Part shown: positions 1 to 64,000 of the stretch, one piece after another
Position numbering within the stretch: position 1 is the stretch's first letter
Layout: each line of letters starts with the position of its first letter
Assembly: GCA_011605725.1 (NCBI GenBank)
Contig: JAAOZP010000003.1
Coordinates: forward strand, 9,032-73,031
Reading direction: 5' to 3'
Length of the DNA stretch: 64,000 nucleotides
From: Nitrososphaerota archaeon
Lineage (GTDB): Archaea; Thermoproteota; EX4484-205; JAAOZP01
Notes under the pieces: model-generated
What the model was told of the DNA's origin: nothing
Database searches by the model: none
Seen by the model: the letters and a program-made list of their open reading frames with translations, nothing else
Position numbers and translations under genes: made by a program

Positions 1-2
1 TG

Positions 3-329
3 TTGATCCACTGGTCAACCTTCGCCAGAGAAATCCTTGCCAAGTATAAGAGTCTTGTAGAATGGGCTAAGAAAGAGGCTCCGAAGGAAGTCGGCAGCGT
101 CATGAAAGGGTTAAAGTACGACATGCTTAAGCCAGACGAGAAGACGGGGAAAATGGTTGTGGAGGAAACTGGGAGAACATTCTTCGGCGGCAGGACGACT
201 GTTAAAACGTTAAGAATCTGGCATGACTCAGGCTCCAACAGAATATTCTTAACAGGCTACTCAGGTCCCAGGGATAGCATGACCGACCTTGAGGAGCTTG
301 AGAAAAGCATAGTGTTTAAGCCTGACTAG
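3..329 (+). CDS. Hypothetical protein, possibly 5'-truncated by the window edge.
   Basis: ORF of 108 codons at the window start. Its coding-like composition matches the downstream genes. No recognisable motif. Confidence 0.35.
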   Translation: MIHWSTFAREILAKYKSLVEWAKKEAPKEVGSVMKGLKYDMLKPDEKTGKMVVEETGRTFFGGRTTVKTLRIWHDSGSNRIFLTGYSGPRDSMTDLEELEKSIVFKPD

Positions 330-339
330 GTGAATAAGA

Positions 340-909
340 ATGCCTCTGTTTGGAAGAAAAAAGAAGGAGCCTCCAAGGGTTTCGCCGGAGAGGCTTTACA
401 GGAGCATACCTATCGTAAGCCCGGTGGTGAAGCATGAGGAGGATGCTGACGGCATCGTCACAATCCTTATTCCCATTCGAACCGGCGACCCTAAGAATCC
501 TGAAAGAACAGCGAGAATAAGGCTTGACGAAATAGGAAGCAAGGTTTGGAAGAAAATAGATGGGAAAACACCGCTTAACGAAATAGTCCAGTGGATGAAG
601 CAGGAATTCATGTTGACGGAGAGAGAGGCAGAGGTCTCGCTGTCAATGTTCATGAAAAGCCTTGTCGACAAGAAGCTTGTGGCACTCGCCCTGCCGCCGC
701 CAAAACCAGGAACACCCGAGGTTCAGGAGGAGATTGAAAGAATAAGGTTTGAAATAGAGGAGCTTGAAAAAGCCTTTAAAAAGAAGAAGGTTGATGAGAA
801 AACATTCAGAGAGCTTAAGGAGAAATACGAGCAGGCGATTAGAGAGCTTAAGGAGAAGGAGGCTGCTGAAACCAAGCCCCCGGATAAAACACAGGTTAAG
901 CCAAGCTGA
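340..909 (+). CDS. PqqD-like (RiPP recognition element-type) domain protein with a charged coiled-coil C-terminal tail.
   Basis: The N-terminal ~95 aa match the PqqD-family pattern (…LDEIGSKVWKKIDGKTPLNEIVQWMKQEF…EAEVSLSMFMKSLVDKKLV). The C-terminus is a K/E-rich heptad-like tail (EIERIRFEIEELEKAFKKKK…). Confidence 0.5.
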   Translation: MPLFGRKKKEPPRVSPERLYRSIPIVSPVVKHEEDADGIVTILIPIRTGDPKNPERTARIRLDEIGSKVWKKIDGKTPLNEIVQWMKQEFMLTEREAEVSLSMFMKSLVDKKLVALALPPPKPGTPEVQEEIERIRFEIEELEKAFKKKKVDEKTFRELKEKYEQAIRELKEKEAAETKPPDKTQVKPS

Positions 910-957
910 CGCGCTGCTTATCGAAGCGCTTATTTAGCTTTTCAACATTCCTCTACC

Positions 958-1974
958 GTGGTAAGAAGCCTACGACTATGGAACTTCAGAGGCGTGGAGA
1001 AGGGCGAAGTTAGGCTTGCCCCTTTCACAATTATTCTAGGCGGCAACAACTCGGGTAAGACAACTATTCTCGAAGCCCTGTTCCTCGCGCCAAATCCTTT
1101 CCGCAGAGCCCCCTATTCCGGGGTTGACGTTGCCGTCAAGATTCTTCAAGAAACACACAGGGTTTTTGAAAACACGGGCTACTTCTTCCTTTTCCACAAC
1201 TATACTTCGAGCGAGGCGAGAATCAAGTGCGACAGCCACGTCATAAGCTTCCTCAGGGATGATGAAACAATTTACGTCACTACGAACAAGAGTGACGCTG
1301 GCGAATGCTTAATGCTTAAAGGGAAGCCGGCTAATGTTTTAGGAAAACTGTCTTTCACGCTTACCAACATAGTCTCCATGTATGTTAACGATAAGGTGAC
1401 TAAGGAGGATTCTCTGCTTCTCAGCCCAAGCCTTACAAGAATGAGTTACGACTATGTGAGGATAAACTGGCCTCTCCTCGCCCACAGTAATGTTTGCAGC
1501 AGGATCGCTGAAGAACTGTCTCGACTCCCCGGTGGAAAATGCGTCGACATAACCATGGAGCCCTTCTTCAAAGGAGGAGTATCGATAAACCTCCTTCTTG
1601 AAGAAGAGAAGAGGATAAGGCTTAGCGATGCTGGAACAGGGGTTCAGAACTACGTTATAGCGAGAATTCTTTACGAGTTGAAGAAGCCGGAGATACTGCT
1701 CTGGGACGATGTGGATAATGGTCTTGACCCGGCTACGCTTTTAAGCGTTGCACGCTGGTTCTCCAGTCTCGTGGAAAAAGGCACCCAGGTAATCGTAACC
1801 ACCCGGAGCCCTGAAGCCGCGAGAAGGATTGCTGAAGCCGCCGGAGGCAGGCCGACAATACTTTTAAGCATCCTTAAGGAAGGCAAGCTTGAAACCAGAA
1901 GACTGCTGGAGACTGAGCTGGATGATGGAATACTGGAGGCGGAAAAACCGTCGAAAAGCCTGCGTGCCGCTTAG
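958..1974 (+). CDS. ABC/SMC-like P-loop ATPase of the AAA_21/AAA_15 type.
   Basis: Walker A GGNNSGKTTILEALF. Signature-like LSDAGTGVQ. Walker B ILLWDDVDNGLDP. H-loop region VIVTTRSPEA. GTG start in the ORF track. Confidence 0.6.
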   Translation: MVRSLRLWNFRGVEKGEVRLAPFTIILGGNNSGKTTILEALFLAPNPFRRAPYSGVDVAVKILQETHRVFENTGYFFLFHNYTSSEARIKCDSHVISFLRDDETIYVTTNKSDAGECLMLKGKPANVLGKLSFTLTNIVSMYVNDKVTKEDSLLLSPSLTRMSYDYVRINWPLLAHSNVCSRIAEELSRLPGGKCVDITMEPFFKGGVSINLLLEEEKRIRLSDAGTGVQNYVIARILYELKKPEILLWDDVDNGLDPATLLSVARWFSSLVEKGTQVIVTTRSPEAARRIAEAAGGRPTILLSILKEGKLETRRLLETELDDGILEAEKPSKSLRAA

Positions 1975-2296
1975 GCTTGAAACCTCACGACTTAGAATAA
2001 GTTTAGACAGGACAGGTTGCTCAAAAATGGGGGATAATTTCTTCCTGCGTTTACTCGGCGGTGAGACTCTCCACATCATTGAAAAACCATCAGCATACTC
2101 TTAAACTTAGTTTGCCAACTCCTCGGATGAAACTAGCGTGCGCTACGGGTCAACCGGTTGGTTTATTTTAGCGACACGACAGTAAGTCATGATATTTTAT
2201 TTCATTTTCTACACGATACTTGATACGTTTTTCCCCAGATTAAAAAACTTTAAAAGTTGCTCAAAGAGGGCACTATAACTTTGATGACGAGCTCTT

Positions 2297-3979
2297 ATGA
2301 AGCGTCAAGCATTGTCCTTTTTATCACTGATGTTCCTGGCAATAATGATTTCCTATTTCGTTTACTCATTGTGGAGGGTTGAGCATATGAAAGAGTCACA
2401 GACTTTAATAAGAAGAATCGAATTAATGCCTTCTACTCCTGAACCGTTTGTCATGAAAAACTGGAAGGAGCTTACTAAAGCATACATCCGTTTCGTCTTC
2501 AACTTCAACCTTACCGGTGAGTACTTGCCCTTAATAAGGCTAGATAAATCTGACCCGGACGCTATTTCCTTCGACCTGCCGTCTTACATCGGCGATTCTA
2601 GGATGCGTGAAGGCTCTGGAGAAGCAATTAATTGCGTAGCAGCAGTGTTGAGTGGCACGCTTATCGGTATTAACATGAGTAACTATAATGGTTATGACTG
2701 GGTTTCAATGTGTAAAAGCTGGTTCAGTAAGGAAGACGGTATATTTCTCAATGCTAAGAGAGGGCAAAGCGGAGGGTCTTTCTGGTATGACATATATCCA
2801 AACATATTGATTTTTTCCCTAGTATACTACTATCCGGAAGCAGCGCCTTCATGGAATTCGACTCTGTATAATGCGGCTGAAAGTTTTTACAAGGCTTCCC
2901 AAATTATTCGCACACGATACAATGATTCAGATTTTGACTTCACCGCGTTCGATTTCCGCGGAATGATACCCGTTAATAACGGAAGATGGGTGGAACCGGA
3001 TGCAGCGGCAGGAATCGCATGGCTGGAGTACATGGCTTACGTGAAATGGGGCAATCCGCGTTTTCTGGATGCTGCGAAGTGGAACATGCAGTTCCTCCAA
3101 GAGAGGAAAATTAATCCTTTCTACGAAGTGTTGCTTCCCTTCGGAGCCTATACTGCTGCACGCATGAATGCAGAGCTCAGAACAAACTACGATGTGCAAA
3201 AGCTTTTGAACTGGTGTTTTGACGGCGAGACCCCGATAGGCCCAAGACCCGGATGGGGTGTTATAGTCGGCAAGTGGGGTGATTACGATGTCAATGGATT
3301 AGTAGGTAGTCTTACAGACGGCGGCGGTTATGCTTTTGCAATGAATACCTTCGACATGGCTCTGCCACTGGTACCCCTAGTACGTTACAACACTAGTTTC
3401 GCCAAGGATATAGGCAAGTGGCTGCTTAATGCTGCGAACAATGCTCGATTGTTTTATCCGGATTCACTCCCGGAAAGCCATCAATCCTCCTCATCATGGA
3501 GATATAGCAACGTTGTTGCGTATGAAGGATTGCGATACATATGGAATGGGAAGAGTCCCTACGCGATGGGTGACCCCATTCTCCATGGCTGGGGCGCTAC
3601 TGACCTGGGTCTTTACGGGTCTTCCCATGTGGGAGTGTTCGGCGGAATCATTAGTCTTACTGATGATGAGAAAATACTTCAAATAGACCTCCTTAAAACA
3701 GATATGTATCACGGTCCTGCTTACCCAACATACCTTTATTATAATCCTTATGATGTTGAGAAAAGTGTAAAGATAGAAGTTGGTTCTGAGCCGGTGGACA
3801 TTTACTGCGCTGTTACACATAGGTTTTTAGGAAGGAGTGTAACAGGCACTGGGGTGATTACGCTTCCGCCGGACTCGGCTGCAGTGATTATACTAGTGCC
3901 GTCTGGGGGTCAGGTTGAATATTCTAACGGAAGAATGCTTGTGAACGGGATCATCGTAGACTATGAATGTGAAAGTTAA
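2297..3979 (+). CDS. Membrane-anchored hypothetical protein, likely extracytoplasmic, function unknown (possibly glycan-active).
   Basis: 560-aa ORF. N-terminal hydrophobic anchor LSFLSLMFLAIMISYFVYSLW followed by a large soluble domain rich in W/Y/G. No diagnostic catalytic motif recognised. Confidence 0.45.
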   Translation: MKRQALSFLSLMFLAIMISYFVYSLWRVEHMKESQTLIRRIELMPSTPEPFVMKNWKELTKAYIRFVFNFNLTGEYLPLIRLDKSDPDAISFDLPSYIGDSRMREGSGEAINCVAAVLSGTLIGINMSNYNGYDWVSMCKSWFSKEDGIFLNAKRGQSGGSFWYDIYPNILIFSLVYYYPEAAPSWNSTLYNAAESFYKASQIIRTRYNDSDFDFTAFDFRGMIPVNNGRWVEPDAAAGIAWLEYMAYVKWGNPRFLDAAKWNMQFLQERKINPFYEVLLPFGAYTAARMNAELRTNYDVQKLLNWCFDGETPIGPRPGWGVIVGKWGDYDVNGLVGSLTDGGGYAFAMNTFDMALPLVPLVRYNTSFAKDIGKWLLNAANNARLFYPDSLPESHQSSSSWRYSNVVAYEGLRYIWNGKSPYAMGDPILHGWGATDLGLYGSSHVGVFGGIISLTDDEKILQIDLLKTDMYHGPAYPTYLYYNPYDVEKSVKIEVGSEPVDIYCAVTHRFLGRSVTGTGVITLPPDSAAVIILVPSGGQVEYSNGRMLVNGIIVDYECES

Positions 3980-4027
3980 AGTGCTGAAAGCTTTATATTG
4001 CTGATAAAAAGAATCATATAGCCAAGA

Positions 4028-5335
4028 TTGCCAAAACAGATCAGGTTCGACGAGAAAGATAAAGTTATTCTCTCGATCCTGTATGAAGACGCTCGCCTTA
4101 AAAACAGGCAGATCGCTTTAAAAACCAATCTTAGCCAAGCCACTGTCGCCAGAAGAATCAATAAAATGAAAAAAATGCAGATTATAAAAAGGGTTGTTCC
4201 CATAATTGATTATAAAAAAATAGGCAAGACTTCTGCATGCTTCATCCTGCTCGATTTAAAGAACTGCGATGCCGACAGCTTGATGAAATACTTGGAAAAT
4301 GCTGAGGAAGTAATATGTTTGTACCTTCTTGAAGGAGAAAAAATGCTTTTAAAAACTGTTTTTGAAAACAGATCGGCTTTAAATAATTTTGTCGACAAGA
4401 TTAAAAGGTTTTTCGGAAGCAACATCGACAGTCTTTACGAGGTCAGATCCATCCTGATTGAGGAGAAATGTCCCTTCCAAGGCGTTTCAGAGTTGAGGGC
4501 TGAAACTCATTATGAGGATCAGTCGAAAATAACGCTAAGCAACAGTAGGATTAGGCTCACTGTAGATTTAGGCAAGGGTGGAATAATAGACGAAATAGTT
4601 CCCACGAACATGAGTAGCATAAACCTGGCTTTTCCCGAGCTTGGCCTGCTTTTCGACACTTTTATAGAAACCCAGTTTTGGCTGGACGAGCTTCAAATAA
4701 CTAAGCCCTACTACAATATAAAAAGGGATGAGAACTGGATGGAGCTAAACTTCAGAAAATCAGTTAAAGCGATTTCTGCGTTAAGAGGTTTAGAGATAAC
4801 TAAGACAATTCGTTTAGAAAAAAACTTGAACGAGGCTAAGATCAAGTATTTACTGGTCAATAATGGTGGAGCTGAAAAAACATTGACGCTTTGGGTTTGC
4901 AACTATCTTGACGCCTCACTATTCTCAGAGCTGATAATCCCGTCGGCTGACGGCGTTAAAAAAATAAAGGTTGTGAACGATTCGAGCAGAGGCTTTTTCA
5001 CAGTTTCGGAGAAAGAGCTGAATGAGCTGGTGGGGAAATACTGGCGGGATGAATGGGGCTTATTCGTCCACCCCGAGAAGCCTGTAGATAGAGCTGGCTA
5101 TTTCAGTAAGCTTTTAAAAATCATCCTAATGTTTCACTTCGACCCGAAGCAAGTGTGGGTTGTTAAGAGGTTTTGGGGAGAGAAATACGTTAGTCTAGAA
5201 CTACTGTTCAACCCAGCCTCCATGCGGCCGGGGGAGACTGCTCAATACGAATTCAACATCCGCTTGTTATCAAGCAGAAAAGACTATTCTGATGAGTTTC
5301 ACGGTAATTTGTTTCATTTTTCCCCGGATATTTGA
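4028..5335 (+). CDS. Lrp/AsnC-family transcriptional regulator (HTH plus RAM domain) fused to a ~285-aa C-terminal domain of unknown function.
   Basis: The N-terminus (DEKDKVILSILYEDARLKNRQIALKTNLSQATVARRINKM…) is a typical Lrp/AsnC HTH. Residues ~60-150 resemble the RAM/ACT-like ligand domain. The long C-terminal extension has no recognised motif. TTG start in the track. Confidence 0.55.
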   Translation: MPKQIRFDEKDKVILSILYEDARLKNRQIALKTNLSQATVARRINKMKKMQIIKRVVPIIDYKKIGKTSACFILLDLKNCDADSLMKYLENAEEVICLYLLEGEKMLLKTVFENRSALNNFVDKIKRFFGSNIDSLYEVRSILIEEKCPFQGVSELRAETHYEDQSKITLSNSRIRLTVDLGKGGIIDEIVPTNMSSINLAFPELGLLFDTFIETQFWLDELQITKPYYNIKRDENWMELNFRKSVKAISALRGLEITKTIRLEKNLNEAKIKYLLVNNGGAEKTLTLWVCNYLDASLFSELIIPSADGVKKIKVVNDSSRGFFTVSEKELNELVGKYWRDEWGLFVHPEKPVDRAGYFSKLLKIILMFHFDPKQVWVVKRFWGEKYVSLELLFNPASMRPGETAQYEFNIRLLSSRKDYSDEFHGNLFHFSPDI

Positions 5336-5351
5336 CACATTTTTTCCTTAA

Positions 5352-7427
5352 TTGAAAAAACTTAAAAAAACATCAAAAGTATTAACAACGGTAAAAATGA
5401 GCCAGGAAGCTGGCGTACAAACGTATGAGGAAGGGGGGGCAAAAACTGTTCTAGCAAAATTCCCGTTACGTGCCTTCATAATAGGCCTTATACTGGCAGT
5501 GATTTCGACCATGCTCTGGGTTGCGCATACTCGTGCCAACTTGACCTACAATATACCTTGGGCAGGCTTAGCTGCAGGAGGAATAGACTTCACACTGTTC
5601 ATAGGATACGGTTTCGCTTCCCTAATAGTTCTACCAATCATCCTGTCTAAAATCGGCGTAAAACTTACTCCTACGGAATACGCTATCATATACATAATGG
5701 TTCTAATCGGATGGACTGGGCCTGCTCTTTTCTGGATGTGGGGCGTCCAAATATGGACTGTCTGGACATGGAGCGGAGGAGTCGTGGCAAAAGAACTTGC
5801 ATTAACCGGGAAAATACCTGCCTACTGGTATGTTTTGAACGAGAAACAGGCAGAATGGTTCTTCTCAGGCGGGCCTTTCATATTGAGCGAAATCTCTAGT
5901 CCAATACTCTTCTGGAGCGTAATGGCCATATGTGAAGGACTCATGACGTTCTTCCTAGCTCTGATCTTCAGAAGGAAATGGGTTGAAACCGAAAGCCTAC
6001 CTTTCCCATTCGCCTCCTCAGCAGTAATGCTGGTAAACATGACTGAAGAAGCTCAAGACAAGCCCGGTATTAAAATGGCGAGAGAAAGGCTACTCTGGAT
6101 CGCGTTCCTAATCGCAGTGCTGGCTTACGGGTTCAACATAATACATGCTTTCATTCCAACAATACCGCGGATTCCAATAGATGAAATCGATCTGAATCCT
6201 TGGGGTGGGGGGAACATTGGAGTCAACCTGGATTTAACACCGACGTTTAAAGGCGCGATGATCGTTCTAAACTTCAATCCTCTGCTTATAGCAGCATTAT
6301 TCCTCCTGCCGCTCGACATCCTGTTAACCACGTGGGTAGCAATGGTTGTGTTTCAATGGATATGGCCTGCCGTCGGGATCTCTACAGGCTTGTTCCCAGA
6401 TATCTCGGCGCAAGGCGCTTGGAGCGTATGGTGGGCACTTGGAAACGAATGGTCCGGAGCAATCTGGTATTTACTTGGATATGGCTTTATACAGGGAGTG
6501 GCAATATGGGTGATAATATCGAGTCGAAAATACTTTTCCAGCCTAATCTCCTCAGCCATCAAGGGAGACGCTGAATCCCGCATCGGCCTCTTCGGCTTCA
6601 TAGGCATAACCGTGATATGGCTACTCATCATGTTTGCGCAAGGCGCTAATCCATTGGTTATAACACTTTCAGTAGTCTATTTCCTCCTCGTCTACTTGGG
6701 AATGATGAGGTACCGTACGGAGTCTTCCCCCGCCGGCGGCGGCTTCTGGTGGTGGAACTGGACTAACGGAGTCTTCTCAAAAATAGGTAACTGGCCGATA
6801 GGATCGCCTGAAGCATATGTAACAATGAACCTAACGTCTCCAATGGGTGCAGGCCCAGGCAATATACAGTATGCACTATTATCAACAGATATTGTGCATA
6901 TTTCATCACAGTTCAAGATGGATGTCAAACACCTGTGTTTAATCGTTGTCTTAACCACAGTGATCACCGTGATTTTCGGAGGCATATTCTATGCCTGGTG
7001 GGGCTACGCTGGTTTAAGAGGCCTCGGATGGCTTAACGACCAGCAAACCTTCGCGATAGACCTTGGGTATGCGATTTATAAGAGTGGAACATCGTTCAAA
7101 CTAACTGTCTGGGAGCCAACATACATTCCTTACATTGCTGGAGTCGTCTTGGCGGTGATACTCATGTGGCTTAAAGCGACTTTCGCAACAATCCCGTTCA
7201 ACCCGTTAGGTTTAATAATGGGCTGCATGTACATGTGGCCATGGGTTTTCACGTCAGTGCTGATAGCTTGGCTGGCAAAGTACATAATCTTCAAAACAGG
7301 AGGAACCCCATTATACCAGAGGCTTCTCCCCGGTGCAATAGGTTTCATAGGTGGTTATTGGTTTGTGAAACTAGTCATGTGGTTCATAGTCCGCCTCTTC
7401 ATAGGATTACAGCTACCGCCCCCATAG
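5352..7427 (+). CDS. Polytopic integral membrane protein (more than 12 predicted TM segments), first gene of the membrane operon.
   Basis: 691 aa. Many hydrophobic W/F/G-rich helices (e.g. GGGFWWWNWTNG). The next gene starts 56 bp downstream on the same strand. Confidence 0.5.
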   Translation: MKKLKKTSKVLTTVKMSQEAGVQTYEEGGAKTVLAKFPLRAFIIGLILAVISTMLWVAHTRANLTYNIPWAGLAAGGIDFTLFIGYGFASLIVLPIILSKIGVKLTPTEYAIIYIMVLIGWTGPALFWMWGVQIWTVWTWSGGVVAKELALTGKIPAYWYVLNEKQAEWFFSGGPFILSEISSPILFWSVMAICEGLMTFFLALIFRRKWVETESLPFPFASSAVMLVNMTEEAQDKPGIKMARERLLWIAFLIAVLAYGFNIIHAFIPTIPRIPIDEIDLNPWGGGNIGVNLDLTPTFKGAMIVLNFNPLLIAALFLLPLDILLTTWVAMVVFQWIWPAVGISTGLFPDISAQGAWSVWWALGNEWSGAIWYLLGYGFIQGVAIWVIISSRKYFSSLISSAIKGDAESRIGLFGFIGITVIWLLIMFAQGANPLVITLSVVYFLLVYLGMMRYRTESSPAGGGFWWWNWTNGVFSKIGNWPIGSPEAYVTMNLTSPMGAGPGNIQYALLSTDIVHISSQFKMDVKHLCLIVVLTTVITVIFGGIFYAWWGYAGLRGLGWLNDQQTFAIDLGYAIYKSGTSFKLTVWEPTYIPYIAGVVLAVILMWLKATFATIPFNPLGLIMGCMYMWPWVFTSVLIAWLAKYIIFKTGGTPLYQRLLPGAIGFIGGYWFVKLVMWFIVRLFIGLQLPPP

Positions 7428-7482
7428 AAGCAAACATGTTTTTTTCAAACATCTATTCTTTTTCCGCTTTCTCCACTAAAAG

Positions 7483-10400
7483 GTGGTCGGCTTGAATAAG
7501 ATGAGAATATTACTCCTCACAATTCTTCTCATAGTGTTTTCCATGATGTTCCCCCCGGGCCCTCTAAATCCGTCGGGATTAGGAGAGGAGAGAGAGGATA
7601 GTAGCGTTATGCACACGAGCCTCCACAGCGTCATGCAAAAAGTTGATTTAAACGCTGTGGTGAACCATGTTTCTTACCTTTCCAGTCTGGATTCACGCGT
7701 CACGGGTTATCCCGGGTATGAAAAAGCCTGTGAATATGTTTACAGCAGGTTTGTCGAATACGGTTTATCAAACGTCTCATACCACTTCTATAATGTTGCA
7801 GTTCCTATTGATTACGAGACATACGTATTTCTCCCCTCTAAAGGTGTTAAACTCAAAGCTTATGCACTTTGGCCCAACGGTATACAGGCTAGTTCAATAA
7901 ATTTAACGGCGCCACTCGTCTACTGTGGGGACGGCGAGTGGAGAGATTTTGACGGAAAGAAGATAAACGGAAGCATAGTTCTTCTCGAGTTCAACAGCCG
8001 TGATAACTGGTTGAAGGCTTCTGAACTGGGAGCTAGAGCCGTTATCTTCATAGAGCCGGACGATACTTCTACCTCAGAGGCTCAGCTTAAGAAGCTTAAT
8101 TATGTTCCCCTCGATTTCCCAAGGCTCTACGTGAACAAGACAGCAGCGAAAATAATCCTTGACGAGCTTAAGCTTGAAGATAGTCTCACAGTACAGGTTT
8201 TCTCAAACATGAAGTATGAAAACATACGTGCAAAGAATGTAGTTGGCTTCATAAACGGGGTTGACCCTGATCCAGCGATACGCGAGCAAATAGTGTTGAT
8301 AGTTTCTCATTTCGACTCGGCCTCAGTGGTGCCGGCGCTCTCACCTGGAGCGAGCGAGGCAATCGGAGTGGCGGCGCTTCTTGAGCTTGCAAAGTTTTTC
8401 GCCGAAAACCCTGCTCCACGCACATTAATGTTTATCGCATTTTCAGGACACGGGGAGAACCTGATGGGTGCAAGGGCTTTCATGGGGGACATCGTATGGT
8501 TCGAAAAGAATGTTTCTCTCGCATCGAAGTTTGTCAGCGTGCTGGATATAGACATAACTGCTGAAACGGACTCCTCGGGATTCATGTTCTCCTTCATTGG
8601 AAACCAGGAGTCAAACAATTGGTATTCTGCATACTATCAAAGTTTCATCGAAAATGTTTCACAACTCTGGGTAGATCTGTATGCGAAAACATACAGGATA
8701 GAAGGATATCCTGGCATGCTTCCCGTAATGATAAGCCCGCTGAGCATCAGCTCTGAAGGAAACATCTTCGGCAGTTGCGGAATATTCTCAACCATTCAAA
8801 TAACAGGCCACTCTTGGTATCGGTATAGGGGTACACCTATCGATACGCTGGATAAATATGATTTTAACAACGTTAGGCCACAGGTGCAGGTTTTCTTTTT
8901 AAACGCTTACCTTCTTGCTAACTCTCTACCCAAAAAGCCTTTGCAACCGTTCAGCATCAGTTTCGCAAGGTTTCCACAGGGTAGCACTGTTGTGCAGGGC
9001 GGCGGATTCGGGCTTCTAGTTGGGAAAGTCGTGGAGTATGACATGGCGAAAGGGGAATACGAGCCTGTTCCAAACAGTATCGTCTTAATCAGATCTTCAA
9101 CAGGCAGCGAGTTTCAAGTGACGTTTACTAACGCTGAGGGCGTTTTCATTTATCCTGGAGCACGTCCACTAGCCCGTCAAGGCTACCCGTATTTTGTAGA
9201 AGCGTACACGATTAACAGCTCTACCAATTCAATACTGTACGCTCCAGATTACGGTAGGTATGTAGCATCCTACAGCAATTACATACAGGTTCCGATGGAG
9301 GGGTATCTGGGCACTTTAGAGCATCCGAGGCCTTTTGTTGTTTTCAAAGCGGGAAGCCTAGTACAGTATGATGTCTTGGCCACTGAGCAACTACTGTCGA
9401 CGATTAGCTTTTACTCTCGCGAATTAGGAATAACAGCTGGAACAATATCTCCAACGATATATGTAAACGATATTGGAACGCATGCTCCGCCTGATCATTA
9501 CAGCTGGATTGCGGAGAGTGCTGTCAGCATTGTTTTCGCAACCTCTTCGAAGCCTATCGAGGTAATAATTAAAGTTGGCTCGTCACCATTAGGCATGCTG
9601 ATTAACGCTACTCAAGAACATCCAGAGGGTTCAGGCATCAGGTTAAGGATTGGCGAACAGTTAAAAATCACCCACACGCCTTTAAAACTTGCAAATGATC
9701 TTCTTCTCCTCAACACTGCCCGTTTATCCAGTGCTAACTTAAAAGGATTATACACTGGGGCTGAGGACTATCATAGTCAGGCGTCAGCTTCCTTGGAAAA
9801 CGCTAAGACCGCTCTCAACAGGAATGAATACTCGCTTTTCTATGCGGAATGTATCGAATCCTGGTCTTTAAGCAAACAGGTTTATCAACTTGTTATGGAT
9901 AACATTAATTCCTCAGCAAGCACCGCTTCATTCCTATTTGCCTTCCTGATCCCATTCACACTGATCTTCGAAGGACTCTTCTTCTCCAATGTTAAAGCCT
10001 CCGCTAAGACTAGGTTTCTCAGGATAGTTGTAATCTTCGTTTCGATTCTAATGATCCTAGTGTTTTTCCATCCGGGTTTCAGAATCGCTTCAAGCATTTA
10101 CGTCTCCCTGCTCGGATTAACTATTCTAACTTTCACTCTCCCGGTAACGATAATTCTAATCTTGAACGCGGAAAGATTTCTTAGAGAAGTCAGAGTCAAG
10201 CTTATAGGAGAACACTATACTCGAGTGGGCAGGACAGCAGCCGTTTCTTTATCTTTCAACATGGGGATTTCACAGATGAGAAAGAGGACTTTAAGGACCT
10301 TCTTAGTGTTATTCTCGTTAATAGTAATAACTACGAGCACAGTCATGTTCACCTCCGTCTACCCGCTTACGATTGTAGGTAAGTATCCGAAGACAGGGCA

Positions 10401-11913
10401 AGCCAACTATGCAGGCTTGTTCCTGAGAGACATAGGTTACTCCTCGCTTAACTTCTGGTTTGTTGACAGAATCGTGTCCGAATTCGGGGCTAACGCTAAT
10501 ATCTGTGCCAGAGCCGTACTATACCCGCCGAGCAGCTACATAAAAGACGGGTTTAAACTGTTTAACTCAAGCATGCATGAAACACGTGTCCTGGCTGTTT
10601 ACGGTTTATCTTCAGAAGAAGGAGGAATAACCGGATGGGCTGAAAAACTAATAAACGGCTCATGGTTTCCCACAGGGTCTCTGCGTGTCGCAGTATTGCC
10701 AGACTCGTTGGCGAAAACGTTGCGAGTGAAAGTCGGGGACACGGTCTTCCTAGAAGGACTGCCTTTAAGGGTTGTAGGAATACTTAATTCCAGTGAAGCC
10801 AACCGGATTGTCGACCTGGATCAGAACCCGGCGACACCTAGGGATTTAAGAGTCATAACTGGAATAGGGTTCTTCTCCACCGGCGACCTGATTTTTGTAC
10901 CGTATCAACTAGCCATAGACCTCGGGGGTAGCCTATACTCCATCGTAATCGGCTTTAGAGAAAGCAGTCAAGTGGCTGATGCTGCAGAGCGGCTGGCAAA
11001 GGAGACGCGGCTCGCTATTTACGCTGCAGAAAAAACAGGTGCGGATGGAAATATTTACTACTGTTCAATCGCAAAGGGGATCCAGTCTTATGGTTACACT
11101 ATGCTTCTACTCCCGTTAATAATATCCGGACTAGTAATATTCAACATGATTTTACGTGTTGTTTTTGAAAGGACGAGGGAAATAGGAATACTCGGGGCTG
11201 TTGGCGCATCACCGCTGCAGATAGCTGGAATGTTTCTCGGAGAAATTGTTACATACGCTATAGTTAGCGTCATCATCGGCTATGTAACCGGTATTGTTCT
11301 GCTTCAGACTTTAACAAGCATGGGTCTTTTCATCTTTGAAGGGTTCTTCCCAAACTATTCCTCAATGTTTGCAGCATTCGTTATAAGCTTGATTCTGCTT
11401 TCAGTGTTAATTCCAAGCCTATACCCTCTTTACAAGGCTTCCAGAATAGTTACGCCCTCTCTGGAAAGGAAGTGGAAGCTGCCTACAAAACCTGTCGGCG
11501 ACAAATGGCTTATCCCGCTTCCCTTCGTATTCGTGAGCGAGAGTGAAGCCCACGGTATGCTAATGTTTCTGAAAGAGTATCTCAGTACGTTTACGTTGGA
11601 AGGCTTCGGCGCACCATTCGTCACTAAAAGCATAGCCTACAGGGAGGGGGAAAAGGAAAAAATCCTATCCGTCACAATGCATATCGCGCCTTTTCCAGCA
11701 GGCATTCATCAGAAAGTGGATGTCAATATAAGGTTTGACCCCAGCATTAAACGTTGGGCATCGAGTCTTCAAATCACAAGAATAGTGGGCGAGTTAAACA
11801 TGTGGCAGAAGTCAAACTACATCGTTATAGATGCTTTAAGGAAGCAATTCCTCCAGTGGCGTGGCTTGCCTGAATCCGTGAAAAACAAGTATAAGGTGAT
11901 GAAAAATGAGTAA
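7483..11913 (+). CDS. Giant surface/membrane protein. It has a signal anchor, an M28-like peptidase domain with a variant active site, a beta-sandwich, and a MacB-type periplasmic core domain with a C-terminal FtsX-family permease.
   Basis: M28-like block: SHFDS…PGASEAIGVAALLELAKFF…FIAFSGHGENLMGARAFM. This is an HxD-containing M28 pattern, but the GAxD position reads GASE and the EE pair reads GE. MacB_PCD-like block: …LAKTLRVKVGDTVFLEGLPLRVVGILN…. FtsX motif: FERTREIGILGAVGASPLQIAGMFLGE plus C-terminal TM helices. Confidence 0.6.
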   Translation: MVGLNKMRILLLTILLIVFSMMFPPGPLNPSGLGEEREDSSVMHTSLHSVMQKVDLNAVVNHVSYLSSLDSRVTGYPGYEKACEYVYSRFVEYGLSNVSYHFYNVAVPIDYETYVFLPSKGVKLKAYALWPNGIQASSINLTAPLVYCGDGEWRDFDGKKINGSIVLLEFNSRDNWLKASELGARAVIFIEPDDTSTSEAQLKKLNYVPLDFPRLYVNKTAAKIILDELKLEDSLTVQVFSNMKYENIRAKNVVGFINGVDPDPAIREQIVLIVSHFDSASVVPALSPGASEAIGVAALLELAKFFAENPAPRTLMFIAFSGHGENLMGARAFMGDIVWFEKNVSLASKFVSVLDIDITAETDSSGFMFSFIGNQESNNWYSAYYQSFIENVSQLWVDLYAKTYRIEGYPGMLPVMISPLSISSEGNIFGSCGIFSTIQITGHSWYRYRGTPIDTLDKYDFNNVRPQVQVFFLNAYLLANSLPKKPLQPFSISFARFPQGSTVVQGGGFGLLVGKVVEYDMAKGEYEPVPNSIVLIRSSTGSEFQVTFTNAEGVFIYPGARPLARQGYPYFVEAYTINSSTNSILYAPDYGRYVASYSNYIQVPMEGYLGTLEHPRPFVVFKAGSLVQYDVLATEQLLSTISFYSRELGITAGTISPTIYVNDIGTHAPPDHYSWIAESAVSIVFATSSKPIEVIIKVGSSPLGMLINATQEHPEGSGIRLRIGEQLKITHTPLKLANDLLLLNTARLSSANLKGLYTGAEDYHSQASASLENAKTALNRNEYSLFYAECIESWSLSKQVYQLVMDNINSSASTASFLFAFLIPFTLIFEGLFFSNVKASAKTRFLRIVVIFVSILMILVFFHPGFRIASSIYVSLLGLTILTFTLPVTIILILNAERFLREVRVKLIGEHYTRVGRTAAVSLSFNMGISQMRKRTLRTFLVLFSLIVITTSTVMFTSVYPLTIVGKYPKTGQANYAGLFLRDIGYSSLNFWFVDRIVSEFGANANICARAVLYPPSSYIKDGFKLFNSSMHETRVLAVYGLSSEEGGITGWAEKLINGSWFPTGSLRVAVLPDSLAKTLRVKVGDTVFLEGLPLRVVGILNSSEANRIVDLDQNPATPRDLRVITGIGFFSTGDLIFVPYQLAIDLGGSLYSIVIGFRESSQVADAAERLAKETRLAIYAAEKTGADGNIYYCSIAKGIQSYGYTMLLLPLIISGLVIFNMILRVVFERTREIGILGAVGASPLQIAGMFLGEIVTYAIVSVIIGYVTGIVLLQTLTSMGLFIFEGFFPNYSSMFAAFVISLILLSVLIPSLYPLYKASRIVTPSLERKWKLPTKPVGDKWLIPLPFVFVSESEAHGMLMFLKEYLSTFTLEGFGAPFVTKSIAYREGEKEKILSVTMHIAPFPAGIHQKVDVNIRFDPSIKRWASSLQITRIVGELNMWQKSNYIVIDALRKQFLQWRGLPESVKNKYKVMKNE

Positions 11914-13786
11914 TAAGAAAACCACGTATGGGAAAGGGTTAACATTAAGGGTGATGCTTGTAATCCTGTATTCCGGCGTATTCCTAATGCCGGCAGTCAT
12001 ATTTTCCACCCTCACGTCTGGAGTAAGTGTTGGAGGAAGTGTTAGCTTCGTAGTTGCTTTTCTCGCGATCGAGCTTGCAGCACTCATGGGCTCGTCTTTA
12101 AGCAAGCAGGAAGTATTCATACTGTGGAGCTGCAGCGGGGTTGCTGCAACCGACGTGATCTTTCTCTCCCTGCTGCAGAACCTGTATTTCAGATCAATCT
12201 CTTCAGTAACCTGGCAGTTTAAATCCCTCGATACTTCTTTACCACTGCCTTTAGCTATTCCAGACTGGTTTGCACCCCCTCCGAACTCCCCGGTGCTCCT
12301 GCTCAGGACTTTCCTTCATCAAGACTGGTTGTTGCCGATAGCCGTAACACTAACAGGATGGATACTCTCCGGGAAAGTTATAGACTTAGCACTTGGCTTC
12401 CTATTCTTCAAAATATATTCCGACGAGGAAAAACTTCCTTTTCCAATGCAGGAAGTGACTGCTCAAATGATTCTCACCCTTCCCGAGGAGAAATCGAGCA
12501 AGAAGAGCATGCTGACCATCACGGCTCTAATAGCGTTTGTTTACAATATCCTGCTTTACGCAATACCCTTCGTAACATCTTTTTCAATAGTTCCGATTCC
12601 TATCCCCTGGATGGATTTCAGTAATGCTTTTGAATCCTTCCTACCGGGTGCCACGTTCGGCATCGCAACAGATCTGCTCACGTTCGCCTCAGGCTTTATA
12701 AGCCCTTTGAACGTGGTTGTCTCCATGTTCATCGGATCATTCTCATTCTTCTTTATAGGTAATTACTTTGCCACCAGATTAGGTTTGTTCGCGTGGACTC
12801 CAGGCATGAATCTAAGCATGCTTTACCAGCGTTCAATTCTCTACGTTTGGGCATATCCGAATATTGGTCTAGCTATAGCTGCAGCTTTAATACCTATAAT
12901 AACTAGGCCGAAGTATCTAGTAGGCGCGTTTAAAAGCCTCTCAAGGTTTTCATCCTTATCTAGCGAGAAGGGAGAACTATCCCTGTTAACGGTTTTCCTT
13001 CTCTACCTCGGTTCCAGCATTATAATAATTTTAATCGTAATGATGCTAACAGGGTTCCCACTGTATATCGCCATACCTTTCATACTCGGATGGTCCTTCA
13101 TATCGTCAATGATTTCAACTAGATCGGTTGCAGTCTCCGGGTTTCAAGTCACAGTGCCGTATGTCCGCGAGGCTTTAATCTTAGCCAGCGGATATAATCA
13201 TGTCGACATCTGGTTCGCCCCCATGGGGAGCTCAGGGGGTGCAGCATGGTGGGCAAGCTGGTTTAAGCTGAGCGACCTGTTGGAAACAAACTACAAGGAT
13301 ATTATTAAAGGACAAATATTTGCTTCAATCGTCGCCATAGTGTTCTCCTTTATTTACGTATCCTTGTTCTGGAGCATTTCTCCAATACCGTCACCCCTAT
13401 ACCCTGCTGTCGACATATACTGGCCGGTTAACATTTTAATGTCAGGCCTATGGATAACAGGCGCGATAAGCACTGGGAATGCTGTTCAAACAATTATCGG
13501 CACCACACTCGTAGCCACAGCGGTTTCCTTACTCACAGAGTTTCTTAAAATACCGTTCTCACTGATAGGTTTTCTCATCGGTACTTCTTCACCTATTCCG
13601 ACAAGCGTTACAGCAATTCTTGGAGCAATCTTCGGCGTAGCGCTCAGAAGGTTTAAGGGGGAAAACTGGTATAGGGAGAATAAGTCTGTTATTGGAGCAG
13701 GGCTCTTCCTCGGGTCCAGCCTAGCCATAACCATTGGTGTTGCCTCAGCAATGATATTAAAAGGCGGATGGTCTCTTCCATATTGA
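11906..13786 (+). CDS. Polytopic integral membrane protein, third gene of the membrane operon.
   Basis: 626 aa with many TM helices. Its start overlaps the stop of the upstream 1476-aa gene by 8 nt, suggesting translational coupling. Its C-terminal pattern (RFKGENWY…VIGAGLFLG) loosely parallels the C-terminus of the 691-aa protein. Confidence 0.5.
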   Translation: MSNKKTTYGKGLTLRVMLVILYSGVFLMPAVIFSTLTSGVSVGGSVSFVVAFLAIELAALMGSSLSKQEVFILWSCSGVAATDVIFLSLLQNLYFRSISSVTWQFKSLDTSLPLPLAIPDWFAPPPNSPVLLLRTFLHQDWLLPIAVTLTGWILSGKVIDLALGFLFFKIYSDEEKLPFPMQEVTAQMILTLPEEKSSKKSMLTITALIAFVYNILLYAIPFVTSFSIVPIPIPWMDFSNAFESFLPGATFGIATDLLTFASGFISPLNVVVSMFIGSFSFFFIGNYFATRLGLFAWTPGMNLSMLYQRSILYVWAYPNIGLAIAAALIPIITRPKYLVGAFKSLSRFSSLSSEKGELSLLTVFLLYLGSSIIIILIVMMLTGFPLYIAIPFILGWSFISSMISTRSVAVSGFQVTVPYVREALILASGYNHVDIWFAPMGSSGGAAWWASWFKLSDLLETNYKDIIKGQIFASIVAIVFSFIYVSLFWSISPIPSPLYPAVDIYWPVNILMSGLWITGAISTGNAVQTIIGTTLVATAVSLLTEFLKIPFSLIGFLIGTSSPIPTSVTAILGAIFGVALRRFKGENWYRENKSVIGAGLFLGSSLAITIGVASAMILKGGWSLPY

Positions 13787-13901
13787 TTTTCAGCTTTTAC
13801 CGTAATTATTTTTCATCTTTTCAAGCTGAAATGAAAAAAAATGTATTCAGCTTCACAAAAAATAAAAACGGATTTCTGCGGAAACGGGAATCGTAAGGAT
13901 A

Positions 13902-14954
13902 ATGACTGTGGAAGAGAGGCTCCTTAGAAAAGCACTTGATCACCTTGAAAAACATAGAGGCATGAGGAGAAACGAGACTGATGATATTTTTGAAAGAAAA
14001 GCGCTAATTGTTTCGGAACAAGACATTTTAATGAGAAACTACCCAAGAAAGCACCCGAAGCTCGCATTCAATCCAGGCGCTCTCCTTCAAGGAGAAGTTC
14101 TGCATGTTTTCCCGCGGCTAATTTTCGACTATTACACTTACACGTCAAGCATAGGCAGGTTCTCCATAAATGTGGAAAGCTTGATTAACGGTGGCCTCAG
14201 CCTTCCTGTTGAAACGGACATCGTGATGTGGCCGAAGCTCCTCTGGGAATTCAGGGGCTGCGAAGACCCTCGTGTTTTTAAACAAGATGGAAAAATGCTT
14301 ATGCTGTACACCGGTTATGGTTATTTCTTAGAAAAGGATACGCTGAACACAAGCATCGTGCAGGCGTTTGCAGAGTTTGATAACGGTTTCTCAATAACAA
14401 GTAGAAAATACTTTAAAATAAAATCTATGAATGAGGACTATTTCATTCCGAAAAGCAACAAGGATTCCGCCTTCTTAAAAGTGAATAGTGAAGAAGCCGT
14501 TATTCTGACCCGCCCCCTGATAGGAAGCGTTGAAGTAGGCTGGAGGGCTGATGCGAATTTGAATGAAGCCGTAATGTATGAAAAAACAATGGAACCGTCT
14601 CTGCCTTTCGAGAATTGGGAGTTTAAAGTAGGCTGGTCGACAAACGCTATCCGGCTTTCCTCTAACGAGTTCTTGGTTGGTTGGCACGGCATTGTTAAAG
14701 AAGACTATTCATACAGGAATGGTTTAGCAATTCTCGACAACGATGGTCGATTACTAGCTGTAAGCAATTACCTGCTTGCCCCAAAGGGAGTGAGTGAGGA
14801 GTATGGTGATAGGCCTCACGTGATATTTGGCAACGGGCTGGTTTCCTACAAGGAGAGCCTTATCTGGGTTGGTGGTGTCAGCGATTATGCAATAGGATTC
14901 TTCGTCACGGAGCTTGAGAGAGCCTTGGGAAAATTGAAATGGGTTAGCGGATAG
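13902..14954 (+). CDS. GH130/DUF377-type beta-propeller glycosidase or phosphorylase-like protein.
   Basis: NPGALLQGEVLHVFPR… and GCEDPRVFKQDGKMLMLYTGY resemble GH130 (G-x-EDPR-i … y-x-x-Y-t-a). Confidence 0.5.
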   Translation: MTVEERLLRKALDHLEKHRGMRRNETDDIFERKALIVSEQDILMRNYPRKHPKLAFNPGALLQGEVLHVFPRLIFDYYTYTSSIGRFSINVESLINGGLSLPVETDIVMWPKLLWEFRGCEDPRVFKQDGKMLMLYTGYGYFLEKDTLNTSIVQAFAEFDNGFSITSRKYFKIKSMNEDYFIPKSNKDSAFLKVNSEEAVILTRPLIGSVEVGWRADANLNEAVMYEKTMEPSLPFENWEFKVGWSTNAIRLSSNEFLVGWHGIVKEDYSYRNGLAILDNDGRLLAVSNYLLAPKGVSEEYGDRPHVIFGNGLVSYKESLIWVGGVSDYAIGFFVTELERALGKLKWVSG

Positions 14955-14967
14955 TCTACAATACGCG

Positions 14968-17328
14968 TCAGTTCAGAACAATCATGTAATACGTATCTCC
15001 ATGACCCATAAATTCCTGGGTTTTTCCGTCGAATAGGCTTGTATGAACCTCTTTCACCACCTTGCCCTCCTCGTTTAATTGTAAAATTTTCAAAGGCTGT
15101 TTCCTCTCATCGAGATAAATAATTCTTGCTTTGAAGGGATAGTCCTTCGTCCCGGATACTTTGAAGACAACCTTTCCGTTTTCTTCAGAATGAAAAACGA
15201 GAGGATACTCCGTATAAAGTATAACTTTCCCATTGTTGAAAACATTGTACAGCCCGGTTGCAATCTCTATCGGATACCCTGCGCCATATATTTCTTGGCC
15301 TACTTGACCTGATTTCTTCCAACCGAACATGAGGTCTTCAAACGGAATATACCAGGATGGAACAAGCTCGCCGCAAGCCGTTTTTTCAGCAATCATTTCT
15401 CCCGGATATTCTGGAGGCATGGTGTATTGCGCTTTATATTTCAGAAGCTCGGCTACGAGTTTTTTAACATGCTTTGGAAGACTTTTTTCACCATTAGTGA
15501 GATATTCAAGCATATATCTAAAAACCTTTCCCTCTTCGCATGCAGCTACGTAGGATTCCGGCATAGCCATAGTTGAGAAAAATGTTCTAAAGTATTTCCC
15601 ATAACCATATTCACACTCGAAGAATACGCTGTGCCTAATTATGTTGGCTAAGGGTATGTAACTGATTTTCAAATATTTCTCATCGTTTGTCAATTGATAC
15701 AGCATTAAGGCGGCAACCGCACCCTCAGGCGTAGCAGTCATTTCATATGCATACTCGAAGCCTCTTTCCCCAATCCTCTCCACTGCTTTCTCAGCCTCCT
15801 CCAGGAACTTCCTATCGCCTGTTAACCTGTAGTACTGCAACATTAAGTATGCATAGACGCCTGTGACGTCGTATTCGTAAACAGGTTTTCCAGTACCCAT
15901 AATATCGTGATACTCACCGGTTAAAATATCTACAAACTGGGGAAACACGTAGGAAACTTTTCTCCCCAGCATTGTAACAATGTTTCTACTCTTAAGAACC
16001 ATTTCTCTAGCTACAGAGTTTTCCTCTGCCAAGTGACTGGTCCAGAGAATGGGGCAAACGAAATACCATGCGTCAATTACCAGCGGCCTCTTGTTTTCTC
16101 CTAATACTAAGCTTTCAAGTATACATCCCTCCCCGTTTCCATCTACGTTGGGTTTAAAAAAGTCTTGAAGACCTTTTTCAAGCCTCTCTATCAAATCGAG
16201 CCCTCTTCCGAACTTCTTATAGTATTTCTTAAGAGGAACAAGCACGTCTAACAGGGTTATTAGCTCTGCGTTTGATGACCTGGAATCCTTTACGTATGCC
16301 CTAAGATACTGCTTACCATTAATAGTCACCCAATTTTCAGGATGAAGAAGGTTTTCAATTTCTTTCGGAACTATTCCGGTTGCCCAGTCCACATATGTTG
16401 TTTCAGGCTTATCGATTTCATCGTATATTTCAGAGAACATCTCCAGGAAAAGCTCGCAGCATTCCACGTTATTCTCCGGTTCTACGGGAGCAAGATATAG
16501 AAAACTGTCCAGAATCGTTACTTCCACACCGGGAGGGATTTCTTCACTGATCGGAATTTTATATCCAAACTTTAAAATGCTGTTGAAACTTTTATGGTCA
16601 AAATCGATGCGGCGAGTAGGGTAATAACTTATCCACGGATAGGATAAGTCAACAGTGTATGCAGCATCGGTCTTCGTAAGCTCGTAATACTTGTTTAAAG
16701 AGGATAGGTTTTGAAAGTAGAGAATAGTGCTTTTAACAACTTCCTCCTCGTAAAGGAAGCAAAACTGGTTATACACGTTTCTCAATCCCCAGGCAGACCT
16801 GTGGTCAACAGTTCCCCTTAAATAGTCTACCCCGCGCCCAGGGATAAGCTTGCCGCTTGAAACATCGTAAAACTTAATCTCCTGGTCAGTGGTGAGTCCC
16901 CACCCTTCTGCAGAAACCTGAGGGAAAAAGCGGTAGTAAGGGACTTTCTGCACTTCCTCTCTCCCCTTCGTTGAAAGGTCGACTTTCCAATTTATTAACC
17001 CAGGCTTATTTTTGAAAAATCTAATTCTCACGGTGAAATCAGCCCATTCATGTCTACTTTCCAGTAGAACTATGATTTCTCTATCGTTTTCACTGACAGT
17101 TATTTCCCTTACGCGTGTAAGTATTTCTAAAGCCGCATTATCTAGCCCGAAGTTCGTAACAAGCACCTTATTCCCAGGGTTCTTCAGGCTGTAAATGAAT
17201 ATGAAGCCGTTTGTTTTTTCCTTATGATATCGAACCTCGTATTCGCCGCTTATAACGGTGAAATACTCTTTCCCCCAAGAGACAGTTGAAACCTCTTTAC
17301 CATCATCTTTTTTTTCTCTACATTGCAT
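14968..17328 (-). CDS. Large cytoplasmic hypothetical protein, possibly an (alpha/alpha)6-barrel glycoside hydrolase-like enzyme.
   Basis: 786-aa ORF. The central region (YAYLMLQYYRLTGDRKFLEEAEKAVERIGERGFEYAYE…) resembles six-hairpin glycosidase repeats. No exact family assigned. Confidence 0.4.
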   Translation of the reverse strand: MQCREKKDDGKEVSTVSWGKEYFTVISGEYEVRYHKEKTNGFIFIYSLKNPGNKVLVTNFGLDNAALEILTRVREITVSENDREIIVLLESRHEWADFTVRIRFFKNKPGLINWKVDLSTKGREEVQKVPYYRFFPQVSAEGWGLTTDQEIKFYDVSSGKLIPGRGVDYLRGTVDHRSAWGLRNVYNQFCFLYEEEVVKSTILYFQNLSSLNKYYELTKTDAAYTVDLSYPWISYYPTRRIDFDHKSFNSILKFGYKIPISEEIPPGVEVTILDSFLYLAPVEPENNVECCELFLEMFSEIYDEIDKPETTYVDWATGIVPKEIENLLHPENWVTINGKQYLRAYVKDSRSSNAELITLLDVLVPLKKYYKKFGRGLDLIERLEKGLQDFFKPNVDGNGEGCILESLVLGENKRPLVIDAWYFVCPILWTSHLAEENSVAREMVLKSRNIVTMLGRKVSYVFPQFVDILTGEYHDIMGTGKPVYEYDVTGVYAYLMLQYYRLTGDRKFLEEAEKAVERIGERGFEYAYEMTATPEGAVAALMLYQLTNDEKYLKISYIPLANIIRHSVFFECEYGYGKYFRTFFSTMAMPESYVAACEEGKVFRYMLEYLTNGEKSLPKHVKKLVAELLKYKAQYTMPPEYPGEMIAEKTACGELVPSWYIPFEDLMFGWKKSGQVGQEIYGAGYPIEIATGLYNVFNNGKVILYTEYPLVFHSEENGKVVFKVSGTKDYPFKARIIYLDERKQPLKILQLNEEGKVVKEVHTSLFDGKTQEFMGHGDTYYMIVLN

Positions 17329-17542
17329 AAAACTTCTTCTTTCCTTCTAGCTACTTAAGAGTTTACTTTCAGTGAAAAAAACTCTCCTTATTCACCTAGC
17401 GAGTGAAACATATTAACACTCTTCCTACTCTTCAGCTTTTAAAGCAGGCAGAACCAAGTTAGGTCTAGTCGACAATTTCTCCCTCGGCAAACAGGGTTTA
17501 CGCGATTTACTTGAATCCTGGAAAGAAAACGATCGAAACATT

Positions 17543-18781
17543 TTACTTGTCTTTCTCAGCTTGAAGAGTAGGGTTTACTTTCTCACGGAGTTTTCCTCTT
17601 GATCTGGCGGCGAGGAGGCTAGCTGAAATCGTCGCGATAATCCCAGTGAGCGCACTGTAAGTAAAGGCTTGAGTTCTACCAGCGTTGTCCCATATAAACC
17701 CTACTAGCGACATGCCTGCTAGATTTGCCAGGCCTACTGTGATGTAGAATACTCCATAGGCTGTTCCCCTAAGTTCTGGAGGAGCATACTTCGGGACTAA
17801 GGCTTTTGAAACCGTTTCGTATATTCCGAAATACAGGCCGTAAAAAACAATAAGCAGAACAGTTGCGGAAAGCCCGCTTAAGTAAGCAAAGAAAAGGGAG
17901 GTTGATGAGAAAAGTAGGAAGGACGTTGCAAGAAGAGGCTCCCTCCCGATTCTGTCGGAAAGAACTCCGGCAGGATAACCTACGAGGGTGTGAAACAGGT
18001 TAATCGCCATGTAGACTAGCGGCACAAGTTCAGGAGTGATTCCCAGCTCGGTTGAACGGACAAGTATGAATGAAAAATCGTAATACCCGGCTCCAAACAC
18101 GGCTAGTGCTGCTAAAAGAATGAGGAAATCTCCCTTCACGATTTGAGACGCTCCCTTAAGGAGTTGCGATTTCCTGGGAGGAGTCTCCACATCCACTACG
18201 AAAAGCCATAGAATGAGCAGAGCAATCACACCGGGTATGAATGAGACTATAAAGAGGAGTCTTGAACCAATTAAGGGTAAAAGAACTGCTGCAAGCAGGG
18301 GTCCGAGAATAGCACCAAGCTGGTCGAGCGTCCTATGGAGCCCAAAAGCCCTACCGGTTACTTTCTCATCTACAGATTGGCTGAGAAGAGCGTCACGCGG
18401 AGAAGTTCTTATCCCCTTGCCTGTTCTGTCCATAACTCTGACTGAAAAAGCCTCCGCTGGCGTTGTTGAAACCGCGAAAAGAGGTTTTGAAAGAGTTGAG
18501 AAAGCATAGCCCGTGAAAACTAAAGGCTTTCTTTTTCCAAGCCTGTCTGAAAGAAAACCGCTTACCATTCTGAAGAAATTGTTAGCAAGCTCTCCAGCAC
18601 CCTCAATAAGCCCGAGAATCATCCTCGTCCCGCCTAAATCCCTAACTATAAAGACAGGCAAGTAGCCCATGATCATTTCCGTCGAAACATCAGTAAAGAA
18701 GCTTACAAGCCCCATCGCGTAGACGTTTCTGAAACCAGGTTTCTCCGGGTCCCCGTGGAAACCTTGATTTGTTTTCTCCAC
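17543..18781 (-). CDS. Major facilitator superfamily (MFS) transporter.
   Basis: 12-TM topology. Motifs GFLSDRLGKRKPLV and LSDRIGREPLL (MFS motif A-like, G-x-LaD-r-x-G-r-[KR]). Confidence 0.7.
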   Translation of the reverse strand: MEKTNQGFHGDPEKPGFRNVYAMGLVSFFTDVSTEMIMGYLPVFIVRDLGGTRMILGLIEGAGELANNFFRMVSGFLSDRLGKRKPLVFTGYAFSTLSKPLFAVSTTPAEAFSVRVMDRTGKGIRTSPRDALLSQSVDEKVTGRAFGLHRTLDQLGAILGPLLAAVLLPLIGSRLLFIVSFIPGVIALLILWLFVVDVETPPRKSQLLKGASQIVKGDFLILLAALAVFGAGYYDFSFILVRSTELGITPELVPLVYMAINLFHTLVGYPAGVLSDRIGREPLLATSFLLFSSTSLFFAYLSGLSATVLLIVFYGLYFGIYETVSKALVPKYAPPELRGTAYGVFYITVGLANLAGMSLVGFIWDNAGRTQAFTYSALTGIIATISASLLAARSRGKLREKVNPTLQAEKDK

Positions 18782-19187
18782 GCGTATACTGCTGCTACTA
18801 ATAATATTAAACCTTTACTATGAAAGTATCTAATGCTCAGAGTATTTCTTAGCGCAGCGCGCACCATCATGCGTCAGACTGGATAGTCGATGGGAAGACT
18901 GGGCACGGGCTACATTAACTGTGCATGCTGATGTCAAATACCTGGAGGAGCCTTACAGGCCTAAGCCTGTTCGGGCTACTGACAATGGAAAACGGCTTAG
19001 TATAGTGGGTCCGCAGGCTGATAAAAGTTGGCCATACCCGTCCTGATTAGAACCGAAAACCTCTGTAACCATAAATAATCATAAAGTTGTTTAATATCAA
19101 GCTTAAAGTATTCAATATTTATAAAATAATGCTGATAGCGAATACAAAAAGCTATATAGGAAGCCTGCACAACTTAAAGCGATAGAG

Positions 19188-19586
19188 TTGGCGAAAAAAG
19201 AGGTTAAGATGATAACGGAGTCTGCGTTAAAGAGAGAGGTCGAGCGGCTGGAGAGGAGTCTGACACAGATATCGGGCTATCTTAAGGAGATCCGTAGCGA
19301 ACTCAAATCAACCACTAAGAACATGGGGCAGATGGTCGATGCGCAGAAGCAGATGATTGAGATACAGAAGCAGCTTATCGCGTCTATGAAAACTATGAAG
19401 GCGGCAGCGCCAGGACAAGCCAGGAAACCACGTAAACTAACTGAGATGAACATCTTCGTTAGAGACCAGATAAGGTCTGGGAAAAGCTTTGCAGAGGCAA
19501 TAAAGGCTTGGAAGGAGTATAAGGCATCGAAGGCTGCTCAGGAGAAGGCTGAAACCAAACCCGTAAGCGGGTCAGCAGAAACCTAG
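19188..19586 (+). CDS. Small coiled-coil hypothetical protein.
   Basis: 132 aa, K/E/Q-rich heptad-like sequence. A TATA-like element (TTTATAAAATAATG) lies ~60 bp upstream. Confidence 0.4.
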   Translation: MAKKEVKMITESALKREVERLERSLTQISGYLKEIRSELKSTTKNMGQMVDAQKQMIEIQKQLIASMKTMKAAAPGQARKPRKLTEMNIFVRDQIRSGKSFAEAIKAWKEYKASKAAQEKAETKPVSGSAET

Positions 19587-19743
19587 CCCCAGCCTAAGCT
19601 GAGACAAAACAGACCGGAACGGCGTAAACGGGAACCTGAAAAATATAGGATGAATCTTAGCGCGCGCTACCTCATTCCTTAGCTCGCTTTTTAAACGTCT
19701 AACAGGCTTAAGCGTCAACTGTGCCACGCTCTTTAAGAGTGAG

Positions 19744-20700
19744 TCAGACCTCCGCTGCCGCTAACAGGGTCCACCTTCCAATCTGCTCGTCTCCCTGGCG
19801 GTCAAGTGGTAGTTGAGGCTCGATGATCACCCATCTCCCCTTGGCCAATCCGAATCTCGTCAGGTCTGGGAAGCTCCAATACCTGTATCCGGGCAATTCC
19901 TCAAGATGGACAAGCACCATGTAGTGACGGGCTCCAGTCGCATTCTTGAACGATCCCACGGCTGAGTCGATTCCAACAGCCTCGAAAAGCGAGGCGACGA
20001 GAATCGTATAATCGTCGCAGTCGCCAGACCTCAACCCCAGGGTCTCAACAGGAGCCCGGAAAACATCGTTAACCTCATACTCGTAGTGAACATACTTGCG
20101 TGTGAAGTTCAGTATTTTTCCAATCTTGACAACCGGCGGGTCGGACTCGCTTACGCCGATTATGAGAAGCACCTCGTTGATTTTACTTCTCGCAATATCA
20201 TAGCTCCGCCTTCCAACGATTCTTTCAAACTCAGCCTCCACATCCGGCAAGTATGGGTTGCCAAGATCGTGCTGCGCAAGCCTCGCCGCGAAGACAACCT
20301 GATCCTTAGCCGGGTTTGCACTCTCCCTTGTACCGTCCAACCCTTTAATCAGCCTCACCGCATCATAATACGATTGAAGACTGTTTCCAATCCTTAAAAC
20401 AGCCTCAACACCGAGTTCCCTCCTGAGAACACTGTAATTCCCCATCAGAGACATGTAGGCTGAGCTTAGGTCGGAGAAGCTTGTGTAAAGCGACTGATAA
20501 TTCTCCTCCATCTTCCGGTAGGAGGATGAGAGCTCAAAATAATTAGTCAGAAAGAGAGCGAACAGAATATTCTCCAAAACGATGAAAACAATCAAGCCTA
20601 TTAGAACCAGTCTTCCAGCCTTATGCTCCGGAGGCGGCGGGGGGAATGTAAAAACAATGTTTCTACTCATCTTTCCAACACCCCGTTTCTCAACAGTCAT
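19744..20700 (-). CDS. Membrane-anchored transglutaminase-like (Cys-His-Asp) cysteine protease-fold protein.
   Basis: N-terminal TM LVLIGLIVFIVLENILFALFL. SGDCDDYTILVASLFEAVGIDSAVG is the transglutaminase-like Cys motif. The later His/Asp (ARHYMVLVH…YWSFPD) fit the C-H-D triad spacing. Confidence 0.5.
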   Translation of the reverse strand: MTVEKRGVGKMSRNIVFTFPPPPPEHKAGRLVLIGLIVFIVLENILFALFLTNYFELSSSYRKMEENYQSLYTSFSDLSSAYMSLMGNYSVLRRELGVEAVLRIGNSLQSYYDAVRLIKGLDGTRESANPAKDQVVFAARLAQHDLGNPYLPDVEAEFERIVGRRSYDIARSKINEVLLIIGVSESDPPVVKIGKILNFTRKYVHYEYEVNDVFRAPVETLGLRSGDCDDYTILVASLFEAVGIDSAVGSFKNATGARHYMVLVHLEELPGYRYWSFPDLTRFGLAKGRWVIIEPQLPLDRQGDEQIGRWTLLAAAEV

Positions 20701-20802
20701 GCGTTAAAAAATCTTTCACACAGAACTGTGATTCCCCTCAGGCAGGAGACGCGCGTAAGCCTTTAAAACGTGTTGGACACGTTAAAACATTACTGCCGAT
20801 CC

Positions 20803-21630
20803 TTAGAAAAACATTAGAAAAACCTGTGCAGCCCATAGTGGAACAGCCACAGCAATCCAAGCAGTAATGCTCCACGACAGGATTTTCCTACCGTCTAAAC
20901 CTCCCAACGGAATCATGTTGAATGCTGCAAGCCACAGGTTCACTTGGAAGCCCACGGTACCGATTAGGCCAGTCAGACCGTTTAATCCACTCAGGAAGAG
21001 GAAAAGAATAGCCCAGGCAACGTTAGACAAGGGGCCTGCTAAAGACACTAGCCCAATCCTTCTTCTTTCAGACTTCTGGGGCAATTCGTAGACACTTACA
21101 CGTGGAGCCACGTATGTCGCGCCCGGGGCGGCGAAGATAAAAGACCCGGCTGTAAGCAGGGATGAGAATAAGGCAATGGCGAGCCCCATGGGCCATAGTC
21201 TGAATTCAGACCAGTAGCCGTATCTCTGGGCAGTAAACTTGTGCGCCAACTCGTGCGACACGAACCCTGTTCCGACAACGATCAGGTAGATGACGAGAAT
21301 AAGCGGCAATATTGAGCTGGGTTTGAGAACATATTTAATGGAGAAACATGTTGTTAAAACAACCCACGCGGCCAGCAGATGCGTAACCTCAGTCCAACTG
21401 GTGATTCTCGATATTCTAAGCCTCCGACTAGGCGGCGGAGGAGTCTCACTGTATATGATAGGGGTCTCGCTGCATGTTTGCCTCTGCATCCTCACCAGGT
21501 TCAGCATTCGGCAATTATGCGATTCAGGAAGCCTATGGCGGGAGCAGAAAGTACCCTTACAGTAGGAACAGGTGAAAGGCAGAATTAGCTCCTCGCCGCA
21601 AACCTCGCACTTCACCATTTGAAACACCAC
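20803..21630 (-). CDS. Fusion of an AN1-type zinc finger with a site-2 protease (M50-family intramembrane metalloprotease).
   Basis: CEVCGEELILPFTCSYCKGTFCSRHRLPESHNC matches the AN1 C-x2-C…C-x-C…C-x2-H-x5-H-x-C pattern. HELAHK is an HExxH in a TM helix. AAFNMIPLGGLDGRKIL is the S2P LDG motif. Confidence 0.65.
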   Translation of the reverse strand: MVFQMVKCEVCGEELILPFTCSYCKGTFCSRHRLPESHNCRMLNLVRMQRQTCSETPIIYSETPPPPSRRLRISRITSWTEVTHLLAAWVVLTTCFSIKYVLKPSSILPLILVIYLIVVGTGFVSHELAHKFTAQRYGYWSEFRLWPMGLAIALFSSLLTAGSFIFAAPGATYVAPRVSVYELPQKSERRRIGLVSLAGPLSNVAWAILFLFLSGLNGLTGLIGTVGFQVNLWLAAFNMIPLGGLDGRKILSWSITAWIAVAVPLWAAQVFLMFF

Positions 21631-22090
21631 CCTAATATGCTAATTCTATGCTCCCTAAGCCGTAATGCTGGAGCGCAGCTGCCGAGACAATAGGCTGTTG
21701 CCTTCACACTGTTCAAGTTCCACCAACCATGGATAAAGCAGTACTAAAAGCTTGCTGTTAACAGTAGGCGGCTTAAAAAACCGTTTAAGCAGAAGCATAG
21801 GGGTGTAGGCATACGGCGGAATATTGCTCTTTAACTATCATAAGGAATTATAAACAGGGTTGTGGGGAAACAGTTTAGAAACAGGATCCTGGTTCGAATC
21901 AGGCTGGAGAAAAACAGGGTTGAGAAAAAATCAGGGAAACAAGCGTGATAATCGTGCTCCTGGGCGCCGGCGGCCGGGGGCTGAGGCAGAGGAGAATGCT
22001 GAGGGACGAGTTGGCTTCTATGGGCATGATTGCACTAATACCTGAGGACGATTTCCCGGGGAAGTAGCACCGTCCCTGGTTGAGGAAGCG

Positions 22091-22405
22091 ATGCTGTCCA
22101 AGGGGGATGTGGAGCTAGTGTTCATTAACGTTGAATCATGGGGAACTGTCACGGAGTTCACCCAGTTTCACAGAAACAGGAGGATAACTCCGAAGCTGAG
22201 GGTTCTAGTTAGGCATGAGCATCATCCATTGTACGGAGGCTCCGGAAGCTACTTGACTGATGTTTATCTAACTCACCTCGCTGTCTTCGGACATGTTTAC
22301 GCGATAGATGATTCGCGTAGAACCCTTTTTCCAACTGCGCGTGAAACCGTGGTTAAGCTGGCTGATAGATACAGGTTGTGTAAAGCATTAGGTTTTATCA
22401 GATAA
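22091..22405 (+). CDS. Hypothetical protein.
   Basis: 104-aa ORF with no recognised motif. Weak support. Confidence 0.25.
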   Translation: MLSKGDVELVFINVESWGTVTEFTQFHRNRRITPKLRVLVRHEHHPLYGGSGSYLTDVYLTHLAVFGHVYAIDDSRRTLFPTARETVVKLADRYRLCKALGFIR

Positions 22406-22442
22406 AGATTTTTATACCTGAAACAGTTAATAATGATGAGGA

Positions 22443-22763
22443 ATGAGCATTGAAGAAGTGCGACGCCGGCTCCAAGCCTATAGGGCTTTAGGTAACGGAG
22501 TAAGGCTGAACGCTTTCCTAGAGATCAGCAGGCGGCCCGGCGTTTCGTTCAACAGCCTCTCGAGAAAAATCGGGGTTGAAAGGGGGCTGCTGGCTTATCA
22601 TCTGGCTGTTTTAAAGGCCGCGGGCATAGTTAAGGTCAGCTACGAGAGGAGGAGCAGGCAGACGTCAAAATATGAGTTGACACCTGAAGGAGAGAAGCTT
22701 GCTCAAGAACTATGCTCCGGCGGGAGGAGAACCAGTCGGCTGAAAAAGCGGGTTAATAAGTAG
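22443..22763 (+). CDS. ArsR/SmtB-family winged-helix transcriptional regulator.
   Basis: …RLNAFLEISRRPGVSFNSLSRKIGVERGLLAYHLAVLKAAGIV… is a typical ArsR HTH. Confidence 0.6.
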   Translation: MSIEEVRRRLQAYRALGNGVRLNAFLEISRRPGVSFNSLSRKIGVERGLLAYHLAVLKAAGIVKVSYERRSRQTSKYELTPEGEKLAQELCSGGRRTSRLKKRVNK

Positions 22764-22935
22764 AAAAACCTTATCCAAGTCTCACGCATCGTCATCACAT
22801 CGTGTATAAGGAAATTGGTTTCCCTCTTTAAAGAACCATAGCGCCTAGTGAAACCAGTGGGTTCAACCAGAAAGCTATGTATCCAAAAAGATTAAAATAG
22901 GAATACTTTTTACATGTAAGTATGGTGAAAAAAGC

Positions 22936-23174
22936 TTGAGTTATACTATTACTGAGAAGGGTACGGTAACAATCCCGGCTGAGGTTAAAAAAAATATGGG
23001 TTGAAAAAGGGCTCCCGTGTTAAGTTCGTGGAGACCGACGGAGGAATCCTGCTTGTCCCAGTAATCCCTTTTGAAGAGCTTTTCGGCGCGGATAAGAACG
23101 TTAAGGAAACAGTGTATCAAATGATTAAAGAGCTTCAGGAGGAAAGGAGGAGGGAAGCATCTGAAGAAGGATAG
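22936..23174 (+). pseudogene. vapB: vapB-like AbrB/SpoVT-fold antitoxin, frameshifted.
   Basis: SYTITEKGTVTIPAEVKKNMG* continues in another frame as LKKGSRVKFVETDGGILLVPVIPFEEL…. This indicates a single-base loss in the A-run near 22990-23000. Confidence 0.5.
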
Positions 23175-23566
23175 GCTTGTCTTCGACGTAGGCCCACTCC
23201 TCCTCTATTTCGCTGAAGATAATCGTGTCAAGGTTTTTTCGAAGAGGTCATGGCGAGTAAGGCAGAGGGCTATACGTGTGAAATCAACATTGCAGAACTC
23301 TATTGTAAAACGTGTGAGAAACTCGGTCGAGAAGCTGCTGAAGTTAGGAACGCATCCATCAGACACTCAAAATCACAATATTGCCGTTGGATGAAAGGCT
23401 TACGCACGTTGCAGGAGGCTTGAAGTGTATTCACAGGGGGAAGCTTTCTCTGGCAGACGCCTATATCTTGGCGGCTGCAAAAATGCTTGGAGGAACTCTG
23501 ATAACAACAGATTCCCGGCTTGCAGAGCTTAAAACAGTACCAGCCAGATTGATTGAAATCCCTTAG
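23165..23566 (+). pseudogene. vapC: vapC-like PIN-domain toxin, broken by at least two frameshifts.
   Basis: PIN-like segments sit in three frames. Frame a: KDRLVFDVGPLLLYFAEDNRVKVF. Frame b: MASKAEGYTCEINIAELYCKTCEKLGREAAEVRNASIRHSKSQ. Frame c: LDERLTHVAGGLKCIHRGKLSLADAYILAAAKMLGGTLITTDSRLAE (the 61-aa ORF at 23381..23566). Confidence 0.5.
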
Positions 23567-23760
23567 CATATCGTACGCCACCTTGAGCGTTTTCAGAATC
23601 GCGTCTAAATATTCTAGCATGCCCACCAGTTTCATCTGAAGCATTGTTTAAAGGCAGCTGGAGCGCCTGCTTTTAGGAAGACAAGGCGCGTTCTGGGCAA
23701 TTCTGAGAAGAGTAGGATTAAAAAGGTTGATGTGCGGGTGCTCCCAGCATTACACGCCAT

Positions 23761-24450
23761 CTAGATCTTTGAAAGAATGTTTGAATATTTCTCCATCCTC
23801 ATAACTTTCCCCTCGGGCTGTATAAGCCAGGTCATCCAGCAGAGCTCTATCGGCCTGTATCCGCATGCTAATGCAACCTTCTCGGCTTCCCTGATGAACT
23901 CCATGTCTTTCTCCACGGGTTTTAAGCCGGCTTTAACCAGAATCCTGTTAACCACTCTTTTAACAATCTTATCCGGCATGACTGTGTCAATGCCTCCCAT
24001 CATTCTCAAGTATTGGAAGGTTATTAAGCCAACACCTTTAATTCTCCCGACCGGGTCCCTCCTCCAGTTTTCAAGACTAGCTTTCCCAGCCCAGGTTCTA
24101 AGAGCCTCCCTATCATTATTGCTCAATGTTGAAAGATAGGAGGCAATCTTCCTAGCAACACTCCAAGACCTTTTATTCCTCCATACTGTCCTCAGCCTCC
24201 TCACATCAGCCCCGGCAAGGTCTTTCAAACTCCTTATCTCACCGTTTTCAACAAACCTCTTGTTGAACTCCTCAACCTTAGGGACGACTGCAGTGAAATA
24301 GTTTAAGCCTATTGAGGTGAAGGCAGCGTCAACAATCATCAGGACAACACTCCCACCCCACCTCTCAGTCTTAAGACACCTGTCGCAATGCTCCTTAAGA
24401 CCCGGAACACTCCGCATATAACTGTCAACCACTTCCTTCAACGAAAGCAT
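23761..24450 (-). CDS. Helix-hairpin-helix DNA glycosylase-like protein, possibly an archaeal AGOG/Ogg-type N-glycosylase/DNA lyase.
   Basis: HhH-like element IKGVGLITFQYLRMMGGIDTVMPDKIVKRV in a 229-aa protein. The subfamily cannot be fixed by eye. Confidence 0.4.
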   Translation of the reverse strand: MLSLKEVVDSYMRSVPGLKEHCDRCLKTERWGGSVVLMIVDAAFTSIGLNYFTAVVPKVEEFNKRFVENGEIRSLKDLAGADVRRLRTVWRNKRSWSVARKIASYLSTLSNNDREALRTWAGKASLENWRRDPVGRIKGVGLITFQYLRMMGGIDTVMPDKIVKRVVNRILVKAGLKPVEKDMEFIREAEKVALACGYRPIELCWMTWLIQPEGKVMRMEKYSNILSKI

Positions 24451-24510
24451 ATTACCTCTGAGAAGGACGATAGTTTACTTATTTTTATTTATAATCCTGA
24501 ACCTTAGCGT

Positions 24511-25056
24511 ATGGCAAAATTTTTAAACGAGGGTTTAAGCTTCGACTCGATGGAAATACTTTTCGTCTGTGAAGGAAACATATTTAGGAGCACTATGGCA
24601 GAGGCTTTGTTCAACAGGATTATCGATGATGCAGGATATAGCAAGGAGATACGTGTCTCGTCCGCCGGAACCATAGCTGTTGACGGAAGCCCTGCCTCAC
24701 CCTATGCGGTTTTCGTAATGGGGAAAAGAGGGATTAGCTTGGAGAGTTTCAGGGCTAGGCGGTTAACACCAGAGCTTGTTCAGAGGGCAGACCTAATATT
24801 GACGATGGAGGAGAAGCATAGGCGCTACGTGCTTGAGCTCGTCCCAGAGGCTGTGGGAAAGACACATACGTTGAAAACTTTCTGCGGGCAGGAGGGCGAG
24901 ATATACGACCTCAGGGGAGGAGGGTTTGAAGGGGCGGAGAAGATTGCTCAGAAGATTGAGGATTGCATCAAGGCGAGTCTTCCACGAATAATTGATAGGG
25001 TGGAAAAAGCAAAGGATGTTAACCGAATATTGAGAAAGGTCTCGTGTGTTCAGTAG
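24511..25056 (+). CDS. Low-molecular-weight protein-tyrosine phosphatase or ArsC-family enzyme.
   Basis: P-loop C-x5-R motif ILFVCEGNIFRSTMAEALF near the N-terminus. Confidence 0.7.
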   Translation: MAKFLNEGLSFDSMEILFVCEGNIFRSTMAEALFNRIIDDAGYSKEIRVSSAGTIAVDGSPASPYAVFVMGKRGISLESFRARRLTPELVQRADLILTMEEKHRRYVLELVPEAVGKTHTLKTFCGQEGEIYDLRGGGFEGAEKIAQKIEDCIKASLPRIIDRVEKAKDVNRILRKVSCVQ

Positions 25057-25082
25057 AGCATTATCCGGAAGGATTTGATTGT

Positions 25083-25625
25083 TTAAACGGTATTTCCCTT
25101 TTCAACTTCTTCGAATTTTTTCATAGCGTATTCGACGATTTTCATCGCTTCTTTCGCGTCCTTCCACTCTTTAAACCTAACCCACTTATGCGGTTCGAGA
25201 CGCTTATAGGTTTCGAAAAACTCTTGAATCTCCCTAAGCTTGTGAGGGTGAACGTCGTTAATATCCCTGTAACCGTTGAACCTTGCATCGTCGACAAGCA
25301 CTGACAGGATTTTCGGGTCTTCCCCCTTCTCGTCTTCGATTATAAGTGCACCTATGACTCTAACCCTGACTAAACATCCCACTTCAAGGGGCTCGTAGCT
25401 TAACGCCATTATGTCCAAAGGGTCTTCATCATCGAACCATGTTTGAGGAACAAAACCGTATTCAACTGGGAAAACCACGGACGAGGGTATTATGCGGTCT
25501 AGGACAAAAGTTTCCAGTTTAACGTTATACTCATACTTGTCTCTCGAGCCACTAATAACCTCGATAACCATGTTTAAAATTTCCGGAGGCTTATCTCCAC
25601 ACGGAATATCCCGCCAGAGATTCAT
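25083..25625 (-). CDS. ppa: Inorganic pyrophosphatase (family I).
   Basis: DKYEYNVKLETFVLDRIIPSSVVFPVEYGFVPQTWFDDEDPLDIMAL… matches the soluble PPase core. Length 180 aa. Confidence 0.85.
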   Translation of the reverse strand: MNLWRDIPCGDKPPEILNMVIEVISGSRDKYEYNVKLETFVLDRIIPSSVVFPVEYGFVPQTWFDDEDPLDIMALSYEPLEVGCLVRVRVIGALIIEDEKGEDPKILSVLVDDARFNGYRDINDVHPHKLREIQEFFETYKRLEPHKWVRFKEWKDAKEAMKIVEYAMKKFEEVEKGNTV

Positions 25626-25763
25626 GAGTAAAGCCGTTGGTGAACTGCTGCTTAGTTATTTAAGCCTTTCAAAATTAACCACTACAGCGCGCGCTATCCT
25701 ATGCTCTAATAAGCATGCTCGCTAAGCTTTTTAAACAACCAGTGCACGCTAAGCAGTAGCCAT

Positions 25764-26849
25764 TTGAAAACTCTACTCTATAAGGAGGATTGGGAAAGGG
25801 TTTCAGAGACATACGAGGCTTGGTGGGAGGGTGAGCTAAGCAGGCCGTTAATACATTTAACGTACATACCGCCCAATGTAGACGTTAACGATTACTATCT
25901 AACGTTAAGCTGGGCTTTCATGAGGTTTCCTCCTGAAAAGGCTTTAACAGCTATGTTCGAATGCTTCTCTAAAACATTATTCATGTGCGAAGCCTATCCG
26001 AACGTGTGGGTGAACATTGGGCCCGGCGCCCTGTCGGCTTTCCTAGGCTCTGAAGTAGATTTCAAACCTGAGTCAGGAACCTCATGGTTTAAAGGCTCAT
26101 TCTCCCTAGACGAGCTTTTAAACGTCGAGCTGAACCCGGAGAATAAATGGTGGCGTTACGTAAACGAATGCACCGAGAAGGCTTCAAAAATATGCAGGGA
26201 CAAGGCGATAGTTGCCTTCACAGACCTTTTAGATGTAGCCACGAGCCTAGCCCACCTTAGGGGCGGTGCTTTAAAACTGGTTAAAGACGTTTTCCACGAG
26301 CCTTCTAAAGTCAAGATGGTTTTAAACCATCTGCATAAAATCTGGTTCAACTGCTTTGAAAAGTTCTCAAACATCATAGATACGGATTTTTACGGTTTTT
26401 CGAACTGGGCTACACTATGGAGCAGACGCAAATCATTCATACTTCAATGCGACTTCAGCGTATATCTTTCACCAAAACTATTCAGCGTATTCATACTCCC
26501 ACTGGTGGAGGAGGAATGTAGATTCTTCGAAAGAAGCTTCTGGCATTTAGACGGGCCTCTTGAACTCCCGCATCTTGACAAGCTTCTAAGCTTAAGCGGG
26601 CTCAACGGTATTCAATGGATCCCTGGAGCCGGGAACCCGGATCCGGGTGAAAGCTGCTGGGTTCCGCTGTACAGGAGAATACAGGAGGCTGGGAAGCTTC
26701 TTCAAATAACCGGAATCCCAATATCTAAAATAATACCTGTTTTAAGCCAAATATCGTCTAAAGGCGTTTTCATCCAAGCTTCAACCTCAAGCCTTGAAAC
26801 AGCTGAAACCCTCCTTGGAAAAATGTCTGAGAAGTACGGTTTAGCTTGA
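25764..26849 (+). CDS. Hypothetical protein, possibly a URO-D/methyltransferase-like TIM-barrel fold.
   Basis: 361-aa ORF with coding-like composition. Only weak resemblance to the uroporphyrinogen-decarboxylase-like family. Confidence 0.35.
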   Translation: MKTLLYKEDWERVSETYEAWWEGELSRPLIHLTYIPPNVDVNDYYLTLSWAFMRFPPEKALTAMFECFSKTLFMCEAYPNVWVNIGPGALSAFLGSEVDFKPESGTSWFKGSFSLDELLNVELNPENKWWRYVNECTEKASKICRDKAIVAFTDLLDVATSLAHLRGGALKLVKDVFHEPSKVKMVLNHLHKIWFNCFEKFSNIIDTDFYGFSNWATLWSRRKSFILQCDFSVYLSPKLFSVFILPLVEEECRFFERSFWHLDGPLELPHLDKLLSLSGLNGIQWIPGAGNPDPGESCWVPLYRRIQEAGKLLQITGIPISKIIPVLSQISSKGVFIQASTSSLETAETLLGKMSEKYGLA

Positions 26850-26988
26850 AATGTAGCGCGCTATTCTTCAAGGTGAAGGTTTTTCGAAAAGGCTAACATT
26901 AGACTGTGGGGGAGAATGAAACATTAGCGGATAAGGGTGGGCAAGTATAGAATACTATTTGAACCGCTTCCGATGAAGCGCGTGCTTT

Positions 26989-28269
26989 TTATTCTCTGCG
27001 CGTAATCAACCACTTCCATAGTGGAGTGAATTTAATTTTTTCATTTTCAATTTCTAATTCATCATCATAACCCCAAGTTATTACGAGTAAATCTTTGCAT
27101 CTGAGTTCTACACAAGCCTTAAGCAACGCCCTTATCTTGCGTCTCTCGATTTCATCTCTACCATTAGCATAAGTAACCTGGATGAGTTGTTTAATTTTTG
27201 GGCCCTCCTTCAAGACGAAATCCACCTCATTTTGTTGACGATCCTTCCAGTAAAAGATTTCAAGCAAAGGATTATCATTTATCTTCCTCATCTCTTCTAT
27301 GAATACGGTGTTCTCCATCAGCCTTCCAAAATCCTCTGAAAACCGGACTACCTTTGAAATCCCCGTATCGCATATGTAAACCTTCCTTGGCCAAGATTCC
27401 CTCAGGGAGATTTTTTCCGAGTATTTTTTAACAAAGAAAACGGCCAGCGTATCCTGCAATTTTTCAACGTAATCGTAGACGGTGTTTTTACCCATTCTTA
27501 TACCGTTCGACTTAAGCAGGTTTACAAGCCTATTTACGCTAAACTCGTGCGAGAAACTTTGAAGTACTTGAGAAAAAACGAACTTTGCCACTTCAACGCT
27601 TTTAAGTTCATGTCTTTCTACAAAGTCTTTAAAGAAAATCATGTCCTGATACTCCTTCAAAATCTTCTCCTTATCCTCCTTCAACACGATTTCCGGAAAG
27701 CTGCCGAATTCAAGGAATTCTCTCAACAAGTTCCTTATTTTTGCTTTCTCCAGCCCGCTTAGGACTTCCTCCAACTCAACTCCTTTGGCTTTTAGAAATT
27801 CTCTGAACGAAAAGCCGAACAAAAGATAGGTTAAAGACCTCCCCCTCAGTTGAGTAGCCACTTCCCTGCTTAAGAGCTTGGAGGAGGAACCAGTAGCAAA
27901 AATTCTATAACCCCCTCTATTCAAGAGGGTTCTTACCATGGTTTCCCATTTCTCTACCCTTTGAACCTCGTCTAGAAAGATATCCGTTGGAACCCTGCCA
28001 GTTGTTTCGGTGAAGAGGTTTATCACATCCAGCACCTCATCAAACTTAACGTCTATCAAAGCGGAGTCTTCAAAATCTAGGTAGAGACAGCTTTCCTTAT
28101 TCCCCCTCATCAGCTGGTAGAAATAGAAGGTTTTACCAGCCCTCCGAGGCCCTACTATTGAAATAACTTTGTCTTTTACCGGCTTTACGGAGAGCTCTCT
28201 TTCCACTAGGGGTGGGAGATTTTTCGTGTACCAGTCTTCGATGTAGCTTCTCACCCTTGCTTCTTTCAT
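26989..28269 (-). CDS. AAA+ ATPase of the COG1373 / AAA_14 plus DUF4143 family.
   Basis: Walker A IVGPRRAGKTFYFYQL. Walker B IFLDEVQ. The C-terminal DUF4143-like region is present. Paralog of 35897..37192. Confidence 0.75.
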   Translation of the reverse strand: MKEARVRSYIEDWYTKNLPPLVERELSVKPVKDKVISIVGPRRAGKTFYFYQLMRGNKESCLYLDFEDSALIDVKFDEVLDVINLFTETTGRVPTDIFLDEVQRVEKWETMVRTLLNRGGYRIFATGSSSKLLSREVATQLRGRSLTYLLFGFSFREFLKAKGVELEEVLSGLEKAKIRNLLREFLEFGSFPEIVLKEDKEKILKEYQDMIFFKDFVERHELKSVEVAKFVFSQVLQSFSHEFSVNRLVNLLKSNGIRMGKNTVYDYVEKLQDTLAVFFVKKYSEKISLRESWPRKVYICDTGISKVVRFSEDFGRLMENTVFIEEMRKINDNPLLEIFYWKDRQQNEVDFVLKEGPKIKQLIQVTYANGRDEIERRKIRALLKACVELRCKDLLVITWGYDDELEIENEKIKFTPLWKWLITRRE

Positions 28270-28571
28270 AATGTAATAGTTGTTGAGACAATTGCTTATA
28301 AAATTTTCTCAGTCATAGAGAAATACGATATTAGCATCTGAAAGCCCGCAATATGGTTAAAAGGCCACTCTTAAACCAGAAATCGAATTTTGAGGAAAAG
28401 ATAGGCAGAATCAGGGTAGCGCGCGATTTTCTCTTAAATCCGAGAGACATGATGTGGCAAATCGACTTAACCGAAAAGTTCTTTTTGTTCACCTGAAACT
28501 ACTTGAACAGCTTGGAGTGTCGTCGTTACTTGCTTTAGCGCGCTCTACGGATTATCCCTCGGAATATTGCT

Positions 28572-28700
28572 TCAGCAGAAGACGCATCTCAGATTACAGC
28601 CAACGCAGTCAGCCGTCGCTGTACCCCCGTACCATCTGCCTCCCTCTGAACCTGTAGTACTTCCCCACACCCTCTTTCTCCACCATTCTTCTCGTCGCCT
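28572..28700 (-). pseudogene. 5' fragment of a QueE-like radical SAM gene, ending in a stop immediately after the CxxxCxxC motif.
   Basis: The C-terminal ~35 aa of the 81-aa ORF read …TTGSEGGRWYGGTATADCVGCNLRCVFC*. This matches the QueE N-terminal pattern (QGEG … f-v-R … GCNLRCxxC). No continuation exists in any frame downstream. Confidence 0.4.
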
Positions 28701-28840
28701 CAGCGAGAGCAACCTGGTCGTAACCCCTCTCCACAGGTAAACCTTGAGAATGGGCGCCATATAAACACCATGCTTGCAAACCCCCTGCCGGCTTATGATG
28801 CTTATTGCAACATTCATTGTAGAAGAGTAGAAATGCTATT

Positions 28841-29260
28841 CTAAACCTTAACGCCCCACGTGTTTCTAACCCTGTTCAGCAGCTTCTCCACAGCATCCTG
28901 GCTCCTCAGACTGTTCAAGCCTGCTCTGACGCTAACGTTAAGATCCTTGACAGGGATTTTACCTGTCTCCCACTTATCCTCGCTTAACACGAACAGTGGC
29001 TTGAACAGTATCCTGTAGGGGTATATGGCTCTTCCAACAACAGCCTCGTCGCGCCAGAGAATACTCTCCTCCATAGCTTTACCCTCGACGGATGCGAGGC
29101 CAACAATGCCGCGGACAGGGCTCGTAACGTAGAGGAAAAGCAGGTCTCCGCTAGCAACTTTTTCCCAAGTTTTCTTAAGCCTCTTGTTAACGCCCCACTT
29201 CCCTTTCTCCAGAGAAGTCTTCAGGTTGAGCGAAGACCCGGTTGCAACCCAAACATTCAT
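28841..29260 (-). CDS. EVE (PUA-like) domain protein, a predicted modified-base reader.
   Basis: …KGKWGVNKRLKKTWEKVASGDLLFLYVTSPVRGIVGLASVEGKA…YPYRILFKP… fits the EVE consensus (w-G … GDlvffY … givGiaev … R-i-f). Confidence 0.55.
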   Translation of the reverse strand: MNVWVATGSSLNLKTSLEKGKWGVNKRLKKTWEKVASGDLLFLYVTSPVRGIVGLASVEGKAMEESILWRDEAVVGRAIYPYRILFKPLFVLSEDKWETGKIPVKDLNVSVRAGLNSLRSQDAVEKLLNRVRNTWGVKV

Positions 29261-29453
29261 AAGCCTATTTACAATGCTTCCAAGATATAAAAAGCTTGAG
29301 TCTTAAGAAGCTTGTGTACACTATAAGTGCTGGCGCTATTCGAAACGGGTCCAGAATAATGGAGAAATGATTCTTGGCATCTCGCTGGCTGAAGGGTCGT
29401 TCGGAATACTGCTAGAAATGATCATCTTCACTACAAAACCAGAAAAACATGCT

Positions 29454-30305
29454 TCAAACATTGTTTGCTATTTCCCTTAGCTTTTCTCCAACAACTTTGA
29501 GGAAATCTTCAAAATCCCTTTGAGGAAGCTCTATTAATAGCCTTCTTTCGAAAGGGTCTTCAAGAAATCCCTCTACTATTTCCAATCCTTTTCTATTCCT
29601 CTCAAGGTTGCTTCTATACTTCCTGTAATAGAGCGATGCTCTTACTTTCTCAAGAATTTCTTTAGCTAAGTCCTCTATTTTGTAACCGTGTTTTGAGAGC
29701 ATGAATAAATCATAGAAGTCTCTGAGTTTTTGAGCTCTCCTCGTCAGTATAGCTCTTACTTTTTCACACAGGATTTCTCTTTCGTCGTAAGCCATTATTT
29801 GAAGAGGCTTATAGAAGTCTATGAATTCTTCGAAATATGCTTTTTCATCTGTTGATAATTTAGCCCCGTCCAACAAGGTTTTCACAGTGATTTTCTTTAT
29901 CGGGAAAAGCAATTTCTCTATGAAGTTTACTTGAATCTTTATCAGCTCCGAGTTCTTCCAGAGCTTGAACGTCACCATTCTACCTCCACCACCAAACTCG
30001 ATGAAATTCCTGTTTTTAAGCTCGGCTTCAAACCTAAGGCCTAATTTCTCTGAAACTGTTTTCAAAAAAGAGGCGAAATCCTTTATCTCAGCTAAGAGCT
30101 TTCTCCTCAACTTTTTCTCCCCTAAACCGGCCCACATTTCCTGCTCTCTCCATGTAAAGTCTAGGTCAACGCTAAACCTGTAGTAGCCGAAGTAACATTT
30201 AGTTAAACAGCTACCTCCCTTGAAAAGGTATTTATTGAAGAGGGGTGAGGAGCAGAAATCTTTAAGCACTCTATGCAGTATTATGTCTGATTCTATTAAG
30301 CTCAC
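29454..30305 (-). CDS. AbiEii/DUF1814-family nucleotidyltransferase (type IV TA / abortive-infection toxin).
   Basis: FKGGSCLTKCYFGYYRFSVDLDFTW matches the AbiEii motif (GGTAL…RFSEDiDf). Confidence 0.65.
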   Translation of the reverse strand: MSLIESDIILHRVLKDFCSSPLFNKYLFKGGSCLTKCYFGYYRFSVDLDFTWREQEMWAGLGEKKLRRKLLAEIKDFASFLKTVSEKLGLRFEAELKNRNFIEFGGGGRMVTFKLWKNSELIKIQVNFIEKLLFPIKKITVKTLLDGAKLSTDEKAYFEEFIDFYKPLQIMAYDEREILCEKVRAILTRRAQKLRDFYDLFMLSKHGYKIEDLAKEILEKVRASLYYRKYRSNLERNRKGLEIVEGFLEDPFERRLLIELPQRDFEDFLKVVGEKLREIANNV

Positions 30306-30344
30306 ATCCTTGATACCCGATTTTCAATTATGAATGAAACAAAC

Positions 30345-30974
30345 TCAGATAAGCCGGGCATTCCTAATAACCCTTTCAACACTCTTTGGATACAGTTTAA
30401 GATACGCTTCGATTTTCCTTCTATCCAGGTTCCTTGCATATTCGCGTATTGTTGAAATTATTTTCTCCTCCGGTAAACCACGGTATCTGAAGACATAAGT
30501 AAAGTCTAGAAGAGTCTTCTCCGCGTCGGAGAACCTAATGCCGTCTCTATCTACCACCCCTAGGCTGAGAAGCCTGCTCTTAAGCTTAAGAAACTTCACC
30601 TTTTCACCGGCTATCTCTATTTCCTTAGGCCGATAGATCTCATTATTCACCACGAAGATCGTCCTGAAAAACTCATGAGTAAGACCATTAAGCCTGAGCG
30701 CAGTGTAGAGCCCGAAGTACCAGTTAAGCCCAAGCCTGTTCAACCCTAGAGAGATAACCCTATAAGGGTCTACGGATTTCTTGAGTTTAAACTCCTCGAT
30801 AGTCTTCACATAATATAGGCCTCTCAGGATCCTGATGAAATACCCATAGGATATCATGAAATTAATCGTATTAACATGGTTCACCCGGAACCTTTTACAG
30901 TTTTTCTCCACCTCCTCTCTAGTAATAACGCTGCCTCCGAACCTCGATAAAAGGAACTTCGTTACAATTCTCAT
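30345..30974 (-). CDS. AbiEi-like antitoxin / transcriptional regulator partner of AbiEii.
   Basis: Sits immediately upstream of AbiEii on the same strand with a 40-bp gap. Length 209 aa with a predicted N-terminal wHTH-like region. Assignment is by gene context. Confidence 0.4.
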   Translation of the reverse strand: MRIVTKFLLSRFGGSVITREEVEKNCKRFRVNHVNTINFMISYGYFIRILRGLYYVKTIEEFKLKKSVDPYRVISLGLNRLGLNWYFGLYTALRLNGLTHEFFRTIFVVNNEIYRPKEIEIAGEKVKFLKLKSRLLSLGVVDRDGIRFSDAEKTLLDFTYVFRYRGLPEEKIISTIREYARNLDRRKIEAYLKLYPKSVERVIRNARLI

Positions 30975-31266
30975 GATAGTTATTCATGTAACAACCTTTA
31001 AAAATCTTTCTGATTGTTACACAAGTCGTTAGGTCCGATGACAAAGGAAGTCTTCATCAAGCATCACAAGCTTCCCGATGCGCGCGTACGTCAGTTATAT
31101 GGATTCCCCGATGAAAATTAAATATACGTATGTTATGCACCGCCCATGAAGCATAAGGCAATCGCGCGCTGTTCTCAAACCTCTTAGCTCGCGCTAAGGC
31201 ACCAGGGAGAGCTGCCTTTAACCTGTCCAATAAGTTTATGAATACTTTTACTACTTCCTTAAACAG

Positions 31267-32244
31267 ATGAATAAGACGCCAGAGTATTTTCTAGTCTCCG
31301 TGTCCACTCGAGAAAACCTTGAACTGTGCGAAAAGCATGCTTTAGCCGGTTTCACAAACAGCGTCAACGGGCTCTGGACGTTCTTAGACATTGACGAGGG
31401 GGATTTCATATCTTTCCTTTACGGCGCAAGAGTGTATAACCTTTACAGGGTCTTAAGGAAAGAGGCTTTCAAGAATGCGGACAGGCTTCCCCCGTGGCCT
31501 CCTGTCACGTTCAAGATGTCGGGCAAAACCTATTACTTTCCCTTCAGGCTGCATCTTGAGCAGGAGAGGGTTTTAAACGAGCCTATGGTGAGGCCTGAAT
31601 TCGCATATGTTGCTGAAAACCTGCTTTTAAGAGGAGGATATAGGAAGACGCATTTCCAGGCGGATACAGTAACCCTGTATAATGTTTCCAACATGGGTTC
31701 TCGTTTCGAAGGTGAAAACGAGCAGCTTCATCTAGGAAAGGAGGTTTTTCAGCCCAAGATCGTTTTTAGAAAAGGGAAGGAGGATTCAGAAAGGTTTCGC
31801 TTCCATGAACTTGTTTTACAGAGCTTGGTTAGAAAGAAGATTAGAGACGGGGCGCTGAGCATGATTCTGGAACACTTTGAAGTAAGCCACCCGCCCGGTG
31901 AGTTCGAGGTTCTGGGGGAAAAGGCGCTGCCAGAGGGGTTCGTAGATATTTTCATTAAAATGAAGCATCCGGAGGGAGGCAATTTATACCTTGTGATTGA
32001 AGTTAAAACAGGTGGAGCAAGCCCTCAGGAAGTGGCTCAACTCGAGTCATACATAAATGAGCTTGGAAGCGAATGTAAAGGGGGAGTCCTAGTGGCGAAA
32101 AGCTTTTCCAAGAGGACAATGGCTGATTGTAAATCTAAGAGGATTCTGCCGGTTAAATACTATTTTAAAAACTTGGATGAGGAAAAAGAGTATGCTTATG
32201 AGGAATTATTGGGTGCCTTACGGTTGGAACCGATGAACCTCTAA
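31267..32244 (+). CDS. PUA-like (EVE/ASCH-type) domain fused to a Mrr-like PD-(D/E)xK nuclease. A putative modification-dependent endonuclease.
   Basis: The N-terminus ([23 protein letters not shown]…[18 protein letters not shown]) is PUA/EVE-like. The C-terminus ([38 protein letters not shown]) carries a D…E-V-K nuclease core. Confidence 0.45.
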
Positions 32245-32300
32245 GTTCCAAAAACGTTTTAAACATCAATCGTATAGGGGATCTTTAGGGGTGAAGGAAG

Positions 32301-32543
32301 ATGCCTGAAGTAGAATCCAGCATCATTTCCAAAATCATAAAATGCAAAGGGTATCATAAGCATGTACCGGAATACGGAGAAAGAGCTTGGATTGCTGAAG
32401 GGGAAACGGTGAATGTCATTTACTGGGATGCGGGAAACACTTGGTGCGACATAATGGACGTGGTTCCTAAAAAAGGAAGGGGACAGAAAGAGGTCGTAGA
32501 ATTTTATAGAAAGCTCAGGAAGGCAGTAAGGAAATATTACTGA
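32301..32543 (+). CDS. Small hypothetical protein.
   Basis: 80-aa ORF between the nuclease and vapBC. No motif recognised. Confidence 0.3.
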   Translation: MPEVESSIISKIIKCKGYHKHVPEYGERAWIAEGETVNVIYWDAGNTWCDIMDVVPKKGRGQKEVVEFYRKLRKAVRKYY

Positions 32544-32704
32544 ACGTTGATTTCGAACTCCTGTCTTTATTAGCACGCGCTGTAGGCGCGCGCGGCTCTT
32601 CAGGGTCTTTCTATCGGTGAGGATGCTGATTTAACCTAGCGTGCGCTCGAGAAAAGAAGTTGGATTGGTAAAACTTTAAATACTAGTAAAACTTTTCCAA
32701 AAAC

Positions 32705-32968
32705 GTGGAAGAAATAGAAGACGTTACAAAGGTTTCTTCAAAGGGTCAGGTCGTGATTCCGAAAGAGATAAGGGAGAGGCTTGGAATTCTTCCTGGAGAA
32801 AAAATCATAGTAATGACTAGGGATGATGAAATAGTTTTGAAGAAGGCGAGAAAGCTACGCTTAGAAGAGTTATCTGAAAAAATAGTCGGCGTCGCTGAAA
32901 GAAACAAGATAGATGCGGAAAAGCTTATAGACGAGGCCATAAAATGGGCAAGATCAAAGCGGTCTTAG
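32705..32968 (+). CDS. vapB: VapB-type antitoxin (AbrB/SpoVT fold).
   Basis: SSKGQVVIPKEIRERLGILPGEKIIVMTRDDEIVLKK. Its end overlaps the start of the downstream PIN gene. Confidence 0.7.
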   Translation: MEEIEDVTKVSSKGQVVIPKEIRERLGILPGEKIIVMTRDDEIVLKKARKLRLEELSEKIVGVAERNKIDAEKLIDEAIKWARSKRS

Positions 32969-33375
32969 ACACGAACATTCTCGTATCGCTTCTGTTTAAA
33001 AAAGGTTTGGCAAAGGAATTCTCCAAGCTAATGGAGAAGGGGAGCGTTGAATTCTACTCTTCAGAAGAAATACTGGGAGAGTTGGCCAGAGTACTGACTT
33101 ACCTGAAAATCGAACAGGTGTTTAAAAAGGCGGGGATAAATAAAACAACAGCATTAGAATCCATAGTAGAAATATTAAAGATAGTGAATCCCAAAGTTAA
33201 GGTTGACGCCGTAAAAAGTGACCCGTTAGATAATAAGGTTTTAGAGTGTGCGCTCGAAGCAGGAGCAAACTACGTAGTTAGTGGGGACAGGCATTTGCTC
33301 GAGTTGAGAAGATTCAGAAAAATAGAAATATTGACAGCAAGAGAATTTTTGGAAGAAACAAGTTCATCCTCATAG
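32944..33375 (+). CDS. vapC: VapC-type PIN-domain toxin.
   Basis: AVLDTNILVSLL… gives the N-terminal acidic PIN residue. DPLDNKVLECALEAGANYVVSGDRHLL is typical of PIN family PF13470. Confidence 0.7.
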   Translation: MGKIKAVLDTNILVSLLFKKGLAKEFSKLMEKGSVEFYSSEEILGELARVLTYLKIEQVFKKAGINKTTALESIVEILKIVNPKVKVDAVKSDPLDNKVLECALEAGANYVVSGDRHLLELRRFRKIEILTAREFLEETSSSS

Positions 33376-33388
33376 AGTCGTTTCAAGA

Positions 33389-33982
33389 TCACGTGTTTAA
33401 AGCTCGCGCGCTTGAAACCAGTTTCTCAAGTTTCTTGAAATCTTCCTCCATCTTCCTCCTGATGCTTGGGAACCTCATTCCCGCAGCCGGGTGGAAAGTT
33501 GGAAAACAGGTTACTTGCCCCTTCCTCATAAGCTTCCCATGGCTTTTCGATATGGAGACTTTTTCGTTGGGAAACAATGCTTTAAGGGCAACATTTCCAA
33601 GAACCACGATTAACCTTGGCTTGATGATTTCGATTTGCTCGAGGAAAAACGGTTTGCAGGCTTCAACCTCGTCTTTCACAGGCGGCCTGTTTTTAGGCGT
33701 GTGACACTTAACTACTCCAGTTATAAAGACTTCACTCCTTTCTAGGCCTATTTGGCTCAGAAGCTTTTCAAAAAATTTCCCAGACATTCCTACGAATGGT
33801 TTTCCTTGAGCATCCTCGTTTCTCCCAGGATTCTGCCCAAGAAACATTATCTTCGCGTTAGAAGGGCCTTCTCCAGGAACAGCGTTAACCCTTATCCTCC
33901 AAAGCCTGCATCTTCTACACTCCTTTATTCTTTTTTCAAGCTTAAGCAGTTTCCTATGCTTCTCCATTCTTAATCTTCCCAA
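33389..33982 (-). CDS. udg: Family-4 (thermostable) uracil-DNA glycosylase.
   Basis: PGEGPSNAKIMFLGQNPGRNEDAQGKPFVGMSGKFF is the family-4 UDG signature. CRRCRLW is the Fe-S cysteine cluster region. Confidence 0.8.
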   Translation of the reverse strand: MGRLRMEKHRKLLKLEKRIKECRRCRLWRIRVNAVPGEGPSNAKIMFLGQNPGRNEDAQGKPFVGMSGKFFEKLLSQIGLERSEVFITGVVKCHTPKNRPPVKDEVEACKPFFLEQIEIIKPRLIVVLGNVALKALFPNEKVSISKSHGKLMRKGQVTCFPTFHPAAGMRFPSIRRKMEEDFKKLEKLVSSARALNT

Positions 33983-34177
33983 TGTTTTTCAAGCCTCCTC
34001 CGCCTCTTATTACTTTCGCATTTTTCAAGCTGAGAAGGGCTTTCACCAGCGCTGCTTCATACAAATCCTTTTTCAAATCGAAAGCGATTCATCCTCGCGC
34101 TTGCCCGTAAGCCCTGTTGGCAGGTAATCTTTTTAAATCATGCGCGTAACCAAGGGGTTTCAGCCTGATGAGTAAGC

Positions 34178-35437
34178 ATGGATGCGAGCAGCGTGCAGCA
34201 GACCGAGCTTAAGCCTTCCCTAGGTCTGTTTGACGCCACTGCCATCAGCATTGGCGCGATTATTGGAGCAGGCATTTTCATCGTTACAGGTATTGCTGCG
34301 GGCTTAGCCGGTTCAGCCCTAGTGGTTTCAATGCTCATAGCAGCAGTAATCGCGTTGTTAACTGCTTTAAGCATAGCGGAGCTCACGGCCTGGCAACCCT
34401 TAGAGGGAAGCATCTATGAATATGCTTACCGATTAATCTCGCCGTTCGCGGGTTTTCTAGCAGGATGGATATGGGTTTTGTCAAACACTTTTGCGGGAGC
34501 AGCTGTCTCACTGGGCTTCGCGTATTACCTTGCGGCGCTAGCTCCAGTTCTGCCTACTAATCTTATTGCAGCAATAGTCTGCCTGGGTTTCACGACGCTG
34601 AACTTCATCGGGATCCGTCAGTCAGCTTTCACCAACAATATTCTCGTCGCTGCAAAACTGCTCATACTGGTGTTCTTCATCGTAACCGGTTTCTGCTTCA
34701 TAAGGGTGGAGAACTTCTCGCGGTTTGAGCCTTTTAAAGCCGGGGTACTCTATGGAGCATTCTACATTTTCTTCGCCTACGGCGGCTTCGCCAGAGTAGC
34801 CGTTGTAGCGGAGGAGGTTAGAAACGCTAGGAAAAATGTTCCAAGAGCAATACTTCTATCCCTAGTAATATCCACGCTGGTTTACATTCTCGTTGGAACC
34901 GTAGCCGTCGGGCTTGCAGGAGCCTCAGGTCTTTCAAGCTCGAAATCGCCGTTGACGGATGCAATAAGCGTGACAGGCAGCACGGCCGCGGTCTACATAG
35001 TTTCCGCCGGAGGGCTTGTCGCAACCGCGAGTGTCCTGCTCACATCAATCCTAGGCGTGTCTCGCATGGTTTATGCGATGGCGAGGAGAAGAGACCTGCC
35101 TCAAGCCATGAGCAAGCTGCACGCTAGATTCGGCACACCATATTACTCCATCTGGATAATTGGTGTTTTAATGACGGTTCTCGCTCTATTCATAGACCTC
35201 AGCAGGATTATCGCCATAAGCACTTTCGCACTGCTTTTCTACTATGCTCTGGCAAACATGTCTGCGTTAAGATTGAGAATTGAGAAACGGCTTTACCCCA
35301 GTGTTATCCCAGTCCTAGGCTTAGCCACCTGCCTAATCCTAATGGTTTTTATCCCGCTTGAAGCATGGATAATGGGTTCTGCAGGGTTAGCAGCAGGCGT
35401 AGCCTTCCACTGGATGAAAAGACGCTTCTCGACATAG
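34178..35437 (+). CDS. APC-superfamily amino acid/polyamine permease.
   Basis: 12-TM protein with an N-terminal pattern typical of amino acid permeases (…FDATAISIGAIIGAGIFIVTG…). Confidence 0.7.
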   Translation: MDASSVQQTELKPSLGLFDATAISIGAIIGAGIFIVTGIAAGLAGSALVVSMLIAAVIALLTALSIAELTAWQPLEGSIYEYAYRLISPFAGFLAGWIWVLSNTFAGAAVSLGFAYYLAALAPVLPTNLIAAIVCLGFTTLNFIGIRQSAFTNNILVAAKLLILVFFIVTGFCFIRVENFSRFEPFKAGVLYGAFYIFFAYGGFARVAVVAEEVRNARKNVPRAILLSLVISTLVYILVGTVAVGLAGASGLSSSKSPLTDAISVTGSTAAVYIVSAGGLVATASVLLTSILGVSRMVYAMARRRDLPQAMSKLHARFGTPYYSIWIIGVLMTVLALFIDLSRIIAISTFALLFYYALANMSALRLRIEKRLYPSVIPVLGLATCLILMVFIPLEAWIMGSAGLAAGVAFHWMKRRFST

Positions 35438-35612
35438 TTGGGGAATGCAGTCTTTCGCCGACACTAGCCCGTATTCATCACTGCCACTATGCTTTCCCTC
35501 TCAGGTTTAAAGACCGATGAAGCTAACCCTACAATCATAGTGGGTAGGCGCGCTAAAGGTTGTTGTCAAGTGAAGAAGTGTTATCGAGGAAAAGCAGCGC
35601 GTTAGCGCGCGC

Positions 35613-35680
35613 GTTGAGACTGTAAAGCCTAGGGAGAAACTGTTAATAGTAATGAGTGAAATCATCGAGGTCATAACCTA
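35613..35680. repeat. Direct repeat copy 1: a 68-bp perfect repeat, with ~25 bp of additional flanking similarity.
   Basis: gttgagactgtaaagcctagggagaaactgttaatagtaatgagtgaaatcatcgaggtcataaccta is identical to the stretch at 37486..37553. Confidence 0.85.
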
Positions 35681-35896
35681 GAAGATTCTTCAAGCGTGCG
35701 AGGTTAGGGAGAACAGGGTTATCTGACCCTATGGGTTCGAGTTCGATGTTACCTGCTGCCTGCCGAAGGAAGCATGGGAGAGTGGAGGCTATGCGTGCTA
35801 GAGTTGAATAATCTGCTTCAAAGAGCGCGCTCTTTATGATTGAGAGCAAATCTCAGCATAGTCAATGAATATTTCCATCTTTAAAACATAGTTGGA

Positions 35897-37192
35897 TCAT
35901 GATTCGAGTAGCCATTTCCACAAGGGTAGGAACCTAATCCTCCTGCCATCATGCTTCTCCACTCCTTCATAGTCCCAAGTGATCACGGTTAGGTCGCTAC
36001 AGTCCAGCTCCTTAGAAGCCTTCACTAGCGCGCTTATTTCCCTCTCCTTCGTATCGAAATCCTCTATATTGTAGCATACTTGTATTAATTGCTTAATCTT
36101 TCCACCGCTCTTTATAATGAAGTCCACCTCCTTATTATTGGAGCTGAAATAGAACAAGTTTTCGTTTGGAGTGAAACCTTTCTTCAAGAGTTCTGAGAAA
36201 ACCAGGTTCTCCATAAGCCTGCTCGTGCTTTCAACTCCATTGACGATGAGCAGGCCATTATCCACCAAGTATATCTTTGGAATAGTCTGCTCCACTTCCT
36301 TATAGGACCTAGAATACTTCCTTAAAGTGCATAAAACTAACGAGTCTGAAAAATACTCAACATAGTTGTAAAGAGTGTTCTTACTAACCTTCATCCCCAA
36401 GGATTTAATATAGTTATAAAACTTATGGATTGAAAAATACGTGGACGACACTAAACTCTTAACCATTAATCTAAGGACTCTTATGTTCTTAACCTTGAAC
36501 CTCTCTATTATGTCCCTATAGATAGTAACCTCAAATATTTCCTTCAAGATCTTTTCCCTTTCATTTTCGAATAGTACTACTTCAGGATAGCTTCCCCTCA
36601 TGTATTTCTGAAGGAGATTCAGAAGCATAGCTTTCTTTAAAGAGGAAAGATATTTTTCCGCTTCGAAGCCCTTTGCTCTCAAGAACTCTTTGAAGTTAAA
36701 AGGATAAATGTAGTAGGGAAGAGTCCTTCCCCTTAGACTTGTCGCGACCTCCATGGATAGAAGCTTGGAGGAAGACCCGCTGACATACACTTGAATTCTC
36801 TCGCTATCTACAACGCTGCGCACAAACCTTTCCCAATAAGGGACGTTCTGAACCTCGTCTAGGAAAAGGTAAACCTTTTGCCTCTTATTTTCGGGGTAAA
36901 TCTCGTAAAAAATATTGAGCATGCTCCTTAAATCCTCTATGGTGCAGCCGATTAGCAAGTCGCTTTCAAGGTTAACGTAAAGTATTCTGCTTTTATCAAT
37001 ATTGTTACGCAGTAATTCCCCTATAACCTGAAACATGAAGAACGTTTTACCTGCTCTCCTCGGCCCAATTATAGATATGGCTCTTCTTATCGGAAGATCA
37101 GCTTCAATCCTAAGGTCTCTTTTCACAAGTTTAGGTAACTCGGATTCTTGGAAATCTTTTATCATTCTTATCCAGGTCTCTCGCGTTACCAT
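35897..37192 (-). CDS. AAA+ ATPase of the COG1373 / AAA_14 plus DUF4143 family, paralog of 26989..28269.
   Basis: Walker A IIGPRRAGKTFFMFQV. Walker B LFLDEVQ. Shares its C-terminal region with the paralog (…KQLIQV…ITW.Y…PLWKWL). Confidence 0.75.
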   Translation of the reverse strand: MVTRETWIRMIKDFQESELPKLVKRDLRIEADLPIRRAISIIGPRRAGKTFFMFQVIGELLRNNIDKSRILYVNLESDLLIGCTIEDLRSMLNIFYEIYPENKRQKVYLFLDEVQNVPYWERFVRSVVDSERIQVYVSGSSSKLLSMEVATSLRGRTLPYYIYPFNFKEFLRAKGFEAEKYLSSLKKAMLLNLLQKYMRGSYPEVVLFENEREKILKEIFEVTIYRDIIERFKVKNIRVLRLMVKSLVSSTYFSIHKFYNYIKSLGMKVSKNTLYNYVEYFSDSLVLCTLRKYSRSYKEVEQTIPKIYLVDNGLLIVNGVESTSRLMENLVFSELLKKGFTPNENLFYFSSNNKEVDFIIKSGGKIKQLIQVCYNIEDFDTKEREISALVKASKELDCSDLTVITWDYEGVEKHDGRRIRFLPLWKWLLES

Positions 37193-37485
37193 CGTATCAT
37201 GTATAGGGAAACTAATTTAAAAAGTTTCCCTCTTTAGAGAACCATCCCATCTATCTCGACGAATCATTCACATATGCCGTCTGAGTGCTTTATTAAATTA
37301 AGTCCTCTGTTTTATGCGTCTTAAGAATCCGTAATTGTTGTACTTCTAGCGCGCTAGTATCCTTCTGGGAGAATTTCCTTCACCCTATCTATGTTCCAGC
37401 CGTCTCTTTTCATCAACACAAAATCACAACCCCTTGTAGCGCGCTAAGAATCTTTAGCTCAGAGCAAGAAACATAAAAAGAAGTC

Positions 37486-37553
37486 GTTGAGACTGTAAAG
37501 CCTAGGGAGAAACTGTTAATAGTAATGAGTGAAATCATCGAGGTCATAACCTA
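37486..37553. repeat. Direct repeat copy 2, identical over 68 bp to 35613..35680.
   Basis: Same 68-mer. The downstream ~25 bp are similar with a 2-bp indel. Confidence 0.85.
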
Positions 37554-37671
37554 ACATTCTTCAAGCGCGCGAGGTTAGAATTATACTCTGCTCCGCGCTC
37601 GCTACAGGCTTTCTAGTAAATACTGCTGCATTAGGATTTCTAGCTATCATGTTCTGTTTCATATTCACCAC

Positions 37672-37929
37672 TCAATAAATTTTCTTCCTGTGCCCCACAT
37701 CTATTAGTATAACTTGTTTATCTTTTTCATTAATCGAGTATATTATCCTATAGTCTCCTACGCGTATTCTCCAGAGACCTGAAAGCTCGCCGCTAAGCTT
37801 AGTCCCTGCATGGGGTTTTTCCATCAGTTCTGATAGAATATCAAATACTCTTTCTTGAACGCTTTTTTCAACATTTTTAAAACTTCTCCTAAACCTATTC
37901 GTAACTATCAGCGAGTATTTAGCTTTCAA
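37672..37929 (-). CDS. relE: RelE/ParE-family toxin.
   Basis: …WRIRVGDYRIIYSINEKDKQVILIDVGHRKKIY is the RelE-family C-terminal signature. Confidence 0.7.
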   Translation of the reverse strand: MKAKYSLIVTNRFRRSFKNVEKSVQERVFDILSELMEKPHAGTKLSGELSGLWRIRVGDYRIIYSINEKDKQVILIDVGHRKKIY

Positions 37930-38152
37930 ACAGGGTTCTCCTCAATTCTTCAACGTCCTTTGCAACCACATAGTTTTTCTCCTCGTAATCCTTCAACCCT
38001 TCTCTAATCCTCTTCAACCCTTCTTCATCTAGGAGTTCCTCGAGAGTAGATAAGACTGAGTTTACGCCATCCAGATGCTTTATCAAGTCTTCGAGCAGAT
38101 GCCTAGGTAGAGTAATGGTTTCAACCATAATTCTGATAAAGTCAACTCCCAA
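37919..38152 (-). CDS. Cognate antitoxin of the RelE-like toxin.
   Basis: 77-aa ORF immediately upstream of relE, overlapping it by 11 nt. Acidic, helical-looking protein. Confidence 0.45.
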   Translation of the reverse strand: MGVDFIRIMVETITLPRHLLEDLIKHLDGVNSVLSTLEELLDEEGLKRIREGLKDYEEKNYVVAKDVEELRRTLFES

Positions 38153-38210
38153 TTTAAACCTTTACTCTCTACGCGTCAAAAGTAGAGTTGTAGTACAAGA
38201 CGCTACCGCA

Positions 38211-38626
38211 TTATCGCGAAATCTTAGCGAGCGCGCGCTCTTTAAGTTTTAGCTCTCCAGACTCGTCTCTCAGATTTAGCAAATCCATGTCAAAAGTAAT
38301 GATGCAACTTGCCTTAGCCTCATAGGCGACATTGAGGAACTTGTCATCATCAGGGTCTCTGCAAAGCTTAAATTCCTCTTTTGGTGCAGTCTTCAAAGCA
38401 CTTCTATAGATCTTATCCAGAATAAGATAGACTCTGGAAAAATCGATTCTATCAGAAACCTTGTTGAATTGGATGGCTTTCAAATACTCCTTAAAAAATG
38501 CTGTCTGAAAATAGCCACTATTAGTTCGCCATTAAGCACCCTGATGAGAATATCCTTCGACGCTCTGCTATCGATGAGTCCAGCTATTAATACAGAAGTA
38601 TCTAAAACTATTTTATCCTCGCCCAC
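38211..38626 (-). pseudogene. vapC: PIN-domain (VapC-like) toxin gene with a frameshift.
   Basis: The N-terminal part (GTG start ~38626) reads VGEDKIVLDTSVLIAGLIDSRASKDILIRVLNGELIVAIF… and stops. The C-terminal part continues in another frame as the 38211..38483 ORF (…DPDDDKFLNVAYEAKASCIITFDMDLL). Confidence 0.5.
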
Positions 38627-38814
38627 TTTTTAGCCTCCAGGGCCATTCTCTGCTTTTCTTCTTCAGACAGATCCTTAAACCTTCCACCCATCCTCTCTAA
38701 GATTCGAGCATAGTCAAGCTTCTCCACTATAAAAACATCGCCAACCCTTATGAAAACCAGTTCGTCCTCAGGATCGAATAATTCCTTAACCTTAGCTACA
38801 ATCACCTCGGTCAA
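38608..38814 (-). CDS. Small antitoxin-like protein upstream of the frameshifted PIN gene.
   Basis: 68 aa, VFIRVGDVFIVEKLD resembles a swapped-hairpin-type antitoxin. It overlaps the start of the PIN gene. Confidence 0.4.
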   Translation of the reverse strand: MTEVIVAKVKELFDPEDELVFIRVGDVFIVEKLDYARILERMGGRFKDLSEEEKQRMALEAKKWARIK

Positions 38815-39158
38815 CTTCCCCTACCATTCTGAAGACCAATTCCCCTTATAAATCTATGGTTAAAAAGTAATAAAGATGTTGCTGGGGAACTTAGATAGAA
38901 TCCGGAAGAATGTTAGAGAAAACACGTTGAATAAACTCTTACCCAAGAATACCAAGAAATTTAGATTACTCGCTTTCTAGGTCGAGCAGGTCCCAGTCGG
39001 GCGCACGCTAAAATCTTCAATAAAACTAAGCGCTTTAGAGGAGCAAAAAGATTGAATAATCTACTTAAAAACTGTAAACAAACCTTATTCTATAAAACCT
39101 GCATCTCCATTAGACATATTATTAGCCATCCAAAATAGGTCCACGCGCGCTATCAAGT

Positions 39159-39166
39159 CTTATATA
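39159..39166 (+). promoter_or_regulatory. TATA-like box (TTATATAT) upstream of the methyltransferase gene, preceded by a GCGCGC element.
   Basis: ccacGCGCGCtatcaagtcTTATATATttgtgtc… lies ~23 bp upstream of the ATG at 39189. This fits the archaeal -26 TATA spacing for a leaderless mRNA. Confidence 0.4.
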
Positions 39167-39188
39167 TTTGTGTCATGAGAAAACTCGT

Positions 39189-40070
39189 ATGTTTCAAACC
39201 ATTCATAAGATGTTCCTAGGAGATTCTAGGAGCATGGATAATGTTGACGACGAGTCTGTGCATCTCATCCTAACCTCCCCGCCCTATTGGAATATTAAGA
39301 AGTATCCTGAGAACCCATGTCAGCTTGGAAACATTTCTGATTACCATCTGTTCCTGTCTGAGCTTAAGAGGGTTGTTGAAGAGTGCTTCAGGGTTCTTGT
39401 TAAAGGCGGGAGGCTGTGCATGGTTGTCGGCGACATCTGCGTGGCTAGGAAGCAGGGTCGCCACCGCGTCATACCCTTTCACTCCCACGTTACCCAGCTA
39501 TGCTTGGACGCTGGTCTAGACTACTTGTCTCCAATAATCCTCTACAAGATTGCTAACGTTACCACTGAGGCTAAGCGGGAAACATATGCTCTAGGAAGAT
39601 ACTTGGGCCCGAACTCGATAATAAAAAACGATATTGAGTACGTGCTCATCTTCAGGAAGCCCGGCGCCTATAGGAGGGTTAACAAGCGTCTCGCAGCTCT
39701 AAGCAGGCTTAGGAAAAACGAGTTTACAGAGTATTTCCGCCAAGTCTGGTGGGTTAACGGTTGCCGCGTAAGCAGCCACCCGGCTCCGTTTTCACTAGAG
39801 CTAGCCAAAAGGCTGGTCAGAATGTTCTCCTATGTTGGAGACACTGTTTTAGACCCGTTCCTAGGCTCCGGGACAACCAGTCTGGCAGCCATCTGTACGC
39901 TTAGAAACTCGATAGGGTATGAGGTTGAGCCCTCATACGTCAAGTCGGCTAGGGATAGGGTTAGAAGAATGCTGGCGAGGAACAATATTCCGCACGCCAT
40001 GGTTAATGAGGAGTATCCTGAGTCGGGGATAGTCTTCAAGGTTAATGGGGTTCCGCTCAGGCCAGGCTAA
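39189..40070 (+). CDS. Beta-class DNA amino-methyltransferase (N4-cytosine or N6-adenine).
   Basis: Motif IV LILTSPPYWN comes before motif I VLDPFLGSGTT, which is the beta-class order. The track starts at TTG 39168, but ATG 39189 fits the TATA spacing better. Confidence 0.8.
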   Translation: MFQTIHKMFLGDSRSMDNVDDESVHLILTSPPYWNIKKYPENPCQLGNISDYHLFLSELKRVVEECFRVLVKGGRLCMVVGDICVARKQGRHRVIPFHSHVTQLCLDAGLDYLSPIILYKIANVTTEAKRETYALGRYLGPNSIIKNDIEYVLIFRKPGAYRRVNKRLAALSRLRKNEFTEYFRQVWWVNGCRVSSHPAPFSLELAKRLVRMFSYVGDTVLDPFLGSGTTSLAAICTLRNSIGYEVEPSYVKSARDRVRRMLARNNIPHAMVNEEYPESGIVFKVNGVPLRPG

Positions 40071-40109
40071 TCCAGTTTTCAAATTTAATTCAACCTAATA
40101 TTTTTTAAT

Positions 40110-41657
40110 GTGAAAACGCTTAATACTGGTGTGAACGGTGAGGAGGATAAGGTTAAGTTATTGGAGAGCAGGCTGGGGGAGCTTGAGCTCGTCGGCTTAA
40201 CTGGAAGCACAACCAAGGTTACAGAGGCCCCGCTGATCCTCCTGGAGAACATGGAGACAAGGGTTAGGGAGGAGGACATAGTGCTCATAGTCAACCGAAG
40301 CTCCTCCGATTATATTCTTGCTGTTTGCAGGAGCGGCATGGGTATTAACGAGAACCTGAGGGTCGGGGGATACAGCCCGGGAATAGCCTACGTGCGCTCG
40401 AAAGGCCAGCCGCCGTCAACAGCCAAGGAGTCCTACCATTTCACACTATCCTTCATAGGATTGCTCACGAGCAGGGGTGTGAAGACTAACAACATAATTG
40501 TTGCACCAGGCTCGAAAGTATATCTTTTCAAGAAGGAGGCGTTGGAGATGAACCCGTTAACGTTCCTAGAACCTAAGGAGCATGTTGAAGGCGGGTACCT
40601 GGCGAATTCCGAGGGAAACTGGCTGATACCATTCGACAAGAAGTATATTCCTTACCATATTGGTGTCTTCGGAGCCACCGGCTCTGGGAAATCGATGCTT
40701 GCAAGGTATCTCTTAATCCCGCTTCTCACGCAGGCTGGCTACGGAGTGCTGGTTTTCGACTGGGAGGGCGTTGACTATTCACCGTTTTTCAAAAACAATA
40801 CCCTATCTATCTGCGATTTCAAAATGGATGTTAATATGGCGGTGGAGTTCCTCATGAGAAACACTGATCACTTTGGCTACGGAGACGAGAACAAACCCGT
40901 TCCCTCAGCAGTTGTAAAAGTAATGTCGAGAAAGCTGAACGACAAGACTTGGTGGGACGAGGTTCCAAAAACCCTGAACAGCGGTGAAGAGCTGCGTGAG
41001 AAACTGAGGGAGGATGCTTTAAGCGAGCTGCGTGAAAGAAGCGGCTGGGAGAGTTACGGCCCCTCTTGGGAGCTTAAACTCAACTATGGTCTCGACCGGG
41101 TTTCGAAGGAAAACTGGGAGCTGCTCTACAGGTCTAGCAAAGGAGTCTCCATCGAGGAGTTCAGGTTTCCAAGCCCAGGGGAGCTTATCGTAATAGATAT
41201 GAGCGAGGTGAGTGGAGAGAGGAAGCTGTCTTTCTTCTCAGAGCTCTGCAGCAGGCTGATATCAATGATGCAGGAGAGAGGCGTGAAGCTTAACCTGGCG
41301 GTGGTGATAGATGAGGCGCCGCAGTACTGTCCATCCGAGCCCAAGGGATTGCAGGGGAAGACGACGGAGCAGTTGAAAGACCTGTGCGCCCTAGGCAGGA
41401 AGCGAAACATGTGCGTAGTGCTCCTCTCCCAGGGAATGGCTGGTGAAATAGGGATTAACGCTGCCGTCAGGAGGAATCTTAACACGCTCTTCATAGGGCA
41501 GATTCATCCTTTGGATATTGAGGAGGCTGGGAAGAGGCTGATGCCCTACGGCGTTAGGCCTGAGGAACTGCTCTTCCTCGAGCCCGGGAAATTCTATCTC
41601 ACGGGCAAGATGAACCCTTCGCCAACACCCCTGCTGATATCGTTCAAAATAGAATAG
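40110..41657 (+). CDS. herA: HerA-like (DUF87/FtsK-HerA superfamily) hexameric ATPase/translocase.
   Basis: Walker A IGVFGATGSGKSM. Walker B LAVVIDEAPQY. Arginine-finger region RKRNMCVVLLSQGMAGEIGINAAVRRNLNTLFIGQ. N-terminal HAS-barrel-like region. The start lies 40 bp after the methyltransferase stop. Confidence 0.7.
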   Translation: MKTLNTGVNGEEDKVKLLESRLGELELVGLTGSTTKVTEAPLILLENMETRVREEDIVLIVNRSSSDYILAVCRSGMGINENLRVGGYSPGIAYVRSKGQPPSTAKESYHFTLSFIGLLTSRGVKTNNIIVAPGSKVYLFKKEALEMNPLTFLEPKEHVEGGYLANSEGNWLIPFDKKYIPYHIGVFGATGSGKSMLARYLLIPLLTQAGYGVLVFDWEGVDYSPFFKNNTLSICDFKMDVNMAVEFLMRNTDHFGYGDENKPVPSAVVKVMSRKLNDKTWWDEVPKTLNSGEELREKLREDALSELRERSGWESYGPSWELKLNYGLDRVSKENWELLYRSSKGVSIEEFRFPSPGELIVIDMSEVSGERKLSFFSELCSRLISMMQERGVKLNLAVVIDEAPQYCPSEPKGLQGKTTEQLKDLCALGRKRNMCVVLLSQGMAGEIGINAAVRRNLNTLFIGQIHPLDIEEAGKRLMPYGVRPEELLFLEPGKFYLTGKMNPSPTPLLISFKIE

Positions 41658-41667
41658 GTGTTTAGGA

Positions 41668-42858
41668 ATGTCTTCAGAGGAGAACCCGCTTCTCACTCTT
41701 CCAAGACCCATAGTGGACGCGCTTTTCTCAAGCGCTGAGAAAGAGGCTGGGAACGTGAAGGAAAGAATCCTAATGCTTGAGAAGATGGCTAGAAAGGTTT
41801 CAGAAGGCTTCAGGTTTAACAGGATTGCTGGAAGCAGAAAAGGCTGTATTGCTGTTGCAGACGGCTCCATGTCTGTCGCGCCCAGCAACCGTATAGGCTC
41901 GCTGTTCGCAATATACTCGGCTGGATACATGGTTTTCGACGACGGTAGGCTTATGGATGAGAACTATTACGCCGGATCCCTAAGCTGGCCCTACGGGGGA
42001 GCCAGAGATTTCAAGACGCTGCTCAAGCTCCTGATGGCTTACGCTGAGAGGAAAGCCGCGTTAGAAGCCTACTGGAAGCATAATCCTGACCTAATCCTGC
42101 TGGACGGCCCGTTCTTCTTCTTCAGGGGATACTGCAGGTATATTCATGCTGTCCAGGTTGAAACGCCTGAGCTTAAAACAGGCCTAGACCTCGTAAGGGA
42201 GGTTAGGGACAAGACCCTGACGCTGATGGAGACGGGTAGAGCAGTATGCGTAATAAGGCGGAGCGGCATCAGAGCTGTAGACGGCTGGCTGATCTACAAT
42301 CAGGGCGAGGAAGCCTGCCTGAGGATTAACGATAAGCATCTTCTCACAATGGTCATGCCGCCGATGACAACATGGTCGTACAGGGACCTATGCGAGGACC
42401 CGCTTCTATACGCTACCTTCTACCGGTTCTACAGGAGGTGGAGGCAAGCCGGAAGGAGGCCTGAAGAACTTGACAAGGAGAAAATCCTTTCACAGTGCCT
42501 GGAGGACTGGAGGAGAAAGTTCCTGAGCGATTTAGACATTGAGTTTGAAAAAGTGCCGAGGTTAGAGAGGCATTACGTAAGGTATACGGGTGCGGCGCCG
42601 CCTTTCGAGATAGAGACACTAGCAAACATGAAGCCGGAGGGCTTCGCCGAGTACTTCGTCGAATTCCACAATCCCGCTACCGGGCTCCCGTACCCGATAG
42701 ACATGGTTGACGAGGCTGTTACACTGCCCAGGGGCTCGACAACAGCCTTCACCGAGGAGGTTGAGGCAAGGCTCATCAAAGACCAGGACATAGAGAATAA
42801 GACGGCAATATCAGACTACTTCACGGTCCTAAACCCACAGAAGAAAGAATACATATAG
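41668..42858 (+). CDS. nurA: NurA-like nuclease (RNase H-like fold).
   Basis: NurA motif I CIAVADGSMSV (the DGS motif). A second aspartate motif, PDLILLDGPFFFF. Size 396 aa. Starts 11 bp after herA. Confidence 0.6.
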   Translation: MSSEENPLLTLPRPIVDALFSSAEKEAGNVKERILMLEKMARKVSEGFRFNRIAGSRKGCIAVADGSMSVAPSNRIGSLFAIYSAGYMVFDDGRLMDENYYAGSLSWPYGGARDFKTLLKLLMAYAERKAALEAYWKHNPDLILLDGPFFFFRGYCRYIHAVQVETPELKTGLDLVREVRDKTLTLMETGRAVCVIRRSGIRAVDGWLIYNQGEEACLRINDKHLLTMVMPPMTTWSYRDLCEDPLLYATFYRFYRRWRQAGRRPEELDKEKILSQCLEDWRRKFLSDLDIEFEKVPRLERHYVRYTGAAPPFEIETLANMKPEGFAEYFVEFHNPATGLPYPIDMVDEAVTLPRGSTTAFTEEVEARLIKDQDIENKTAISDYFTVLNPQKKEYI

Positions 42859-43012
42859 CGTGCCATTATGCGCTACCACTTCGAGAATCCAGCGCTACGT
42901 GTGAGCTGAAGATTTCTAACATGCGCTTTCAGAAAAAAAGTTAAATAGATTGCTTACTACATTTTCACCGGTTAAACTATTAAAGTGACAATTGAAAGAG
43001 GGGTGAGTTCGC

Positions 43013-43687
43013 ATGAGATATGCGGAACTAGTTAAGGGCATTATAAATTTTGAGAGTTCTTTCTGGTTCGGTGAATATGTATATTTTAAGGCTCTTGAAA
43101 ATCTAGAGAACGTTAGGGCTGACTTAAGTAAGTTAGAAACAAAGGAGCATGTAGAAAGAATAATTAAGATGTTTCTCATTCAATGGGGTAGAATGGGAAG
43201 AACTGTGGATAGGAGAGATTTAAATTGGGAACAACTTACTAAACAATTACGTAGCTCTAAAGAAGCTTTCCAAAAACTACAGGGTAAAAGTATACTAGAT
43301 ATTAATCTTGACGATGAGGAAGTAAGAGATGCTATTAAAAGAACTTATGAGGCAGCAAGCATTAAATACATTGGGGCAACTGCAATCTCAAAGATTTTAC
43401 ATCTGCTAAATCCTGAAATCTACGTAATGTGGGATGAAGATATTAGGATGAAATATAAGGTTGCAAAAAGTGTGAAAGGTTATCTAGATTTTCTAAAGCA
43501 AATGAAGGTGGAAGTAAAAGAGGCATTAGGAGAAGGGGTTAAAGAGAAAGGATGTAGCGAAAAGGAAATCGTGGAAGAAATTTGTAGAGAGCTTCCAAGT
43601 AAAAAGCTTGGCCAAGAATATAGTAGAAAAACTTTGGCTAAACTTATTGATGAATACAACTGGTGGTTGGTCCATTACGGATTTTGA
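43013..43687 (+). CDS. Hypothetical protein encoded in an AT-rich patch.
   Basis: 224-aa ORF. Markedly lower GC than its neighbours. No recognised motif. Confidence 0.4.
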   Translation: MRYAELVKGIINFESSFWFGEYVYFKALENLENVRADLSKLETKEHVERIIKMFLIQWGRMGRTVDRRDLNWEQLTKQLRSSKEAFQKLQGKSILDINLDDEEVRDAIKRTYEAASIKYIGATAISKILHLLNPEIYVMWDEDIRMKYKVAKSVKGYLDFLKQMKVEVKEALGEGVKEKGCSEKEIVEEICRELPSKKLGQEYSRKTLAKLIDEYNWWLVHYGF

Positions 43688-43794
43688 TAAATTATCGATT
43701 CATGTTAAGGAGACGGTGAAGAATGGAGTCTAAAAGCAAGTAACGATAACAGTGCTTTTAAAATAATTTTAAGATGCAGTCGTTTTCGTGTTTT

Positions 43795-44724
43795 CTAGGT
43801 TCCTACTGCTAATTTTTCTTGGCCTCCGCTAAGCCTCCGTATAATGTTCTCTAAGTCCTCGGGCTTGATGGCTTCAATCTTCTCCTTTGTTTCTTCAATG
43901 GCGGAAACCCAGCGTTGAGAACCACTAGTCTTCCTAACAGCTACTATCATATAATAGTAGAATCTATAGGGTGATTTTACCTTAATAGGTATCGTAACCT
44001 CTCTATGCTCTCTGATCTTCTCTAAGTAAAGCTCGAATAGAGCATCTTCATTCTCGCATGCTTTCCACTCATCTGTTCCAAAGAAACGTTGCAGCGTTTC
44101 TATTTCCGCAGAAGTCTTATTTTCTTTTAGAGCACTTCTAGAAACCCCGGTAGATTGATAGTTTATAATAAGATCCCCGGTAAGATTGAAGAGATGTTGC
44201 AGAGTTTCCCACTCTATTTCTAATCCCTCAGGATCTACAAAAGCAAGAAAATGAACGGAGCCAGCTTCTAAACGAGCTTTAGTCATGGCTTTAAATTCTG
44301 GGCCGTTGACATCTTCTTTCCTCACTTTTGCATTCGGAAGTAAATGTCTTAATGCTTCTGCATATTTTTCTTTCTTCTCAAACAGAATCAGCTCGTCGAA
44401 TTTCTTCCTTGGAACCCGGTCTGTGATGAGAGGCGAGCCAAACACGATGAGATTGTTCAAATCGCTTATTCTATCTAAGCCTGGCCCAGCGAAAAGGTCG
44501 ATATAATACGCCTTATCAAAATGGGCTTTAATTATGGCCGTATATATGTCGGCGTAATATGCTAGAATGGCGAGCTTTAAAATAGCCCAGCTTTTACATG
44601 AATAAGCCTCCTTAGTTTTTTGAAATAATTGACTGGCCTCCTGACTCTGACCCCTTAAGGTTTCTATTCTGCGAACCCACCATTCGGAAGGTGTAATTTT
44701 TCTTCTCCGACCAGACGGATTCAT
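43795..44724 (-). CDS. TcmP/RlmJ-like methyltransferase-fold protein (three-Cys-motif partner-like).
   Basis: YYIDLFAGPGLD resembles RlmJ motif I (YLDTHAGAGRY). HFLAFVDPEGLE resembles RlmJ motif IV (LILIDPPYE). Lies 7 bp downstream of a radical SAM gene on the same strand. Confidence 0.5.
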   Translation of the reverse strand: MNPSGRRRKITPSEWWVRRIETLRGQSQEASQLFQKTKEAYSCKSWAILKLAILAYYADIYTAIIKAHFDKAYYIDLFAGPGLDRISDLNNLIVFGSPLITDRVPRKKFDELILFEKKEKYAEALRHLLPNAKVRKEDVNGPEFKAMTKARLEAGSVHFLAFVDPEGLEIEWETLQHLFNLTGDLIINYQSTGVSRSALKENKTSAEIETLQRFFGTDEWKACENEDALFELYLEKIREHREVTIPIKVKSPYRFYYYMIVAVRKTSGSQRWVSAIEETKEKIEAIKPEDLENIIRRLSGGQEKLAVGT

Positions 44725-44730
44725 TTGGAT

Positions 44731-45840
44731 TCACTTAGAGTAGCAATTACAAGTGCCTCGCCTATATGGGATGCCTAGTTTTTCAAGCATCGATACCGTC
44801 TCCTTACAAATACTTACTTTATCATCACCGTAGCCAAAAGCAGAGAGCTTATCCAGCATATACTCATATATCCTTCTCCTTAGTTCAGACGGTAATTTCT
44901 TTCCCCAACCAGTATCTTCTTTAAAGAACTTAGCCCAGCCCATATCTACCCCTGCTTTTTTAGCGTAGTATATTGTTTTCTTTAACCCCCTTGGCGTCCC
45001 AAGTATTATCTTAGCAGGTTCCACCTCAGACATGATTCTGTATAAAATATCTTCATAATGCGTTTCCCAGTCTTCTATAGGGAATATTGGGTCGATCCTT
45101 ATCCTCACCTCATACCCTGTTTCGTAAACCATTTTCGCAGCCTGTATCCTTTGTTCCGGCGGAGCTGCTTTTTTCTCCCAGATTTTTGCAACCTCTACGG
45201 CGTTAATACTCCAAGCGCATACAACCTGTTTCTTAACATGATCAGGCTTATTTAGCAAAAATTTAATACTGTTTGCCCCCGCTTTACTTAGCAGAACGAT
45301 CCTGTGCTTATGCTGCTCTCCAAACTTGTCAACTATTTCACTCATTAAGGGAGGGTTCATCAGGGAATCAGATAATTCGCCGCTGTTGAATAAAGCAGGC
45401 TTGCCACCGTTAAAATGAGGATCGTTAAATGCCTCGTCCAACGCATTGAATACGTAATGTAGTTTCACGTAGCTGGGTTTCATGTTCCCTTTCTTTGTTC
45501 CTCTCAAATAGCAATAAGAGCAATCGAAAGGACAGCCGAAAGCCCATCTCAACTCCCAGAAGGGGCCGCATGCTATGTCTGGAGGAGTTTTCGCGAATAA
45601 TTTCACTATGCCTTGACCGTATTCGGTTCGAAACGGCTTACGAACAGGCTCTTTCACTACGGCTTCAGGATGAGTGATCGACGCAATAATCTTCGGGGGG
45701 AAGAAATCAGGAATCCTCCTGCTCGACTTAGCGATTATTTCCGCCTCTTTCTTCCTTATTGTTCGCCAAGCCTTTAAAGCTGCTTCTCTATGTTTCTCCT
45801 TCTCTGTAAGCATCTTCCCCCTTCCTTTACTGTCTGCCAC
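44731..45840 (-). CDS. Radical SAM protein of the COG1533 (SplB-like 'DNA repair photolyase') type.
   Basis: GCPFDCSYCYL is CxxxCxxC followed by Tyr, as in COG1533 (GC-x-h-x-C-x-YCY). Length 369 aa. Confidence 0.6.
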   Translation of the reverse strand: MADSKGRGKMLTEKEKHREAALKAWRTIRKKEAEIIAKSSRRIPDFFPPKIIASITHPEAVVKEPVRKPFRTEYGQGIVKLFAKTPPDIACGPFWELRWAFGCPFDCSYCYLRGTKKGNMKPSYVKLHYVFNALDEAFNDPHFNGGKPALFNSGELSDSLMNPPLMSEIVDKFGEQHKHRIVLLSKAGANSIKFLLNKPDHVKKQVVCAWSINAVEVAKIWEKKAAPPEQRIQAAKMVYETGYEVRIRIDPIFPIEDWETHYEDILYRIMSEVEPAKIILGTPRGLKKTIYYAKKAGVDMGWAKFFKEDTGWGKKLPSELRRRIYEYMLDKLSAFGYGDDKVSICKETVSMLEKLGIPYRRGTCNCYSK

Positions 45841-45925
45841 TGTCCTTATAAGAACCTACACGGGAAGTTTTTAATCTTTGATTTTTCATTGGAACTTTTA
45901 AATAGCATGAGTTGGTGACTTATGT

Positions 45926-46915
45926 GTGGCTGAACTAGTTGAAAAGAGGGAATCGCCAGAAAAATCCTTATCCATCGGGATATACGTGGGTTTCAAGGCT
46001 GTTAAGACAGGCAACTTATGTTATGATACCCGGGTTTTCGCTCCTCCTGAAGTAAGGGTGGATAGCTATAGAATATCGTATCCGCTCATTAAACCGTCGA
46101 AGCTGACATCAAAAAGCCGTGGAGGCGTCGGTAAGGAGCTGTCGAACGGCTGGGCTTTGAACTTCGCAGTAGGCTGCACCCATGGATGCATCTTCTGTTA
46201 CGTCGACTCGATTCATAAGAGATTTGGAAGACACAGGTATGGGGCGGAGGTGGATGAGAAATGGGGGAACTATTTTCTGATTCCGAATAATATTGAGGAG
46301 GCGGTTGAAAAAACTCCTTGGCACAGGTGGAGGAACCGAGAGGTTCTTTTAAGCTCCACGCATGACCCCTATCTTCCTCAATTAGCGCCTGTTACGAGAA
46401 GAATTCTGGAAAGAGCACTGCCTGCTGGAGTGAAATTCTGCATTCAAACAAGGTCTCCGCTAGTAATGAAGGACTTCGACTTGTTAGCGAAATATGCGAA
46501 AAGCATAAGACTACAGGTGTCGATAGCTACGATGAACGAGGATTTCTCCAGACTGATTGAGCCCAGAGTATCTCCTCCGATGGCTAGGCTAAGCGTGATA
46601 AGAAATGCTAAGGAAGTTGGATTAGAAACCGGAGTCATTTTAGCGCCGATATTCCCACCGACAAGAATGAGGCCAAATGTAGGAGAGGACCTGGATGAAA
46701 TCATGAGGCAACTCGCCTTGATAAAACCAGACCACATATACGGCGAATCCCTGCATATAAGAGGAGGAAACATAAGGCTCATAAAACAAATCCTTGGAGA
46801 AGATTTCAACGATTTAAAGCCATTCGAATCTGAAATAAGGCGCTTGTTCAAATCAAAACTAAAGGAGTACGGTTTGAAGGGAACATGGTGGCTAGAACAC
46901 AGATATTTCAAATAG
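45926..46915 (+). CDS. Second radical SAM protein of the COG1533 (SplB-like) type, transcribed divergently from the first.
   Basis: LNFAVGCTHGCIFCYV is CxxxCxxC-Y. GTG start in the track. Length 329 aa. Confidence 0.6.
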   Translation: MAELVEKRESPEKSLSIGIYVGFKAVKTGNLCYDTRVFAPPEVRVDSYRISYPLIKPSKLTSKSRGGVGKELSNGWALNFAVGCTHGCIFCYVDSIHKRFGRHRYGAEVDEKWGNYFLIPNNIEEAVEKTPWHRWRNREVLLSSTHDPYLPQLAPVTRRILERALPAGVKFCIQTRSPLVMKDFDLLAKYAKSIRLQVSIATMNEDFSRLIEPRVSPPMARLSVIRNAKEVGLETGVILAPIFPPTRMRPNVGEDLDEIMRQLALIKPDHIYGESLHIRGGNIRLIKQILGEDFNDLKPFESEIRRLFKSKLKEYGLKGTWWLEHRYFK

Positions 46916-47111
46916 TTAACAGCTAGATCTCCTTTGTTTCTGGATTTTTCCTCAAATTCAAAAAGTACAATAATGATAAATTAACTTAACCGGGAAATGA
47001 GTTCTTCTCTAGGTGTAGCGTGTGCTCTGAGGATGGTTATTGCATGCAACTCATTATTGTGCAGAGATATTAACGAATTCTGACACTAATTCCTCTATAA
47101 CATTCGGCGCG

Positions 47112-47564
47112 CTAGTGTAGTCCTAGCTTACTTTCAAAGCTCCTAAATTCCTTCTTTTTCTCATAAAGAGCGTTAATCTCTTCCAAAGTTATTATTTTAA
47201 GCTCATCAATTATTTCTTGAATCACTCCAGAAGCAATGTTATAAGCAACACTAGTTTGATCTCTTGTTGTTTCTAAAATTGGTTTTGCATTCCACATATC
47301 CCTGGCATGCTTAAGTTTTGTTAAAGCTTCTTCAAGGTTCCCGCGAATATGCACTTCAAAGACAATGTAAGGATCTGCTCTTTGAAGCCTTTTCCATGCA
47401 ACGTCAATCTTGTAGCCATCAAGCTCTATTTCTTTTATGCTAATCTTTTCTTGAAGTAACCCTATCTGGTGAATTAAGTCTTTAACTGTTTCATGATCCA
47501 GTTCCGTTTTATATGGTATCTTTTTATTCCTTGCTTCATAATTCTCTTCAATTCTCTTGAACAT
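47112..47564 (-). CDS. Hypothetical protein in an AT-rich patch, possibly a small PD-(D/E)xK-like fold.
   Basis: 150 aa. DGYKIDVAWKR…IVFEVHIRG loosely resembles a D…E-x-K arrangement. Weak. Confidence 0.35.
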   Translation of the reverse strand: MFKRIEENYEARNKKIPYKTELDHETVKDLIHQIGLLQEKISIKEIELDGYKIDVAWKRLQRADPYIVFEVHIRGNLEEALTKLKHARDMWNAKPILETTRDQTSVAYNIASGVIQEIIDELKIITLEEINALYEKKKEFRSFESKLGLH

Positions 47565-47636
47565 TTCAGCGCGCGCGCTACTCCGTTGCTTTAAATAAAT
47601 GGCTACTTAAAATATTTAAATGTCGGCTAAAGATAT

Positions 47637-49373
47637 ATGAGTATTATGAGCATCCAAGATCAATTGGGTGAACCCGAGAGTAAGTCTTTTAACATCAGGA
47701 AAATTCTGAACCTTATTAATGAACATGAGTGGAGCCTTTATTTACCTTCTTTTCAAAGATCTTTTCTTTGGGATGAAGAAGATATTAAAAAGTTTCTTGA
47801 ATCAATGCTAAACGGGTATCCTGCTGGATCTATTCTTTTATGGCATCCTAGCAACAAAGGTATTGATCCATTTGCCAGAAAGTTTATAGATACTCGTCCA
47901 GAGCCTGATCACTCTGAAGTTTATTATATTCTGGACGGTCAACAAAGATTAACGGCACTCATGCTTCTCGCAAATGGCTGGAAGCTGGAAAGAGGCAGAA
48001 AAACAATTTCAAGATCTCCGATATCCTACAATCCATCTAAGCAAGGAGGAGAACTTATTAAAGGAATGAAAAGAGGAATCGATCTCTCTAGAGGGATTAA
48101 AGACCGATTAGGTGATGTTAAGGAAAGTCTCAGGCTAAAAAGGGAACTAGGGAGTAATTATAATGATTTCATACGCGCGATAGATAAAATTCTTAATTAC
48201 GAAATGCCTATTTATGTTGTTAAAACTTTTAACGAAACACCAAATATTCTTGGGAAAATGGCAAATATCTTTATAATGGTTAATAGAGCTGGACAGAGAA
48301 TTACCAACGTAGAATTACTCTTATCTTATGCTGCTGGAGTTTTTGATCAAGAAATCGTTAATAATCTAAGAAATTATTATGATGAGATTCAAGAAAAATA
48401 TGGTGAAGAAATCAGTATACAACCTTTCCTAAGATTTGCATTTTCTACTCCTCTAGTTGGGCTTAAGCAACAGGACATAGAAAATGTAGAAAGATTCAAG
48501 GCTTCTGTGAATAAAATAAAAGGGCAATTAACTCTTGATCGTAAAAAGATGTTGAATGAGAAGATTCAAAATGCATCTAAGTCGTTTGGCATAGCCTTAG
48601 ACCTCGTTTTAGAGATTTTCGGGAAGGCAGCCATCGAGCTCTTACCATCGCACATATCGTTAATTCCCATAGCTTGCTATCTTCATATAAATGACATAAG
48701 TAGCGTAAAGGAGCTTAATGAAAATGAGAAAGCATTGATTAAAAAATGGCTTTTGTTGGTGAATTTTAATGGATATTATTCGACAAGACCCTCTGTTAAG
48801 CTTCAGAAAGATATTGAGACTTTAGATCAATCTGGAAGATTTCCATTTCGAGAGTTTCTTGAAAACATTAAAGGAAATAAGCCCTCGGCAATCCGGATAT
48901 CCAAGGATAGCATTGTGGAAGGCTGTAACAAAGACATTCTAAGGAAGCCGAATCTCTCGTATCTTTTCCTACTTTATGTAGCACTAGTAGATAATGAGGC
49001 AAACGATTTGACTGGAAGATTAATAAGGAATCTTAATTTTGAAGAACTTGCTAGGCATCATATATTTCCAAGAGATAAACTCAAAAAAGAATTCAATATT
49101 CCGGAGGAGATATCTGAAGAAGATTATCCTATAAAGGGCATAAATGGGCTCGGAAATATCACTTTAGTACATACAGATGCAAATAGCGAAATATCTGACG
49201 AAGAACCGAAAGAGTATTTTAATAGGTATCGGCGCGAAGACCTTACTAAGCATTTTATTCCCATTAATGACGATAAGCTATGGGATCTTAAAAAGTTTGA
49301 TGATTTTGTTGAAAAAAGAATAGAGAAGATTTATGACTTCCTTAAAGAACGATATCAGGACATAATTGAATAA
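47637..49373 (+). CDS. GmrSD-family type IV (modification-dependent) restriction endonuclease, DUF262 plus DUF1524.
   Basis: DUF262 signature LPSFQRSFLWDEEDIKKF…GSILLW…YILDGQQRLTAL. C-terminal His-Me/HNH-like DUF1524 HHIFPRDKL…GNITLV. Confidence 0.75.
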   Translation: MSIMSIQDQLGEPESKSFNIRKILNLINEHEWSLYLPSFQRSFLWDEEDIKKFLESMLNGYPAGSILLWHPSNKGIDPFARKFIDTRPEPDHSEVYYILDGQQRLTALMLLANGWKLERGRKTISRSPISYNPSKQGGELIKGMKRGIDLSRGIKDRLGDVKESLRLKRELGSNYNDFIRAIDKILNYEMPIYVVKTFNETPNILGKMANIFIMVNRAGQRITNVELLLSYAAGVFDQEIVNNLRNYYDEIQEKYGEEISIQPFLRFAFSTPLVGLKQQDIENVERFKASVNKIKGQLTLDRKKMLNEKIQNASKSFGIALDLVLEIFGKAAIELLPSHISLIPIACYLHINDISSVKELNENEKALIKKWLLLVNFNGYYSTRPSVKLQKDIETLDQSGRFPFREFLENIKGNKPSAIRISKDSIVEGCNKDILRKPNLSYLFLLYVALVDNEANDLTGRLIRNLNFEELARHHIFPRDKLKKEFNIPEEISEEDYPIKGINGLGNITLVHTDANSEISDEEPKEYFNRYRREDLTKHFIPINDDKLWDLKKFDDFVEKRIEKIYDFLKERYQDIIE

Positions 49374-49425
49374 TAGATTATTACATACTGGCTAAGGCTA
49401 TATGGCTCTTTCGCGCGCCAACGTA

Positions 49426-49905
49426 CTATTCGCGATGTTCAGTAGGGGGTGTGGCTCCACCAATAACGCATAGGGCGTTGATCACCCTTAACCCACTGGT
49501 TTCCTTGCTGACTAACCCTAGAAACTTGCTCGTCCAGAACCATACTTCCTCAGGCGTGCACGACATTAGGTATCTCATGGTTTTCTCCGCCGTTTCATCC
49601 GTCTCGGCGTAAGCTAATGTTGCTGTCGCTAAACCTATTCTATACGCGTCCACCATGGCCTCCATGCTCTTCGGTGGAAAGTCTATGCGGAAACCTGTAC
49701 GTGTCCTTCTGCTCCCATATTTAGCCACCAGCTCTTTTATATGAGGGCGAATCATTATTACGCGGCTGCCCTTCAATGAACCGATGATGAAGCTTGGACG
49801 CCTGAGCTCGTGTGGTAGGGCCAGCTCCCTTGATTTCGGCCAAGCCTCTACAGACACCTTTTCATTTTTTCCCTTCGAATATTTCAACACGTATTTGTAG
49901 GTCAA
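49426..49905 (-). CDS. Small accessory protein co-transcribed with the DUF499 ATPase. Function unknown.
   Basis: 159-aa ORF starting 3 bp after the DUF499 stop on the same strand. No motif recognised. Confidence 0.4.
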   Translation of the reverse strand: MTYKYVLKYSKGKNEKVSVEAWPKSRELALPHELRRPSFIIGSLKGSRVIMIRPHIKELVAKYGSRRTRTGFRIDFPPKSMEAMVDAYRIGLATATLAYAETDETAEKTMRYLMSCTPEEVWFWTSKFLGLVSKETSGLRVINALCVIGGATPPTEHRE

Positions 49906-49907
49906 GC

Positions 49908-52856
49908 CTATGCACCTACATTTGCCTCGAGGCCTGCCACTATATCCTTACCAAGGCTTCTAAGCACCCCTGCAGCATCCTCTGGCTTAACCGGCTCACC
50001 CCATTTAAGCTCAAGCCGCACCTGTAGCGAATCTATTCCCTTAAGCCTCCAGAGGAGATCCAGCATGCTCTTACCCTCCTCTTTCTGCAAATCCTCCTTA
50101 TTAATTTCGAAAGAGATCGTGTAACTAGGAGACCTAGGCCTAGTAATCGACCCCGATAACCTTATGTTGCAATTTCTCTCCGGGCCTAGGCGGGTGAGAA
50201 GGTTTTTAATCTCAAGAAGCTGTCCAGCATCATTAGAGGAAATCTTTAAAATCACACTATTAACTTTAGTAAAACGGTCCCGAATAGCTCTCTTCTCTAT
50301 GTCGTTCGCCAAAGTTTCAACAGAGGATTCTGCAAGCACTATTAAGGTTGGACGCACCTTTTCCTCGGTGGGTTCAATTCCCCTCTTTTCCCCAGTATCT
50401 TTAGACACCTTTTCTTTTCCTCGGAGAAGCTTGTCGGCTTCTTCTGGCGTTAGTAACTCGGTGCGCTCATCCATTAAAATAGACTTCGGAGGATTATCCT
50501 TAGTATATATCATGTCTCCACACTTCAGAACCCATACCCCGTTTTCAACACCTCTTCTAACAGTTTCCAGAAACTTATCCTTAGACGACGAAATTATCAT
50601 ACCGGGTTTCCTGTAGAATTGCTCAAACAGCATCCTTATGCTTACGCTTTCTGCCCCCGCTGGCCAAACATTGGAGAACACGTATACAGGGTCAAGAGGC
50701 TCGTCCTTTACCCTGCCAAGCACGTTAACCAGTATATGCTTAAGCATATCGTAGCCACTGGCACCGGAAGCATAGCCGCTTCCATCTCTTACAGGTATTA
50801 CTTTAACTCCCTCCGCATCATAATATACGAAGTTAGAAAAGGCTCCTCTGATGTAGTCGTGAAGATTCTTTTCCTGTCTTGCCAAATACTCTTCAACATC
50901 GTTTTTTCTATCCTCACTTATACCATACTTCTTTAGGTCTCCCTTCACCATCCTCGCCGCCACTACCTTCCTAGCCACTTGCTTCATGGGTTCAATCCTG
51001 TCTTGAGCAGCAACCAGCAGAAACGTGGAGTTGGTGAACATCCTTGCATGTTGACCATGATCATCCCTATGTTCTAGAAACCTTCTAACTCGCTCTGGAA
51101 CAGTTCTGTCTGATATTACGTATTCATTGGGGTTAAGTATTGCGACTTGAATTACGGGCTCGTCGTCAAAGACTTTGCTTGGAGATGATGGGAAGAGCTC
51201 TACATCTATCCAGTCGGGCGATGAAGGAGTTCGTTTGAAAAGCTCATTCCGCAGCTTCTCCTTGATAACCTCTAGAGTTTCGCTCTCAGTTATGTCCCTC
51301 GACAGAAGGTCGATAACCCTTATTGGCGTCGGCTCTCTAACGAAGACAAATCTCTCGCCTTGCCTGTCGACAAAATGGAAGTTTTCTGAAAGATAATCCA
51401 GCACGATGTCACGTACCCTCATAAAGTGTTCCCTCCTGGCCGGCGTGACTAGTAGCGAAACCAGAAGCTCCGACCTAATGCCTTTATCCCCCTCCTTTCC
51501 AGCAGTTAAGCTATAAAGGTAAATCGTATTACAAGCTCTCCTAACGAGCGGTACTCCCCAGTTTTCCTTAGCCTGCTCATCCAGTTTTTCAGCAACAGCA
51601 GTACCGTCACCCTTCCAAACATCGGCTTCCACAGCATTTCTGAGCTTCTGCTCTCCGATATGCGTGGATAATTCGGCAAGCACATCTCGGTCAGCTAGGT
51701 CCACATGGAAAGGATGGATTAAGGTAGCGTCTTCCTCTTTTTCCGACCACATCTTGCGAACAACCTTAACGAGGAGCCGTAAAGCCCCCCTTGTTCTCTG
51801 AAACCTGTCGAGGGTAGCAACCCTCTCGTACAGGACTCTTATTAGATGAGGGTGAAAAGGATAATAATCCCTTATCATATCTCTGTAAGACTTGCTCTTA
51901 AACTCGTCTGGAACCGTTAGACTCTGGTAGAGCTCGTGATAAGCATCAGCCACATCCTCCGCCACCTTACTGTTAATCTTCTTAAACAGGCGTCTCTTCA
52001 AAATGTGGACGGCATCCTCCTCTTCTATCGGGACTAAGACAAGTTCTTTTCTCGCTACATGGGCCCTCGTCTCAGCCATCGCATTCCTAACAGCATCTGA
52101 AACCGCTTGCCTAGCCTTCTCAGCCTCAGACCTGTAAACGTCCTCAGCAATCGCCATCACTAGGACAGCGTCATCCTTCTCGGACACGGCTAGCACAAGC
52201 CTCTGAATCCACATTATAGTCTTATCAAGCATATCCTTCTCGAGGGCTACGAGCTTCAAGTAGGACGGCAACTCGTCGAGAAGAATCAGGACAGGTCCTC
52301 CCTCAAGAACCTTCTTAATGTCGTCGATACCGGGGACCTTTGCTTCCCGGTCAATACCAGCATAGTCATCATATTTGCCCAACTGCCAGAAGAGGTCGCC
52401 CCATATCGTTCTGATTCTGGTGCCGTCCCTAGTTATGCCATCACTCTTATAGTCCTCACCACTGATAGTCACAACCTTCACGTTCCGAGGAAACCTTAGG
52501 TTCCCCAAGAATTCCGAAACCTCGCTTCTGCCACTGTATTTGGCTGCATAATAGAGAGTGGCAAGAGTATGAGTCTTACCGCCGCCGAAGCCAACGTCGA
52601 GGACGATAACCGGGTTTACACCCTTCTTAGTGCCCGACAGCCTCCCGGCTACACTCTCCAATATCAGCCTCATGTTGCTAGTTAAGTGCGTCGCGGATAG
52701 AAATGAAACAGGGTTATCGTAAGGTGGCTTAGCAGTTCCTGAGACAATCGTGGAGAGCCTGAGAGCCAGGTCGGCATCTGTTAACGAGCCTGATAAAACC
52801 TCTTCCCTGGGAATACAAGCCTCCTCATCCCAGACCCGGGGAACATGTTCCGACAT
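49908..52856 (-). CDS. DUF499-family P-loop ATPase (BrxC/PglY-like).
   Basis: P-loop VIVLDVGFGGGKTHTLATLYY near residue 90 of a 982-aa protein. Its size and the N-terminal position of the P-loop fit DUF499. Confidence 0.6.
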   Translation of the reverse strand: MSEHVPRVWDEEACIPREEVLSGSLTDADLALRLSTIVSGTAKPPYDNPVSFLSATHLTSNMRLILESVAGRLSGTKKGVNPVIVLDVGFGGGKTHTLATLYYAAKYSGRSEVSEFLGNLRFPRNVKVVTISGEDYKSDGITRDGTRIRTIWGDLFWQLGKYDDYAGIDREAKVPGIDDIKKVLEGGPVLILLDELPSYLKLVALEKDMLDKTIMWIQRLVLAVSEKDDAVLVMAIAEDVYRSEAEKARQAVSDAVRNAMAETRAHVARKELVLVPIEEEDAVHILKRRLFKKINSKVAEDVADAYHELYQSLTVPDEFKSKSYRDMIRDYYPFHPHLIRVLYERVATLDRFQRTRGALRLLVKVVRKMWSEKEEDATLIHPFHVDLADRDVLAELSTHIGEQKLRNAVEADVWKGDGTAVAEKLDEQAKENWGVPLVRRACNTIYLYSLTAGKEGDKGIRSELLVSLLVTPARREHFMRVRDIVLDYLSENFHFVDRQGERFVFVREPTPIRVIDLLSRDITESETLEVIKEKLRNELFKRTPSSPDWIDVELFPSSPSKVFDDEPVIQVAILNPNEYVISDRTVPERVRRFLEHRDDHGQHARMFTNSTFLLVAAQDRIEPMKQVARKVVAARMVKGDLKKYGISEDRKNDVEEYLARQEKNLHDYIRGAFSNFVYYDAEGVKVIPVRDGSGYASGASGYDMLKHILVNVLGRVKDEPLDPVYVFSNVWPAGAESVSIRMLFEQFYRKPGMIISSSKDKFLETVRRGVENGVWVLKCGDMIYTKDNPPKSILMDERTELLTPEEADKLLRGKEKVSKDTGEKRGIEPTEEKVRPTLIVLAESSVETLANDIEKRAIRDRFTKVNSVILKISSNDAGQLLEIKNLLTRLGPERNCNIRLSGSITRPRSPSYTISFEINKEDLQKEEGKSMLDLLWRLKGIDSLQVRLELKWGEPVKPEDAAGVLRSLGKDIVAGLEANVGA

Positions 52857-52907
52857 ACGATAATAAGAACCCAGGCAAGCTATTTAAATAGTTAGCCTCA
52901 GTACATT
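52857..52907. promoter_or_regulatory. Bidirectional promoter region with a palindromic TATA-like element (TATTTAAATA, 52881..52890).
   Basis: A 51-bp divergent intergenic region lies between the DUF499 ATPase gene (minus strand) and the DUF1156 methyltransferase gene (plus strand). The palindromic A/T box sits ~24 bp and ~17 bp from the two start codons. Confidence 0.35.
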
Positions 52908-55718
52908 ATGCTGAAAATGCCGGAGAAAATCGGCGCACCGGCTGAAAGAAGGGTTCTGATAGACGACTGGTTCCCAGCCGGAGAGGCTAGCGTCGAAAGC
53001 GTGAGAGAGAGGAGTGTAGGTCAGAATCCGCCAATAAACAGAATGCATGTCTGGTTTGCACGCCGACCGTTAGTTGCATCCAGGGCCGCGGTCCTAGCCT
53101 CCATCCTCCCGCCTGATACGACGAGAGAGTCTTTCCTGAGGCTTCTAGGAATCCCGCCGGATAAGGATGTTGTCGGGGCAAGCGAACAGCTGGAGAGGGC
53201 GAAGGCTATGGGAACAAGGCTTGAGCAAAATCCGCTCAGCTGGCCCCGGGCCTTCAAATACACTCCTACTAGGCAACAGCTGGCTGAGCTTAAACAGAGC
53301 ATCTCAAAGTTTTGGGGCAAGAGTGAAGTAACTGTCTTAGACCCAATGGCGGGCGGAGGCAGCATACCCTACGAGGCTCTTCGCCTAGGTCTGAACGTTG
53401 TGGCGATGGACCTGAATCCCGTGGCATTCCTATGCCTAAAGACGACGCTAGAATACCCTACGAGGTTCAGGGGCAAGCTCATACCTGCTGTTAGAGATTT
53501 TTGCGAGAAAATACATGAAAAAGCAAAACTAGAATTGGAAAAATACTTTCCAAAAGGAAAGTCAGAGAACGTATATGCCTACCTCTGGGCAAGAACCATA
53601 AAGTGTCCTTCATGCGGCCTGGTAATTCCGCTCTCTCCCAACTGGTGGATTGTCAGGCAGGGTGACAAGAACGATAAGGCCGTAAAGCTAACCGTCAGTA
53701 ACTCTTCAAATACCTGTTCCTTCGAAATAGTTGAAAACCCGCGCAAGCATGGAATTAATCCGGACGAGGGAACTGACATCGGTAAGGCTGCGAGGTGCCC
53801 GAGGTGCAAGACGACCATCAGCTCAACCGAGGTCAAGAGACAGGCTCAAGAGGGCTCCATGGGTCATCAGCTCTACGCAGTATCAACAAAGACTTTTTTG
53901 AATTTCAAGGAAGTCGAATGGGTCTTCAGGCCTCCTACTCCAGGGGAGATCGAGGCGGTTAGGGAAGCAGAGGAAAGGCTGAGGGAGAAACTGCCAGACT
54001 GGGAATCAAAAGGCCTTGTTCCCGTGGAAGTTATACCTGAAGGGCTAAAGACAAGAGAACCACTGAATTTCGGTCTACGCCGATGGTGCGACCTCTTTAA
54101 TCCTCGCCAACTCCTTACGCACCTGACCTATCTTGAGAAGTTCCTTGAGGCCAAGAAGGAGCTCTTGGAGAAGGCTACAAACGAGGAAGAAAGAGAATTT
54201 GCAAAGGCCGTAGTAACATACGGTGCTCTAGTCTTTGATACTAGTGTTGACTATAATTCGGTTCTTACTAGGTGGGGACCCACAAGACAGGGTATACGGG
54301 GTTCAATGGCTGTCCAGGCATTTCCGTTCAAGACGAGCTACGCTGAGTGGAATCAGCTGGTTCCTAAGGGTGGTTACGAGTGGGCCTTGGAGAAGGTGCT
54401 TGATGCCCTTGAGGAGATCGTGAAGCTTCTCCCCGAAGAGGCTGGCGATGTTAAGGTCTTCTGCGGGGACGCTGCTTCCATCCCGCTGCCTGATGGGAGT
54501 GTGGACTGCATTGTCGTTGACCCTCCCTACTACGAGAACGTTATGTATGGCGAGGTCAGCGACTTCTTCTACGTGTGGTTGAAGAGGCTCGTCGGGGATC
54601 TTTACCCTGAGGAGTTTTCAGGCGAGCTGTCGAACAAGGAGGATGAGGCTGTTGCCAACCCGGCGATGTTCAGAGGCATGGGGGGAAGAGCGAAGAGGTT
54701 AGCGAGCCAGCATTACGAGTCGAAGATGGAGGCCTGCTTCAGAGAGATGAGGAGGGTTCTCAGGGATGATGGGGTTATGGTTGTGATGTTCACGCATAGG
54801 AAGGCGGAGGCCTGGGCCAGCTTGGCAACGGCTTTGATGAACGCAGGCTTCACGTTCAGGGCCTCCTGGCCGGTTGCAACCGAGCCCGGCCAGAAGTTCG
54901 GCAAGGCGGAGAAGGGCGTTCTCAGGATCACCGTTCTCCTGAGGTGTCAGAAGCGCGCCGCCGAGAAGAGGGGACTGTGGGAGGAGGTTAGGAGGGAGCT
55001 TCTGGAGGAGGCGGAGAGGAAGGTTAGGGAGCATGACTCTAAGGGGATAAGGGGCCCGGACCTCTTGGTCAGCGTCTACGGTCCTGTCTTAGGCAGGTTC
55101 GCCGACTACTCTATGGTTAAGGATGCTGCTGGTAACATTAAGACTCCTAGCGACGCCTTGGAAGTGGTGGCTGAAGCTGTTAACAGGTTCCTGACGGAGG
55201 ATATACAGAGTGCGGATGTGGAGACGCTTGCCTACCTCAACCTTCTCAGGAACTTTCCCAATCTGACTGTTGAGTATGACTTGGCTAGGATAACGACGGT
55301 CTTCGGGGGCAACGTCAGCCTGGACCTCCTAGACGTTAAGGGGGGAAGTGGGCTGGTTTGGAAGGAGAAGGGGAAGGTCAGTATTCTGCTCTCTAAGGAT
55401 AGGCTTGCCAACGGTATAATTAATCCTGCGAAGCCTGAGAGGCTCAAGACGCTTATAGACGTGGTTCACGCTGCGCTCATACAGTATGAGAGAGTAGGAA
55501 TGCTGGCGGTGAAAAACCTGTTGAAGGAGAAGGGGAGGGACTACAGGGATTCAGGCTTCATCTCAGCCTTAAGGGCTATCGCGCAACTAGGCTATGATGA
55601 AAACGGGTCTAAGAAGCTTCGTGAAGAAGCGAGGACGGCCAGCACGCTTTTGGAGGCGCTTGGATACAGGCCTGAATCCTTCCTGAGGAAGGGGGAAAAG
55701 ATAACTCATTTCACTTGA
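52908..55718 (+). CDS. DUF1156-containing adenine-specific DNA methyltransferase with a Zn-ribbon (COG1743-type).
   Basis: The N-terminal DUF1156-like block is …NPPINRMHVWFARRPLVASRA…. Zn-ribbon cysteines are IKCPSCGLV…AARCPRCKTT. Catalytic DPPY-type motif VVDPPYYENVMY. Length 936 aa. Confidence 0.7.
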   Translation: MLKMPEKIGAPAERRVLIDDWFPAGEASVESVRERSVGQNPPINRMHVWFARRPLVASRAAVLASILPPDTTRESFLRLLGIPPDKDVVGASEQLERAKAMGTRLEQNPLSWPRAFKYTPTRQQLAELKQSISKFWGKSEVTVLDPMAGGGSIPYEALRLGLNVVAMDLNPVAFLCLKTTLEYPTRFRGKLIPAVRDFCEKIHEKAKLELEKYFPKGKSENVYAYLWARTIKCPSCGLVIPLSPNWWIVRQGDKNDKAVKLTVSNSSNTCSFEIVENPRKHGINPDEGTDIGKAARCPRCKTTISSTEVKRQAQEGSMGHQLYAVSTKTFLNFKEVEWVFRPPTPGEIEAVREAEERLREKLPDWESKGLVPVEVIPEGLKTREPLNFGLRRWCDLFNPRQLLTHLTYLEKFLEAKKELLEKATNEEEREFAKAVVTYGALVFDTSVDYNSVLTRWGPTRQGIRGSMAVQAFPFKTSYAEWNQLVPKGGYEWALEKVLDALEEIVKLLPEEAGDVKVFCGDAASIPLPDGSVDCIVVDPPYYENVMYGEVSDFFYVWLKRLVGDLYPEEFSGELSNKEDEAVANPAMFRGMGGRAKRLASQHYESKMEACFREMRRVLRDDGVMVVMFTHRKAEAWASLATALMNAGFTFRASWPVATEPGQKFGKAEKGVLRITVLLRCQKRAAEKRGLWEEVRRELLEEAERKVREHDSKGIRGPDLLVSVYGPVLGRFADYSMVKDAAGNIKTPSDALEVVAEAVNRFLTEDIQSADVETLAYLNLLRNFPNLTVEYDLARITTVFGGNVSLDLLDVKGGSGLVWKEKGKVSILLSKDRLANGIINPAKPERLKTLIDVVHAALIQYERVGMLAVKNLLKEKGRDYRDSGFISALRAIAQLGYDENGSKKLREEARTASTLLEALGYRPESFLRKGEKITHFT

Positions 55719-55752
55719 GGCATGGAACATAGATGTATAAGCTTGATTAGCA

Positions 55753-56277
55753 TTAGGAATGGATGTCGGAAATTTCCACGGCTTCTATTCTAGACTCTCC
55801 CAGGATGCCCTGTCTCCAAGAGGCTAGGTATTGCTCCAGCTTCTCAAGCCTTACAAGGATCTTCTCAGCCTGCTCCATCTCCCTGCGGCCGTTTCCCTCT
55901 AAGAGCCCTACAGCCTTGGATCCGTGTCTCAAGATGCCTCTGAGCAGCCTGTCATGGTCAACTGATTCACGTTGCCTCTCCACCAGGTGCATGTTTTCTT
56001 GAACGAATTTTCTGAGCGGGGCGTTCATGCTCGTAAGCCTTTTTTCAAGCGCCATCCTTACTTGATTTGTTGAAGGCCTTCTTTCTAAATCATGGTCTAG
56101 TGAGGCGAAATATACGCCAGCCTTATAGATGTGCCTAGCGATAAGCTCATGAGCGCCTTCAACCATGTTTCTCCTGAAGGATTCAAGTCTTCTTTCCTGC
56201 TCGGCGTCAATAATCCTTCCCCTGCTTCTGGCTGAGACCAGTGCTTGCTCAATGCTCTTCCTACAGCTGCACGTCAT
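55753..56277 (-). CDS. Small accessory protein co-transcribed with the PLD-SNF2 helicase. Function unknown.
   Basis: 174-aa ORF whose start overlaps the helicase stop by 4 nt (ATGA), suggesting translational coupling. Confidence 0.4.
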   Translation of the reverse strand: MTCSCRKSIEQALVSARSRGRIIDAEQERRLESFRRNMVEGAHELIARHIYKAGVYFASLDHDLERRPSTNQVRMALEKRLTSMNAPLRKFVQENMHLVERQRESVDHDRLLRGILRHGSKAVGLLEGNGRREMEQAEKILVRLEKLEQYLASWRQGILGESRIEAVEISDIHS

Positions 56278-59200
56278 GCTGATTCCTCCATGCTTAACAG
56301 TTCATCCACTAATTGGATTACCTTTTCTCTGTCGCTTAAAACTTCGGGAACAGCGTCTCCTTCCCTTATTACTCGGAGAGACCCTAATCCATCATGCTCC
56401 TTTATTAGATAGATGCTTTTCGAGGCTTTTAAACCCTTGTTCCCCGTCTTGGAGATTATATTGTCGCAGAGCCATTGAACTATGGGGTGTGCAGGAGTCA
56501 ACACGTTAGGCCTCCCAACTTCGAGACTGGCATTGTTCCATCTTCTCAATTCCTCGGGCAGCTGCTTTTCATCGATCTCCAAACCATTGTCTTTAACGCA
56601 CGCCTTTAATCCCAGTGCTTTCGCTGCTTTTAGTGTGAAGTCTGCTATTCTGTTTATAACGTCTTCATCCGCGGTCTTAGCGCCCTCCCATGACGCTCCG
56701 GTAATAGTTCCCGCGATCCTGGCTGCGCGTTCTTTAACCTCGTCGACTTTCTGTAATGTTTCTGAGACTATCATCCTTATTTTCTCAGTTGTCTCTCCCT
56801 CATCCAGCGCTTTACGCAAACCCTCGCTGATTATTTCTTGAGCCGGACCCACTACTAACCCGTAGATCTCTCTCCTCTGGAAGAGAACACGGTACATCTC
56901 TGCCTCTATGCTTTCAGGGTACCAGATATTCTTCACGAGCACAACGCTGGCTTTCTGCCCCAGCCTATCTGCCCTACCGATCCTCTGCTCAACCTTAGCC
57001 GGGTTCCACGGCATATCAACGTTAATTACCACGTTTGCTGCTTGAAGGTTAAGGCCTTCGCGCGCAGCGTCGCTGCAAACCAGAACCCTTACATTTCCAT
57101 CGGTGAGTTCCCGACTGACCTCGTCCTTGTCTACTGGAACATAAGTGTCTTTCTCCCTATCGTAGACCATGCCGCCTGCACCAGTATAGATGGCGATCTC
57201 CGATTTTGAAAGATACTTGCTTTCTCTTGCAAGGAATCTTGAAACGGCATCAACAGTATCAGTATACTTGCTGAAAATCAGAATCTTATGGCCTTTAGAA
57301 AGCAGGTCGTCTACTACTGAAACCACCTTGCGGAGTTTCGGGTCACCTCTGGAGAGGATGTCCGGAGAATAGTCTCCAAGCTCATTCTCCAACTCTCTTA
57401 GCTTCTGAATCTCTCGCCGTATTAGTTCACCAGCCCCGCTGGCAAGAAGCTCCTGCATGGCCTCTATAATATCCTCCTCATCCCCCTCCCACTCCGGTTC
57501 TTCTATAAACCTGGAGGCTGCAGCGAGGAGCGCGTCTCTATCACCTTTCAAGAGGGCTTCTAAAAATTCCCTCCTATTCTTTACGGTCAGGTATGCTGCC
57601 GTGAAACTGCTTACAAACCTCTGATGGTAGATGCATTTAACAAACCCTATTATCGACTTACTTTCTCCTTTCAGTATTCTCTCATATTGCCCATATTCGT
57701 TTCTAAGATAACTGTCCAGTTTCCTTAGCAACTCCATGTGTTTAGCATCTAGTTCAACCGGCTCCTCCGCAATATGTCTCTCGGGAAAAGAGTATCCTAA
57801 CTCCTTCAGTTTGCTCCTCGTGTTCCGAACCATGAACCATTGCACGGGGTTAAGGGCGAGAAGCAGCTTCCTCAACCGTTCGATCCCATGGTGTTGTACT
57901 ACGTCCACGATTTTTTCCAAACCCTCTCCGGACAGTATGCGTTCAGTTATTGTTTCAGCCGTGTGCTGATCGCCGAAAATCTTTTCAAGAATCTCTTGAA
58001 GCTCTTTCCTGTCAACATATTGACCAGCTATCCACGATGCTAATCTTAGGCAGAATTCCCATTCCGACTTGGTGATGGTAGCCGGGTCGGAGGACAGTGC
58101 TCTGAAATATCTTTGAAAATCCTCCTCGTGAACCCAGGGTCCGCTTAGCCCAAGTATCTGAAGCAGATCCATGGCTTCAGCCTCGTAGAGCTGAACCGGC
58201 GTCGCAGTGACGAGCAGTATGTGAGGAGCTGTAACACTGAGCTCCGCAAGCAGGTCGTTAAGCAGGGTTGGCTCTATCTTCCCAGGGCTCCTCTTCTTCC
58301 TCGCATGGTGGGCTTCGTCAACCACTATTAGGTCGAAGAACTTCCCGGTGTTAAGAAGCTCTGGAGGCCTGTTTCTAGATCCTCGAGCATAATGCCAGGA
58401 GGCTATCATTAAATCAATACCCTGCTTGTCAAAAGGGTTTTCACCGTGCCCTATGGGTATCAACCTGCCTTCAACATCAACGAATTCTTTCCTAAAGGTG
58501 TCGAGCAACCAGAAGCGGAGGCCGAAGTGGCTCCACATCTCCTCCATCCATTGTCTCGCAACATTCTTAGGGGACAGTATTAGGATTCTTTGTGCCCGAC
58601 CCAGCGACACTAGCCTCTTGATTATGGCTCCCGCCTCAATCGTTTTCCCCAGTCCAACCTCGTCGGCAAGCAACACTCTGTGAGGATACCTGGACAGGGC
58701 GAAGTCGACGGCGTAAGCCTGATACGGGTGGAGAGCCACGGGCCCGAGACCCAGGTGGGCGAATTGCCTTATGTTCCCGATTTCTCTAACGAGTCTAGCA
58801 GCCGGGACCAATAATTGGCAGGCAGCAAAATTAGGTATACCCACCCCTTCTATAACCGTTTCGTCTTCCAAAGGGTCTGTTTCAGGAGGCTTTGCACCAT
58901 AATATTTTTCCCTAAGCTTTTTCTCAACCACCTCAGGCAGGGGAAACACGAAATAATCGGGATGCTTATCCTCCCAGAGAACATCAAACCTCTCTGTATA
59001 CCTCTTAATATACTCCTCGTGCCCAGGTTTCCAAGACATGTGAACAGTCAGGTTTTCACCGTTTATCTCGTATGCAGCCCGGGTTTCATTCGCGCTTCCA
59101 GCGGCGGCGATAGTGCAGCCATCAAAATCCCTGAATATCATCAGTTTTTCATGAAAAATGCCATTGCCCAGCCCAAGGAAAGTCTTCTTCGGCAGCGCTA

Positions 59201-59600
59201 CCCTGACTTCAAGCGTGCCGTTCACCAGCATCCAGGCTAAGGCTTCAATCCTTCTCCGAGCTATTATATCCTCAGCCTTTTCAAGTCCAGCAGCTATTCT
59301 CTCCCCGATCTCGCGGATCAGTTCCTCAGCCCTTTCCCTACTCATCCTGTATGCCTCTACGAGATCCGGCTCCACATCGTGAAGCCCAACTATCAGCTTC
59401 ATCCGCCCATTGTTCCTCAGGAGACCAGCTATGCCGGCGGCCACAACAATAAGGGAGTCTGCGCTGAAAAAGCCCGACAGCCTCTCGTAATAGCAACATC
59501 TTTTAAGAACAGGAATGTAAAAGCGCTGGGCTATAATATTTCCATCACCCTCATACATTATCTCGAGACTGGAGCCGAGTTCCTCATAGAGGCATCCCAT
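56274..59600 (-). CDS. SNF2-family helicase with an N-terminal PLD-type (HKD) nuclease domain.
   Basis: HKD-like GNGIFHEKLMIFRD. Helicase motif I LLADEVGLGKTIEAG. Motif II DLIVVDEAHHARK. C-terminal helicase domain (…VLVCSDAAREGLNLQ…, arginine motif QRIGRADRLGQ). Confidence 0.75.
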   Translation of the reverse strand: MGCLYEELGSSLEIMYEGDGNIIAQRFYIPVLKRCCYYERLSGFFSADSLIVVAAGIAGLLRNNGRMKLIVGLHDVEPDLVEAYRMSRERAEELIREIGERIAAGLEKAEDIIARRRIEALAWMLVNGTLEVRVALPKKTFLGLGNGIFHEKLMIFRDFDGCTIAAAGSANETRAAYEINGENLTVHMSWKPGHEEYIKRYTERFDVLWEDKHPDYFVFPLPEVVEKKLREKYYGAKPPETDPLEDETVIEGVGIPNFAACQLLVPAARLVREIGNIRQFAHLGLGPVALHPYQAYAVDFALSRYPHRVLLADEVGLGKTIEAGAIIKRLVSLGRAQRILILSPKNVARQWMEEMWSHFGLRFWLLDTFRKEFVDVEGRLIPIGHGENPFDKQGIDLMIASWHYARGSRNRPPELLNTGKFFDLIVVDEAHHARKKRSPGKIEPTLLNDLLAELSVTAPHILLVTATPVQLYEAEAMDLLQILGLSGPWVHEEDFQRYFRALSSDPATITKSEWEFCLRLASWIAGQYVDRKELQEILEKIFGDQHTAETITERILSGEGLEKIVDVVQHHGIERLRKLLLALNPVQWFMVRNTRSKLKELGYSFPERHIAEEPVELDAKHMELLRKLDSYLRNEYGQYERILKGESKSIIGFVKCIYHQRFVSSFTAAYLTVKNRREFLEALLKGDRDALLAAASRFIEEPEWEGDEEDIIEAMQELLASGAGELIRREIQKLRELENELGDYSPDILSRGDPKLRKVVSVVDDLLSKGHKILIFSKYTDTVDAVSRFLARESKYLSKSEIAIYTGAGGMVYDREKDTYVPVDKDEVSRELTDGNVRVLVCSDAAREGLNLQAANVVINVDMPWNPAKVEQRIGRADRLGQKASVVLVKNIWYPESIEAEMYRVLFQRREIYGLVVGPAQEIISEGLRKALDEGETTEKIRMIVSETLQKVDEVKERAARIAGTITGASWEGAKTADEDVINRIADFTLKAAKALGLKACVKDNGLEIDEKQLPEELRRWNNASLEVGRPNVLTPAHPIVQWLCDNIISKTGNKGLKASKSIYLIKEHDGLGSLRVIREGDAVPEVLSDREKVIQLVDELLSMEESA

Positions 59601-59965
59601 TAGTTATCTTAGAAACCATGCAGCGGTATTTAAAAATTGATTCGTATTTTCATCCACATTAAAACTGTAGGCATGCTGCTTAAATAGCTCTTTATTCGCA
59701 CTTGACGAAAAATAACAATGAGTGAAAAGCTTGCCGAGCTCAGCATGGTACGTGGTTAAACAAGTTCTTACGCGCGTAGGGATGAAGGAATCAGAGGTAT
59801 TGCAAAATATGTGAAGAACTTTATGTTCTCCAAAAGGAATTTGAGTGTAAAGATTATTCTTTCAGGTAGCGTGCGCTAAAAACTGGTTTAAACTTTTTAA
59901 ATACGGCTAATTCTTATATATTGCAACTGGAAAGTGTTTTATTAATAAGCGTGGCACGCGCTAAA

Positions 59966-59973
59966 CTTATATT
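59966..59973 (+). promoter_or_regulatory. TATA-like box (CTTATATT) upstream of the 59998 ORF, preceded by a GCGCGC-type element.
   Basis: gtggcaCGCGCtaaaCTTATATTgcctg… sits ~25 bp ahead of ATG 59998. Confidence 0.35.
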
Positions 59974-59997
59974 GCCTGATTGGTTTAAAATATTGGA

Positions 59998-60921
59998 ATG
60001 AGGGAAGAACGGCTGTATGATCCGGTGGGGGAATGGCTTATCAGGGAGAAGGGTTGTCAGCGGGATAAATATTCTCAAGGTTATTTGAAGGACGCGCAGA
60101 TCGGAAATTTTAGATTCGACGTACTTGGTATAAGGTATGAGGTAGTACATGAATGCATAAATCATCTGGATTTTCACGGCTATATCGTCGAGGTGAAGGG
60201 TGATGAAACCGGTCTGGATGAACTCATCGGTAAAGTAATGATGGTTAAGGAAGGTATTAAAGGTCACTCTATAATAGAGCACTTTAGTGGATTGGATACC
60301 GTTGAATTATACATAGCCTACCCGACAGAACAGGTGAAAACCGAAATACTCAGAATATGTGAAAGAGAGGGAATCGGCATCCTAAGGCTTCAAATCGTTG
60401 ACGAGAAAACCGTGCACGTATATAACGTAGGCGTAAAACCTGAACTGATTTATATCTGTGGAATATCGCATGAAGCTCAAAAATCCCCTGGAAACTTTGA
60501 AAGTGCTATGAATGAATTCGGTTATCTGAGGCAGATGTTTCAGAGGCCCTCGGACATGTTTGAAGACCTCATTAGGCCAAGTAAAGAAGAATACAACGCT
60601 CAACTGAAACTAAAAGAACTTCAAGGCTATGTTAGGAACAAGGAGAGCGAAGAGGCGCTGGATTTCCTCATCGAAAAAATCCAAGAGAAACTTCCACAAG
60701 TCAATATCACAAGTGCTGGAGGAAAGATAGCGTTCATACTACATGGAACCGAGTTGCTTAACATCGTCCCTACTACTAAGTATTTTTACGTGCAGTTAGG
60801 CGAAGGAGAAAGATATAGAATTCTATCTAGAAATGAGATAATAGGATTCGAAGGTAGTGTTGATAATCTGATAGACTCTGTAATAATACCATACATAAAT
60901 GATAAGATTAAAAAGAGATAA
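59998..60921 (+). CDS. Hypothetical protein in an AT-rich patch, possibly a PD-(D/E)xK nuclease-like protein.
   Basis: RFDVLGIRYE…HGYIVEVKG gives a D…E-V-K arrangement near the N-terminus. 307 aa. Confidence 0.35.
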   Translation: MREERLYDPVGEWLIREKGCQRDKYSQGYLKDAQIGNFRFDVLGIRYEVVHECINHLDFHGYIVEVKGDETGLDELIGKVMMVKEGIKGHSIIEHFSGLDTVELYIAYPTEQVKTEILRICEREGIGILRLQIVDEKTVHVYNVGVKPELIYICGISHEAQKSPGNFESAMNEFGYLRQMFQRPSDMFEDLIRPSKEEYNAQLKLKELQGYVRNKESEEALDFLIEKIQEKLPQVNITSAGGKIAFILHGTELLNIVPTTKYFYVQLGEGERYRILSRNEIIGFEGSVDNLIDSVIIPYINDKIKKR

Positions 60922-61033
60922 AAATTAGGACTCATAGTAGTGTGCACTAATAGAATAAGCAAGAGGAAAATTTACCCTAAAAATGGAAGGCCTAGTAGTT
61001 TAGGAACCAACATGACTATAAAGTGTTCGAAGT

Positions 61034-61660
61034 TCAGATAGGACTAAGCTTCATGAATAACTCTCTGTGCGATTTTATGACATTTTTAATTTCGTTTGCC
61101 AGCTTCTTTTCTTTTCCCTCTTTAAAGCATAACCACTGCCCATATAGCCAAAGGTACTCATCCATCTGTTTGTAGGTTATTGACAAACCAGATTCTGATA
61201 TTAACCTATCTATGCCGGATTTGAATTCACGATATCCCACTAGTTTTTCTCCTAACAGCTTGCTTAACGCATACTTTGCAAAAGAGTCATATATAGGGAA
61301 TTTATGTGGTTGGTGAAAGTGGCAATATTTGCTCGTAAAGACTAACCCCAGTCTTTTCCCTCCTTGGACGTAAAGCTTAGAGATGTCCTCAACTATATCA
61401 ACCGGGTCCTCTTTTTCCAACCTGTCATCTATGTTAGCGTGAACAAGCACCTCAGCAACCTTCTGCACATCCATTTTAAGGTTGCAATTGTACAACTTAT
61501 CCAAAAGAACAACTTTATACGCTACATCCCGCACATTATCATTTTTATTGTACGTTTTAAATTCACGGTAAAGCAATTCATCTATCCGTCCCCAAGTTAG
61601 TACCTTATCAAGTATCTGCTTTGCCACGCTAAAAATTTCGCTCGTGAGCATCTTTATCAT
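61034..61660 (-). CDS. Hypothetical protein in an AT-rich patch.
   Basis: 208-aa ORF. No motif recognised. Confidence 0.4.
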   Translation of the reverse strand: MIKMLTSEIFSVAKQILDKVLTWGRIDELLYREFKTYNKNDNVRDVAYKVVLLDKLYNCNLKMDVQKVAEVLVHANIDDRLEKEDPVDIVEDISKLYVQGGKRLGLVFTSKYCHFHQPHKFPIYDSFAKYALSKLLGEKLVGYREFKSGIDRLISESGLSITYKQMDEYLWLYGQWLCFKEGKEKKLANEIKNVIKSHRELFMKLSPI

Positions 61661-62379
61661 TACAACTTCGCCAATCCTAATAAGTTTTTCGCTGGTAGGG
61701 CACGCTAAAGACGTTTATGTTAGAGTATTGTTTCTACTCTTCAACTATGAATCCTTCTTCAATCAGGATTCTTCTGCAATCCTTGCAGAGCGACTTCAAC
61801 CATTTGGCAAGTAGTCTTCTCTCCTGTTCCGCAGACTTTATTTTAACGCTGAAGATCCTGTCGAACCTCCTCTGCACTCTTTGCACACGAGGTCATACTC
61901 TGAGGAGCGCATTCCTTGAGATAGAAGGTAGGGATAATTTAAGCGTTTGTTGTCAAAAACAACAACATGTTGCACCCAGCGTCATAAGCCTTTTTAACAC
62001 GGTTTGAATTAGCACGCGCTTCTCCTCCTAGCTTAAGGAAGGTTAGCGTAGCTAAACTTAAGAGTGTGACAAAAGGTTCAAAATTTTGGTAGACGTGGTT
62101 AAAGATAAGAATACATTGCGTTTATGCAGATTTGCTTAATTTCAAAAATGAAAAAGAAGCTTGAAACAGTGTTTAAGGAAGCGCGCGCGCTCTGACGCTC
62201 TAAAATAGCAATGAGTGGTAAATGGATGTAATCGCAGCGTGCTTTCGCTGACTTTAAAAATCAGGCTGTTCACGACCCTTTTTCAGAGACCTCTGATAGG
62301 CTTGAATTGGATAACGGAAGTACGGTATGATTTATTCTTAAGGCAAAGCTTAAAAGTAGTATGTAAGGCTTATAGTTGG

Positions 62380-62607
62380 ATGAGAAAAATTATTCAGGTG
62401 AGGGTTTACAAGGGGGAGAAATACTACGTTGCTGAGTGTGTTGACCTGCCTGTTGTCAGCCAGGGGAAAACGCTGGACGAGGCTGTGGAGAACATAAGGG
62501 AAGCGATAAGCCTCCATCTTGAAGGAGAGGATTTAAGCGAATGGGACATACTTCCAGATTTTTCCATACTGATTAGCATGGAAGTCCCTCCTCATGTCGA
62601 GGCTTAA
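62380..62607 (+). CDS. hicB: HicB-like antitoxin (UPF0150 / RNase H-like fold).
   Basis: MRKIIQVRVYKGEKYYVAECVDLPVVSQGKTLDEAVENIREAISLHLE is the HicB N-domain pattern. The ORF-track extension upstream to 62215 is probably not translated. Confidence 0.6.
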   Translation: MRKIIQVRVYKGEKYYVAECVDLPVVSQGKTLDEAVENIREAISLHLEGEDLSEWDILPDFSILISMEVPPHVEA

Positions 62608-62836
62608 AGTATTAAGCGGGAAAGACGTAGTTAAAATACTTTCAAGGTTTGGATTCATACCAGTGTCTCAAAAAGGAAGCCATGTGAAGCTAAGGAGAAC
62701 CCTGCCTAGCGGGACGATACAGTCTTTAACAATTCCTCTACACGAAGAGTTAGACAAGGGAACTTTAAAGGCAATCTATAGGCAAGCCTTAAGATTCATC
62801 CCTGAAGAGGAGTTGAAGCCTTATTTTTACGATTAA
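62594..62836 (+). CDS. hicA: HicA-like mRNA interferase toxin.
   Basis: LSGKDVVKILSRFGFIPVSQKGSHVKL is the HicA (YcfA-like) motif with its catalytic His. It overlaps the hicB stop. Confidence 0.65.
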   Translation: MSRLKVLSGKDVVKILSRFGFIPVSQKGSHVKLRRTLPSGTIQSLTIPLHEELDKGTLKAIYRQALRFIPEEELKPYFYD

Positions 62837-63176
62837 TTATGAAGCGTTGAAATAGGTCTTCGCTTAAATCAACAAAAAAGGAGAGCTTCAAAACACGATT
62901 CTAGAATCGGGCTACGAGTTACGAGCCTCAGAAAACTATTCCTAAGGAGGAAGCTTAGCGACTAAGGTTCTCAGCTGCAGCAACCATGTAGTGCGCGCTA
63001 GTATAGTTGTTGTGTGAAGAATAACTCGTGGAATGCCTTTAGCGCACGTGAAGTTTTTAAACGGGTTTTCTAAGACTGCTGCATTCTTTTGCATGCTTAC
63101 TTTCACTCAACCCTCTCCCTCAAGCGTTTACTTTCCTAAGATTCCTGCATGGTTGGAAAACCTTTATCTTAAGCCT

Positions 63177-64000
63177 ATGCACACTATATATGGAATGGTT
63201 GGGCGCGCCTTTCTGAGAGGCCTGTTCTACACCATATTCTCCTCCTCAATCCTCATGCCCCTCCTCTTCTCCAGCCTAATTCCTCAATCAAGTAGGCCAA
63301 CGGCCTCGGCAACCCCATCATCCTACTCCTGGAGCAGCCTTAGGGTAGACTCAGTAAGCATAGCTTACTCTGTGGATGAAAGAGCCTGGTACGGCGGTAC
63401 AGGATACCTCCACATCAAAACCAATGGCCAAGGAGTCTACAGCGACACGAAGACTGCCACGGCAGTAGTGACTATACCTGAAGGCCTCTCCGCAAGCGTT
63501 TACGTCTGCGGTGACGATAGGTTTCCGCCTCCGGACGGATGGACTGTTTTAGAGAAATATCTGAGGCTCTACGTTGACGGGGCTAAGGTTTACGAGCTTG
63601 GCAAGGAGTACTGGTGGGCCAAATGCTACAGGAGGGCTGCCACCATCGGTCAAGGAACGCATGAGGTCAGGCTGACTGTGGGCATCACGATTAACGTTTC
63701 TTCAAACGCCTACTTGGAGTGCGACCTAGCTTACGCAAGCATGGACATTAGGCTTGAGGGAAGCGGAACAATAATGGCTGAATCTCATGCTGCTGAAGCA
63801 GCCCTAGACGGGGAAACAAACCATGTCTTCACTTTCAGGCTTCCCCAAGTTAGCGGCGTTAGAAACATGAGCTGGAGGGCAGTATGGAGAGGCGTTGAGA
63901 AAACCGGTTATGGAACACCGGGAAGTGTTCAGAAAGCGGTTTTTCAAGATGTAAACAGAGACTGCTGGTCGTTCACCAGTCCGGTTGTGATCAGAGTTGG
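63177..64000 (+). CDS. Secreted/surface hypothetical protein, 3'-truncated by the window edge.
   Basis: The ORF is open from ATG 63177 to the end of the window. N-terminal hydrophobic signal-like segment GLFYTIFSSSILMPLLFSSLIP, then an S/T-rich linker. Coding-like composition. Confidence 0.4.
   Translation, partial: MHTIYGMVGRAFLRGLFYTIFSSSILMPLLFSSLIPQSSRPTASATPSSYSWSSLRVDSVSIAYSVDERAWYGGTGYLHIKTNGQGVYSDTKTATAVVTIPEGLSASVYVCGDDRFPPPDGWTVLEKYLRLYVDGAKVYELGKEYWWAKCYRRAATIGQGTHEVRLTVGITINVSSNAYLECDLAYASMDIRLEGSGTIMAESHAAEAALDGETNHVFTFRLPQVSGVRNMSWRAVWRGVEKTGYGTPGSVQKAVFQDVNRDCWSFTSPVVIRV

What the first reader, a model, noticed from the sequence alone, without database searches (positions are those of the whole stretch)
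28572..29260. EVE-domain reader gene followed by a QueE-like radical SAM gene truncated right after its CxxxCxxC motif
The 81-aa ORF ends …TTGSEGGRWYGGTATADCVGCNLRCVFC followed immediately by a stop. The last ~35 residues align with the N-terminus of 7-carboxy-7-deazaguanine synthase (QueE: QGEG…GCNLRCxxC). The rest of the gene is absent in all frames. Directly upstream on the same strand is a standalone EVE (PUA-like) domain protein, a fold that binds modified bases. 7-deazaguanine pathways supply both archaeosine in tRNA and DNA 7-deazaguanine modification systems. A decayed QueE next to an EVE reader at the edge of a defense island could be the remnant of a DNA-modification (Dpd-like) island, or the scar of an insertion. 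The DUF4143 ATPase gene lies downstream.
Basis: partly seen in the sequence, partly recalled or inferred. Interest (0 to 1): 0.6.

Follow-up and report, generated by a model that had tools for sequence, protein, structure and literature searches.

The report
Decayed radical SAM gene, not QueE
The short ORF ending in CxxxCxxC is the frameshifted, stop-interrupted and truncated stump of an uncharacterised archaeal radical SAM gene (not QueE), cut off when a defence-ATPase segment replaced its 3' part in a highly rearranged gene island; it is an ordinary pseudogene with no sign of a 7-deazaguanine system.

Summary
An intact EVE-like gene (28841-29260, -) is followed by an 81-codon ORF ending ...GCNLRCVFC + TGA.

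Only the last ~26 codons of that ORF are in the true gene frame. After removing one extra G and reading TGA as Trp, the 62-codon stump (28547-28734) is 90% identical to the N-terminus of intact ~254-aa proteins. These belong to a widespread, uncharacterised archaeal radical SAM family. The family scores far below the QueE cut-offs, and QueE is not among its top 50 fold matches.

A near-identical strain (L015, 97.5% nt) carries EVE followed by the intact gene. That comparison shows three lesions in the window:
- a +1 G in a G-run;
- TGG>TGA;
- truncation after codon 62.

The truncation marks where a segment carrying a DUF4143/AAA_14 ATPase replaced the rest of the gene and part of a ParE-like toxin gene. 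Four independent metagenome assemblies share the stump and show further decay.

EVE and this radical SAM gene each persist without the other, so the pairing looks incidental. The window has no queC/D/E or tgt/dpdA.

By-product: a TA(GC)3-4TA palindrome is strongly enriched in the island and lies on many strain-specific breakpoints, including this truncation.

The parts
28841..29260 (-). Intact 139-aa EVE-like (PUA-like, UPF0310-type) gene
   Evidence: Pfam EVE 22.4 bits, E 1.3e-4. NCBIfam PRK00809 E 3e-10. 19/21 homologues match Pfam EVE. PDB PH1033/MJECL36. dN/dS 0.17-0.24 against six orthologues.
28759..28765 (-). TTTATAT, TATA-like box about 25-31 nt upstream of the ancestral GTG start of the radical SAM gene (inferred)
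   Evidence: Read from the sequence. The upstream region is 94-97% identical to that of the intact alleles in L011 and L015. Promoter function was not tested.
28547..28734 (-). Radical SAM pseudogene: codons 1-62 of a ~254-codon gene, GTG start at 28732-28734
   Evidence: tblastn gives two HSPs in two frames, joint E 8e-23. 94% nt identity to the intact gene on L011 and 97.5% to L015. Corrected peptide is 90% identical to P0034 and P0139 over 62 aa.
28639..28644 (-). G-run GGGAGG carrying one extra base: +1 frameshift
   Evidence: Intact alleles have 5 nt here. The window and L002 have 6, and L017/L018 have 7 (alignment; coordinates).
28572..28574 (-). TGA replacing the invariant Trp codon TGG of the CVFCW motif
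   Evidence: All intact alleles have TGG. All four pseudogene haplotypes have TGA. W54 is invariant in the family.
28572..28817 (-). The 81-aa ORF of the finding: a chance chimera of 5' region, wrong frame and true frame
   Evidence: No gene with this product is on record. JGI gene callers called a 41-aa ORF in the other frame. Its ATG and frame are not kept in L017/L018.
28537..28544 (.). Palindrome AGCGCGCT at the truncation junction. Homology to the intact gene ends at 28547
   Evidence: L002, L017 and L018 have AGCGCGCGCT + 18 nt + AGCGCGCT here. The window has lost 26 nt between the two copies.
26985..28546 (-). Segment that replaced the 3' part of the radical SAM gene. It carries the AAA_14/DUF4143 ATPase gene (26989-28269)
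   Evidence: Pfam AAA_14 E 9e-33 and DUF4143 E 6e-16. PADLOC PDC-S01 E 1e-88. In L015 and L014 this segment is absent and the intact gene is followed by a ParE-like toxin gene.
26863..26984 (+). ParE/RelE-like toxin pseudogene fragment (residues ~33-74, with a frameshift and a stop) on the far side of the ATPase segment
   Evidence: tblastn with the intact L015 toxin, joint E 5e-6. The L015 toxin matches Pfam ParE_toxin, E 1.4e-6.
26855..26862 (.). Palindrome AGCGCGCT where homology to L015 and L014 ends
29454..30974 (-). AbiEi (30345-30974) and AbiEii (29454-30305) pair upstream of EVE. This is context, and it varies between strains
   Evidence: PADLOC AbiEi E 2.5e-83 and AbiEii E 2.2e-94. 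AbiEii is absent in L006 and broken in L011/L013.

Best explanation
Window 28547-28734 (-) is a dead remnant of a ~254-codon gene. That gene belongs to a widespread, uncharacterised archaeal radical SAM family with the N-terminal signature RKYYRF-RGGRWYGGIATADCVGCNLRCVFCWS..PRD.P.

In the ancestor of this Brockarchaeota-like lineage the order was EVE - radical SAM - ParE-like toxin/antitoxin. A rearrangement then replaced everything from codon 63 of the radical SAM gene to the middle of the toxin gene. The replacing segment is ~1.56 kb and carries a DUF4143/AAA_14 ATPase gene. A short GC palindrome was left at the junction.

The orphaned 5' stump then picked up a +1 G slip in a G-run, a TGG>TGA nonsense change and substitutions at invariant residues. 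The 81-aa ORF is a by-product of these lesions and encodes nothing functional.

The EVE-like gene is intact, under purifying selection and independent of the stump.

Shown: the homology, the three lesions, the intact allele in near strains, and the flanking toxin fragment. Inferred: the order of events, and that the stump has no function.
For: Family identity:
- The frameshift-corrected peptide finds family members at E down to 1e-26.
- The family has 2791 members at E<1e-10, ~250 aa long, from Korarchaeota, Thermofilum, Desulfurococcus, Nezha-, Hada- and Bathyarchaeia.
- The corrected peptide is 90% identical to P0034 and P0139 over all 62 residues.

Intact alleles:
- L011 carries the intact allele at 94% nt identity over window 28865-28547. 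This pins down the +1 G, the TGG>TGA change and the end of homology at 28547.
- L015 has EVE, a 107-nt spacer and the intact gene at 97.5% nt identity, followed by an intact ParE-like toxin.
- A fragment of that toxin lies at window 26863-26984, beyond the ATPase gene.

Decay:
- Four independent assemblies (L001, L002, L017, L018) share the TGA, the truncation and the R24G change.
- They differ in G-run length (6 or 7), and only the window and L001 have the 26-nt deletion.
- Invariant R24 and I38 are substituted in the window.
- dN over the 62 codons is 0.042, against 0.010-0.014 among intact copies.

Other:
- No 3' part of the gene is anywhere in the window.
- EVE dN/dS is ~0.18.
Against: - The function of the intact family is unknown, so what the strain lost cannot be stated.
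- Whether the genome has another intact copy could not be checked, because only the window and partial contigs were readable.
- The old promoter region is conserved, so the stump may still be transcribed. A regulatory or small-peptide role is unlikely but not formally excluded.
- The order of events (replacement first, point lesions later) is inferred, not shown.
Confidence: 0.93

Rival explanations
1. One reading: the fragment is a decayed QueE and, with the EVE reader, is the remnant of a 7-deazaguanine (Dpd-like) DNA-modification island.
For: - QueE is also a small radical SAM enzyme whose cluster loop lies near the N-terminus.
- B. subtilis QueE appears among weak PDB profile hits, E 1.4e-4.
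- TIGR03365 gives 26.6 bits to the intact allele.
- An EVE-like gene is adjacent, and the region is a defence island.
Against: - QueE model scores are 26.6 against a cut-off of 206.1, and 19.5 against 260.1. These are no better than MoaA, NrdG or viperin models.
- The family motif RWYGGIATADCVGCNLRCVFCWS has no QGEG and no C-D-T/S after the cluster.
- Foldseek's top 50 hits are BlsE, SkfB, anSME, NifB, LipA, viperin, TYW1 and MoaA. QueE is not among them.
- No queC, queD, tgt or dpdA was found in 64 kb.
- Family members elsewhere have no Que, Tgt or ArcS neighbours.
Confidence: 0.02
2. EVE and the radical SAM enzyme once formed a functional two-gene module, for example a nucleic-acid modifier plus a reader of the modified base, and this strain has lost it.
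For: - The two genes are adjacent and co-directional, 107 nt apart, in L015. The same order is seen in L014.
- The last 24 nt of EVE are still attached upstream of the intact gene in L011/L013.
- The family's N-terminal 80 residues align weakly with the tRNA enzyme Taw1/TYW1, E 6e-5.
Against: - Each gene persists without the other. EVE is intact with the radical SAM gene dead (window, L002, L017, L018) or absent (L006-L010). The radical SAM gene is intact with EVE deleted (L011/L013).
- Family loci in Korarchaeota, Thermofilum and Hadarchaea have no EVE.
- EVE's recurrent neighbour is a NERD-domain gene (L008, L009, L014), and in L014 NERD sits between EVE and the radical SAM gene.
- The radical SAM gene has its own TATA-like box.
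Confidence: 0.08
3. The 81-aa ORF is a real small protein, or the truncated N-terminal fragment is a functional Fe-S peptide.
For: - The ORF is open and is identical in L001.
- It keeps a CxxxCxxC motif.
- The upstream TATA-like box is intact.
Against: - About 55 of its 81 codons are out of frame relative to the conserved gene, and their composition is W/R-rich.
- No family hit, and it is not on record as a called gene.
- In L017/L018 the ATG region is replaced and the G-run differs, which destroys the ORF.
- The strains also differ by a 26-nt indel just after it.
- The stump lacks all of the TIM-barrel strands that bind SAM.
Confidence: 0.02
4. The frameshift, stop and truncation are sequencing or assembly errors in a metagenome contig.
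For: - The frameshift lies in a G homopolymer, a typical error site.
- The Korarchaeal relative on L003 is also split by a frameshift.
Against: - The same TGA and the same truncation junction occur in four assemblies from different samples (L001, L002, L017, L018).
- The junction is covered by long contigs of 90-168 kb.
- The flanking toxin fragment independently records the same replacement.
Confidence: 0.01

Closest known systems
Unnamed ~250-aa archaeal radical SAM family (database names 'radical SAM protein', 'uncharacterized Fe-S cluster-containing radical SAM superfamily protein', often mislabelled 'MoaA'); e.g. P0034, Ca. Korarchaeum cryptofilum P0022, Thermofilum pendens P0049
   Same: - The N-terminal 62 residues are 90% identical to P0034, including RKYYRF, RWYGG, ATADCVGCNLRCVFC(W)S and PRDNP.
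- Nucleotide identity to intact alleles in near strains is 94-97.5%.
   Different: Only 24% of the gene is left. It carries a frameshift, a stop and substitutions at invariant R24 and I38. It is a pseudogene, not a working member.
QueE (7-carboxy-7-deazaguanine synthase)
   Same: A small radical SAM enzyme with the CxxxCxxC loop near the N-terminus, and a GCNL-C-C-like loop sequence.
   Different: - Far below all QueE model cut-offs.
- Different flanking motifs.
- Not among the top fold matches.
- No pathway neighbours.
Taw1/TYW1 (4-demethylwyosine synthase, MJ0257, PH1705)
   Same: - Shares the C-x-F-C-W motif and a weakly alignable N-terminal extension, profile E 6e-5 over residues 8-84.
- Fold hit at rank 25.
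   Different: TIGR03972 gives 14 bits against a cut-off of 318. The family is ~60 residues shorter. Taw1's second cluster site was not examined.
EVE / UPF0310 PUA-like domain proteins (PF01878; PH1033, MJECL36)
   Same: The upstream 139-aa protein matches at superfamily level and is a stand-alone single-domain protein like PH1033.
   Different: - It forms a narrow subfamily of its own in Brockarchaeota/Thermoproteota MAGs.
- The ligand is unknown.
- The AlphaFold model is unreliable, pLDDT 43, so the fold was not confirmed.
Gene remnants in defence/toxin-antitoxin islands (variable-region gene decay)
   Same: - A truncated gene at the edge of a replaced segment.
- Neighbours are AbiE, PDC-S01/DUF4143, ParE, MazF and PIN modules.
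- Presence and absence vary strongly between strains.
   Different: Many breakpoints carry a specific short palindrome, TA(GC)3-4TA. This is not a described feature of such islands as far as I know.

Membership tests
QueE | Scores above the curated cut-off of an NCBIfam QueE equivalog model | tested here: not met
   Intact allele P0034: TIGR03365 26.6 bits (cut-off 206.1) and TIGR03963 19.5 bits (cut-off 260.1). The window ORF has no hit at all.
QueE | Sequence around the cluster typical of QueE (QGEG...G....F.R..GC...C..CD[TS], recalled from knowledge of the family) | tested here: not met
   The family consensus is RGGRWYGGIATADCVGCNLRCVFCWS..PRD.P. The window reads GGRWYGGTATADCVGCNLRCVFC*SNIPRDNP.
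QueE | Fold closest to solved QueE structures | tested here: not met
   The AlphaFold model of P0034 has pLDDT 91.6. Foldseek's top 50 PDB hits contain no QueE.
Dpd / 7-deazaguanine DNA modification island | Presence of dpdA/tgt-like, queC and queD (preQ0 pathway) genes nearby | tested here: not met
   No such Pfam families were found among the called genes covering window ~18.8-63 kb or among the ten ORFs of at least 120 aa in 0.3-18.8 kb. Shorter ORFs there and the last ~1 kb of the window were not scanned.
Radical SAM superfamily (PF04055) | CxxxCxxC cluster motif plus the partial TIM-barrel core | tested here: inconclusive
   The motif is present in the stump. The intact allele passes Pfam Radical_SAM: the related full-length sequence scores 76.8 bits against a cut-off of 29.5, and precomputed PF04055 hits exist for P0022-P0141. 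The window copy lacks the whole barrel, so it is a member by descent only.
~250-aa archaeal radical SAM family (unnamed) | N-terminal signature RKYYRF..RWYGGIATADCVGCNLRCVFCWS..PRD.P | tested here: met
   E values down to 1e-26. 90% identity over 62 aa. Alignment A2.
~250-aa archaeal radical SAM family (unnamed) | Full-length open reading frame of ~250 codons | tested here: not met
   Frameshift, TGA and truncation after codon 62.
EVE domain (PF01878) | Pfam gathering score | tested here: inconclusive
   The window protein scores 22.4 bits against a cut-off of 23. 19/21 close homologues match at E<0.01, best 1.7e-6. Several are annotated as EVE with PF01878.
EVE domain (PF01878) | PUA-like beta-barrel fold | tested here: inconclusive
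   Sequence links to the solved UPF0310 proteins PH1033 and MJECL36, E 7e-4 and 2.6e-3. The AlphaFold model was too poor to test the fold, pLDDT 43.
RaSEA (radical SAM enzyme for archaeosine formation) | Gene set or complex with ArcS (PMC11298593) | tested here: inconclusive
   None of the family loci inspected shows an ArcS/TGT-family neighbour. No RaSEA sequence was available for direct comparison.
Pseudogene | Disabling lesions relative to an intact orthologue, shared by descent, with continuing decay | tested here: met
   lesions and shared ancestry; 26-nt indel; raised dN.

The most novel reading that the evidence does not exclude
The 18.8-39.2 kb island may be an array of one- or two-gene cassettes (toxin-antitoxin pairs, AbiE, DUF4143 ATPases, EVE and others) bounded by a short palindrome, TA(GC)3-4TA. 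The palindrome would act as a recombination site for an unidentified trans-acting enzyme. That would be an integron-like gene-shuffling platform in a Brockarchaeota-like archaeon, with the radical SAM stump as one of its scars.

Support:
- AGCGCGC occurs 33 times against 4.9 expected, and GCGCGCGC 9 times against 0.5.
- The motif is absent from the first 18.8 kb of the window.
- Most sites are intergenic.
- By my count, about 6 of ~14 strain breakpoints lie within 3 nt of a site. Two of these are inside genes whose intact alleles lack the site.

Not excluded: microhomology-mediated deletion between dispersed copies of a regulatory or methylation-site palindrome, with no dedicated machinery.
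Probability: 0.15. Interest if true: 0.65.

Novelty: already known. Interest (0 to 1): 0.2.

Why it matters
As posed, the finding would have pointed to a lost 7-deazaguanine DNA-modification system in an archaeon. It does not. It is a routine gene remnant in a fast-turning-over defence/toxin-antitoxin island, and annotation should mark 28547-28734 as a pseudogene rather than call a small ORF.

Three smaller points have some value:
- The family the stump belongs to is ~60% identical across archaeal phyla, yet it has no known function and is often mislabelled MoaA. This makes it a reasonable target for tRNA/RNA-modification or cofactor studies.
- EVE's recurrent partner in relatives is a NERD nuclease-related protein, not the radical SAM enzyme.
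- The short GC palindrome at the rearrangement junctions is unexplained and could mark a recombination mechanism.

Tried and rejected
- **Structured RNA in the G-rich 28550-28780 stretch:** Rfam gave nothing at gathering score over the whole window and nothing meaningful at E<=10 locally. No tRNAs were found.
- **Direct family scans of the 81-aa ORF:** Pfam and NCBIfam gave nothing. A phmmer search of the PDB gave only non-significant Taw1 hits. That still supplied the useful lead that reading continues past the TGA.
- **RaSEA (archaeosine radical SAM) as the family's identity:** papers were searched and read. No ArcS neighbours were found, and no sequence was available to compare, so this stays unresolved.
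- **COG5014 literature search:** uninformative.
- **AlphaFold of the EVE protein:** it failed, pLDDT 43, so no fold search was run on it.
- **The idea that the neighbouring 325-aa NucS_C-like protein has an EVE-like N-terminus:** rejected, hhalign probability 0.1%.
- **The idea that the two DUF4143 genes are copies of one mobile element:** rejected. They share 41.5% aa identity, and the flanks share nothing except the palindromes.
- **Look-up of the 1476-aa ORF:** not on record.

Full report
**1. What is at the coordinates**

On the minus strand there is an intact 139-codon ORF (28841-29260). After a 23-nt gap comes an 81-codon ORF (28572-28817) ending ...TATADCVGCNLRCVFC-TGA. The AAA_14/DUF4143 ATPase gene follows at 26989-28269. 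The stretch is not a known RNA: Rfam found nothing and there are no tRNAs. The 81-aa ORF has no Pfam or NCBIfam match at E<=1.

**2. The ORF is a chimera of frames**

Translating all frames showed that another minus-strand frame reads ...GYDQVALAEATRRMVEKEGVGKYYRFRG... It also showed that the sequence after the TGA continues SNIPRDNP. The window is identical to JGI contig Ga0311297_1014352, where gene callers called a 41-aa ORF in that other frame and not the 81-aa ORF.

I joined the two frames at the G-run and read TGA as Trp. This peptide found a real family at E down to 1e-26, with sequences such as ...RKYYRFRGGKWYGGIATADCVGCNLRCIFCWSNTPRDNP.... tblastn with a full-length relative confirmed two HSPs in two frames (residues 3-29 and 29-60, joint E 8e-23). 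Nothing beyond residue 60 is found anywhere in the 64 kb.

**3. What the gene was**

- The family has 2791 members at E<1e-10. They are ~250 aa long and come from Korarchaeota, Thermofilum, Desulfurococcus, Nezha-, Hada- and Bathyarchaeia, Methanomethylicia and others. They are named only 'radical SAM protein' or, wrongly, 'MoaA'.
- It is strongly conserved, with 67% mean column identity over 36 diverse sequences.
- It matches only the generic Pfam Radical_SAM model and no NCBIfam equivalog. The best score is archaeal MoaA at 33-51 bits against a cut-off of 325. QueE models score 26.6 against 206 and 19.5 against 260.
- A confident AlphaFold model (pLDDT 91.6) gives only generic radical SAM core matches: BlsE, SkfB, anSME, NifB, LipA, viperin, TYW1 at rank 25, and MoaA. 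QueE is not in the top 50.
- A profile search of PDB sequences ranks anSME (2e-6), Taw1 (6e-5, over the N-terminal 80 residues) and then B. subtilis QueE (1.4e-4).
- Loci of the family in five other lineages show no Que, Tgt, ArcS or EVE neighbours.

The QueE assignment is therefore not supported. The function of the family remains unknown.

**4. The intact allele and the lesions**

The corrected 62-residue peptide is 90% identical to P0034 and P0139. P0034 lies on L011, whose DNA is 94% identical to window 28865-28547. A metagenome scan with P0034 gave L015. This contig is 97.5% identical to window 29255-28547. It carries EVE, a 107-nt spacer, the intact 254-codon gene, GCGCGCGC, and then a ParE-like toxin with its antitoxin.

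The alignment of four pseudogene haplotypes and four intact ones shows:
- a G-run of 5 nt in intact genes, 6 in the window and L002, and 7 in L017/L018;
- TGG>TGA at the invariant Trp of CVFCW;
- loss of homology after ...GATAATCCGT (28547);
- R24G in all pseudogenes;
- window-only P>Q, G>V, I38T and F>I substitutions and a 26-nt deletion.

dN over the 62 codons is 0.042, against 0.010-0.014 among intact copies. The lesions recur in assemblies from four different samples, so they are not assembly errors.

**5. How the gene was cut**

In L015 and L014 the gene is followed by the ParE-like toxin gene. In the window a frameshifted, stop-containing fragment of that toxin (residues ~33-74) lies at 26863-26984 (+), directly beyond the ATPase gene.

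So a ~1.56-kb segment (26985-28546) carrying the DUF4143 ATPase replaced ~825 nt of the ancestral locus (L015 709-1533). PADLOC classes this ATPase as candidate defence family PDC-S01, E 1e-88. The replaced DNA comprised the 3' 578 nt of the radical SAM gene, the spacer and part of the toxin gene.

**6. Is EVE linked to it?**

EVE is a real gene. Its dN/dS is 0.17-0.24. It matches EVE/UPF0310 at superfamily level, although the fold could not be modelled.

The locus has many haplotypes:

| Loci | Gene order |
|---|---|
| L015 | EVE - rSAM |
| L014 | Dam-like MTase - EVE - NERD - rSAM |
| L011/L013 | AbiEii' - MazF-fragment cassette - last 24 nt of EVE - rSAM |
| window, L002 | EVE - pseudo-rSAM - DUF4143 |
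| L017/L018 | EVE - cassette - pseudo-rSAM |
| L006 | EVE - 1.3 kb of other fragments (a weak HsdS C-terminal match, E 1.3e-3, and a 136-aa ORF) - DUF4143 |
| L008/L009 | EVE - NERD |

Each of the two genes survives without the other. EVE's recurrent neighbour is NERD. The adjacency is therefore best read as incidental, although an ancestral EVE-rSAM order in this lineage is real.

**7. Context**

- The organism is a Brockarchaeota-like archaeon.
- The region is a defence/toxin-antitoxin island. It holds AbiEi/AbiEii and PIN, MazE, ParE and two DUF4143 ATPases.
- Further on are DUF1156-DUF499-SNF2/PLD, GmrSD and another radical SAM gene with an SPL-family gene.
- No 7-deazaguanine pathway gene was found in the window. 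The called genes over ~18.8-63 kb and the ten ORFs of at least 120 aa in 0.3-18.8 kb were checked; shorter ORFs there were not.

**8. By-product: the palindrome**

The truncation junction carries AGCGCGCT (28537-28544). L002, L017 and L018 have AGCGCGCGCT + 18 nt + AGCGCGCT there, and the window has lost the 26 nt between the two copies.

The same palindrome sits at other strain breakpoints:
- at the AbiEii break in L011/L013;
- on both sides of a 177-nt L006-specific insert;
- at the empty site of a 707-nt L002-specific DUF433/DUF5615 cassette (window 35605-35612);
- at the end of homology to L015 (26855-62);
- within 3 and 23 nt of the two ends of the block shared with L006.

Counts and distribution:
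- AGCGCGC occurs 33 times against 4.9 expected, and GCGCGCGC 9 times against 0.5.
- The consensus is TA(GC)3-4TA with no wider conservation.
- Sites are mostly intergenic (my reading of their positions against the ORFs, not a computed count).
- They are absent from the first 18.8 kb and dense between 18.8 and 39.2 kb.
- The Korarchaeal loci have none.

By my rough count about 6 of 14 distinct breakpoints lie within 3 nt of a site, where chance would give about 0.3 to 1.5 (my estimate). Several breakpoints have no palindrome: the NERD and MazF-cassette insertions, the AbiEii deletion in L006, and 26984/5. No integrase was seen in the island. Whether this reflects a dedicated recombination system or microhomology between dispersed copies is open.

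**9. Verdict**

This is an ordinary pseudogene created by segment replacement in a variable island, so interest is low. The most novel reading not excluded concerns the palindrome-bounded cassettes, not the finding itself.

Noticed in passing
window 18857-39150 (e.g. 19659-19668, 25686-25695, 26855-26862, 28418-28424, 28537-28544, 32586-32593, 35604-35612, 37348-37355, 38230-38239); also L002, L006, L011/L013, L015: The short palindrome TA(GC)3-4TA is strongly over-represented: AGCGCGC 33 against 4.9 expected, GCGCGCGC 9 against 0.5. It is mostly intergenic and absent from window 1-18856. It lies on or within 3 nt of about 6 of ~14 strain-specific breakpoints. Two of these are inside genes whose intact alleles lack it.
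   Followed up: partly
window 26863-26984 (+): Frameshifted, stop-containing fragment of a ParE/RelE-like toxin gene. The gene is intact in L015 (1489-1752) and L014. This is the second scar of the same replacement event.
   Followed up: yes
L008 6001-7168; L009 3775-4942; L014 6292-7460: In three relatives the EVE gene is immediately followed by a ~240-aa gene that I read as membrane-anchored (not tested) and that has a NERD (nuclease-related) domain (Pfam E 4.5e-22). This is a more conserved pairing than EVE-radical SAM. NERD is absent from the window.
   Followed up: partly
window 31267-32244 (+); L006 3792-4772; L008 4530-5633: A 325-aa protein with a C-terminal NucS_C/Mrr-like PD-(D/E)XK nuclease domain recurs near the EVE gene in three genomes. 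Its N-terminal half has no detectable family. hhalign says it is not EVE-like.
   Followed up: partly
window 29454-30974 (-): AbiEi/AbiEii pair (PADLOC E 2.5e-83 and 2.2e-94) that varies between strains. AbiEii is absent in L006, called shorter in L002, and broken at window 29693 in L011/L013, where a palindrome plus a MazF-fragment cassette follows.
   Followed up: partly
window 35612-35680 and 37485-37553: A perfect 69-nt direct repeat (about 95 nt at ~95% identity) flanks the second DUF4143 ATPase gene (35897-37192). L002 has a 707-nt DUF433/DUF5615 toxin-antitoxin cassette inserted exactly at 35603-35612.
   Followed up: partly
L003 8001-8754: The Korarchaeum-like orthologue of the radical SAM gene is itself split into 74-aa and 164-aa ORFs by a frameshift. 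This is either a sequencing error or an independent pseudogene.
   Followed up: no
window 45926-62000: A second defence cluster: DUF1156 methyltransferase (52908-55718), DUF499 (49908-52856), an SNF2/PLD helicase (56274-59600), GmrSD_N (47637-49373), and an unrelated 329-aa radical SAM gene (45926-46915) next to an SPL-family gene (44731-45840).
   Followed up: no
family of P0022-P0141 (alignment A2): The ~250-aa radical SAM family is ~60% identical across several archaeal phyla. It has a conserved N-terminal extension weakly like Taw1. An ATPase_2 (PF01637) gene is often upstream (Korarchaeota, T. pendens). It has no assigned function and is frequently mis-annotated as MoaA.
   Followed up: partly
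L006 6420-7737: In the closest other species the stump is replaced by 1.3 kb holding a weak match to the C-terminal end of a type I restriction HsdS subunit (Pfam Methylase_S E 1.3e-3, below cut-off) and a 136-aa ORF. The same spot has therefore been overwritten more than once.
   Followed up: partly

What the first reader, a model, noticed from the sequence alone, without database searches (positions are those of the whole stretch)
35613..37553. Perfect 68-bp direct repeats bracketing a DUF4143 ATPase gene
An identical 68-mer (gttgagactgtaaagcctagggagaaactgttaatagtaatgagtgaaatcatcgaggtcataaccta) occurs at 35613..35680 and 37486..37553. Each copy is followed by ~25 bp of near-identical sequence with a 2-bp indel, and each is preceded by a GCGCGC element. 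The pair flanks exactly one gene, the 431-aa AAA_14/DUF4143 ATPase. Perfect conservation over 68 bp across a 1.8-kb unit implies recent duplication, or att-like/recombination sites of a small mobile or excisable cassette carrying the ATPase. A paralogous ATPase at 26989..28269 lacks these repeats.
Basis: seen in the sequence. Interest (0 to 1): 0.6.

Follow-up and report, generated by a model that had tools for sequence, protein, structure and literature searches.

The report
Insertion scar repeats around defence ATPase
The two identical 69-base repeats are duplicated copies of the tail end of a decayed toxin gene, left behind when a 1.7-kb piece of DNA carrying a candidate anti-virus ATPase gene was inserted there; similar repeats flank about one in five related ATPase genes in very different microbes, hinting that this gene moves as a small cassette.

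Summary
A perfect 69-mer (35612-35680 = 37485-37553) plus an imperfect 25-nt tail brackets one AAA_14/DUF4143 ATPase gene, and there is no other copy in the window. It is not a tRNA, a known RNA, a hairpin or a dispersed repeat.

Sister-strain contigs show what it is: the last ~35 codons plus 3' UTR of a frameshifted DUF5615 (PIN-like) toxin gene, partner of a DUF433 antitoxin. In those strains the repeat is 135 nt long and only ~94% identical, so the duplication is old. In the window a later 6.7-kb deletion removed the rest of the toxin gene.

The 1.74-kb insert holds the ATPase (PADLOC candidate PDC-S01), its palindromic operator and a 90-nt EVE-gene fragment. It has no recombinase and no terminal inverted repeats. 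No empty-site allele was found in about 20 contigs.

Target-derived direct repeats of 13-145 bp hug 10 of 55 homologous ATPase genes against 2 of 114 neighbouring genes. One case is a clean 20-bp duplication of the mutL/miaA junction.

Best reading: an insertion-generated target duplication, now a passive scar. The enzyme responsible is unknown. A self-mobile single-gene cassette is not excluded.

The parts
35612..35707 (+). Left repeat copy (R-left): perfect 69-mer 35612-35680 plus imperfect tail. It reads VETVKPREKLLIVMSEIIEVIT* followed by 3' UTR. This is the native 3' end of a DUF5615 toxin gene, of which only this stump survives in the window.
   Evidence: In L002, L010 and L014 the same sequence continues upstream into the toxin pseudogene and the DUF433 antitoxin. 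The conceptual translation hits PF18480 at E 1.6e-18, profile positions 2-104 of 110.
37446..37578 (+). Right repeat copy (R-right): a duplicated fragment of the toxin gene 3' end. The perfect 69-mer is 37485-37553 and the tail is 37554-37578. The 39-nt extension 37446-37484 is homologous to the toxin gene in sister strains but carries an in-frame stop and a 1-nt insertion.
   Evidence: There is 94-95% identity over 133-135 nt to R-left of L002, L010 and L014. The frames are shown.
35708..37445 (-). The 1738-bp segment between the extended repeats, i.e. the inserted DNA.
   Evidence: It is bounded by the two repeat copies. It has no terminal inverted repeats and no ORF other than the ATPase with a family match.
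35897..37192 (-). The 431-aa AAA_14 + DUF4143 ATPase, a member of the PADLOC candidate defence family PDC-S01.
   Evidence: Pfam. PADLOC PDLC04787 at E 3.2e-99 over the full length. Literature: an ATPase fused to a PD-(D/E)XK domain, with experimental validation pending (PMC12988326, PMC3424549).
35880..37245 (-). Minimal ATPase cassette (-53 to +17 relative to the ORF) shared at 88% identity with copies in unrelated contexts.
   Evidence: blastn against L008, L019 and L020. A wider block, 35830-37313, is shared with L005-7 and L021.
37206..37230 (-). Palindromic promoter/operator GGGAAACT-N9-AGTTTCCC centred on TTTAAAAA, about 37 nt upstream of the start codon.
   Evidence: Seen in the sequence. 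GGAAAC-N11-RTTTCC lies at about -37 in 22 of 59 ATPase loci, almost all members of the close subfamily, in both archaea and bacteria. It was found in 3 of 122 control genes, two of which are near-identical 437-aa ORFs at the position of another AAA_14/DUF4143 ATPase.
35700..35790 (+). Fragment (aa 74-101) of an EVE-domain gene, overlapping the end of R-left by the 8 nt GAGGTTAG.
   Evidence: tblastn gives 82% identity, E 2.6e-10, to the 270-aa protein of L001. DNA identity is 90% over 92 nt. The 270-aa protein matches Pfam EVE.
35603..35612 (.). Junction of a 6.7-kb deletion specific to the window, L013 and L017 lineage, with 8-12 nt of GC filler (AGCGCGCG) that is absent from the undeleted allele.
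   Evidence: L010 matches the window up to 35603 and again from 35612. Between these points it carries 6.7 kb: two DNA methylases, a DpnII-like ORF, split Mrr, DUF433 and the toxin pseudogene.
35822..35833 (.). AGAGCGCGCTCT palindrome at the 3' boundary of the ATPase block shared with L005 and L021.
37437..37446 (.). TAGCGCGCTA palindrome abutting the 5' boundary of extended R-right. A second palindrome, CTAGCGCGCTAG, lies at 37346-37357.

Best explanation
The two repeats are a target duplication left by an old insertion.

Ancestral arrangement (inferred): a DUF433 antitoxin / DUF5615 toxin pair lay tail-to-tail with a ParE toxin pair.

The event: a DNA segment of about 1.74 kb was inserted at the 3' end of the DUF5615 gene. 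It carried a self-contained ATPase cassette (palindromic operator plus the PDC-S01 AAA_14/DUF4143 ORF) and scraps of earlier neighbours, including a 90-nt EVE-gene piece. The last ~135 bp of the target (35 codons, the stop codon and 25 nt of 3' UTR) ended up on both sides of the insert.

What is shown:
- The identity of the repeat as the toxin gene's 3' end.
- The native state of the left copy and the fragmentary state of the right copy.
- The greater length and lower identity of the repeat in sister strains.
- The later 6.7-kb deletion that trimmed the left copy to the stump seen in the window.

What is inferred:
- The break was staggered or repaired by template switching, so that the stretch between the two strand breaks was copied twice. 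One junction used 8 nt of microhomology (GAGGTTAG). No dedicated recombinase site is involved.
- The repeats now do nothing. They are scars, and they are potential substrates for homologous pop-out of the ATPase.
- The perfect 69-nt core is the best-preserved, possibly gene-converted, part of a 135-nt repeat. It is not a sign of youth.
For: - The repeat is the toxin gene's 3' end. In L002, L010 and L014 (99% identical strains) R-left runs on upstream into a frameshifted ORF next to DUF433. The conceptual protein hits DUF5615 at E 1.6e-18. Profile coverage reaches 104 of 110 only when the repeat-encoded residues are included, against 75 of 110 without them.
- R-right is a fragment. It has an in-frame stop and a 1-nt insertion, and no toxin homology further upstream.
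- The repeat is 133-135 nt at 94-95% identity in L002, L010 and L014. Within the 69-mer, R-left differs from R-right by 0 positions in the window and L014, 1 in L010 and 2 in L002.
- The window's left boundary is a deletion junction when compared with L010.
- Patchwork junction: an EVE fragment overlaps R-left by 8 nt.
- There is no recombinase and there are no terminal inverted repeats in the insert. There is no tRNA or Rfam match, and no significant fold (z = +0.6 and +0.8).
- The repeat is not dispersed. The 25-mer core gave 0 hits in genome contigs and viral contigs. It gave 5 JGI contigs, all from this locus.
- The same signature occurs elsewhere. In L048 a 20-bp duplication of the mutL stop / miaA start (TAATG) flanks a homologous ATPase cassette; mutL and miaA overlap directly in E. 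coli K-12. In L025 a 24-bp duplication covers the last 8 codons of an ABC-2 permease gene. Overall, 10 of 55 ATPase genes have an exact direct match of at least 13 nt between their flanks, and 0 of 55 have an inverted one. Among neighbouring genes the figures are 2 of 114 direct and 4 of 114 inverted. The blastn version gives 8 of 48 against 1 of 80, Fisher p = 0.0017.
Against: - No empty-site allele (toxin - one repeat - ParE) was recovered, so the pre-insertion state is inferred, not observed.
- A 135-bp target duplication is far longer than classical transposon duplications.
- The insert's ends are 'sloppy': about 170 and 200 nt of extra DNA lie beyond the minimal cassette.
- The differences between the copies are unevenly spread: 0-2 in the 69-nt core against about 6 in the remaining 66 nt. 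This needs gene conversion or chance to explain.
- In L029 and L033 the repeat includes the cassette's own last 2-3 codons. This fits partial tandem duplication or microhomology better than a pure target duplication.
- Close relatives (88-94% identical) in four other contexts show no flanking repeat.
Confidence: 0.68

Rival explanations
1. The repeats are attL/attR-type sites of a small excisable cassette. A circular ATPase element carrying a copy of the toxin gene's 3' end integrated by a single crossover. The crossover was either homologous (Campbell-type) or catalysed in trans by a tyrosine or serine recombinase. The element can pop out again.
For: - Direct repeats that reconstitute the 3' end of the target gene are the hallmark of integrase-mediated islands (established knowledge).
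- A crossover inside the perfect 69-nt core would explain why the differences are confined to the outer parts of the repeat.
- On plasmids, 5 of 14 homologous ATPase genes have a tyrosine or serine recombinase gene adjacent or within 2 kb.
- Many assemblies break at or near the repeats.
Against: - No recombinase lies between or beside the repeats.
- There is no empty site in about 20 contigs from more than 10 samples.
- The repeat sequence is locus-specific and absent from the other contexts of the same cassette.
- The assembly breaks are explained by known strain differences to the left of R-left and by k-mers shorter than the repeat.
- This model only pushes the origin of the first toxin-end/ATPase adjacency back one step.
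Confidence: 0.14
2. The ATPase cassette (operator plus ORF) is itself a single-gene mobile element. Its AAA+ / PD-(D/E)XK protein makes two nicks a variable distance apart, and insertion followed by fill-in gives target duplications of 13-145 bp.
For: - Target-derived repeats are enriched about 10-fold around this gene family across phyla.
- L048 and L025 show clean 20- and 24-bp duplications that keep the flanking genes intact.
- In six loci the downstream repeat starts within about 30 nt of the stop codon.
- A 23-bp palindrome at -37 travels with the gene across the two domains.
- The same minimal cassette occurs in unrelated contexts.
- The family is known for being 'embedded' inside other defence operons, with no mechanism known.
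Against: - About 80% of loci have no repeats, including four contexts of 88-94% identical copies.
- Insert ends are not fixed and carry no conserved terminal motif or inverted repeats.
- The 3' end is conserved only at the protein level.
- A different gene, the 229-aa ORF in L021, shows the same kind of repeat. This points to a host process rather than a cassette-encoded one.
- No transposase-like domain is detected.
Confidence: 0.13
3. The two copies are independent remnants of two paralogous DUF433/DUF5615 loci that happen to lie on either side of the ATPase. No duplication event is linked to the insertion.
For: Toxin-antitoxin genes are numerous and decaying in this island: ParE, several PIN genes, MazE.
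Against: Both copies end at exactly the same nucleotide (GAGGTTAG), have the same orientation and are 94-100% identical. The only protein match to the conceptual toxin in the 5.8-billion-sequence protein database search is the same toxin ORF in a sister strain.
Confidence: 0.04
4. The 69-mer is a functional element in its own right, kept identical by selection: a small RNA, a small antisense ORF (MTSMISLITINSFSLGFTVST...), or a regulatory site.
For: The core is better conserved than its flanks. ATG-initiated antisense ORFs start inside both copies.
Against: There is no Rfam or tRNA hit. Folding is no better than shuffled sequence on either strand. There are only two copies in any sample. The antisense ORFs diverge immediately outside the repeat.
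Confidence: 0.02

Closest known systems
attL/attR direct repeats of integrase-mediated genomic islands that integrate into the 3' end of a gene
   Same: Direct repeats bracket foreign DNA. The repeat is the 3' end (with stop codon) of a host gene, so the target gene's end is preserved.
   Different: There is no integrase in or next to the insert, no conserved attachment sequence shared between different insertions of the same cassette, no empty site, and the insert is only 1.7 kb with one gene.
IS1634 / IS1549-type insertion sequences that create long, variable-length target duplications (recalled from the literature, not checked here)
   Same: Target-derived direct repeats of tens to hundreds of bp, with a length that differs from one insertion to the next.
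   Different: Those elements encode a DDE transposase and have terminal inverted repeats. Neither is present here.
Campbell-type (pop-in) integration by a single homologous crossover
   Same: It yields cargo flanked by two copies of the homologous stretch, which can later recombine to pop the cargo out.
   Different: It requires a circular donor that already carries the toxin gene end next to the ATPase. No such molecule or pop-out product was seen.
Integron gene cassettes with attC sites
   Same: A single promoter-proximal ORF is flanked by 55-145-nt repeats. In several homologous loci the downstream repeat starts at the stop codon.
   Different: The repeats do not fold into attC-like hairpins. 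Their sequences are host-gene-derived. No IntI was identified near them.
'Embedded' defence genes / PADLOC candidate PDC-S01 (Payne et al., bioRxiv 10.1101/2024.01.29.577857; PMC12988326)
   Same: The ATPase is a full-length PDC-S01 match. It sits inside a toxin-antitoxin / restriction-modification island. Homologues sit between cas3 and cas4 and between hsdR and hsdM.
   Different: In the text searched, that paper mentions no direct repeats and says the significance of embedding remains to be explored. The flanking target duplications and the conserved operator are additions from this analysis.

Membership tests
Integrated element with att sites (tyrosine or serine integrase type) | Direct repeats at both ends of the inserted DNA | tested here: met
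   69 nt perfect, 96 nt at 95.8% in the window and 135 nt at 94% in sister strains.
Integrated element with att sites (tyrosine or serine integrase type) | A site-specific recombinase encoded in or next to the element | tested here: not met
   The only ORF with a family match between the repeats is the ATPase. The neighbours are a permease and ParE.
Integrated element with att sites (tyrosine or serine integrase type) | Empty-site or excised forms exist in the population | tested here: inconclusive
   None was found among 5 JGI contigs with the repeat core and 9 contigs with identical ParE. Raw reads could not be searched.
Transposon / insertion sequence with target-site duplication | The repeat is target-derived | tested here: met
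   The repeat is the 3' end of the DUF5615 toxin gene.
Transposon / insertion sequence with target-site duplication | Transposase gene and terminal inverted repeats | tested here: not met
   There is no transposase domain. No inverted repeat pairs the two ends of the insert.
Integron cassette (attC) | The repeat folds as an imperfect hairpin spanning its ends | tested here: not met
   DNA folds of the window repeat and of the repeats in L029, L033, L037 and L038 give z-scores from -1.4 to +1.1, with no end-to-end stem.
Integron cassette (attC) | An IntI integrase and attI nearby | not tested
   The whole window was not screened for IntI.
PDC-S01 (AAA_14 + DUF4143 candidate defence ATPase) | Full-length match to the family profile and to both Pfam domains | tested here: met
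   PDLC04787 at E 3.2e-99, residues 21-430. AAA_14 and DUF4143.
PDC-S01 (AAA_14 + DUF4143 candidate defence ATPase) | Protects against viruses | not testable with these tools
   The literature says validation is pending for most such candidates.
DUF433/DUF5615 toxin-antitoxin pair (origin of the repeat) | The repeat-encoded residues belong to the DUF5615 domain | tested here: met
   The conceptual translation aligns to profile positions 2-104 of 110 (67 bits). Without the repeat-encoded part it reaches only 2-75 (63 bits). The 38-aa repeat peptide alone gives no hit.
DUF433/DUF5615 toxin-antitoxin pair (origin of the repeat) | An intact toxin ORF | tested here: not met
   It is frameshifted or stopped after 77 aa in every strain, and reduced to 23 codons in the window.
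tRNA / structured RNA | A match to a tRNA or Rfam model, or significant folding | tested here: not met

The most novel reading that the evidence does not exclude
PDC-S01 cassettes consist of a 23-bp palindromic operator plus one AAA+/PD-(D/E)XK ORF, about 1.37 kb in all. In this reading they are a widespread single-gene mobile element of archaea and bacteria. They insert without a classical transposase and create target duplications of variable length (13-145 bp) that leave the flanking genes intact. This would be the mechanism behind the 'embedding' of defence genes inside operons, and the window's 69-mer pair would be one such footprint.
Probability: 0.15. Interest if true: 0.85.

Novelty: new variant of a known kind. 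Interest (0 to 1): 0.55.

Why it matters
For this locus alone the answer is modest. The striking perfect repeat is an old insertion scar in a fast-rearranging toxin-antitoxin / restriction island of a hot-spring Nitrososphaerota archaeon.

The wider pattern matters more. PDC-S01 is reported as the fourth most common (candidate) defence across prokaryotes, and its spread between the two domains and its habit of sitting inside other operons are unexplained. Three findings give concrete, testable footprints of how this gene is inserted:
- Roughly one in five copies carries target-derived direct repeats.
- Two insertions, one between mutL and miaA, keep the flanking genes intact.
- A fixed palindrome travels with the gene in both domains.

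If the cassette proves to be mobile on its own, it would be a new kind of minimal mobile element.

Tried and rejected
- tRNA or Rfam element: none in the window.
- C/D-box sRNA by eye: the boxes are absent.
- attC or structured DNA/RNA: folds are no better than shuffles.
- Dispersed repeat: the 25-mer core is absent from GTDB representative genomes and from IMG/VR. In JGI metagenomes it occurs only at this locus.
- Empty site: sought via the repeat core and via contigs encoding the identical ParE. None found.
- Host ORFs restored by removing the insert in L029, L033, L037, L038 and L045: none convincing.
- A cis-acting half-site in the conserved WKW-coding 3' end: rejected, because synonymous positions vary freely.
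- Short duplications at the minimal cassette borders in L005, L008, L019 and L021: none.
- A homologue in E. coli genomes for a filled-versus-empty comparison: no match.
- A solved structure: only spurious P-loop hits to RecA.
- Viral contigs encoding the ATPase: none.
- Upstream remnants of ATPase genes beside the repeats in L029, L033 and L037: tblastn finds nothing beyond a few codons.
Full report
1. THE OBSERVATION

The 68-mer occurs exactly twice, at 35613-35680 and 37486-37553, and in none of 100 shuffles. The perfect match is 69 nt: 35612-35680 = 37485-37553. It continues as a 24/26-nt tail with a 2-bp indel and two mismatches, giving 96 nt at 95.8%. Similarity stops on both sides, and blastn with short words finds no third copy in the 64 kb.

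Between the copies lies the 431-aa ORF at 35897-37192 on the minus strand, with AAA_14 and DUF4143 domains. The paralogue at 26989-28269 (minus strand) has no such repeats. There is no tRNA and no Rfam family anywhere in the window.

2. WHAT THE REPEAT IS

The exact ATPase protein is named by its sources as coming from a 'Thaumarchaeota/Nitrososphaerota archaeon' MAG. Contigs of 99% identical strains carry the same arrangement: L001, L002/L011, L009, L012, L013, L015-L017 and L062-L066.

In L002, L010 and L014 the left copy does not end where it ends in the window. It continues upstream through another 39 nt that also match the sequence upstream of the right copy. There the repeat is 133-135 nt long at 94-95% identity. 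It then runs into a small gene next to a DUF433 antitoxin gene.

Read in three frames, that gene is a frameshifted DUF5615 (PIN-like) toxin. Its parts are KLLADENVP......SDEEVVNTANAADRTILTRDQDF...GIYILQSL* and then ...KNLELIARNIKEVVETVKPREKLLIVMSEIIEVIT*. The joined translation hits PF18480 at E 1.6e-18 over profile positions 2-104 of 110. The 77-aa called ORF alone reaches only position 75.

The 69-mer therefore encodes the last 23 codons of the toxin, and the tail is its stop codon and 3' UTR. The right copy carries an in-frame stop and a 1-nt insertion and has no toxin sequence upstream. It is a detached fragment.

3. WHY THE WINDOW LOOKS 'CLEANER' THAN IT IS

L010 matches the window from the permease up to 35603 and again from 35612. 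In between it holds 6.7 kb: two DNA methylases, a DpnII-like ORF, a split Mrr, DUF433 and the toxin pseudogene. L002 has a 3-kb version of this region.

The window lineage, together with L013 and L017, has deleted all of it. The junction reads GCAGCGCGTT-AGCGCGCG-CGTTGAGACT, with GC filler that is absent from L010. That deletion created the sharp left edge of the left copy and the 'GCGCGC element' in front of it.

Within the 69-mer the left copy differs from the right copy at two positions in L002, one in L010 and none in L014 or the window. Perfect identity is thus a matter of one or two bases and is not evidence of a recent event. Strains differ by 0.3-1% and the two copies by about 6%, so the duplication clearly predates the strain radiation.

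4. WHAT LIES BETWEEN THE REPEATS

The 1738-bp insert (35708-37445) holds four things:
- A 90-nt fragment (aa 74-101, 82% identical, E 2.6e-10) of an EVE-domain gene. An intact copy of that gene lies a few kb away in L001, L009 and L013. The fragment overlaps the end of the left repeat by the 8 nt GAGGTTAG.
- The ATPase gene.
- Its promoter, with the palindrome GGGAAACT-N9-AGTTTCCC at 37206-37230.
- About 130 nt of unassigned sequence bounded by two GCGCGC palindromes.

There is no recombinase and there are no terminal inverted repeats. The ATPase is a full-length match to PADLOC candidate PDC-S01 (E 3.2e-99). The literature describes this family as an ATPase fused to a PD-(D/E)XK domain, very common, enriched in Archaea and not yet validated.

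5. IS THE REPEAT TIED TO THE ATPASE?

In the same clade it is not. Copies at 94% identity (L005-7), 88% (L021) and 88% (L008, L019/20) sit in other contexts. Those contexts are next to a Zip transporter, next to ribosomal protein genes, and near Csx1 and DUF1232. None has the repeat or any other flanking repeat.

These comparisons define a minimal shared cassette at window 37245-35880, i.e. -53 to +17 around the ORF.

No allele with one repeat and no ATPase was found. The repeat core is absent from GTDB representative genomes and from IMG/VR, and in JGI metagenomes it occurs only in contigs of this locus. All nine contigs encoding the identical ParE either run into the ATPase or break inside the repeat. 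The clustered assembly breaks are accounted for by the known strain differences to the left of the left copy and by short k-mers.

6. THE UNEXPECTED COMPARATIVE RESULT

I compared the flanks of homologous ATPase genes fetched from GTDB genomes and finished plasmids.

Gene-hugging direct repeats recur in unrelated phyla:

| Locus | Organism | Repeat length |
|---|---|---|
| L029 | Altarchaeum | 65 nt |
| L033 | Eubacteriales | 130 nt |
| L037 | Micrarchaeota | 145 nt |
| L038 | Aminicenantales | 134 nt |
| L059 | Sulfurimonas plasmid | 47 nt |
| L025 | Methanocellales | 24 nt |
| L048 | Gammaproteobacteria | 20 nt |
| L077 | [Eubacterium] eligens (Lachnospira) plasmid | 25 nt |

Two statistics support the enrichment:
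- Longest exact match between 300 nt upstream and 300 nt downstream. At 13 nt or more, 10 of 55 ATPase genes have a direct match and 0 of 55 an inverted one. Among other genes of at least 200 aa in the same loci, 2 of 114 have a direct match and 4 of 114 an inverted one.
- The blastn version gives 8 of 48 against 1 of 80, Fisher p = 0.0017. In an earlier run the only two 'control' genes with repeats turned out to be further AAA_14/DUF4143 genes.

The repeats are locus-specific. In the two cleanest cases they are plainly target-derived:
- In L048 the cassette sits between mutL and miaA. The 20 bp that contain the mutL stop and the miaA start (TAATG) are present on both sides. In E. coli K-12 the two genes overlap directly.
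- In L025 the last 8 codons and the stop codon of an ABC-2 permease gene are repeated after the cassette.

The window case, a 135-bp duplication of a gene's 3' end, belongs to the same pattern. None of these repeats folds like an attC site.

Caveats:
- About 80% of loci have no repeat.
- Insert ends are not fixed.
- In L029 and L033 the repeat includes the cassette's own last codons.
- L038's repeat is a multi-copy local element beside an IS200-like gene.
- In L021 a different gene, of 229 aa, is flanked by a 47-nt duplication of the ATPase's 5' end. This suggests the process is not exclusive to the ATPase.

7. MECHANISM

Shown: the repeat is a duplicated piece of the insertion target. The insertion is old and fixed in all sampled strains. 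A later deletion trimmed one copy.

Inferred: the duplication arose at insertion, by one of two routes. Either strand breaks about 135 bp apart were filled in, or synthesis returned to the chromosome behind its point of departure (template switching). One junction used 8 nt of microhomology. I favour this over a dedicated att/integrase system, with confidence of about 0.7 in 'insertion-generated target duplication, now a passive scar'.

The agent is unknown. Candidates are a homologous single crossover of a circular donor, a recombinase acting in trans, or the cassette's own ATP-dependent nuclease. The last is the most novel reading. I give it about 0.15.

8. COMPARISON WITH KNOWN SYSTEMS AND VERDICT

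- It works like attL/attR repeats of islands that integrate into gene 3' ends. It fails membership because there is no recombinase, no shared attachment sequence and no empty site.
- It resembles the long, variable duplications made by IS1634/IS1549-type insertion sequences (recalled, not checked). It lacks a transposase and inverted repeats.
- It is not an integron cassette.
- The ATPase is a bona fide PDC-S01 member.

For the locus itself the finding is an ordinary, if neat, insertion scar. The family-wide repeat signature and the cross-domain operator are not mentioned in the papers read here and deserve follow-up. Hence an intermediate interest score and the rating 'new variant of a known kind'.

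Noticed in passing
window 18857-63208, e.g. 35822-35833, 37346-37357, 37437-37446; also L002, L010 4978-4991: TA(GC)nTA palindromes with n = 3-7. Of 36 GCGCGC occurrences, 30 lie outside ORFs although only about 15% of the window is non-coding, and there are none in the first 18.8 kb. Six of 23 homology breakpoints between the window and related contigs fall within 3 nt of one, against 0.6% of random positions. One deletion junction carries GC filler not present in the undeleted allele. The motif is absent from other species carrying the 88% identical ATPase copy. It could be a recombination hotspot, a junction scar, a Z-DNA-forming tract or a promoter-upstream site.
   Followed up: partly
window 37206-37230; about -37 from the start codon in L005, L008, L019, L021, L024-L029, L032-L034, L036-L038, L040-L044: A 23-bp palindrome, GGAAAC-N11-RTTTCC, centred on a TATA-like TTTAAAT. 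It sits at a nearly fixed distance upstream of the ATPase start codon in 22 of 59 loci, spanning Nitrososphaerota, Methanocellales, DPANN archaea, Eubacteriales, Aminicenantales and Atribacterota, against 3 of 122 control genes. A non-coding element conserved across both domains travels with the gene and is probably its own operator.
   Followed up: partly
L048 3853-3872 and 5280-5299 (Gammaproteobacteria MAG JACQPQ010000008.1): A homologous ATPase cassette (1407 bp) is inserted exactly between mutL and miaA, with a 20-bp duplication of the overlapping stop/start (TAATG). Both housekeeping genes stay intact.
   Followed up: yes
L025 3925-3948 and 5309-5332 (Methanocellales MAG): A 24-bp duplication of the last 8 codons and stop codon of an ABC-2 permease gene flanks a very compact ATPase cassette: 11 nt, the operator, the ORF and 9 nt.
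   Followed up: yes
L021 2888-2934 and 3876-3922; homologue of the gene at window 23761-24450: A 229-aa gene with no family match is flanked by a 47-nt direct repeat (87% identity) made of the ATPase promoter and first 12 codons. This is another insertion with a long target duplication, and it leaves the ATPase intact.
   Followed up: no
window 35462-35612 versus L010 623-7362 and L002 5352-8292: The strains differ by a 6.7-kb or 3-kb block between the permease and the left repeat. The block holds two DNA methylases, a DpnII-like endonuclease, Mrr, a NucS_C-like gene and the DUF433/DUF5615 pair. The window has lost the whole block.
   Followed up: yes
window 39010: Several sister strains (L001, L002, L009, L012, L013, L016) diverge from the window at exactly 39010. 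They carry a NucS-like gene, an EVE-domain gene and a type I restriction system. The window and L015 instead carry an N6/N4 methylase and a DUF87 ATPase.
   Followed up: partly
window 38211-38483: The PIN_3 ORF is only 90 aa here and matches only the C-terminal part of the profile. L001 has a 137-aa version. It is probably a truncated toxin gene.
   Followed up: no
L072 (Arcobacter plasmid), L076 (Treponema plasmid), L056/L059 (Campylobacterota plasmids), L070/L074: Distant homologues of the ATPase sit between cas3 and cas4 and between hsdR and hsdM. In 5 of 14 plasmid loci a tyrosine or serine recombinase gene is adjacent or within 2 kb.
   Followed up: partly
L045 3342-3417 and 3690-3892 versus 5223-5298 and 5929-6131 (Woesearchaeota): Two ATPase paralogues only 28% identical lie in tandem. 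Each is followed by a copy of the same dockerin-gene 5' part, and the 3' stub of a B-type ATPase lies directly behind the A-type gene. This suggests one ATPase gene replaced another at the same site.
   Followed up: partly

Follow-up and report, generated by a model that had tools for sequence, protein, structure and literature searches.

A methyltransferase-HerA-NurA gene triplet in an archaeal defence island, a candidate methylation-linked restriction cassette

On the plus strand of a 64-kb stretch of DNA from a Nitrososphaerota archaeon (64,000 nt, hereafter the window), we found a unit of three genes encoding, in order, a DNA methyltransferase (MTase), a HerA-family ATPase and a NurA-family nuclease. 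We tentatively prefer to read this triplet as a restriction cassette in which HerA-NurA is linked to methylation and which would be the methyl counterpart of the phosphorothioate-dependent TdpABC system. A restriction-type module had been proposed in the initial annotation of the window; the protein families, the genomic setting, the recurrence of the unit and the precedent of TdpAB all speak for it, but self-protection by the MTase and expression from one promoter are not established.

Gene organization of the triplet

All three open reading frames were confirmed on the plus strand, as first annotated. The MTase gene (293 aa, positions 39189–40070) is separated by about 39–40 nt from herA (515 aa, 40110–41657), which in turn lies 10 nt upstream of nurA (396 aa, 41668–42858). 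A TATA-like box read from the sequence, ttatatattt (39160–39169, plus strand), occurs 20–29 nt 5′ of the MTase ATG and would be a promoter giving a leaderless or near-leaderless mRNA. The MTase was entered in our list of reading frames with a TTG start (39168–40070, 300 aa); since this TTG falls inside the box, the ATG at 39189 is the likelier start.

The initial annotation had placed the triplet behind a single TATA-like box. The box upstream of the MTase stands, but it cannot be called the only one: the 39-nt AT-rich spacer between MTase and herA (40071–40109, plus strand) contains a second TATA-like stretch, caaatttaat (40080–40089), 21–30 nt 5′ of the herA GTG. This second stretch is possibly an internal promoter for herA-nurA. 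Further downstream, a Shine-Dalgarno-like GGTG element (41657–41660, plus strand) lies 8 nt before the nurA ATG and overlaps the herA stop codon, an arrangement suggesting that herA and nurA are probably translationally coupled. In relatives, the two genes overlap or nearly abut.

The left edge of the cassette carries a GCGCGC motif (39145–39150), and homology to two 91% identical relatives (L014 and L057) begins at position 39144. This hexamer occurs in the window at a 5-fold excess, mostly in intergenic DNA; (GC)n motifs occur at junctions of the cassette and at deletion junctions.

Protein families and predicted structures

The MTase matched the Pfam family PF01555 (N6_N4_Mtase) with E = 7e-36 and 124.7 bits (cut-off 26.7) over residues 31–261 of the 300-aa reading frame, and the PADLOC model MTase_II at 9e-64. 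In the same numbering, motif IV (SPPY) is found at residue 37 and motif I (DPFLGSGT) at residue 229, and this order, with motif IV N-terminal to motif I, is that of the beta class. An SPPY motif IV is typical of N4-cytosine enzymes, and the window MTase is probably an N4-cytosine (m4C) enzyme.

HerA matched PF01935 (DUF87, the HerA central domain) with E = 2e-14 and 54.7 bits (cut-off 23.2). Its Walker A motif, GATGSGKS (residues 188–195), and Walker B motif, VVIDEA (residues 398–403), are invariant across 28 homologues. The best Foldseek matches of the AlphaFold model (pLDDT 88) in the PDB were the HerA chain of the T. kodakarensis HerA-NurA complex (9X1M_A) and S. solfataricus HerA (4D2I), with E values of about 1e-22 and TM scores of 0.58–0.67. 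The predicted fold is that of solved HerA proteins, with an N-terminal beta-barrel, a RecA-like core and a helical bundle, and the protein is predicted to be a hexameric translocase. Its best PADLOC match was mad8 of the MADS system (5e-15), over the ATPase core only.

NurA is more divergent in sequence. It clears the PF09376 cut-off of 21 bits only marginally, scoring 23.5 over residues 119–351 alone; sequence searches against solved NurA structures returned nothing, and there was no match in NCBIfam or in PADLOC, the latter having no model that covers NurA. By contrast, the predicted structure (pLDDT 90) had S. solfataricus NurA as its top PDB match (2YGK, E = 2.9e-11, TM 0.70), followed by the NurA proteins of T. 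kodakarensis and P. furiosus, and points to the RNase-H-like NurA fold. All of the 22 homologues compared conserve residues D65 (of the DGS motif), E127, D146, D345 and D348, which appear equivalent to the published active site.

The initial family assignments were therefore sound: the beta-class amino-MTase (SPPY … DPFLGSGTT) is confirmed by PF01555 and its motifs, the HerA-like ATPase by PF01935 and its predicted structure, and the NurA-like nuclease (DGS), given its marginal PF09376 score, with the help of the predicted structure.

Recurrence of the linked methyltransferase

The window HerA and NurA belong to a distinct clade of uncultured TACK archaea, here termed clade A. A survey of gene neighbourhoods, suggested in the initial annotation, showed that the triplet recurs: MTases of the window enzyme's own clade (the "U+" clade, which was seen in no other position) lie directly upstream of clade-A herA, on the same strand, in at least six intact lineages with unrelated flanks (the window with L014, L057 and L077; L015; L142; L138; L004-6 with L064; and L016 with L059). 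The MTase-herA gaps are about 40, 52, 60, 19 and 93 bp, with one 4-nt overlap. Identity among the triplet lineages falls to 52% for HerA, 58% for NurA and 63% for the MTase, which indicates that the three genes diverge in step, and the unrelated flanks of the MTase-linked copies indicate horizontal movement. Two findings weigh against a restriction cassette: a literature search yielded no paper on an MTase-HerA-NurA triplet, and no MTase-NurA fusion protein was present among 139 family representatives.

The principal rival to a restriction cassette, which we consider somewhat unlikely, is that two independent modules travel together. The HerA-NurA pair would then be a stand-alone accessory nuclease machine that might, for instance, destroy linear foreign DNA as RecBCD does or assist CRISPR or other defences; the MTase would be genetically linked to the pair but not needed for its function, either orphaned or left over from a type II restriction-modification (R-M) system that has decayed. 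An antiviral role for plain HerA-NurA has already been proposed in print (PMC12977600). Many clade-A pairs have no MTase at all: 8 of about 17 dereplicated lineages have none within several kb (L001, L007/L075, L011, L022, L023, L073, L141 and, for the upstream side only, L144). In L065, a multiply frameshifted MTase pseudogene sits beside a herA-nurA pair with intact Walker and DGS motifs, so HerA-NurA is not lethal without a neighbouring MTase, an arrangement that classical R-M logic would not allow. With about half of the clade lacking an adjacent MTase and with this pseudogene, the earlier proposal that the MTase protects self DNA from HerA-NurA is not established.

The relatives of the MTase can be read in either direction. 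Its closest bacterial relatives are solitary and lie in housekeeping contexts, and its sister MTase (P0171) is part of an ordinary R-M-like pair, in keeping with independent modules. Like the sister enzyme, the MTases adjacent to the pairs of L058 and L063 each have a small protein bearing a PD-(D/E)XK-like motif as their neighbour, a candidate nuclease that makes these two loci separate R-M cassettes. In the window and at the other MTase-upstream loci, we found nothing homologous to this partner of the L136, L058 and L063 MTases. The linked MTase clade is thus without a restriction enzyme partner, which argues against independent modules, and the window cassette, having no cognate restriction endonuclease, is not a classical type II R-M system.

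Three further observations count against independent modules. The MTase-herA junction, ranging from an overlap to 93 bp, has been kept over deep divergence and amid unrelated flanks. The density of MTases drops to zero away from the pairs, with six homologues within 1 kb of 13 clade-A pairs (26 kb examined) versus none in 348 kb of flanking DNA lying beyond 3 kb. Lastly, solitary MTases have joined HerA-NurA independently in two further clades: in L109/L111, of another HerA-NurA clade, a solitary SPPY/SPPF MTase lies downstream on the same strand at a gap of 30–73 bp, and in Bathyarchaeia (L045/48/49/50) an SPPY/SPPF MTase is inserted between nurA and adk but is absent from the syntenic L040.

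An accessory HerA-NurA pair

Canonical HerA-NurA is thought to act in end resection or replication-fork processing. The window pair could likewise be a housekeeping or back-up DNA-repair paralogue beside which the MTase lies incidentally, but we regard this as improbable. Three related metagenome-assembled genomes carry, in addition to clade A, a second, syntenic pair (clade B) in a HerA-NurA-DHH phosphoesterase operon, the additional gene being RecJ-like with DHH/DHHA1 domains; clade B is presumed to be the housekeeping pair. Because these three genomes hold a clade-B pair, the window pair is not the sole, core-syntenic pair of its lineage, the arrangement that the initial annotation would have read as resection machinery. 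The absence of Mre11 and Rad50 beside the pair, also noted there, extends across the window: its larger open reading frames, when scanned, included neither a Metallophos (Mre11) protein nor one of the Rad50 type, and neither adjoined clade-A pairs at the loci examined. Having no linked Mre11/Rad50 and not being a core syntenic single-copy pair, the window genes do not form a canonical herA-mre11-rad50-nurA operon.

Near-identical strains reinforce this picture. In L010, the MTase and the 5′ part of herA have been lost together, and in L077 only the 5′ part of nurA has been lost and the MTase kept; the window HerA-NurA pair is accessory and strain-variable. A role in repair would accord with the folds and catalytic motifs, which are those of canonical HerA and NurA, and with the neighbours of some clade-A pairs, which serve replication, repair or housekeeping (L011/L022, Hel308-MCM-GINS; L023, glutamine synthetase; L141, a ribosome-biogenesis gene). 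It accords poorly with a copy that sits in a defence island, is partly deleted in near-identical strains and, where MTase-linked, moves between unrelated flanks.

The island, annotated from the outset as a defence island with toxin-antitoxin (TA) modules next to the triplet, indeed holds TA modules, GmrSD, TcmP and Hma/MANTIS, with the MANTIS/Hma-like system 7 kb downstream of the triplet. Other clade-A loci contain Mrr and GmrSD (L142), Cas4 and TnpB (L005) or CRISPR-Cas and pAgo (L007). That HerA-NurA makes or processes DNA fragments for CRISPR adaptation or pAgo guide loading, with no part for the MTase, is very unlikely: in L007-9 and L075 the pair has Cas6/Cas4/Cas1/Cas2 on one side and a pAgo operon on the other, and the PADLOC "type III coevolved" HerA model matches the window HerA at 5e-10, but neither the window nor the other MTase-linked loci have cas or pAgo genes beside the triplet, and it is the CRISPR-linked lineage (L007/L075) that has no MTase.

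Proposed mechanism and relation to known systems

Under the restriction-cassette reading, the triplet would be one horizontally moving defence cassette that combines an extra, non-housekeeping HerA-NurA with a dedicated, probably m4C, MTase. The MTase would mark host DNA at its own short recognition sequence. When unmarked DNA comes in, HerA-NurA would either be loaded onto it by the MTase at unmodified sites or enter at a free or nicked end, after which the HerA hexamer would pump the duplex into the NurA dimer and both strands would be destroyed. Methylated host DNA would not be engaged, or would stall the motor. HerA-NurA activity would, in this scheme, depend functionally on methylation. 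Counting against it, HerA and NurA of clade A share the architecture of the presumed housekeeping clade B, and no extra reader or methylation-reading domain was apparent in them. More tentatively still, the cassette may represent a new class of ATP-dependent R-M, in which a small m4C MTase provides both self mark and specificity, and a HerA hexamer and NurA dimer replace the endonuclease and processively destroy unmethylated DNA. If true, it would do with methylation what TdpABC does with phosphorothioate, and would for the first time offer experimentally tractable evidence that archaeal HerA-NurA paralogues are immune effectors.

Restriction by HerA/NurA-like proteins gated by DNA modification has a precedent in TdpAB (PDB 8WFD), part of TdpABC, a phosphorothioation-dependent defence (An et al., Nat Chem Biol 2025, as cited in PMC12914056) that the latter account reports in extremophilic bacteria. 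Like the window triplet, TdpABC combines a DNA-modifying enzyme with a hexameric ATPase of the HerA type, TdpA, and a nuclease resembling NurA, TdpB, and it occurs in thermophiles. The TdpB structure (8WFD_G) matched the window NurA model with E = 3.6e-7, and TdpA matched the HerA model structurally (TdpABC structures 8WET and 8WFD). The two systems differ in that the phosphorothioate is made by TdpC whereas the window modifier is a PF01555 methyltransferase, in that TdpABC reports are bacterial and the window cassette lies in TACK archaea, and in that the window HerA and NurA resemble their canonical archaeal namesakes more closely in structure than they do TdpA and TdpB. Phosphorothioate reportedly blocks TdpAB, with unmodified DNA being degraded; methyl-group sensing comparable to this block was not evident in the window proteins.

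With the canonical pairs of S. solfataricus, P. furiosus and T. kodakarensis, the window pair shares its folds (best PDB matches 2YGK, 4D2I and 9X1M), catalytic Asp/Glu residues, Walker motifs and the adjacency and probable translational coupling of herA and nurA. It differs from them in a sequence identity of only 11–16%, in the lack of Mre11/Rad50 and in being an accessory, strain-variable copy joined to an MTase in a defence island. The bacterial systems Sir2-HerA and DUF4297-HerA, which lie in defence islands, likewise couple a HerA hexamer to an effector, either a nuclease or an NADase, and their HerA fold matches that of the window (9C1M, 8XAU-8XAW and 8WOD); the window effector, however, is NurA in place of Sir2 or DUF4297. 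Both bacterial systems lack a modification enzyme, and they work through assembly-triggered activation or abortive infection.

An MTase genetically coupled to a nuclease and an ATPase motor is also a feature of the ATP-dependent, methylation-based defences type I and III R-M, BREX, DISARM, MADS and Hma/MANTIS. The triplet lacks an SF2 helicase, a PLD nuclease, PglZ and a specificity subunit, and to our knowledge none of them uses a HerA (FtsK/HerA-superfamily) motor with NurA. Extra HerA-NurA copies in archaeal defence loci also include the nurA-csm6-herA clusters that one report describes at CRISPR loci of Pyrobaculum/Thermoproteus (PMC12977600), to which the clade-A pairs of L007/L075, in their CRISPR-Cas/pAgo island, are comparable; the window copy differs from these clusters in having an MTase in place of cas neighbours.

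Three successive genes encode a methyltransferase, a HerA-like ATPase and a divergent NurA

Three successive ORFs occupy the + strand between 39.1 and 42.9 kb of the window. The first encodes a DNA methyltransferase (MTase) that matches PF01555 (N6_N4_Mtase; E=7e-36) and the PADLOC profile MTase_II (9e-64), with SPPY followed by DPFLGSGT, the motif order of the beta class. Its listed start is TTG 39168; since this codon falls within a TATA-like box (39160-39169), ATG 39189 is the probable start. The second ORF (40110-41657, + strand) matches the HerA central domain (PF01935; E=2e-14) and its two Walker motifs, A and B, are invariant. The PDB entries closest to its AlphaFold model (pLDDT 88), at E ~1e-22, are S. 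solfataricus HerA and the HerA chains in the HerA-NurA complex from T. kodakarensis.

The third ORF (41668-42858, + strand) narrowly passes the NurA profile PF09376, at 23.5 bits versus a cut-off of 21. No NCBIfam or PADLOC model matches it, and searches of PDB sequences with the window protein alone or with a 22-sequence profile did not retrieve a solved NurA, so the family was settled by predicted structure only. The model (pLDDT 90, pTM 0.86) best matches S. solfataricus NurA 2YGK (E=2.9e-11, TM 0.70), followed by the T. kodakarensis and P. furiosus NurA proteins. Residues D65 (within the DGS motif), E127, D146, D345 and D348 are invariant across the family. The ORF thus encodes a true, though divergent, NurA. 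All three family calls of the initial annotation are borne out by profile matches; NurA, marginal by PF09376 and backed by the model, was the weakest of them.

The MTase and herA are separated by 39 nt and herA and nurA by 10 nt. A GGTG, 8 nt ahead of the ATG of nurA, overlaps the stop codon of herA. A single promoter had been proposed for all three genes; this cannot be claimed, because another TATA-like stretch lies in the 39-nt MTase-herA spacer. As had been noted, nothing resembling Mre11 or Rad50 is encoded by the larger ORFs of the window, and the MTase-HerA-NurA triplet itself is confirmed.

The NurA family is small and confined to uncultured archaea

A word-indexed search returned 38 proteins, and a profile run exhaustively against 1.84 billion representatives returned 139. 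They come from uncultured TACK archaea: Brockarchaeota, Bathyarchaeia, Nezhaarchaeales, Nitrososphaerota-labelled metagenome-assembled genomes (MAGs) and Thermoprotei. No fusion of NurA to an MTase occurs among the 139. Scans of genome and metagenome contigs yielded 122 loci (L014-L135); relatives were also sought on viral contigs and plasmids, and none was found there. In a concatenated HerA+NurA tree, the window's pair falls in a clade with 100% bootstrap support (clade A), whose NurA proteins are at least 49% identical to that of the window. The remaining, more distant clades, here clade B, are 29-38% identical to the window in NurA and 38-44% in HerA.

One methyltransferase clade recurs upstream of clade-A herA

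In six intact lineages whose flanks are unrelated, a member of one MTase clade sits immediately upstream of, and on the same strand as, clade-A herA. These are the window group (window, L014/L057 and L077), L015, L142, L138, L004-6/L064 and L016/L059. In L065, a seventh lineage, the MTase is decayed, broken by several frameshifts, and stands beside full-length herA and nurA with their catalytic motifs. MTase and herA overlap by 4 nt at one extreme and are 93 bp apart at the other, and the MTase, HerA and NurA identities drop in parallel, from 79/80/86% to 63/52/58%. For the 13 clade-A pairs that were counted, six MTase homologues lie at distances of up to 1 kb, whereas the 348 kb of flank situated over 3 kb away from the pairs contains none. 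No candidate restriction endonuclease was found at the loci with an MTase upstream of clade-A herA. Solitary SPPY/SPPF MTases have also come to lie independently beside HerA-NurA in two other clades. One follows the pair by 30-73 bp on the same strand (L109/L111); at Bathyarchaeia loci L045, L048, L049 and L050, and also L047, an SPPF MTase has been inserted in convergent orientation, separating nurA from adenylate kinase; L040 shows the same synteny without it.

The MTase and HerA-NurA could instead be independent modules that travel together, a reading we regard as possible though on the unlikely side. Eight of about 17 dereplicated clade-A lineages have no nearby MTase (L001, L007/L075, L011, L022, L023, L073, L141 and L144, the last judged on its upstream side only), several of these sit in housekeeping or replication contexts, and MTase-bearing and MTase-less lineages are intermixed in the tree. 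No extra domain that might read methylation was seen in clade-A proteins, and, of the bacterial MTase homologues examined, the closest is solitary. Set against this are the recurrence of one MTase clade amid unrelated flanks and the parallel divergence of the three proteins.

The MTases of L058 and L063, which also adjoin HerA-NurA, were considered as replacements that would indicate selection for an MTase at this position. This idea was rejected: both fall on a different MTase branch and each has beside it a small protein bearing a PD-(D/E)XK-like motif, a candidate nuclease of its own, and L058 also has an integrase, so we take them to be separate restriction-modification (R-M) cassettes. 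The same kind of small neighbour adjoins the sister MTase P0171, and by this feature all three resemble ordinary type II R-M pairs.

The clade-A pair is distinct from the presumed core HerA-NurA

A role as a paralogue serving DNA repair is doubtful in our judgement. Brockarchaeota-like MAGs carry, in a conserved neighbourhood, a clade-B HerA-NurA pair followed by a DHH/DHHA1 (RecJ-like) phosphoesterase gene and not by Mre11-Rad50 (L030, L035-L039, L041, L042, L044 and L046, at ~8.5-12.2 kb of each locus); this is presumably their core HerA-NurA. In Nitrososphaeria (L013, L027 and L028), a short Rad50-like SMC_N gene precedes clade-B herA. Both clades occur together in three MAGs, namely Brockarchaeota GD2_1 (L015 and L032), CAZTSG01 (L014 and L038; triplet DNA 91% identical to the window) and JAVZMD01 (L018 and L039). 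The initial annotation had reserved the resection explanation for an only pair in syntenic core; given these three MAGs, the clade-A pair is not such a pair. The triplet locus moreover differs between strains: L010, a 266-kb contig 98-99% identical to the window, is missing the toxin-antitoxin (TA) modules and the MTase, along with the first four-fifths of herA, and keeps nurA; L077 lacks the first 605 bp of nurA and keeps the MTase, herA and orf224, an ORF downstream of nurA; L056 lacks the herA 5' end. At least in the window's lineage, the clade-A pair is not the repair machine. The broader proposal, an accessory role for clade A in every case, was abandoned, as several MTase-less members lie in housekeeping contexts.

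In Nezhaarchaeales MAGs (L007-L009 and L075), an MTase-less clade-A pair has Cas6/Csa1-Cas4/Cas1/Cas2 genes on one side and a pAgo (Piwi) operon of three genes on the other. That HerA-NurA acts as an accessory of CRISPR or pAgo seems to us very improbable.

A candidate modification-linked restriction cassette

The initial annotation had proposed a restriction-type system, an interpretation that is partly supported here. We tentatively favour a coupled system in which methylation would mark self DNA and HerA-NurA would destroy unmarked DNA, as a defence cassette. The closest precedent is TdpABC, which pairs HerA-like TdpA with NurA-like TdpB; TdpAB structures 8WET and 8WFD were matched in structure searches with the window models. 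Phosphorothioate reportedly blocks TdpAB translocation. In this system, TdpA and TdpB restrict DNA without the phosphorothioate made by TdpC (cited in PMC12914056). A 2026 structural study found that archaeal HerA-NurA degrades both DNA strands processively, and its authors see in it a possible antiviral system in place of a machine for end resection (PMC12977600). Our literature search found nothing specific on an MTase-HerA-NurA system.

The survival of lineages with a missing or dead MTase indicates that the nuclease is not unconditionally lethal to unmethylated self DNA. Either HerA-NurA acts only at DNA ends or when the MTase itself loads it, or else the MTase is just an add-on. The evidence partly supports a modification-linked HerA/NurA restriction cassette or, at minimum, a defence-island HerA-NurA paralogue.

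The biological role of archaeal HerA-NurA is debated, and an accessory, defence-island paralogue repeatedly joined to an MTase would offer a directly testable case for an antiviral one. If confirmed, the cassette would carry the idea behind TdpABC, a HerA/NurA motor gated by DNA modification, beyond phosphorothioate to base methylation, and into archaea. Defence-finder catalogues, which now miss it because no PADLOC model exists for the NurA, would also gain a compact three-gene system. If refuted, it would be a clear example of orphan MTases hitch-hiking with defence genes.

The triplet lies in a defence island with (GC)n junctions

The defence-island setting described at first is upheld by many defence genes around the triplet, among them ParE and a PIN fragment. 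Downstream, 43795-46915 holds, on the - strand, TcmP (three-Cys-motif partner; TIGR04474, 89 bits; PADLOC candidate PDC-M41A) and an SPL-like radical SAM gene, with a second, divergent radical SAM gene (PA0069 / 'mobile pair B'-like) beside them; this group is a candidate DNA-modification or defence module. Next come a GmrSD-type (DUF262/DUF1524) type IV restriction enzyme (47637-49373; best PADLOC match HEC-05) and a system called Hma by PADLOC (49426-59600), which corresponds to the recently described MANTIS type (BREX-related type 2). The latter comprises a DUF499 AAA+ ATPase (49908-52856, -), a DUF1156 adenine methyltransferase (52908-55718, +), a PLD+SNF2 helicase-nuclease (56274-59600, -) and, where MtsB would be expected, an unassigned small ORF (49426-49905, -). 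At the window's left end is an AAA_15/AAA_21 ABC-type ATPase (958-1974; AriA / mad3 / GajA-like by PADLOC), of which ORF 340-909 is a possible partner. AAA_14/DUF4143 ATPase genes lie at 26989-28269 and 35897-37192 (-). Two large ORFs, at 2297-3979 (+, 560 aa) and 14968-17328 (-, 786 aa), match no Pfam family.

Immediately past nurA, an AT-rich (36% GC) 0.93-kb segment (42858-43790) contains orf224 (43013-43687, 224 aa), which has no match in Pfam, NCBIfam or PADLOC. The window and L077 share the segment; L010 and L056, which are near-identical, lack it.

GCGCGC, often as TAGCGCGCTA, occurs 36 times in the window versus 7.2 expected, a 5-fold excess that none of 100 shuffles reached. The matches form 27 separate sites (within 18857-39150, 47107-49418 and 62181-63208), 22 of them intergenic. 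They coincide with points where homology between strains breaks off, one being the triplet's left edge at 39145. At each of the three independent partial deletions of the triplet, the junction contains (GC)n filler (L010, ~9757-9776; L077, 3432-3443; L056, 101-106), and the window has no filler at those positions. The motif could be a cassette-junction or deletion-scar motif and may mark a mode of cassette exchange or deletion in the island. A ~96-nt direct repeat (35612-35707 and 37485-37578; 69 nt identical) flanks the 35897-37192 ATPase gene, with a (GC)n tract beside each copy. In L015, a GCGCGC site falls 20 bp past nurA.
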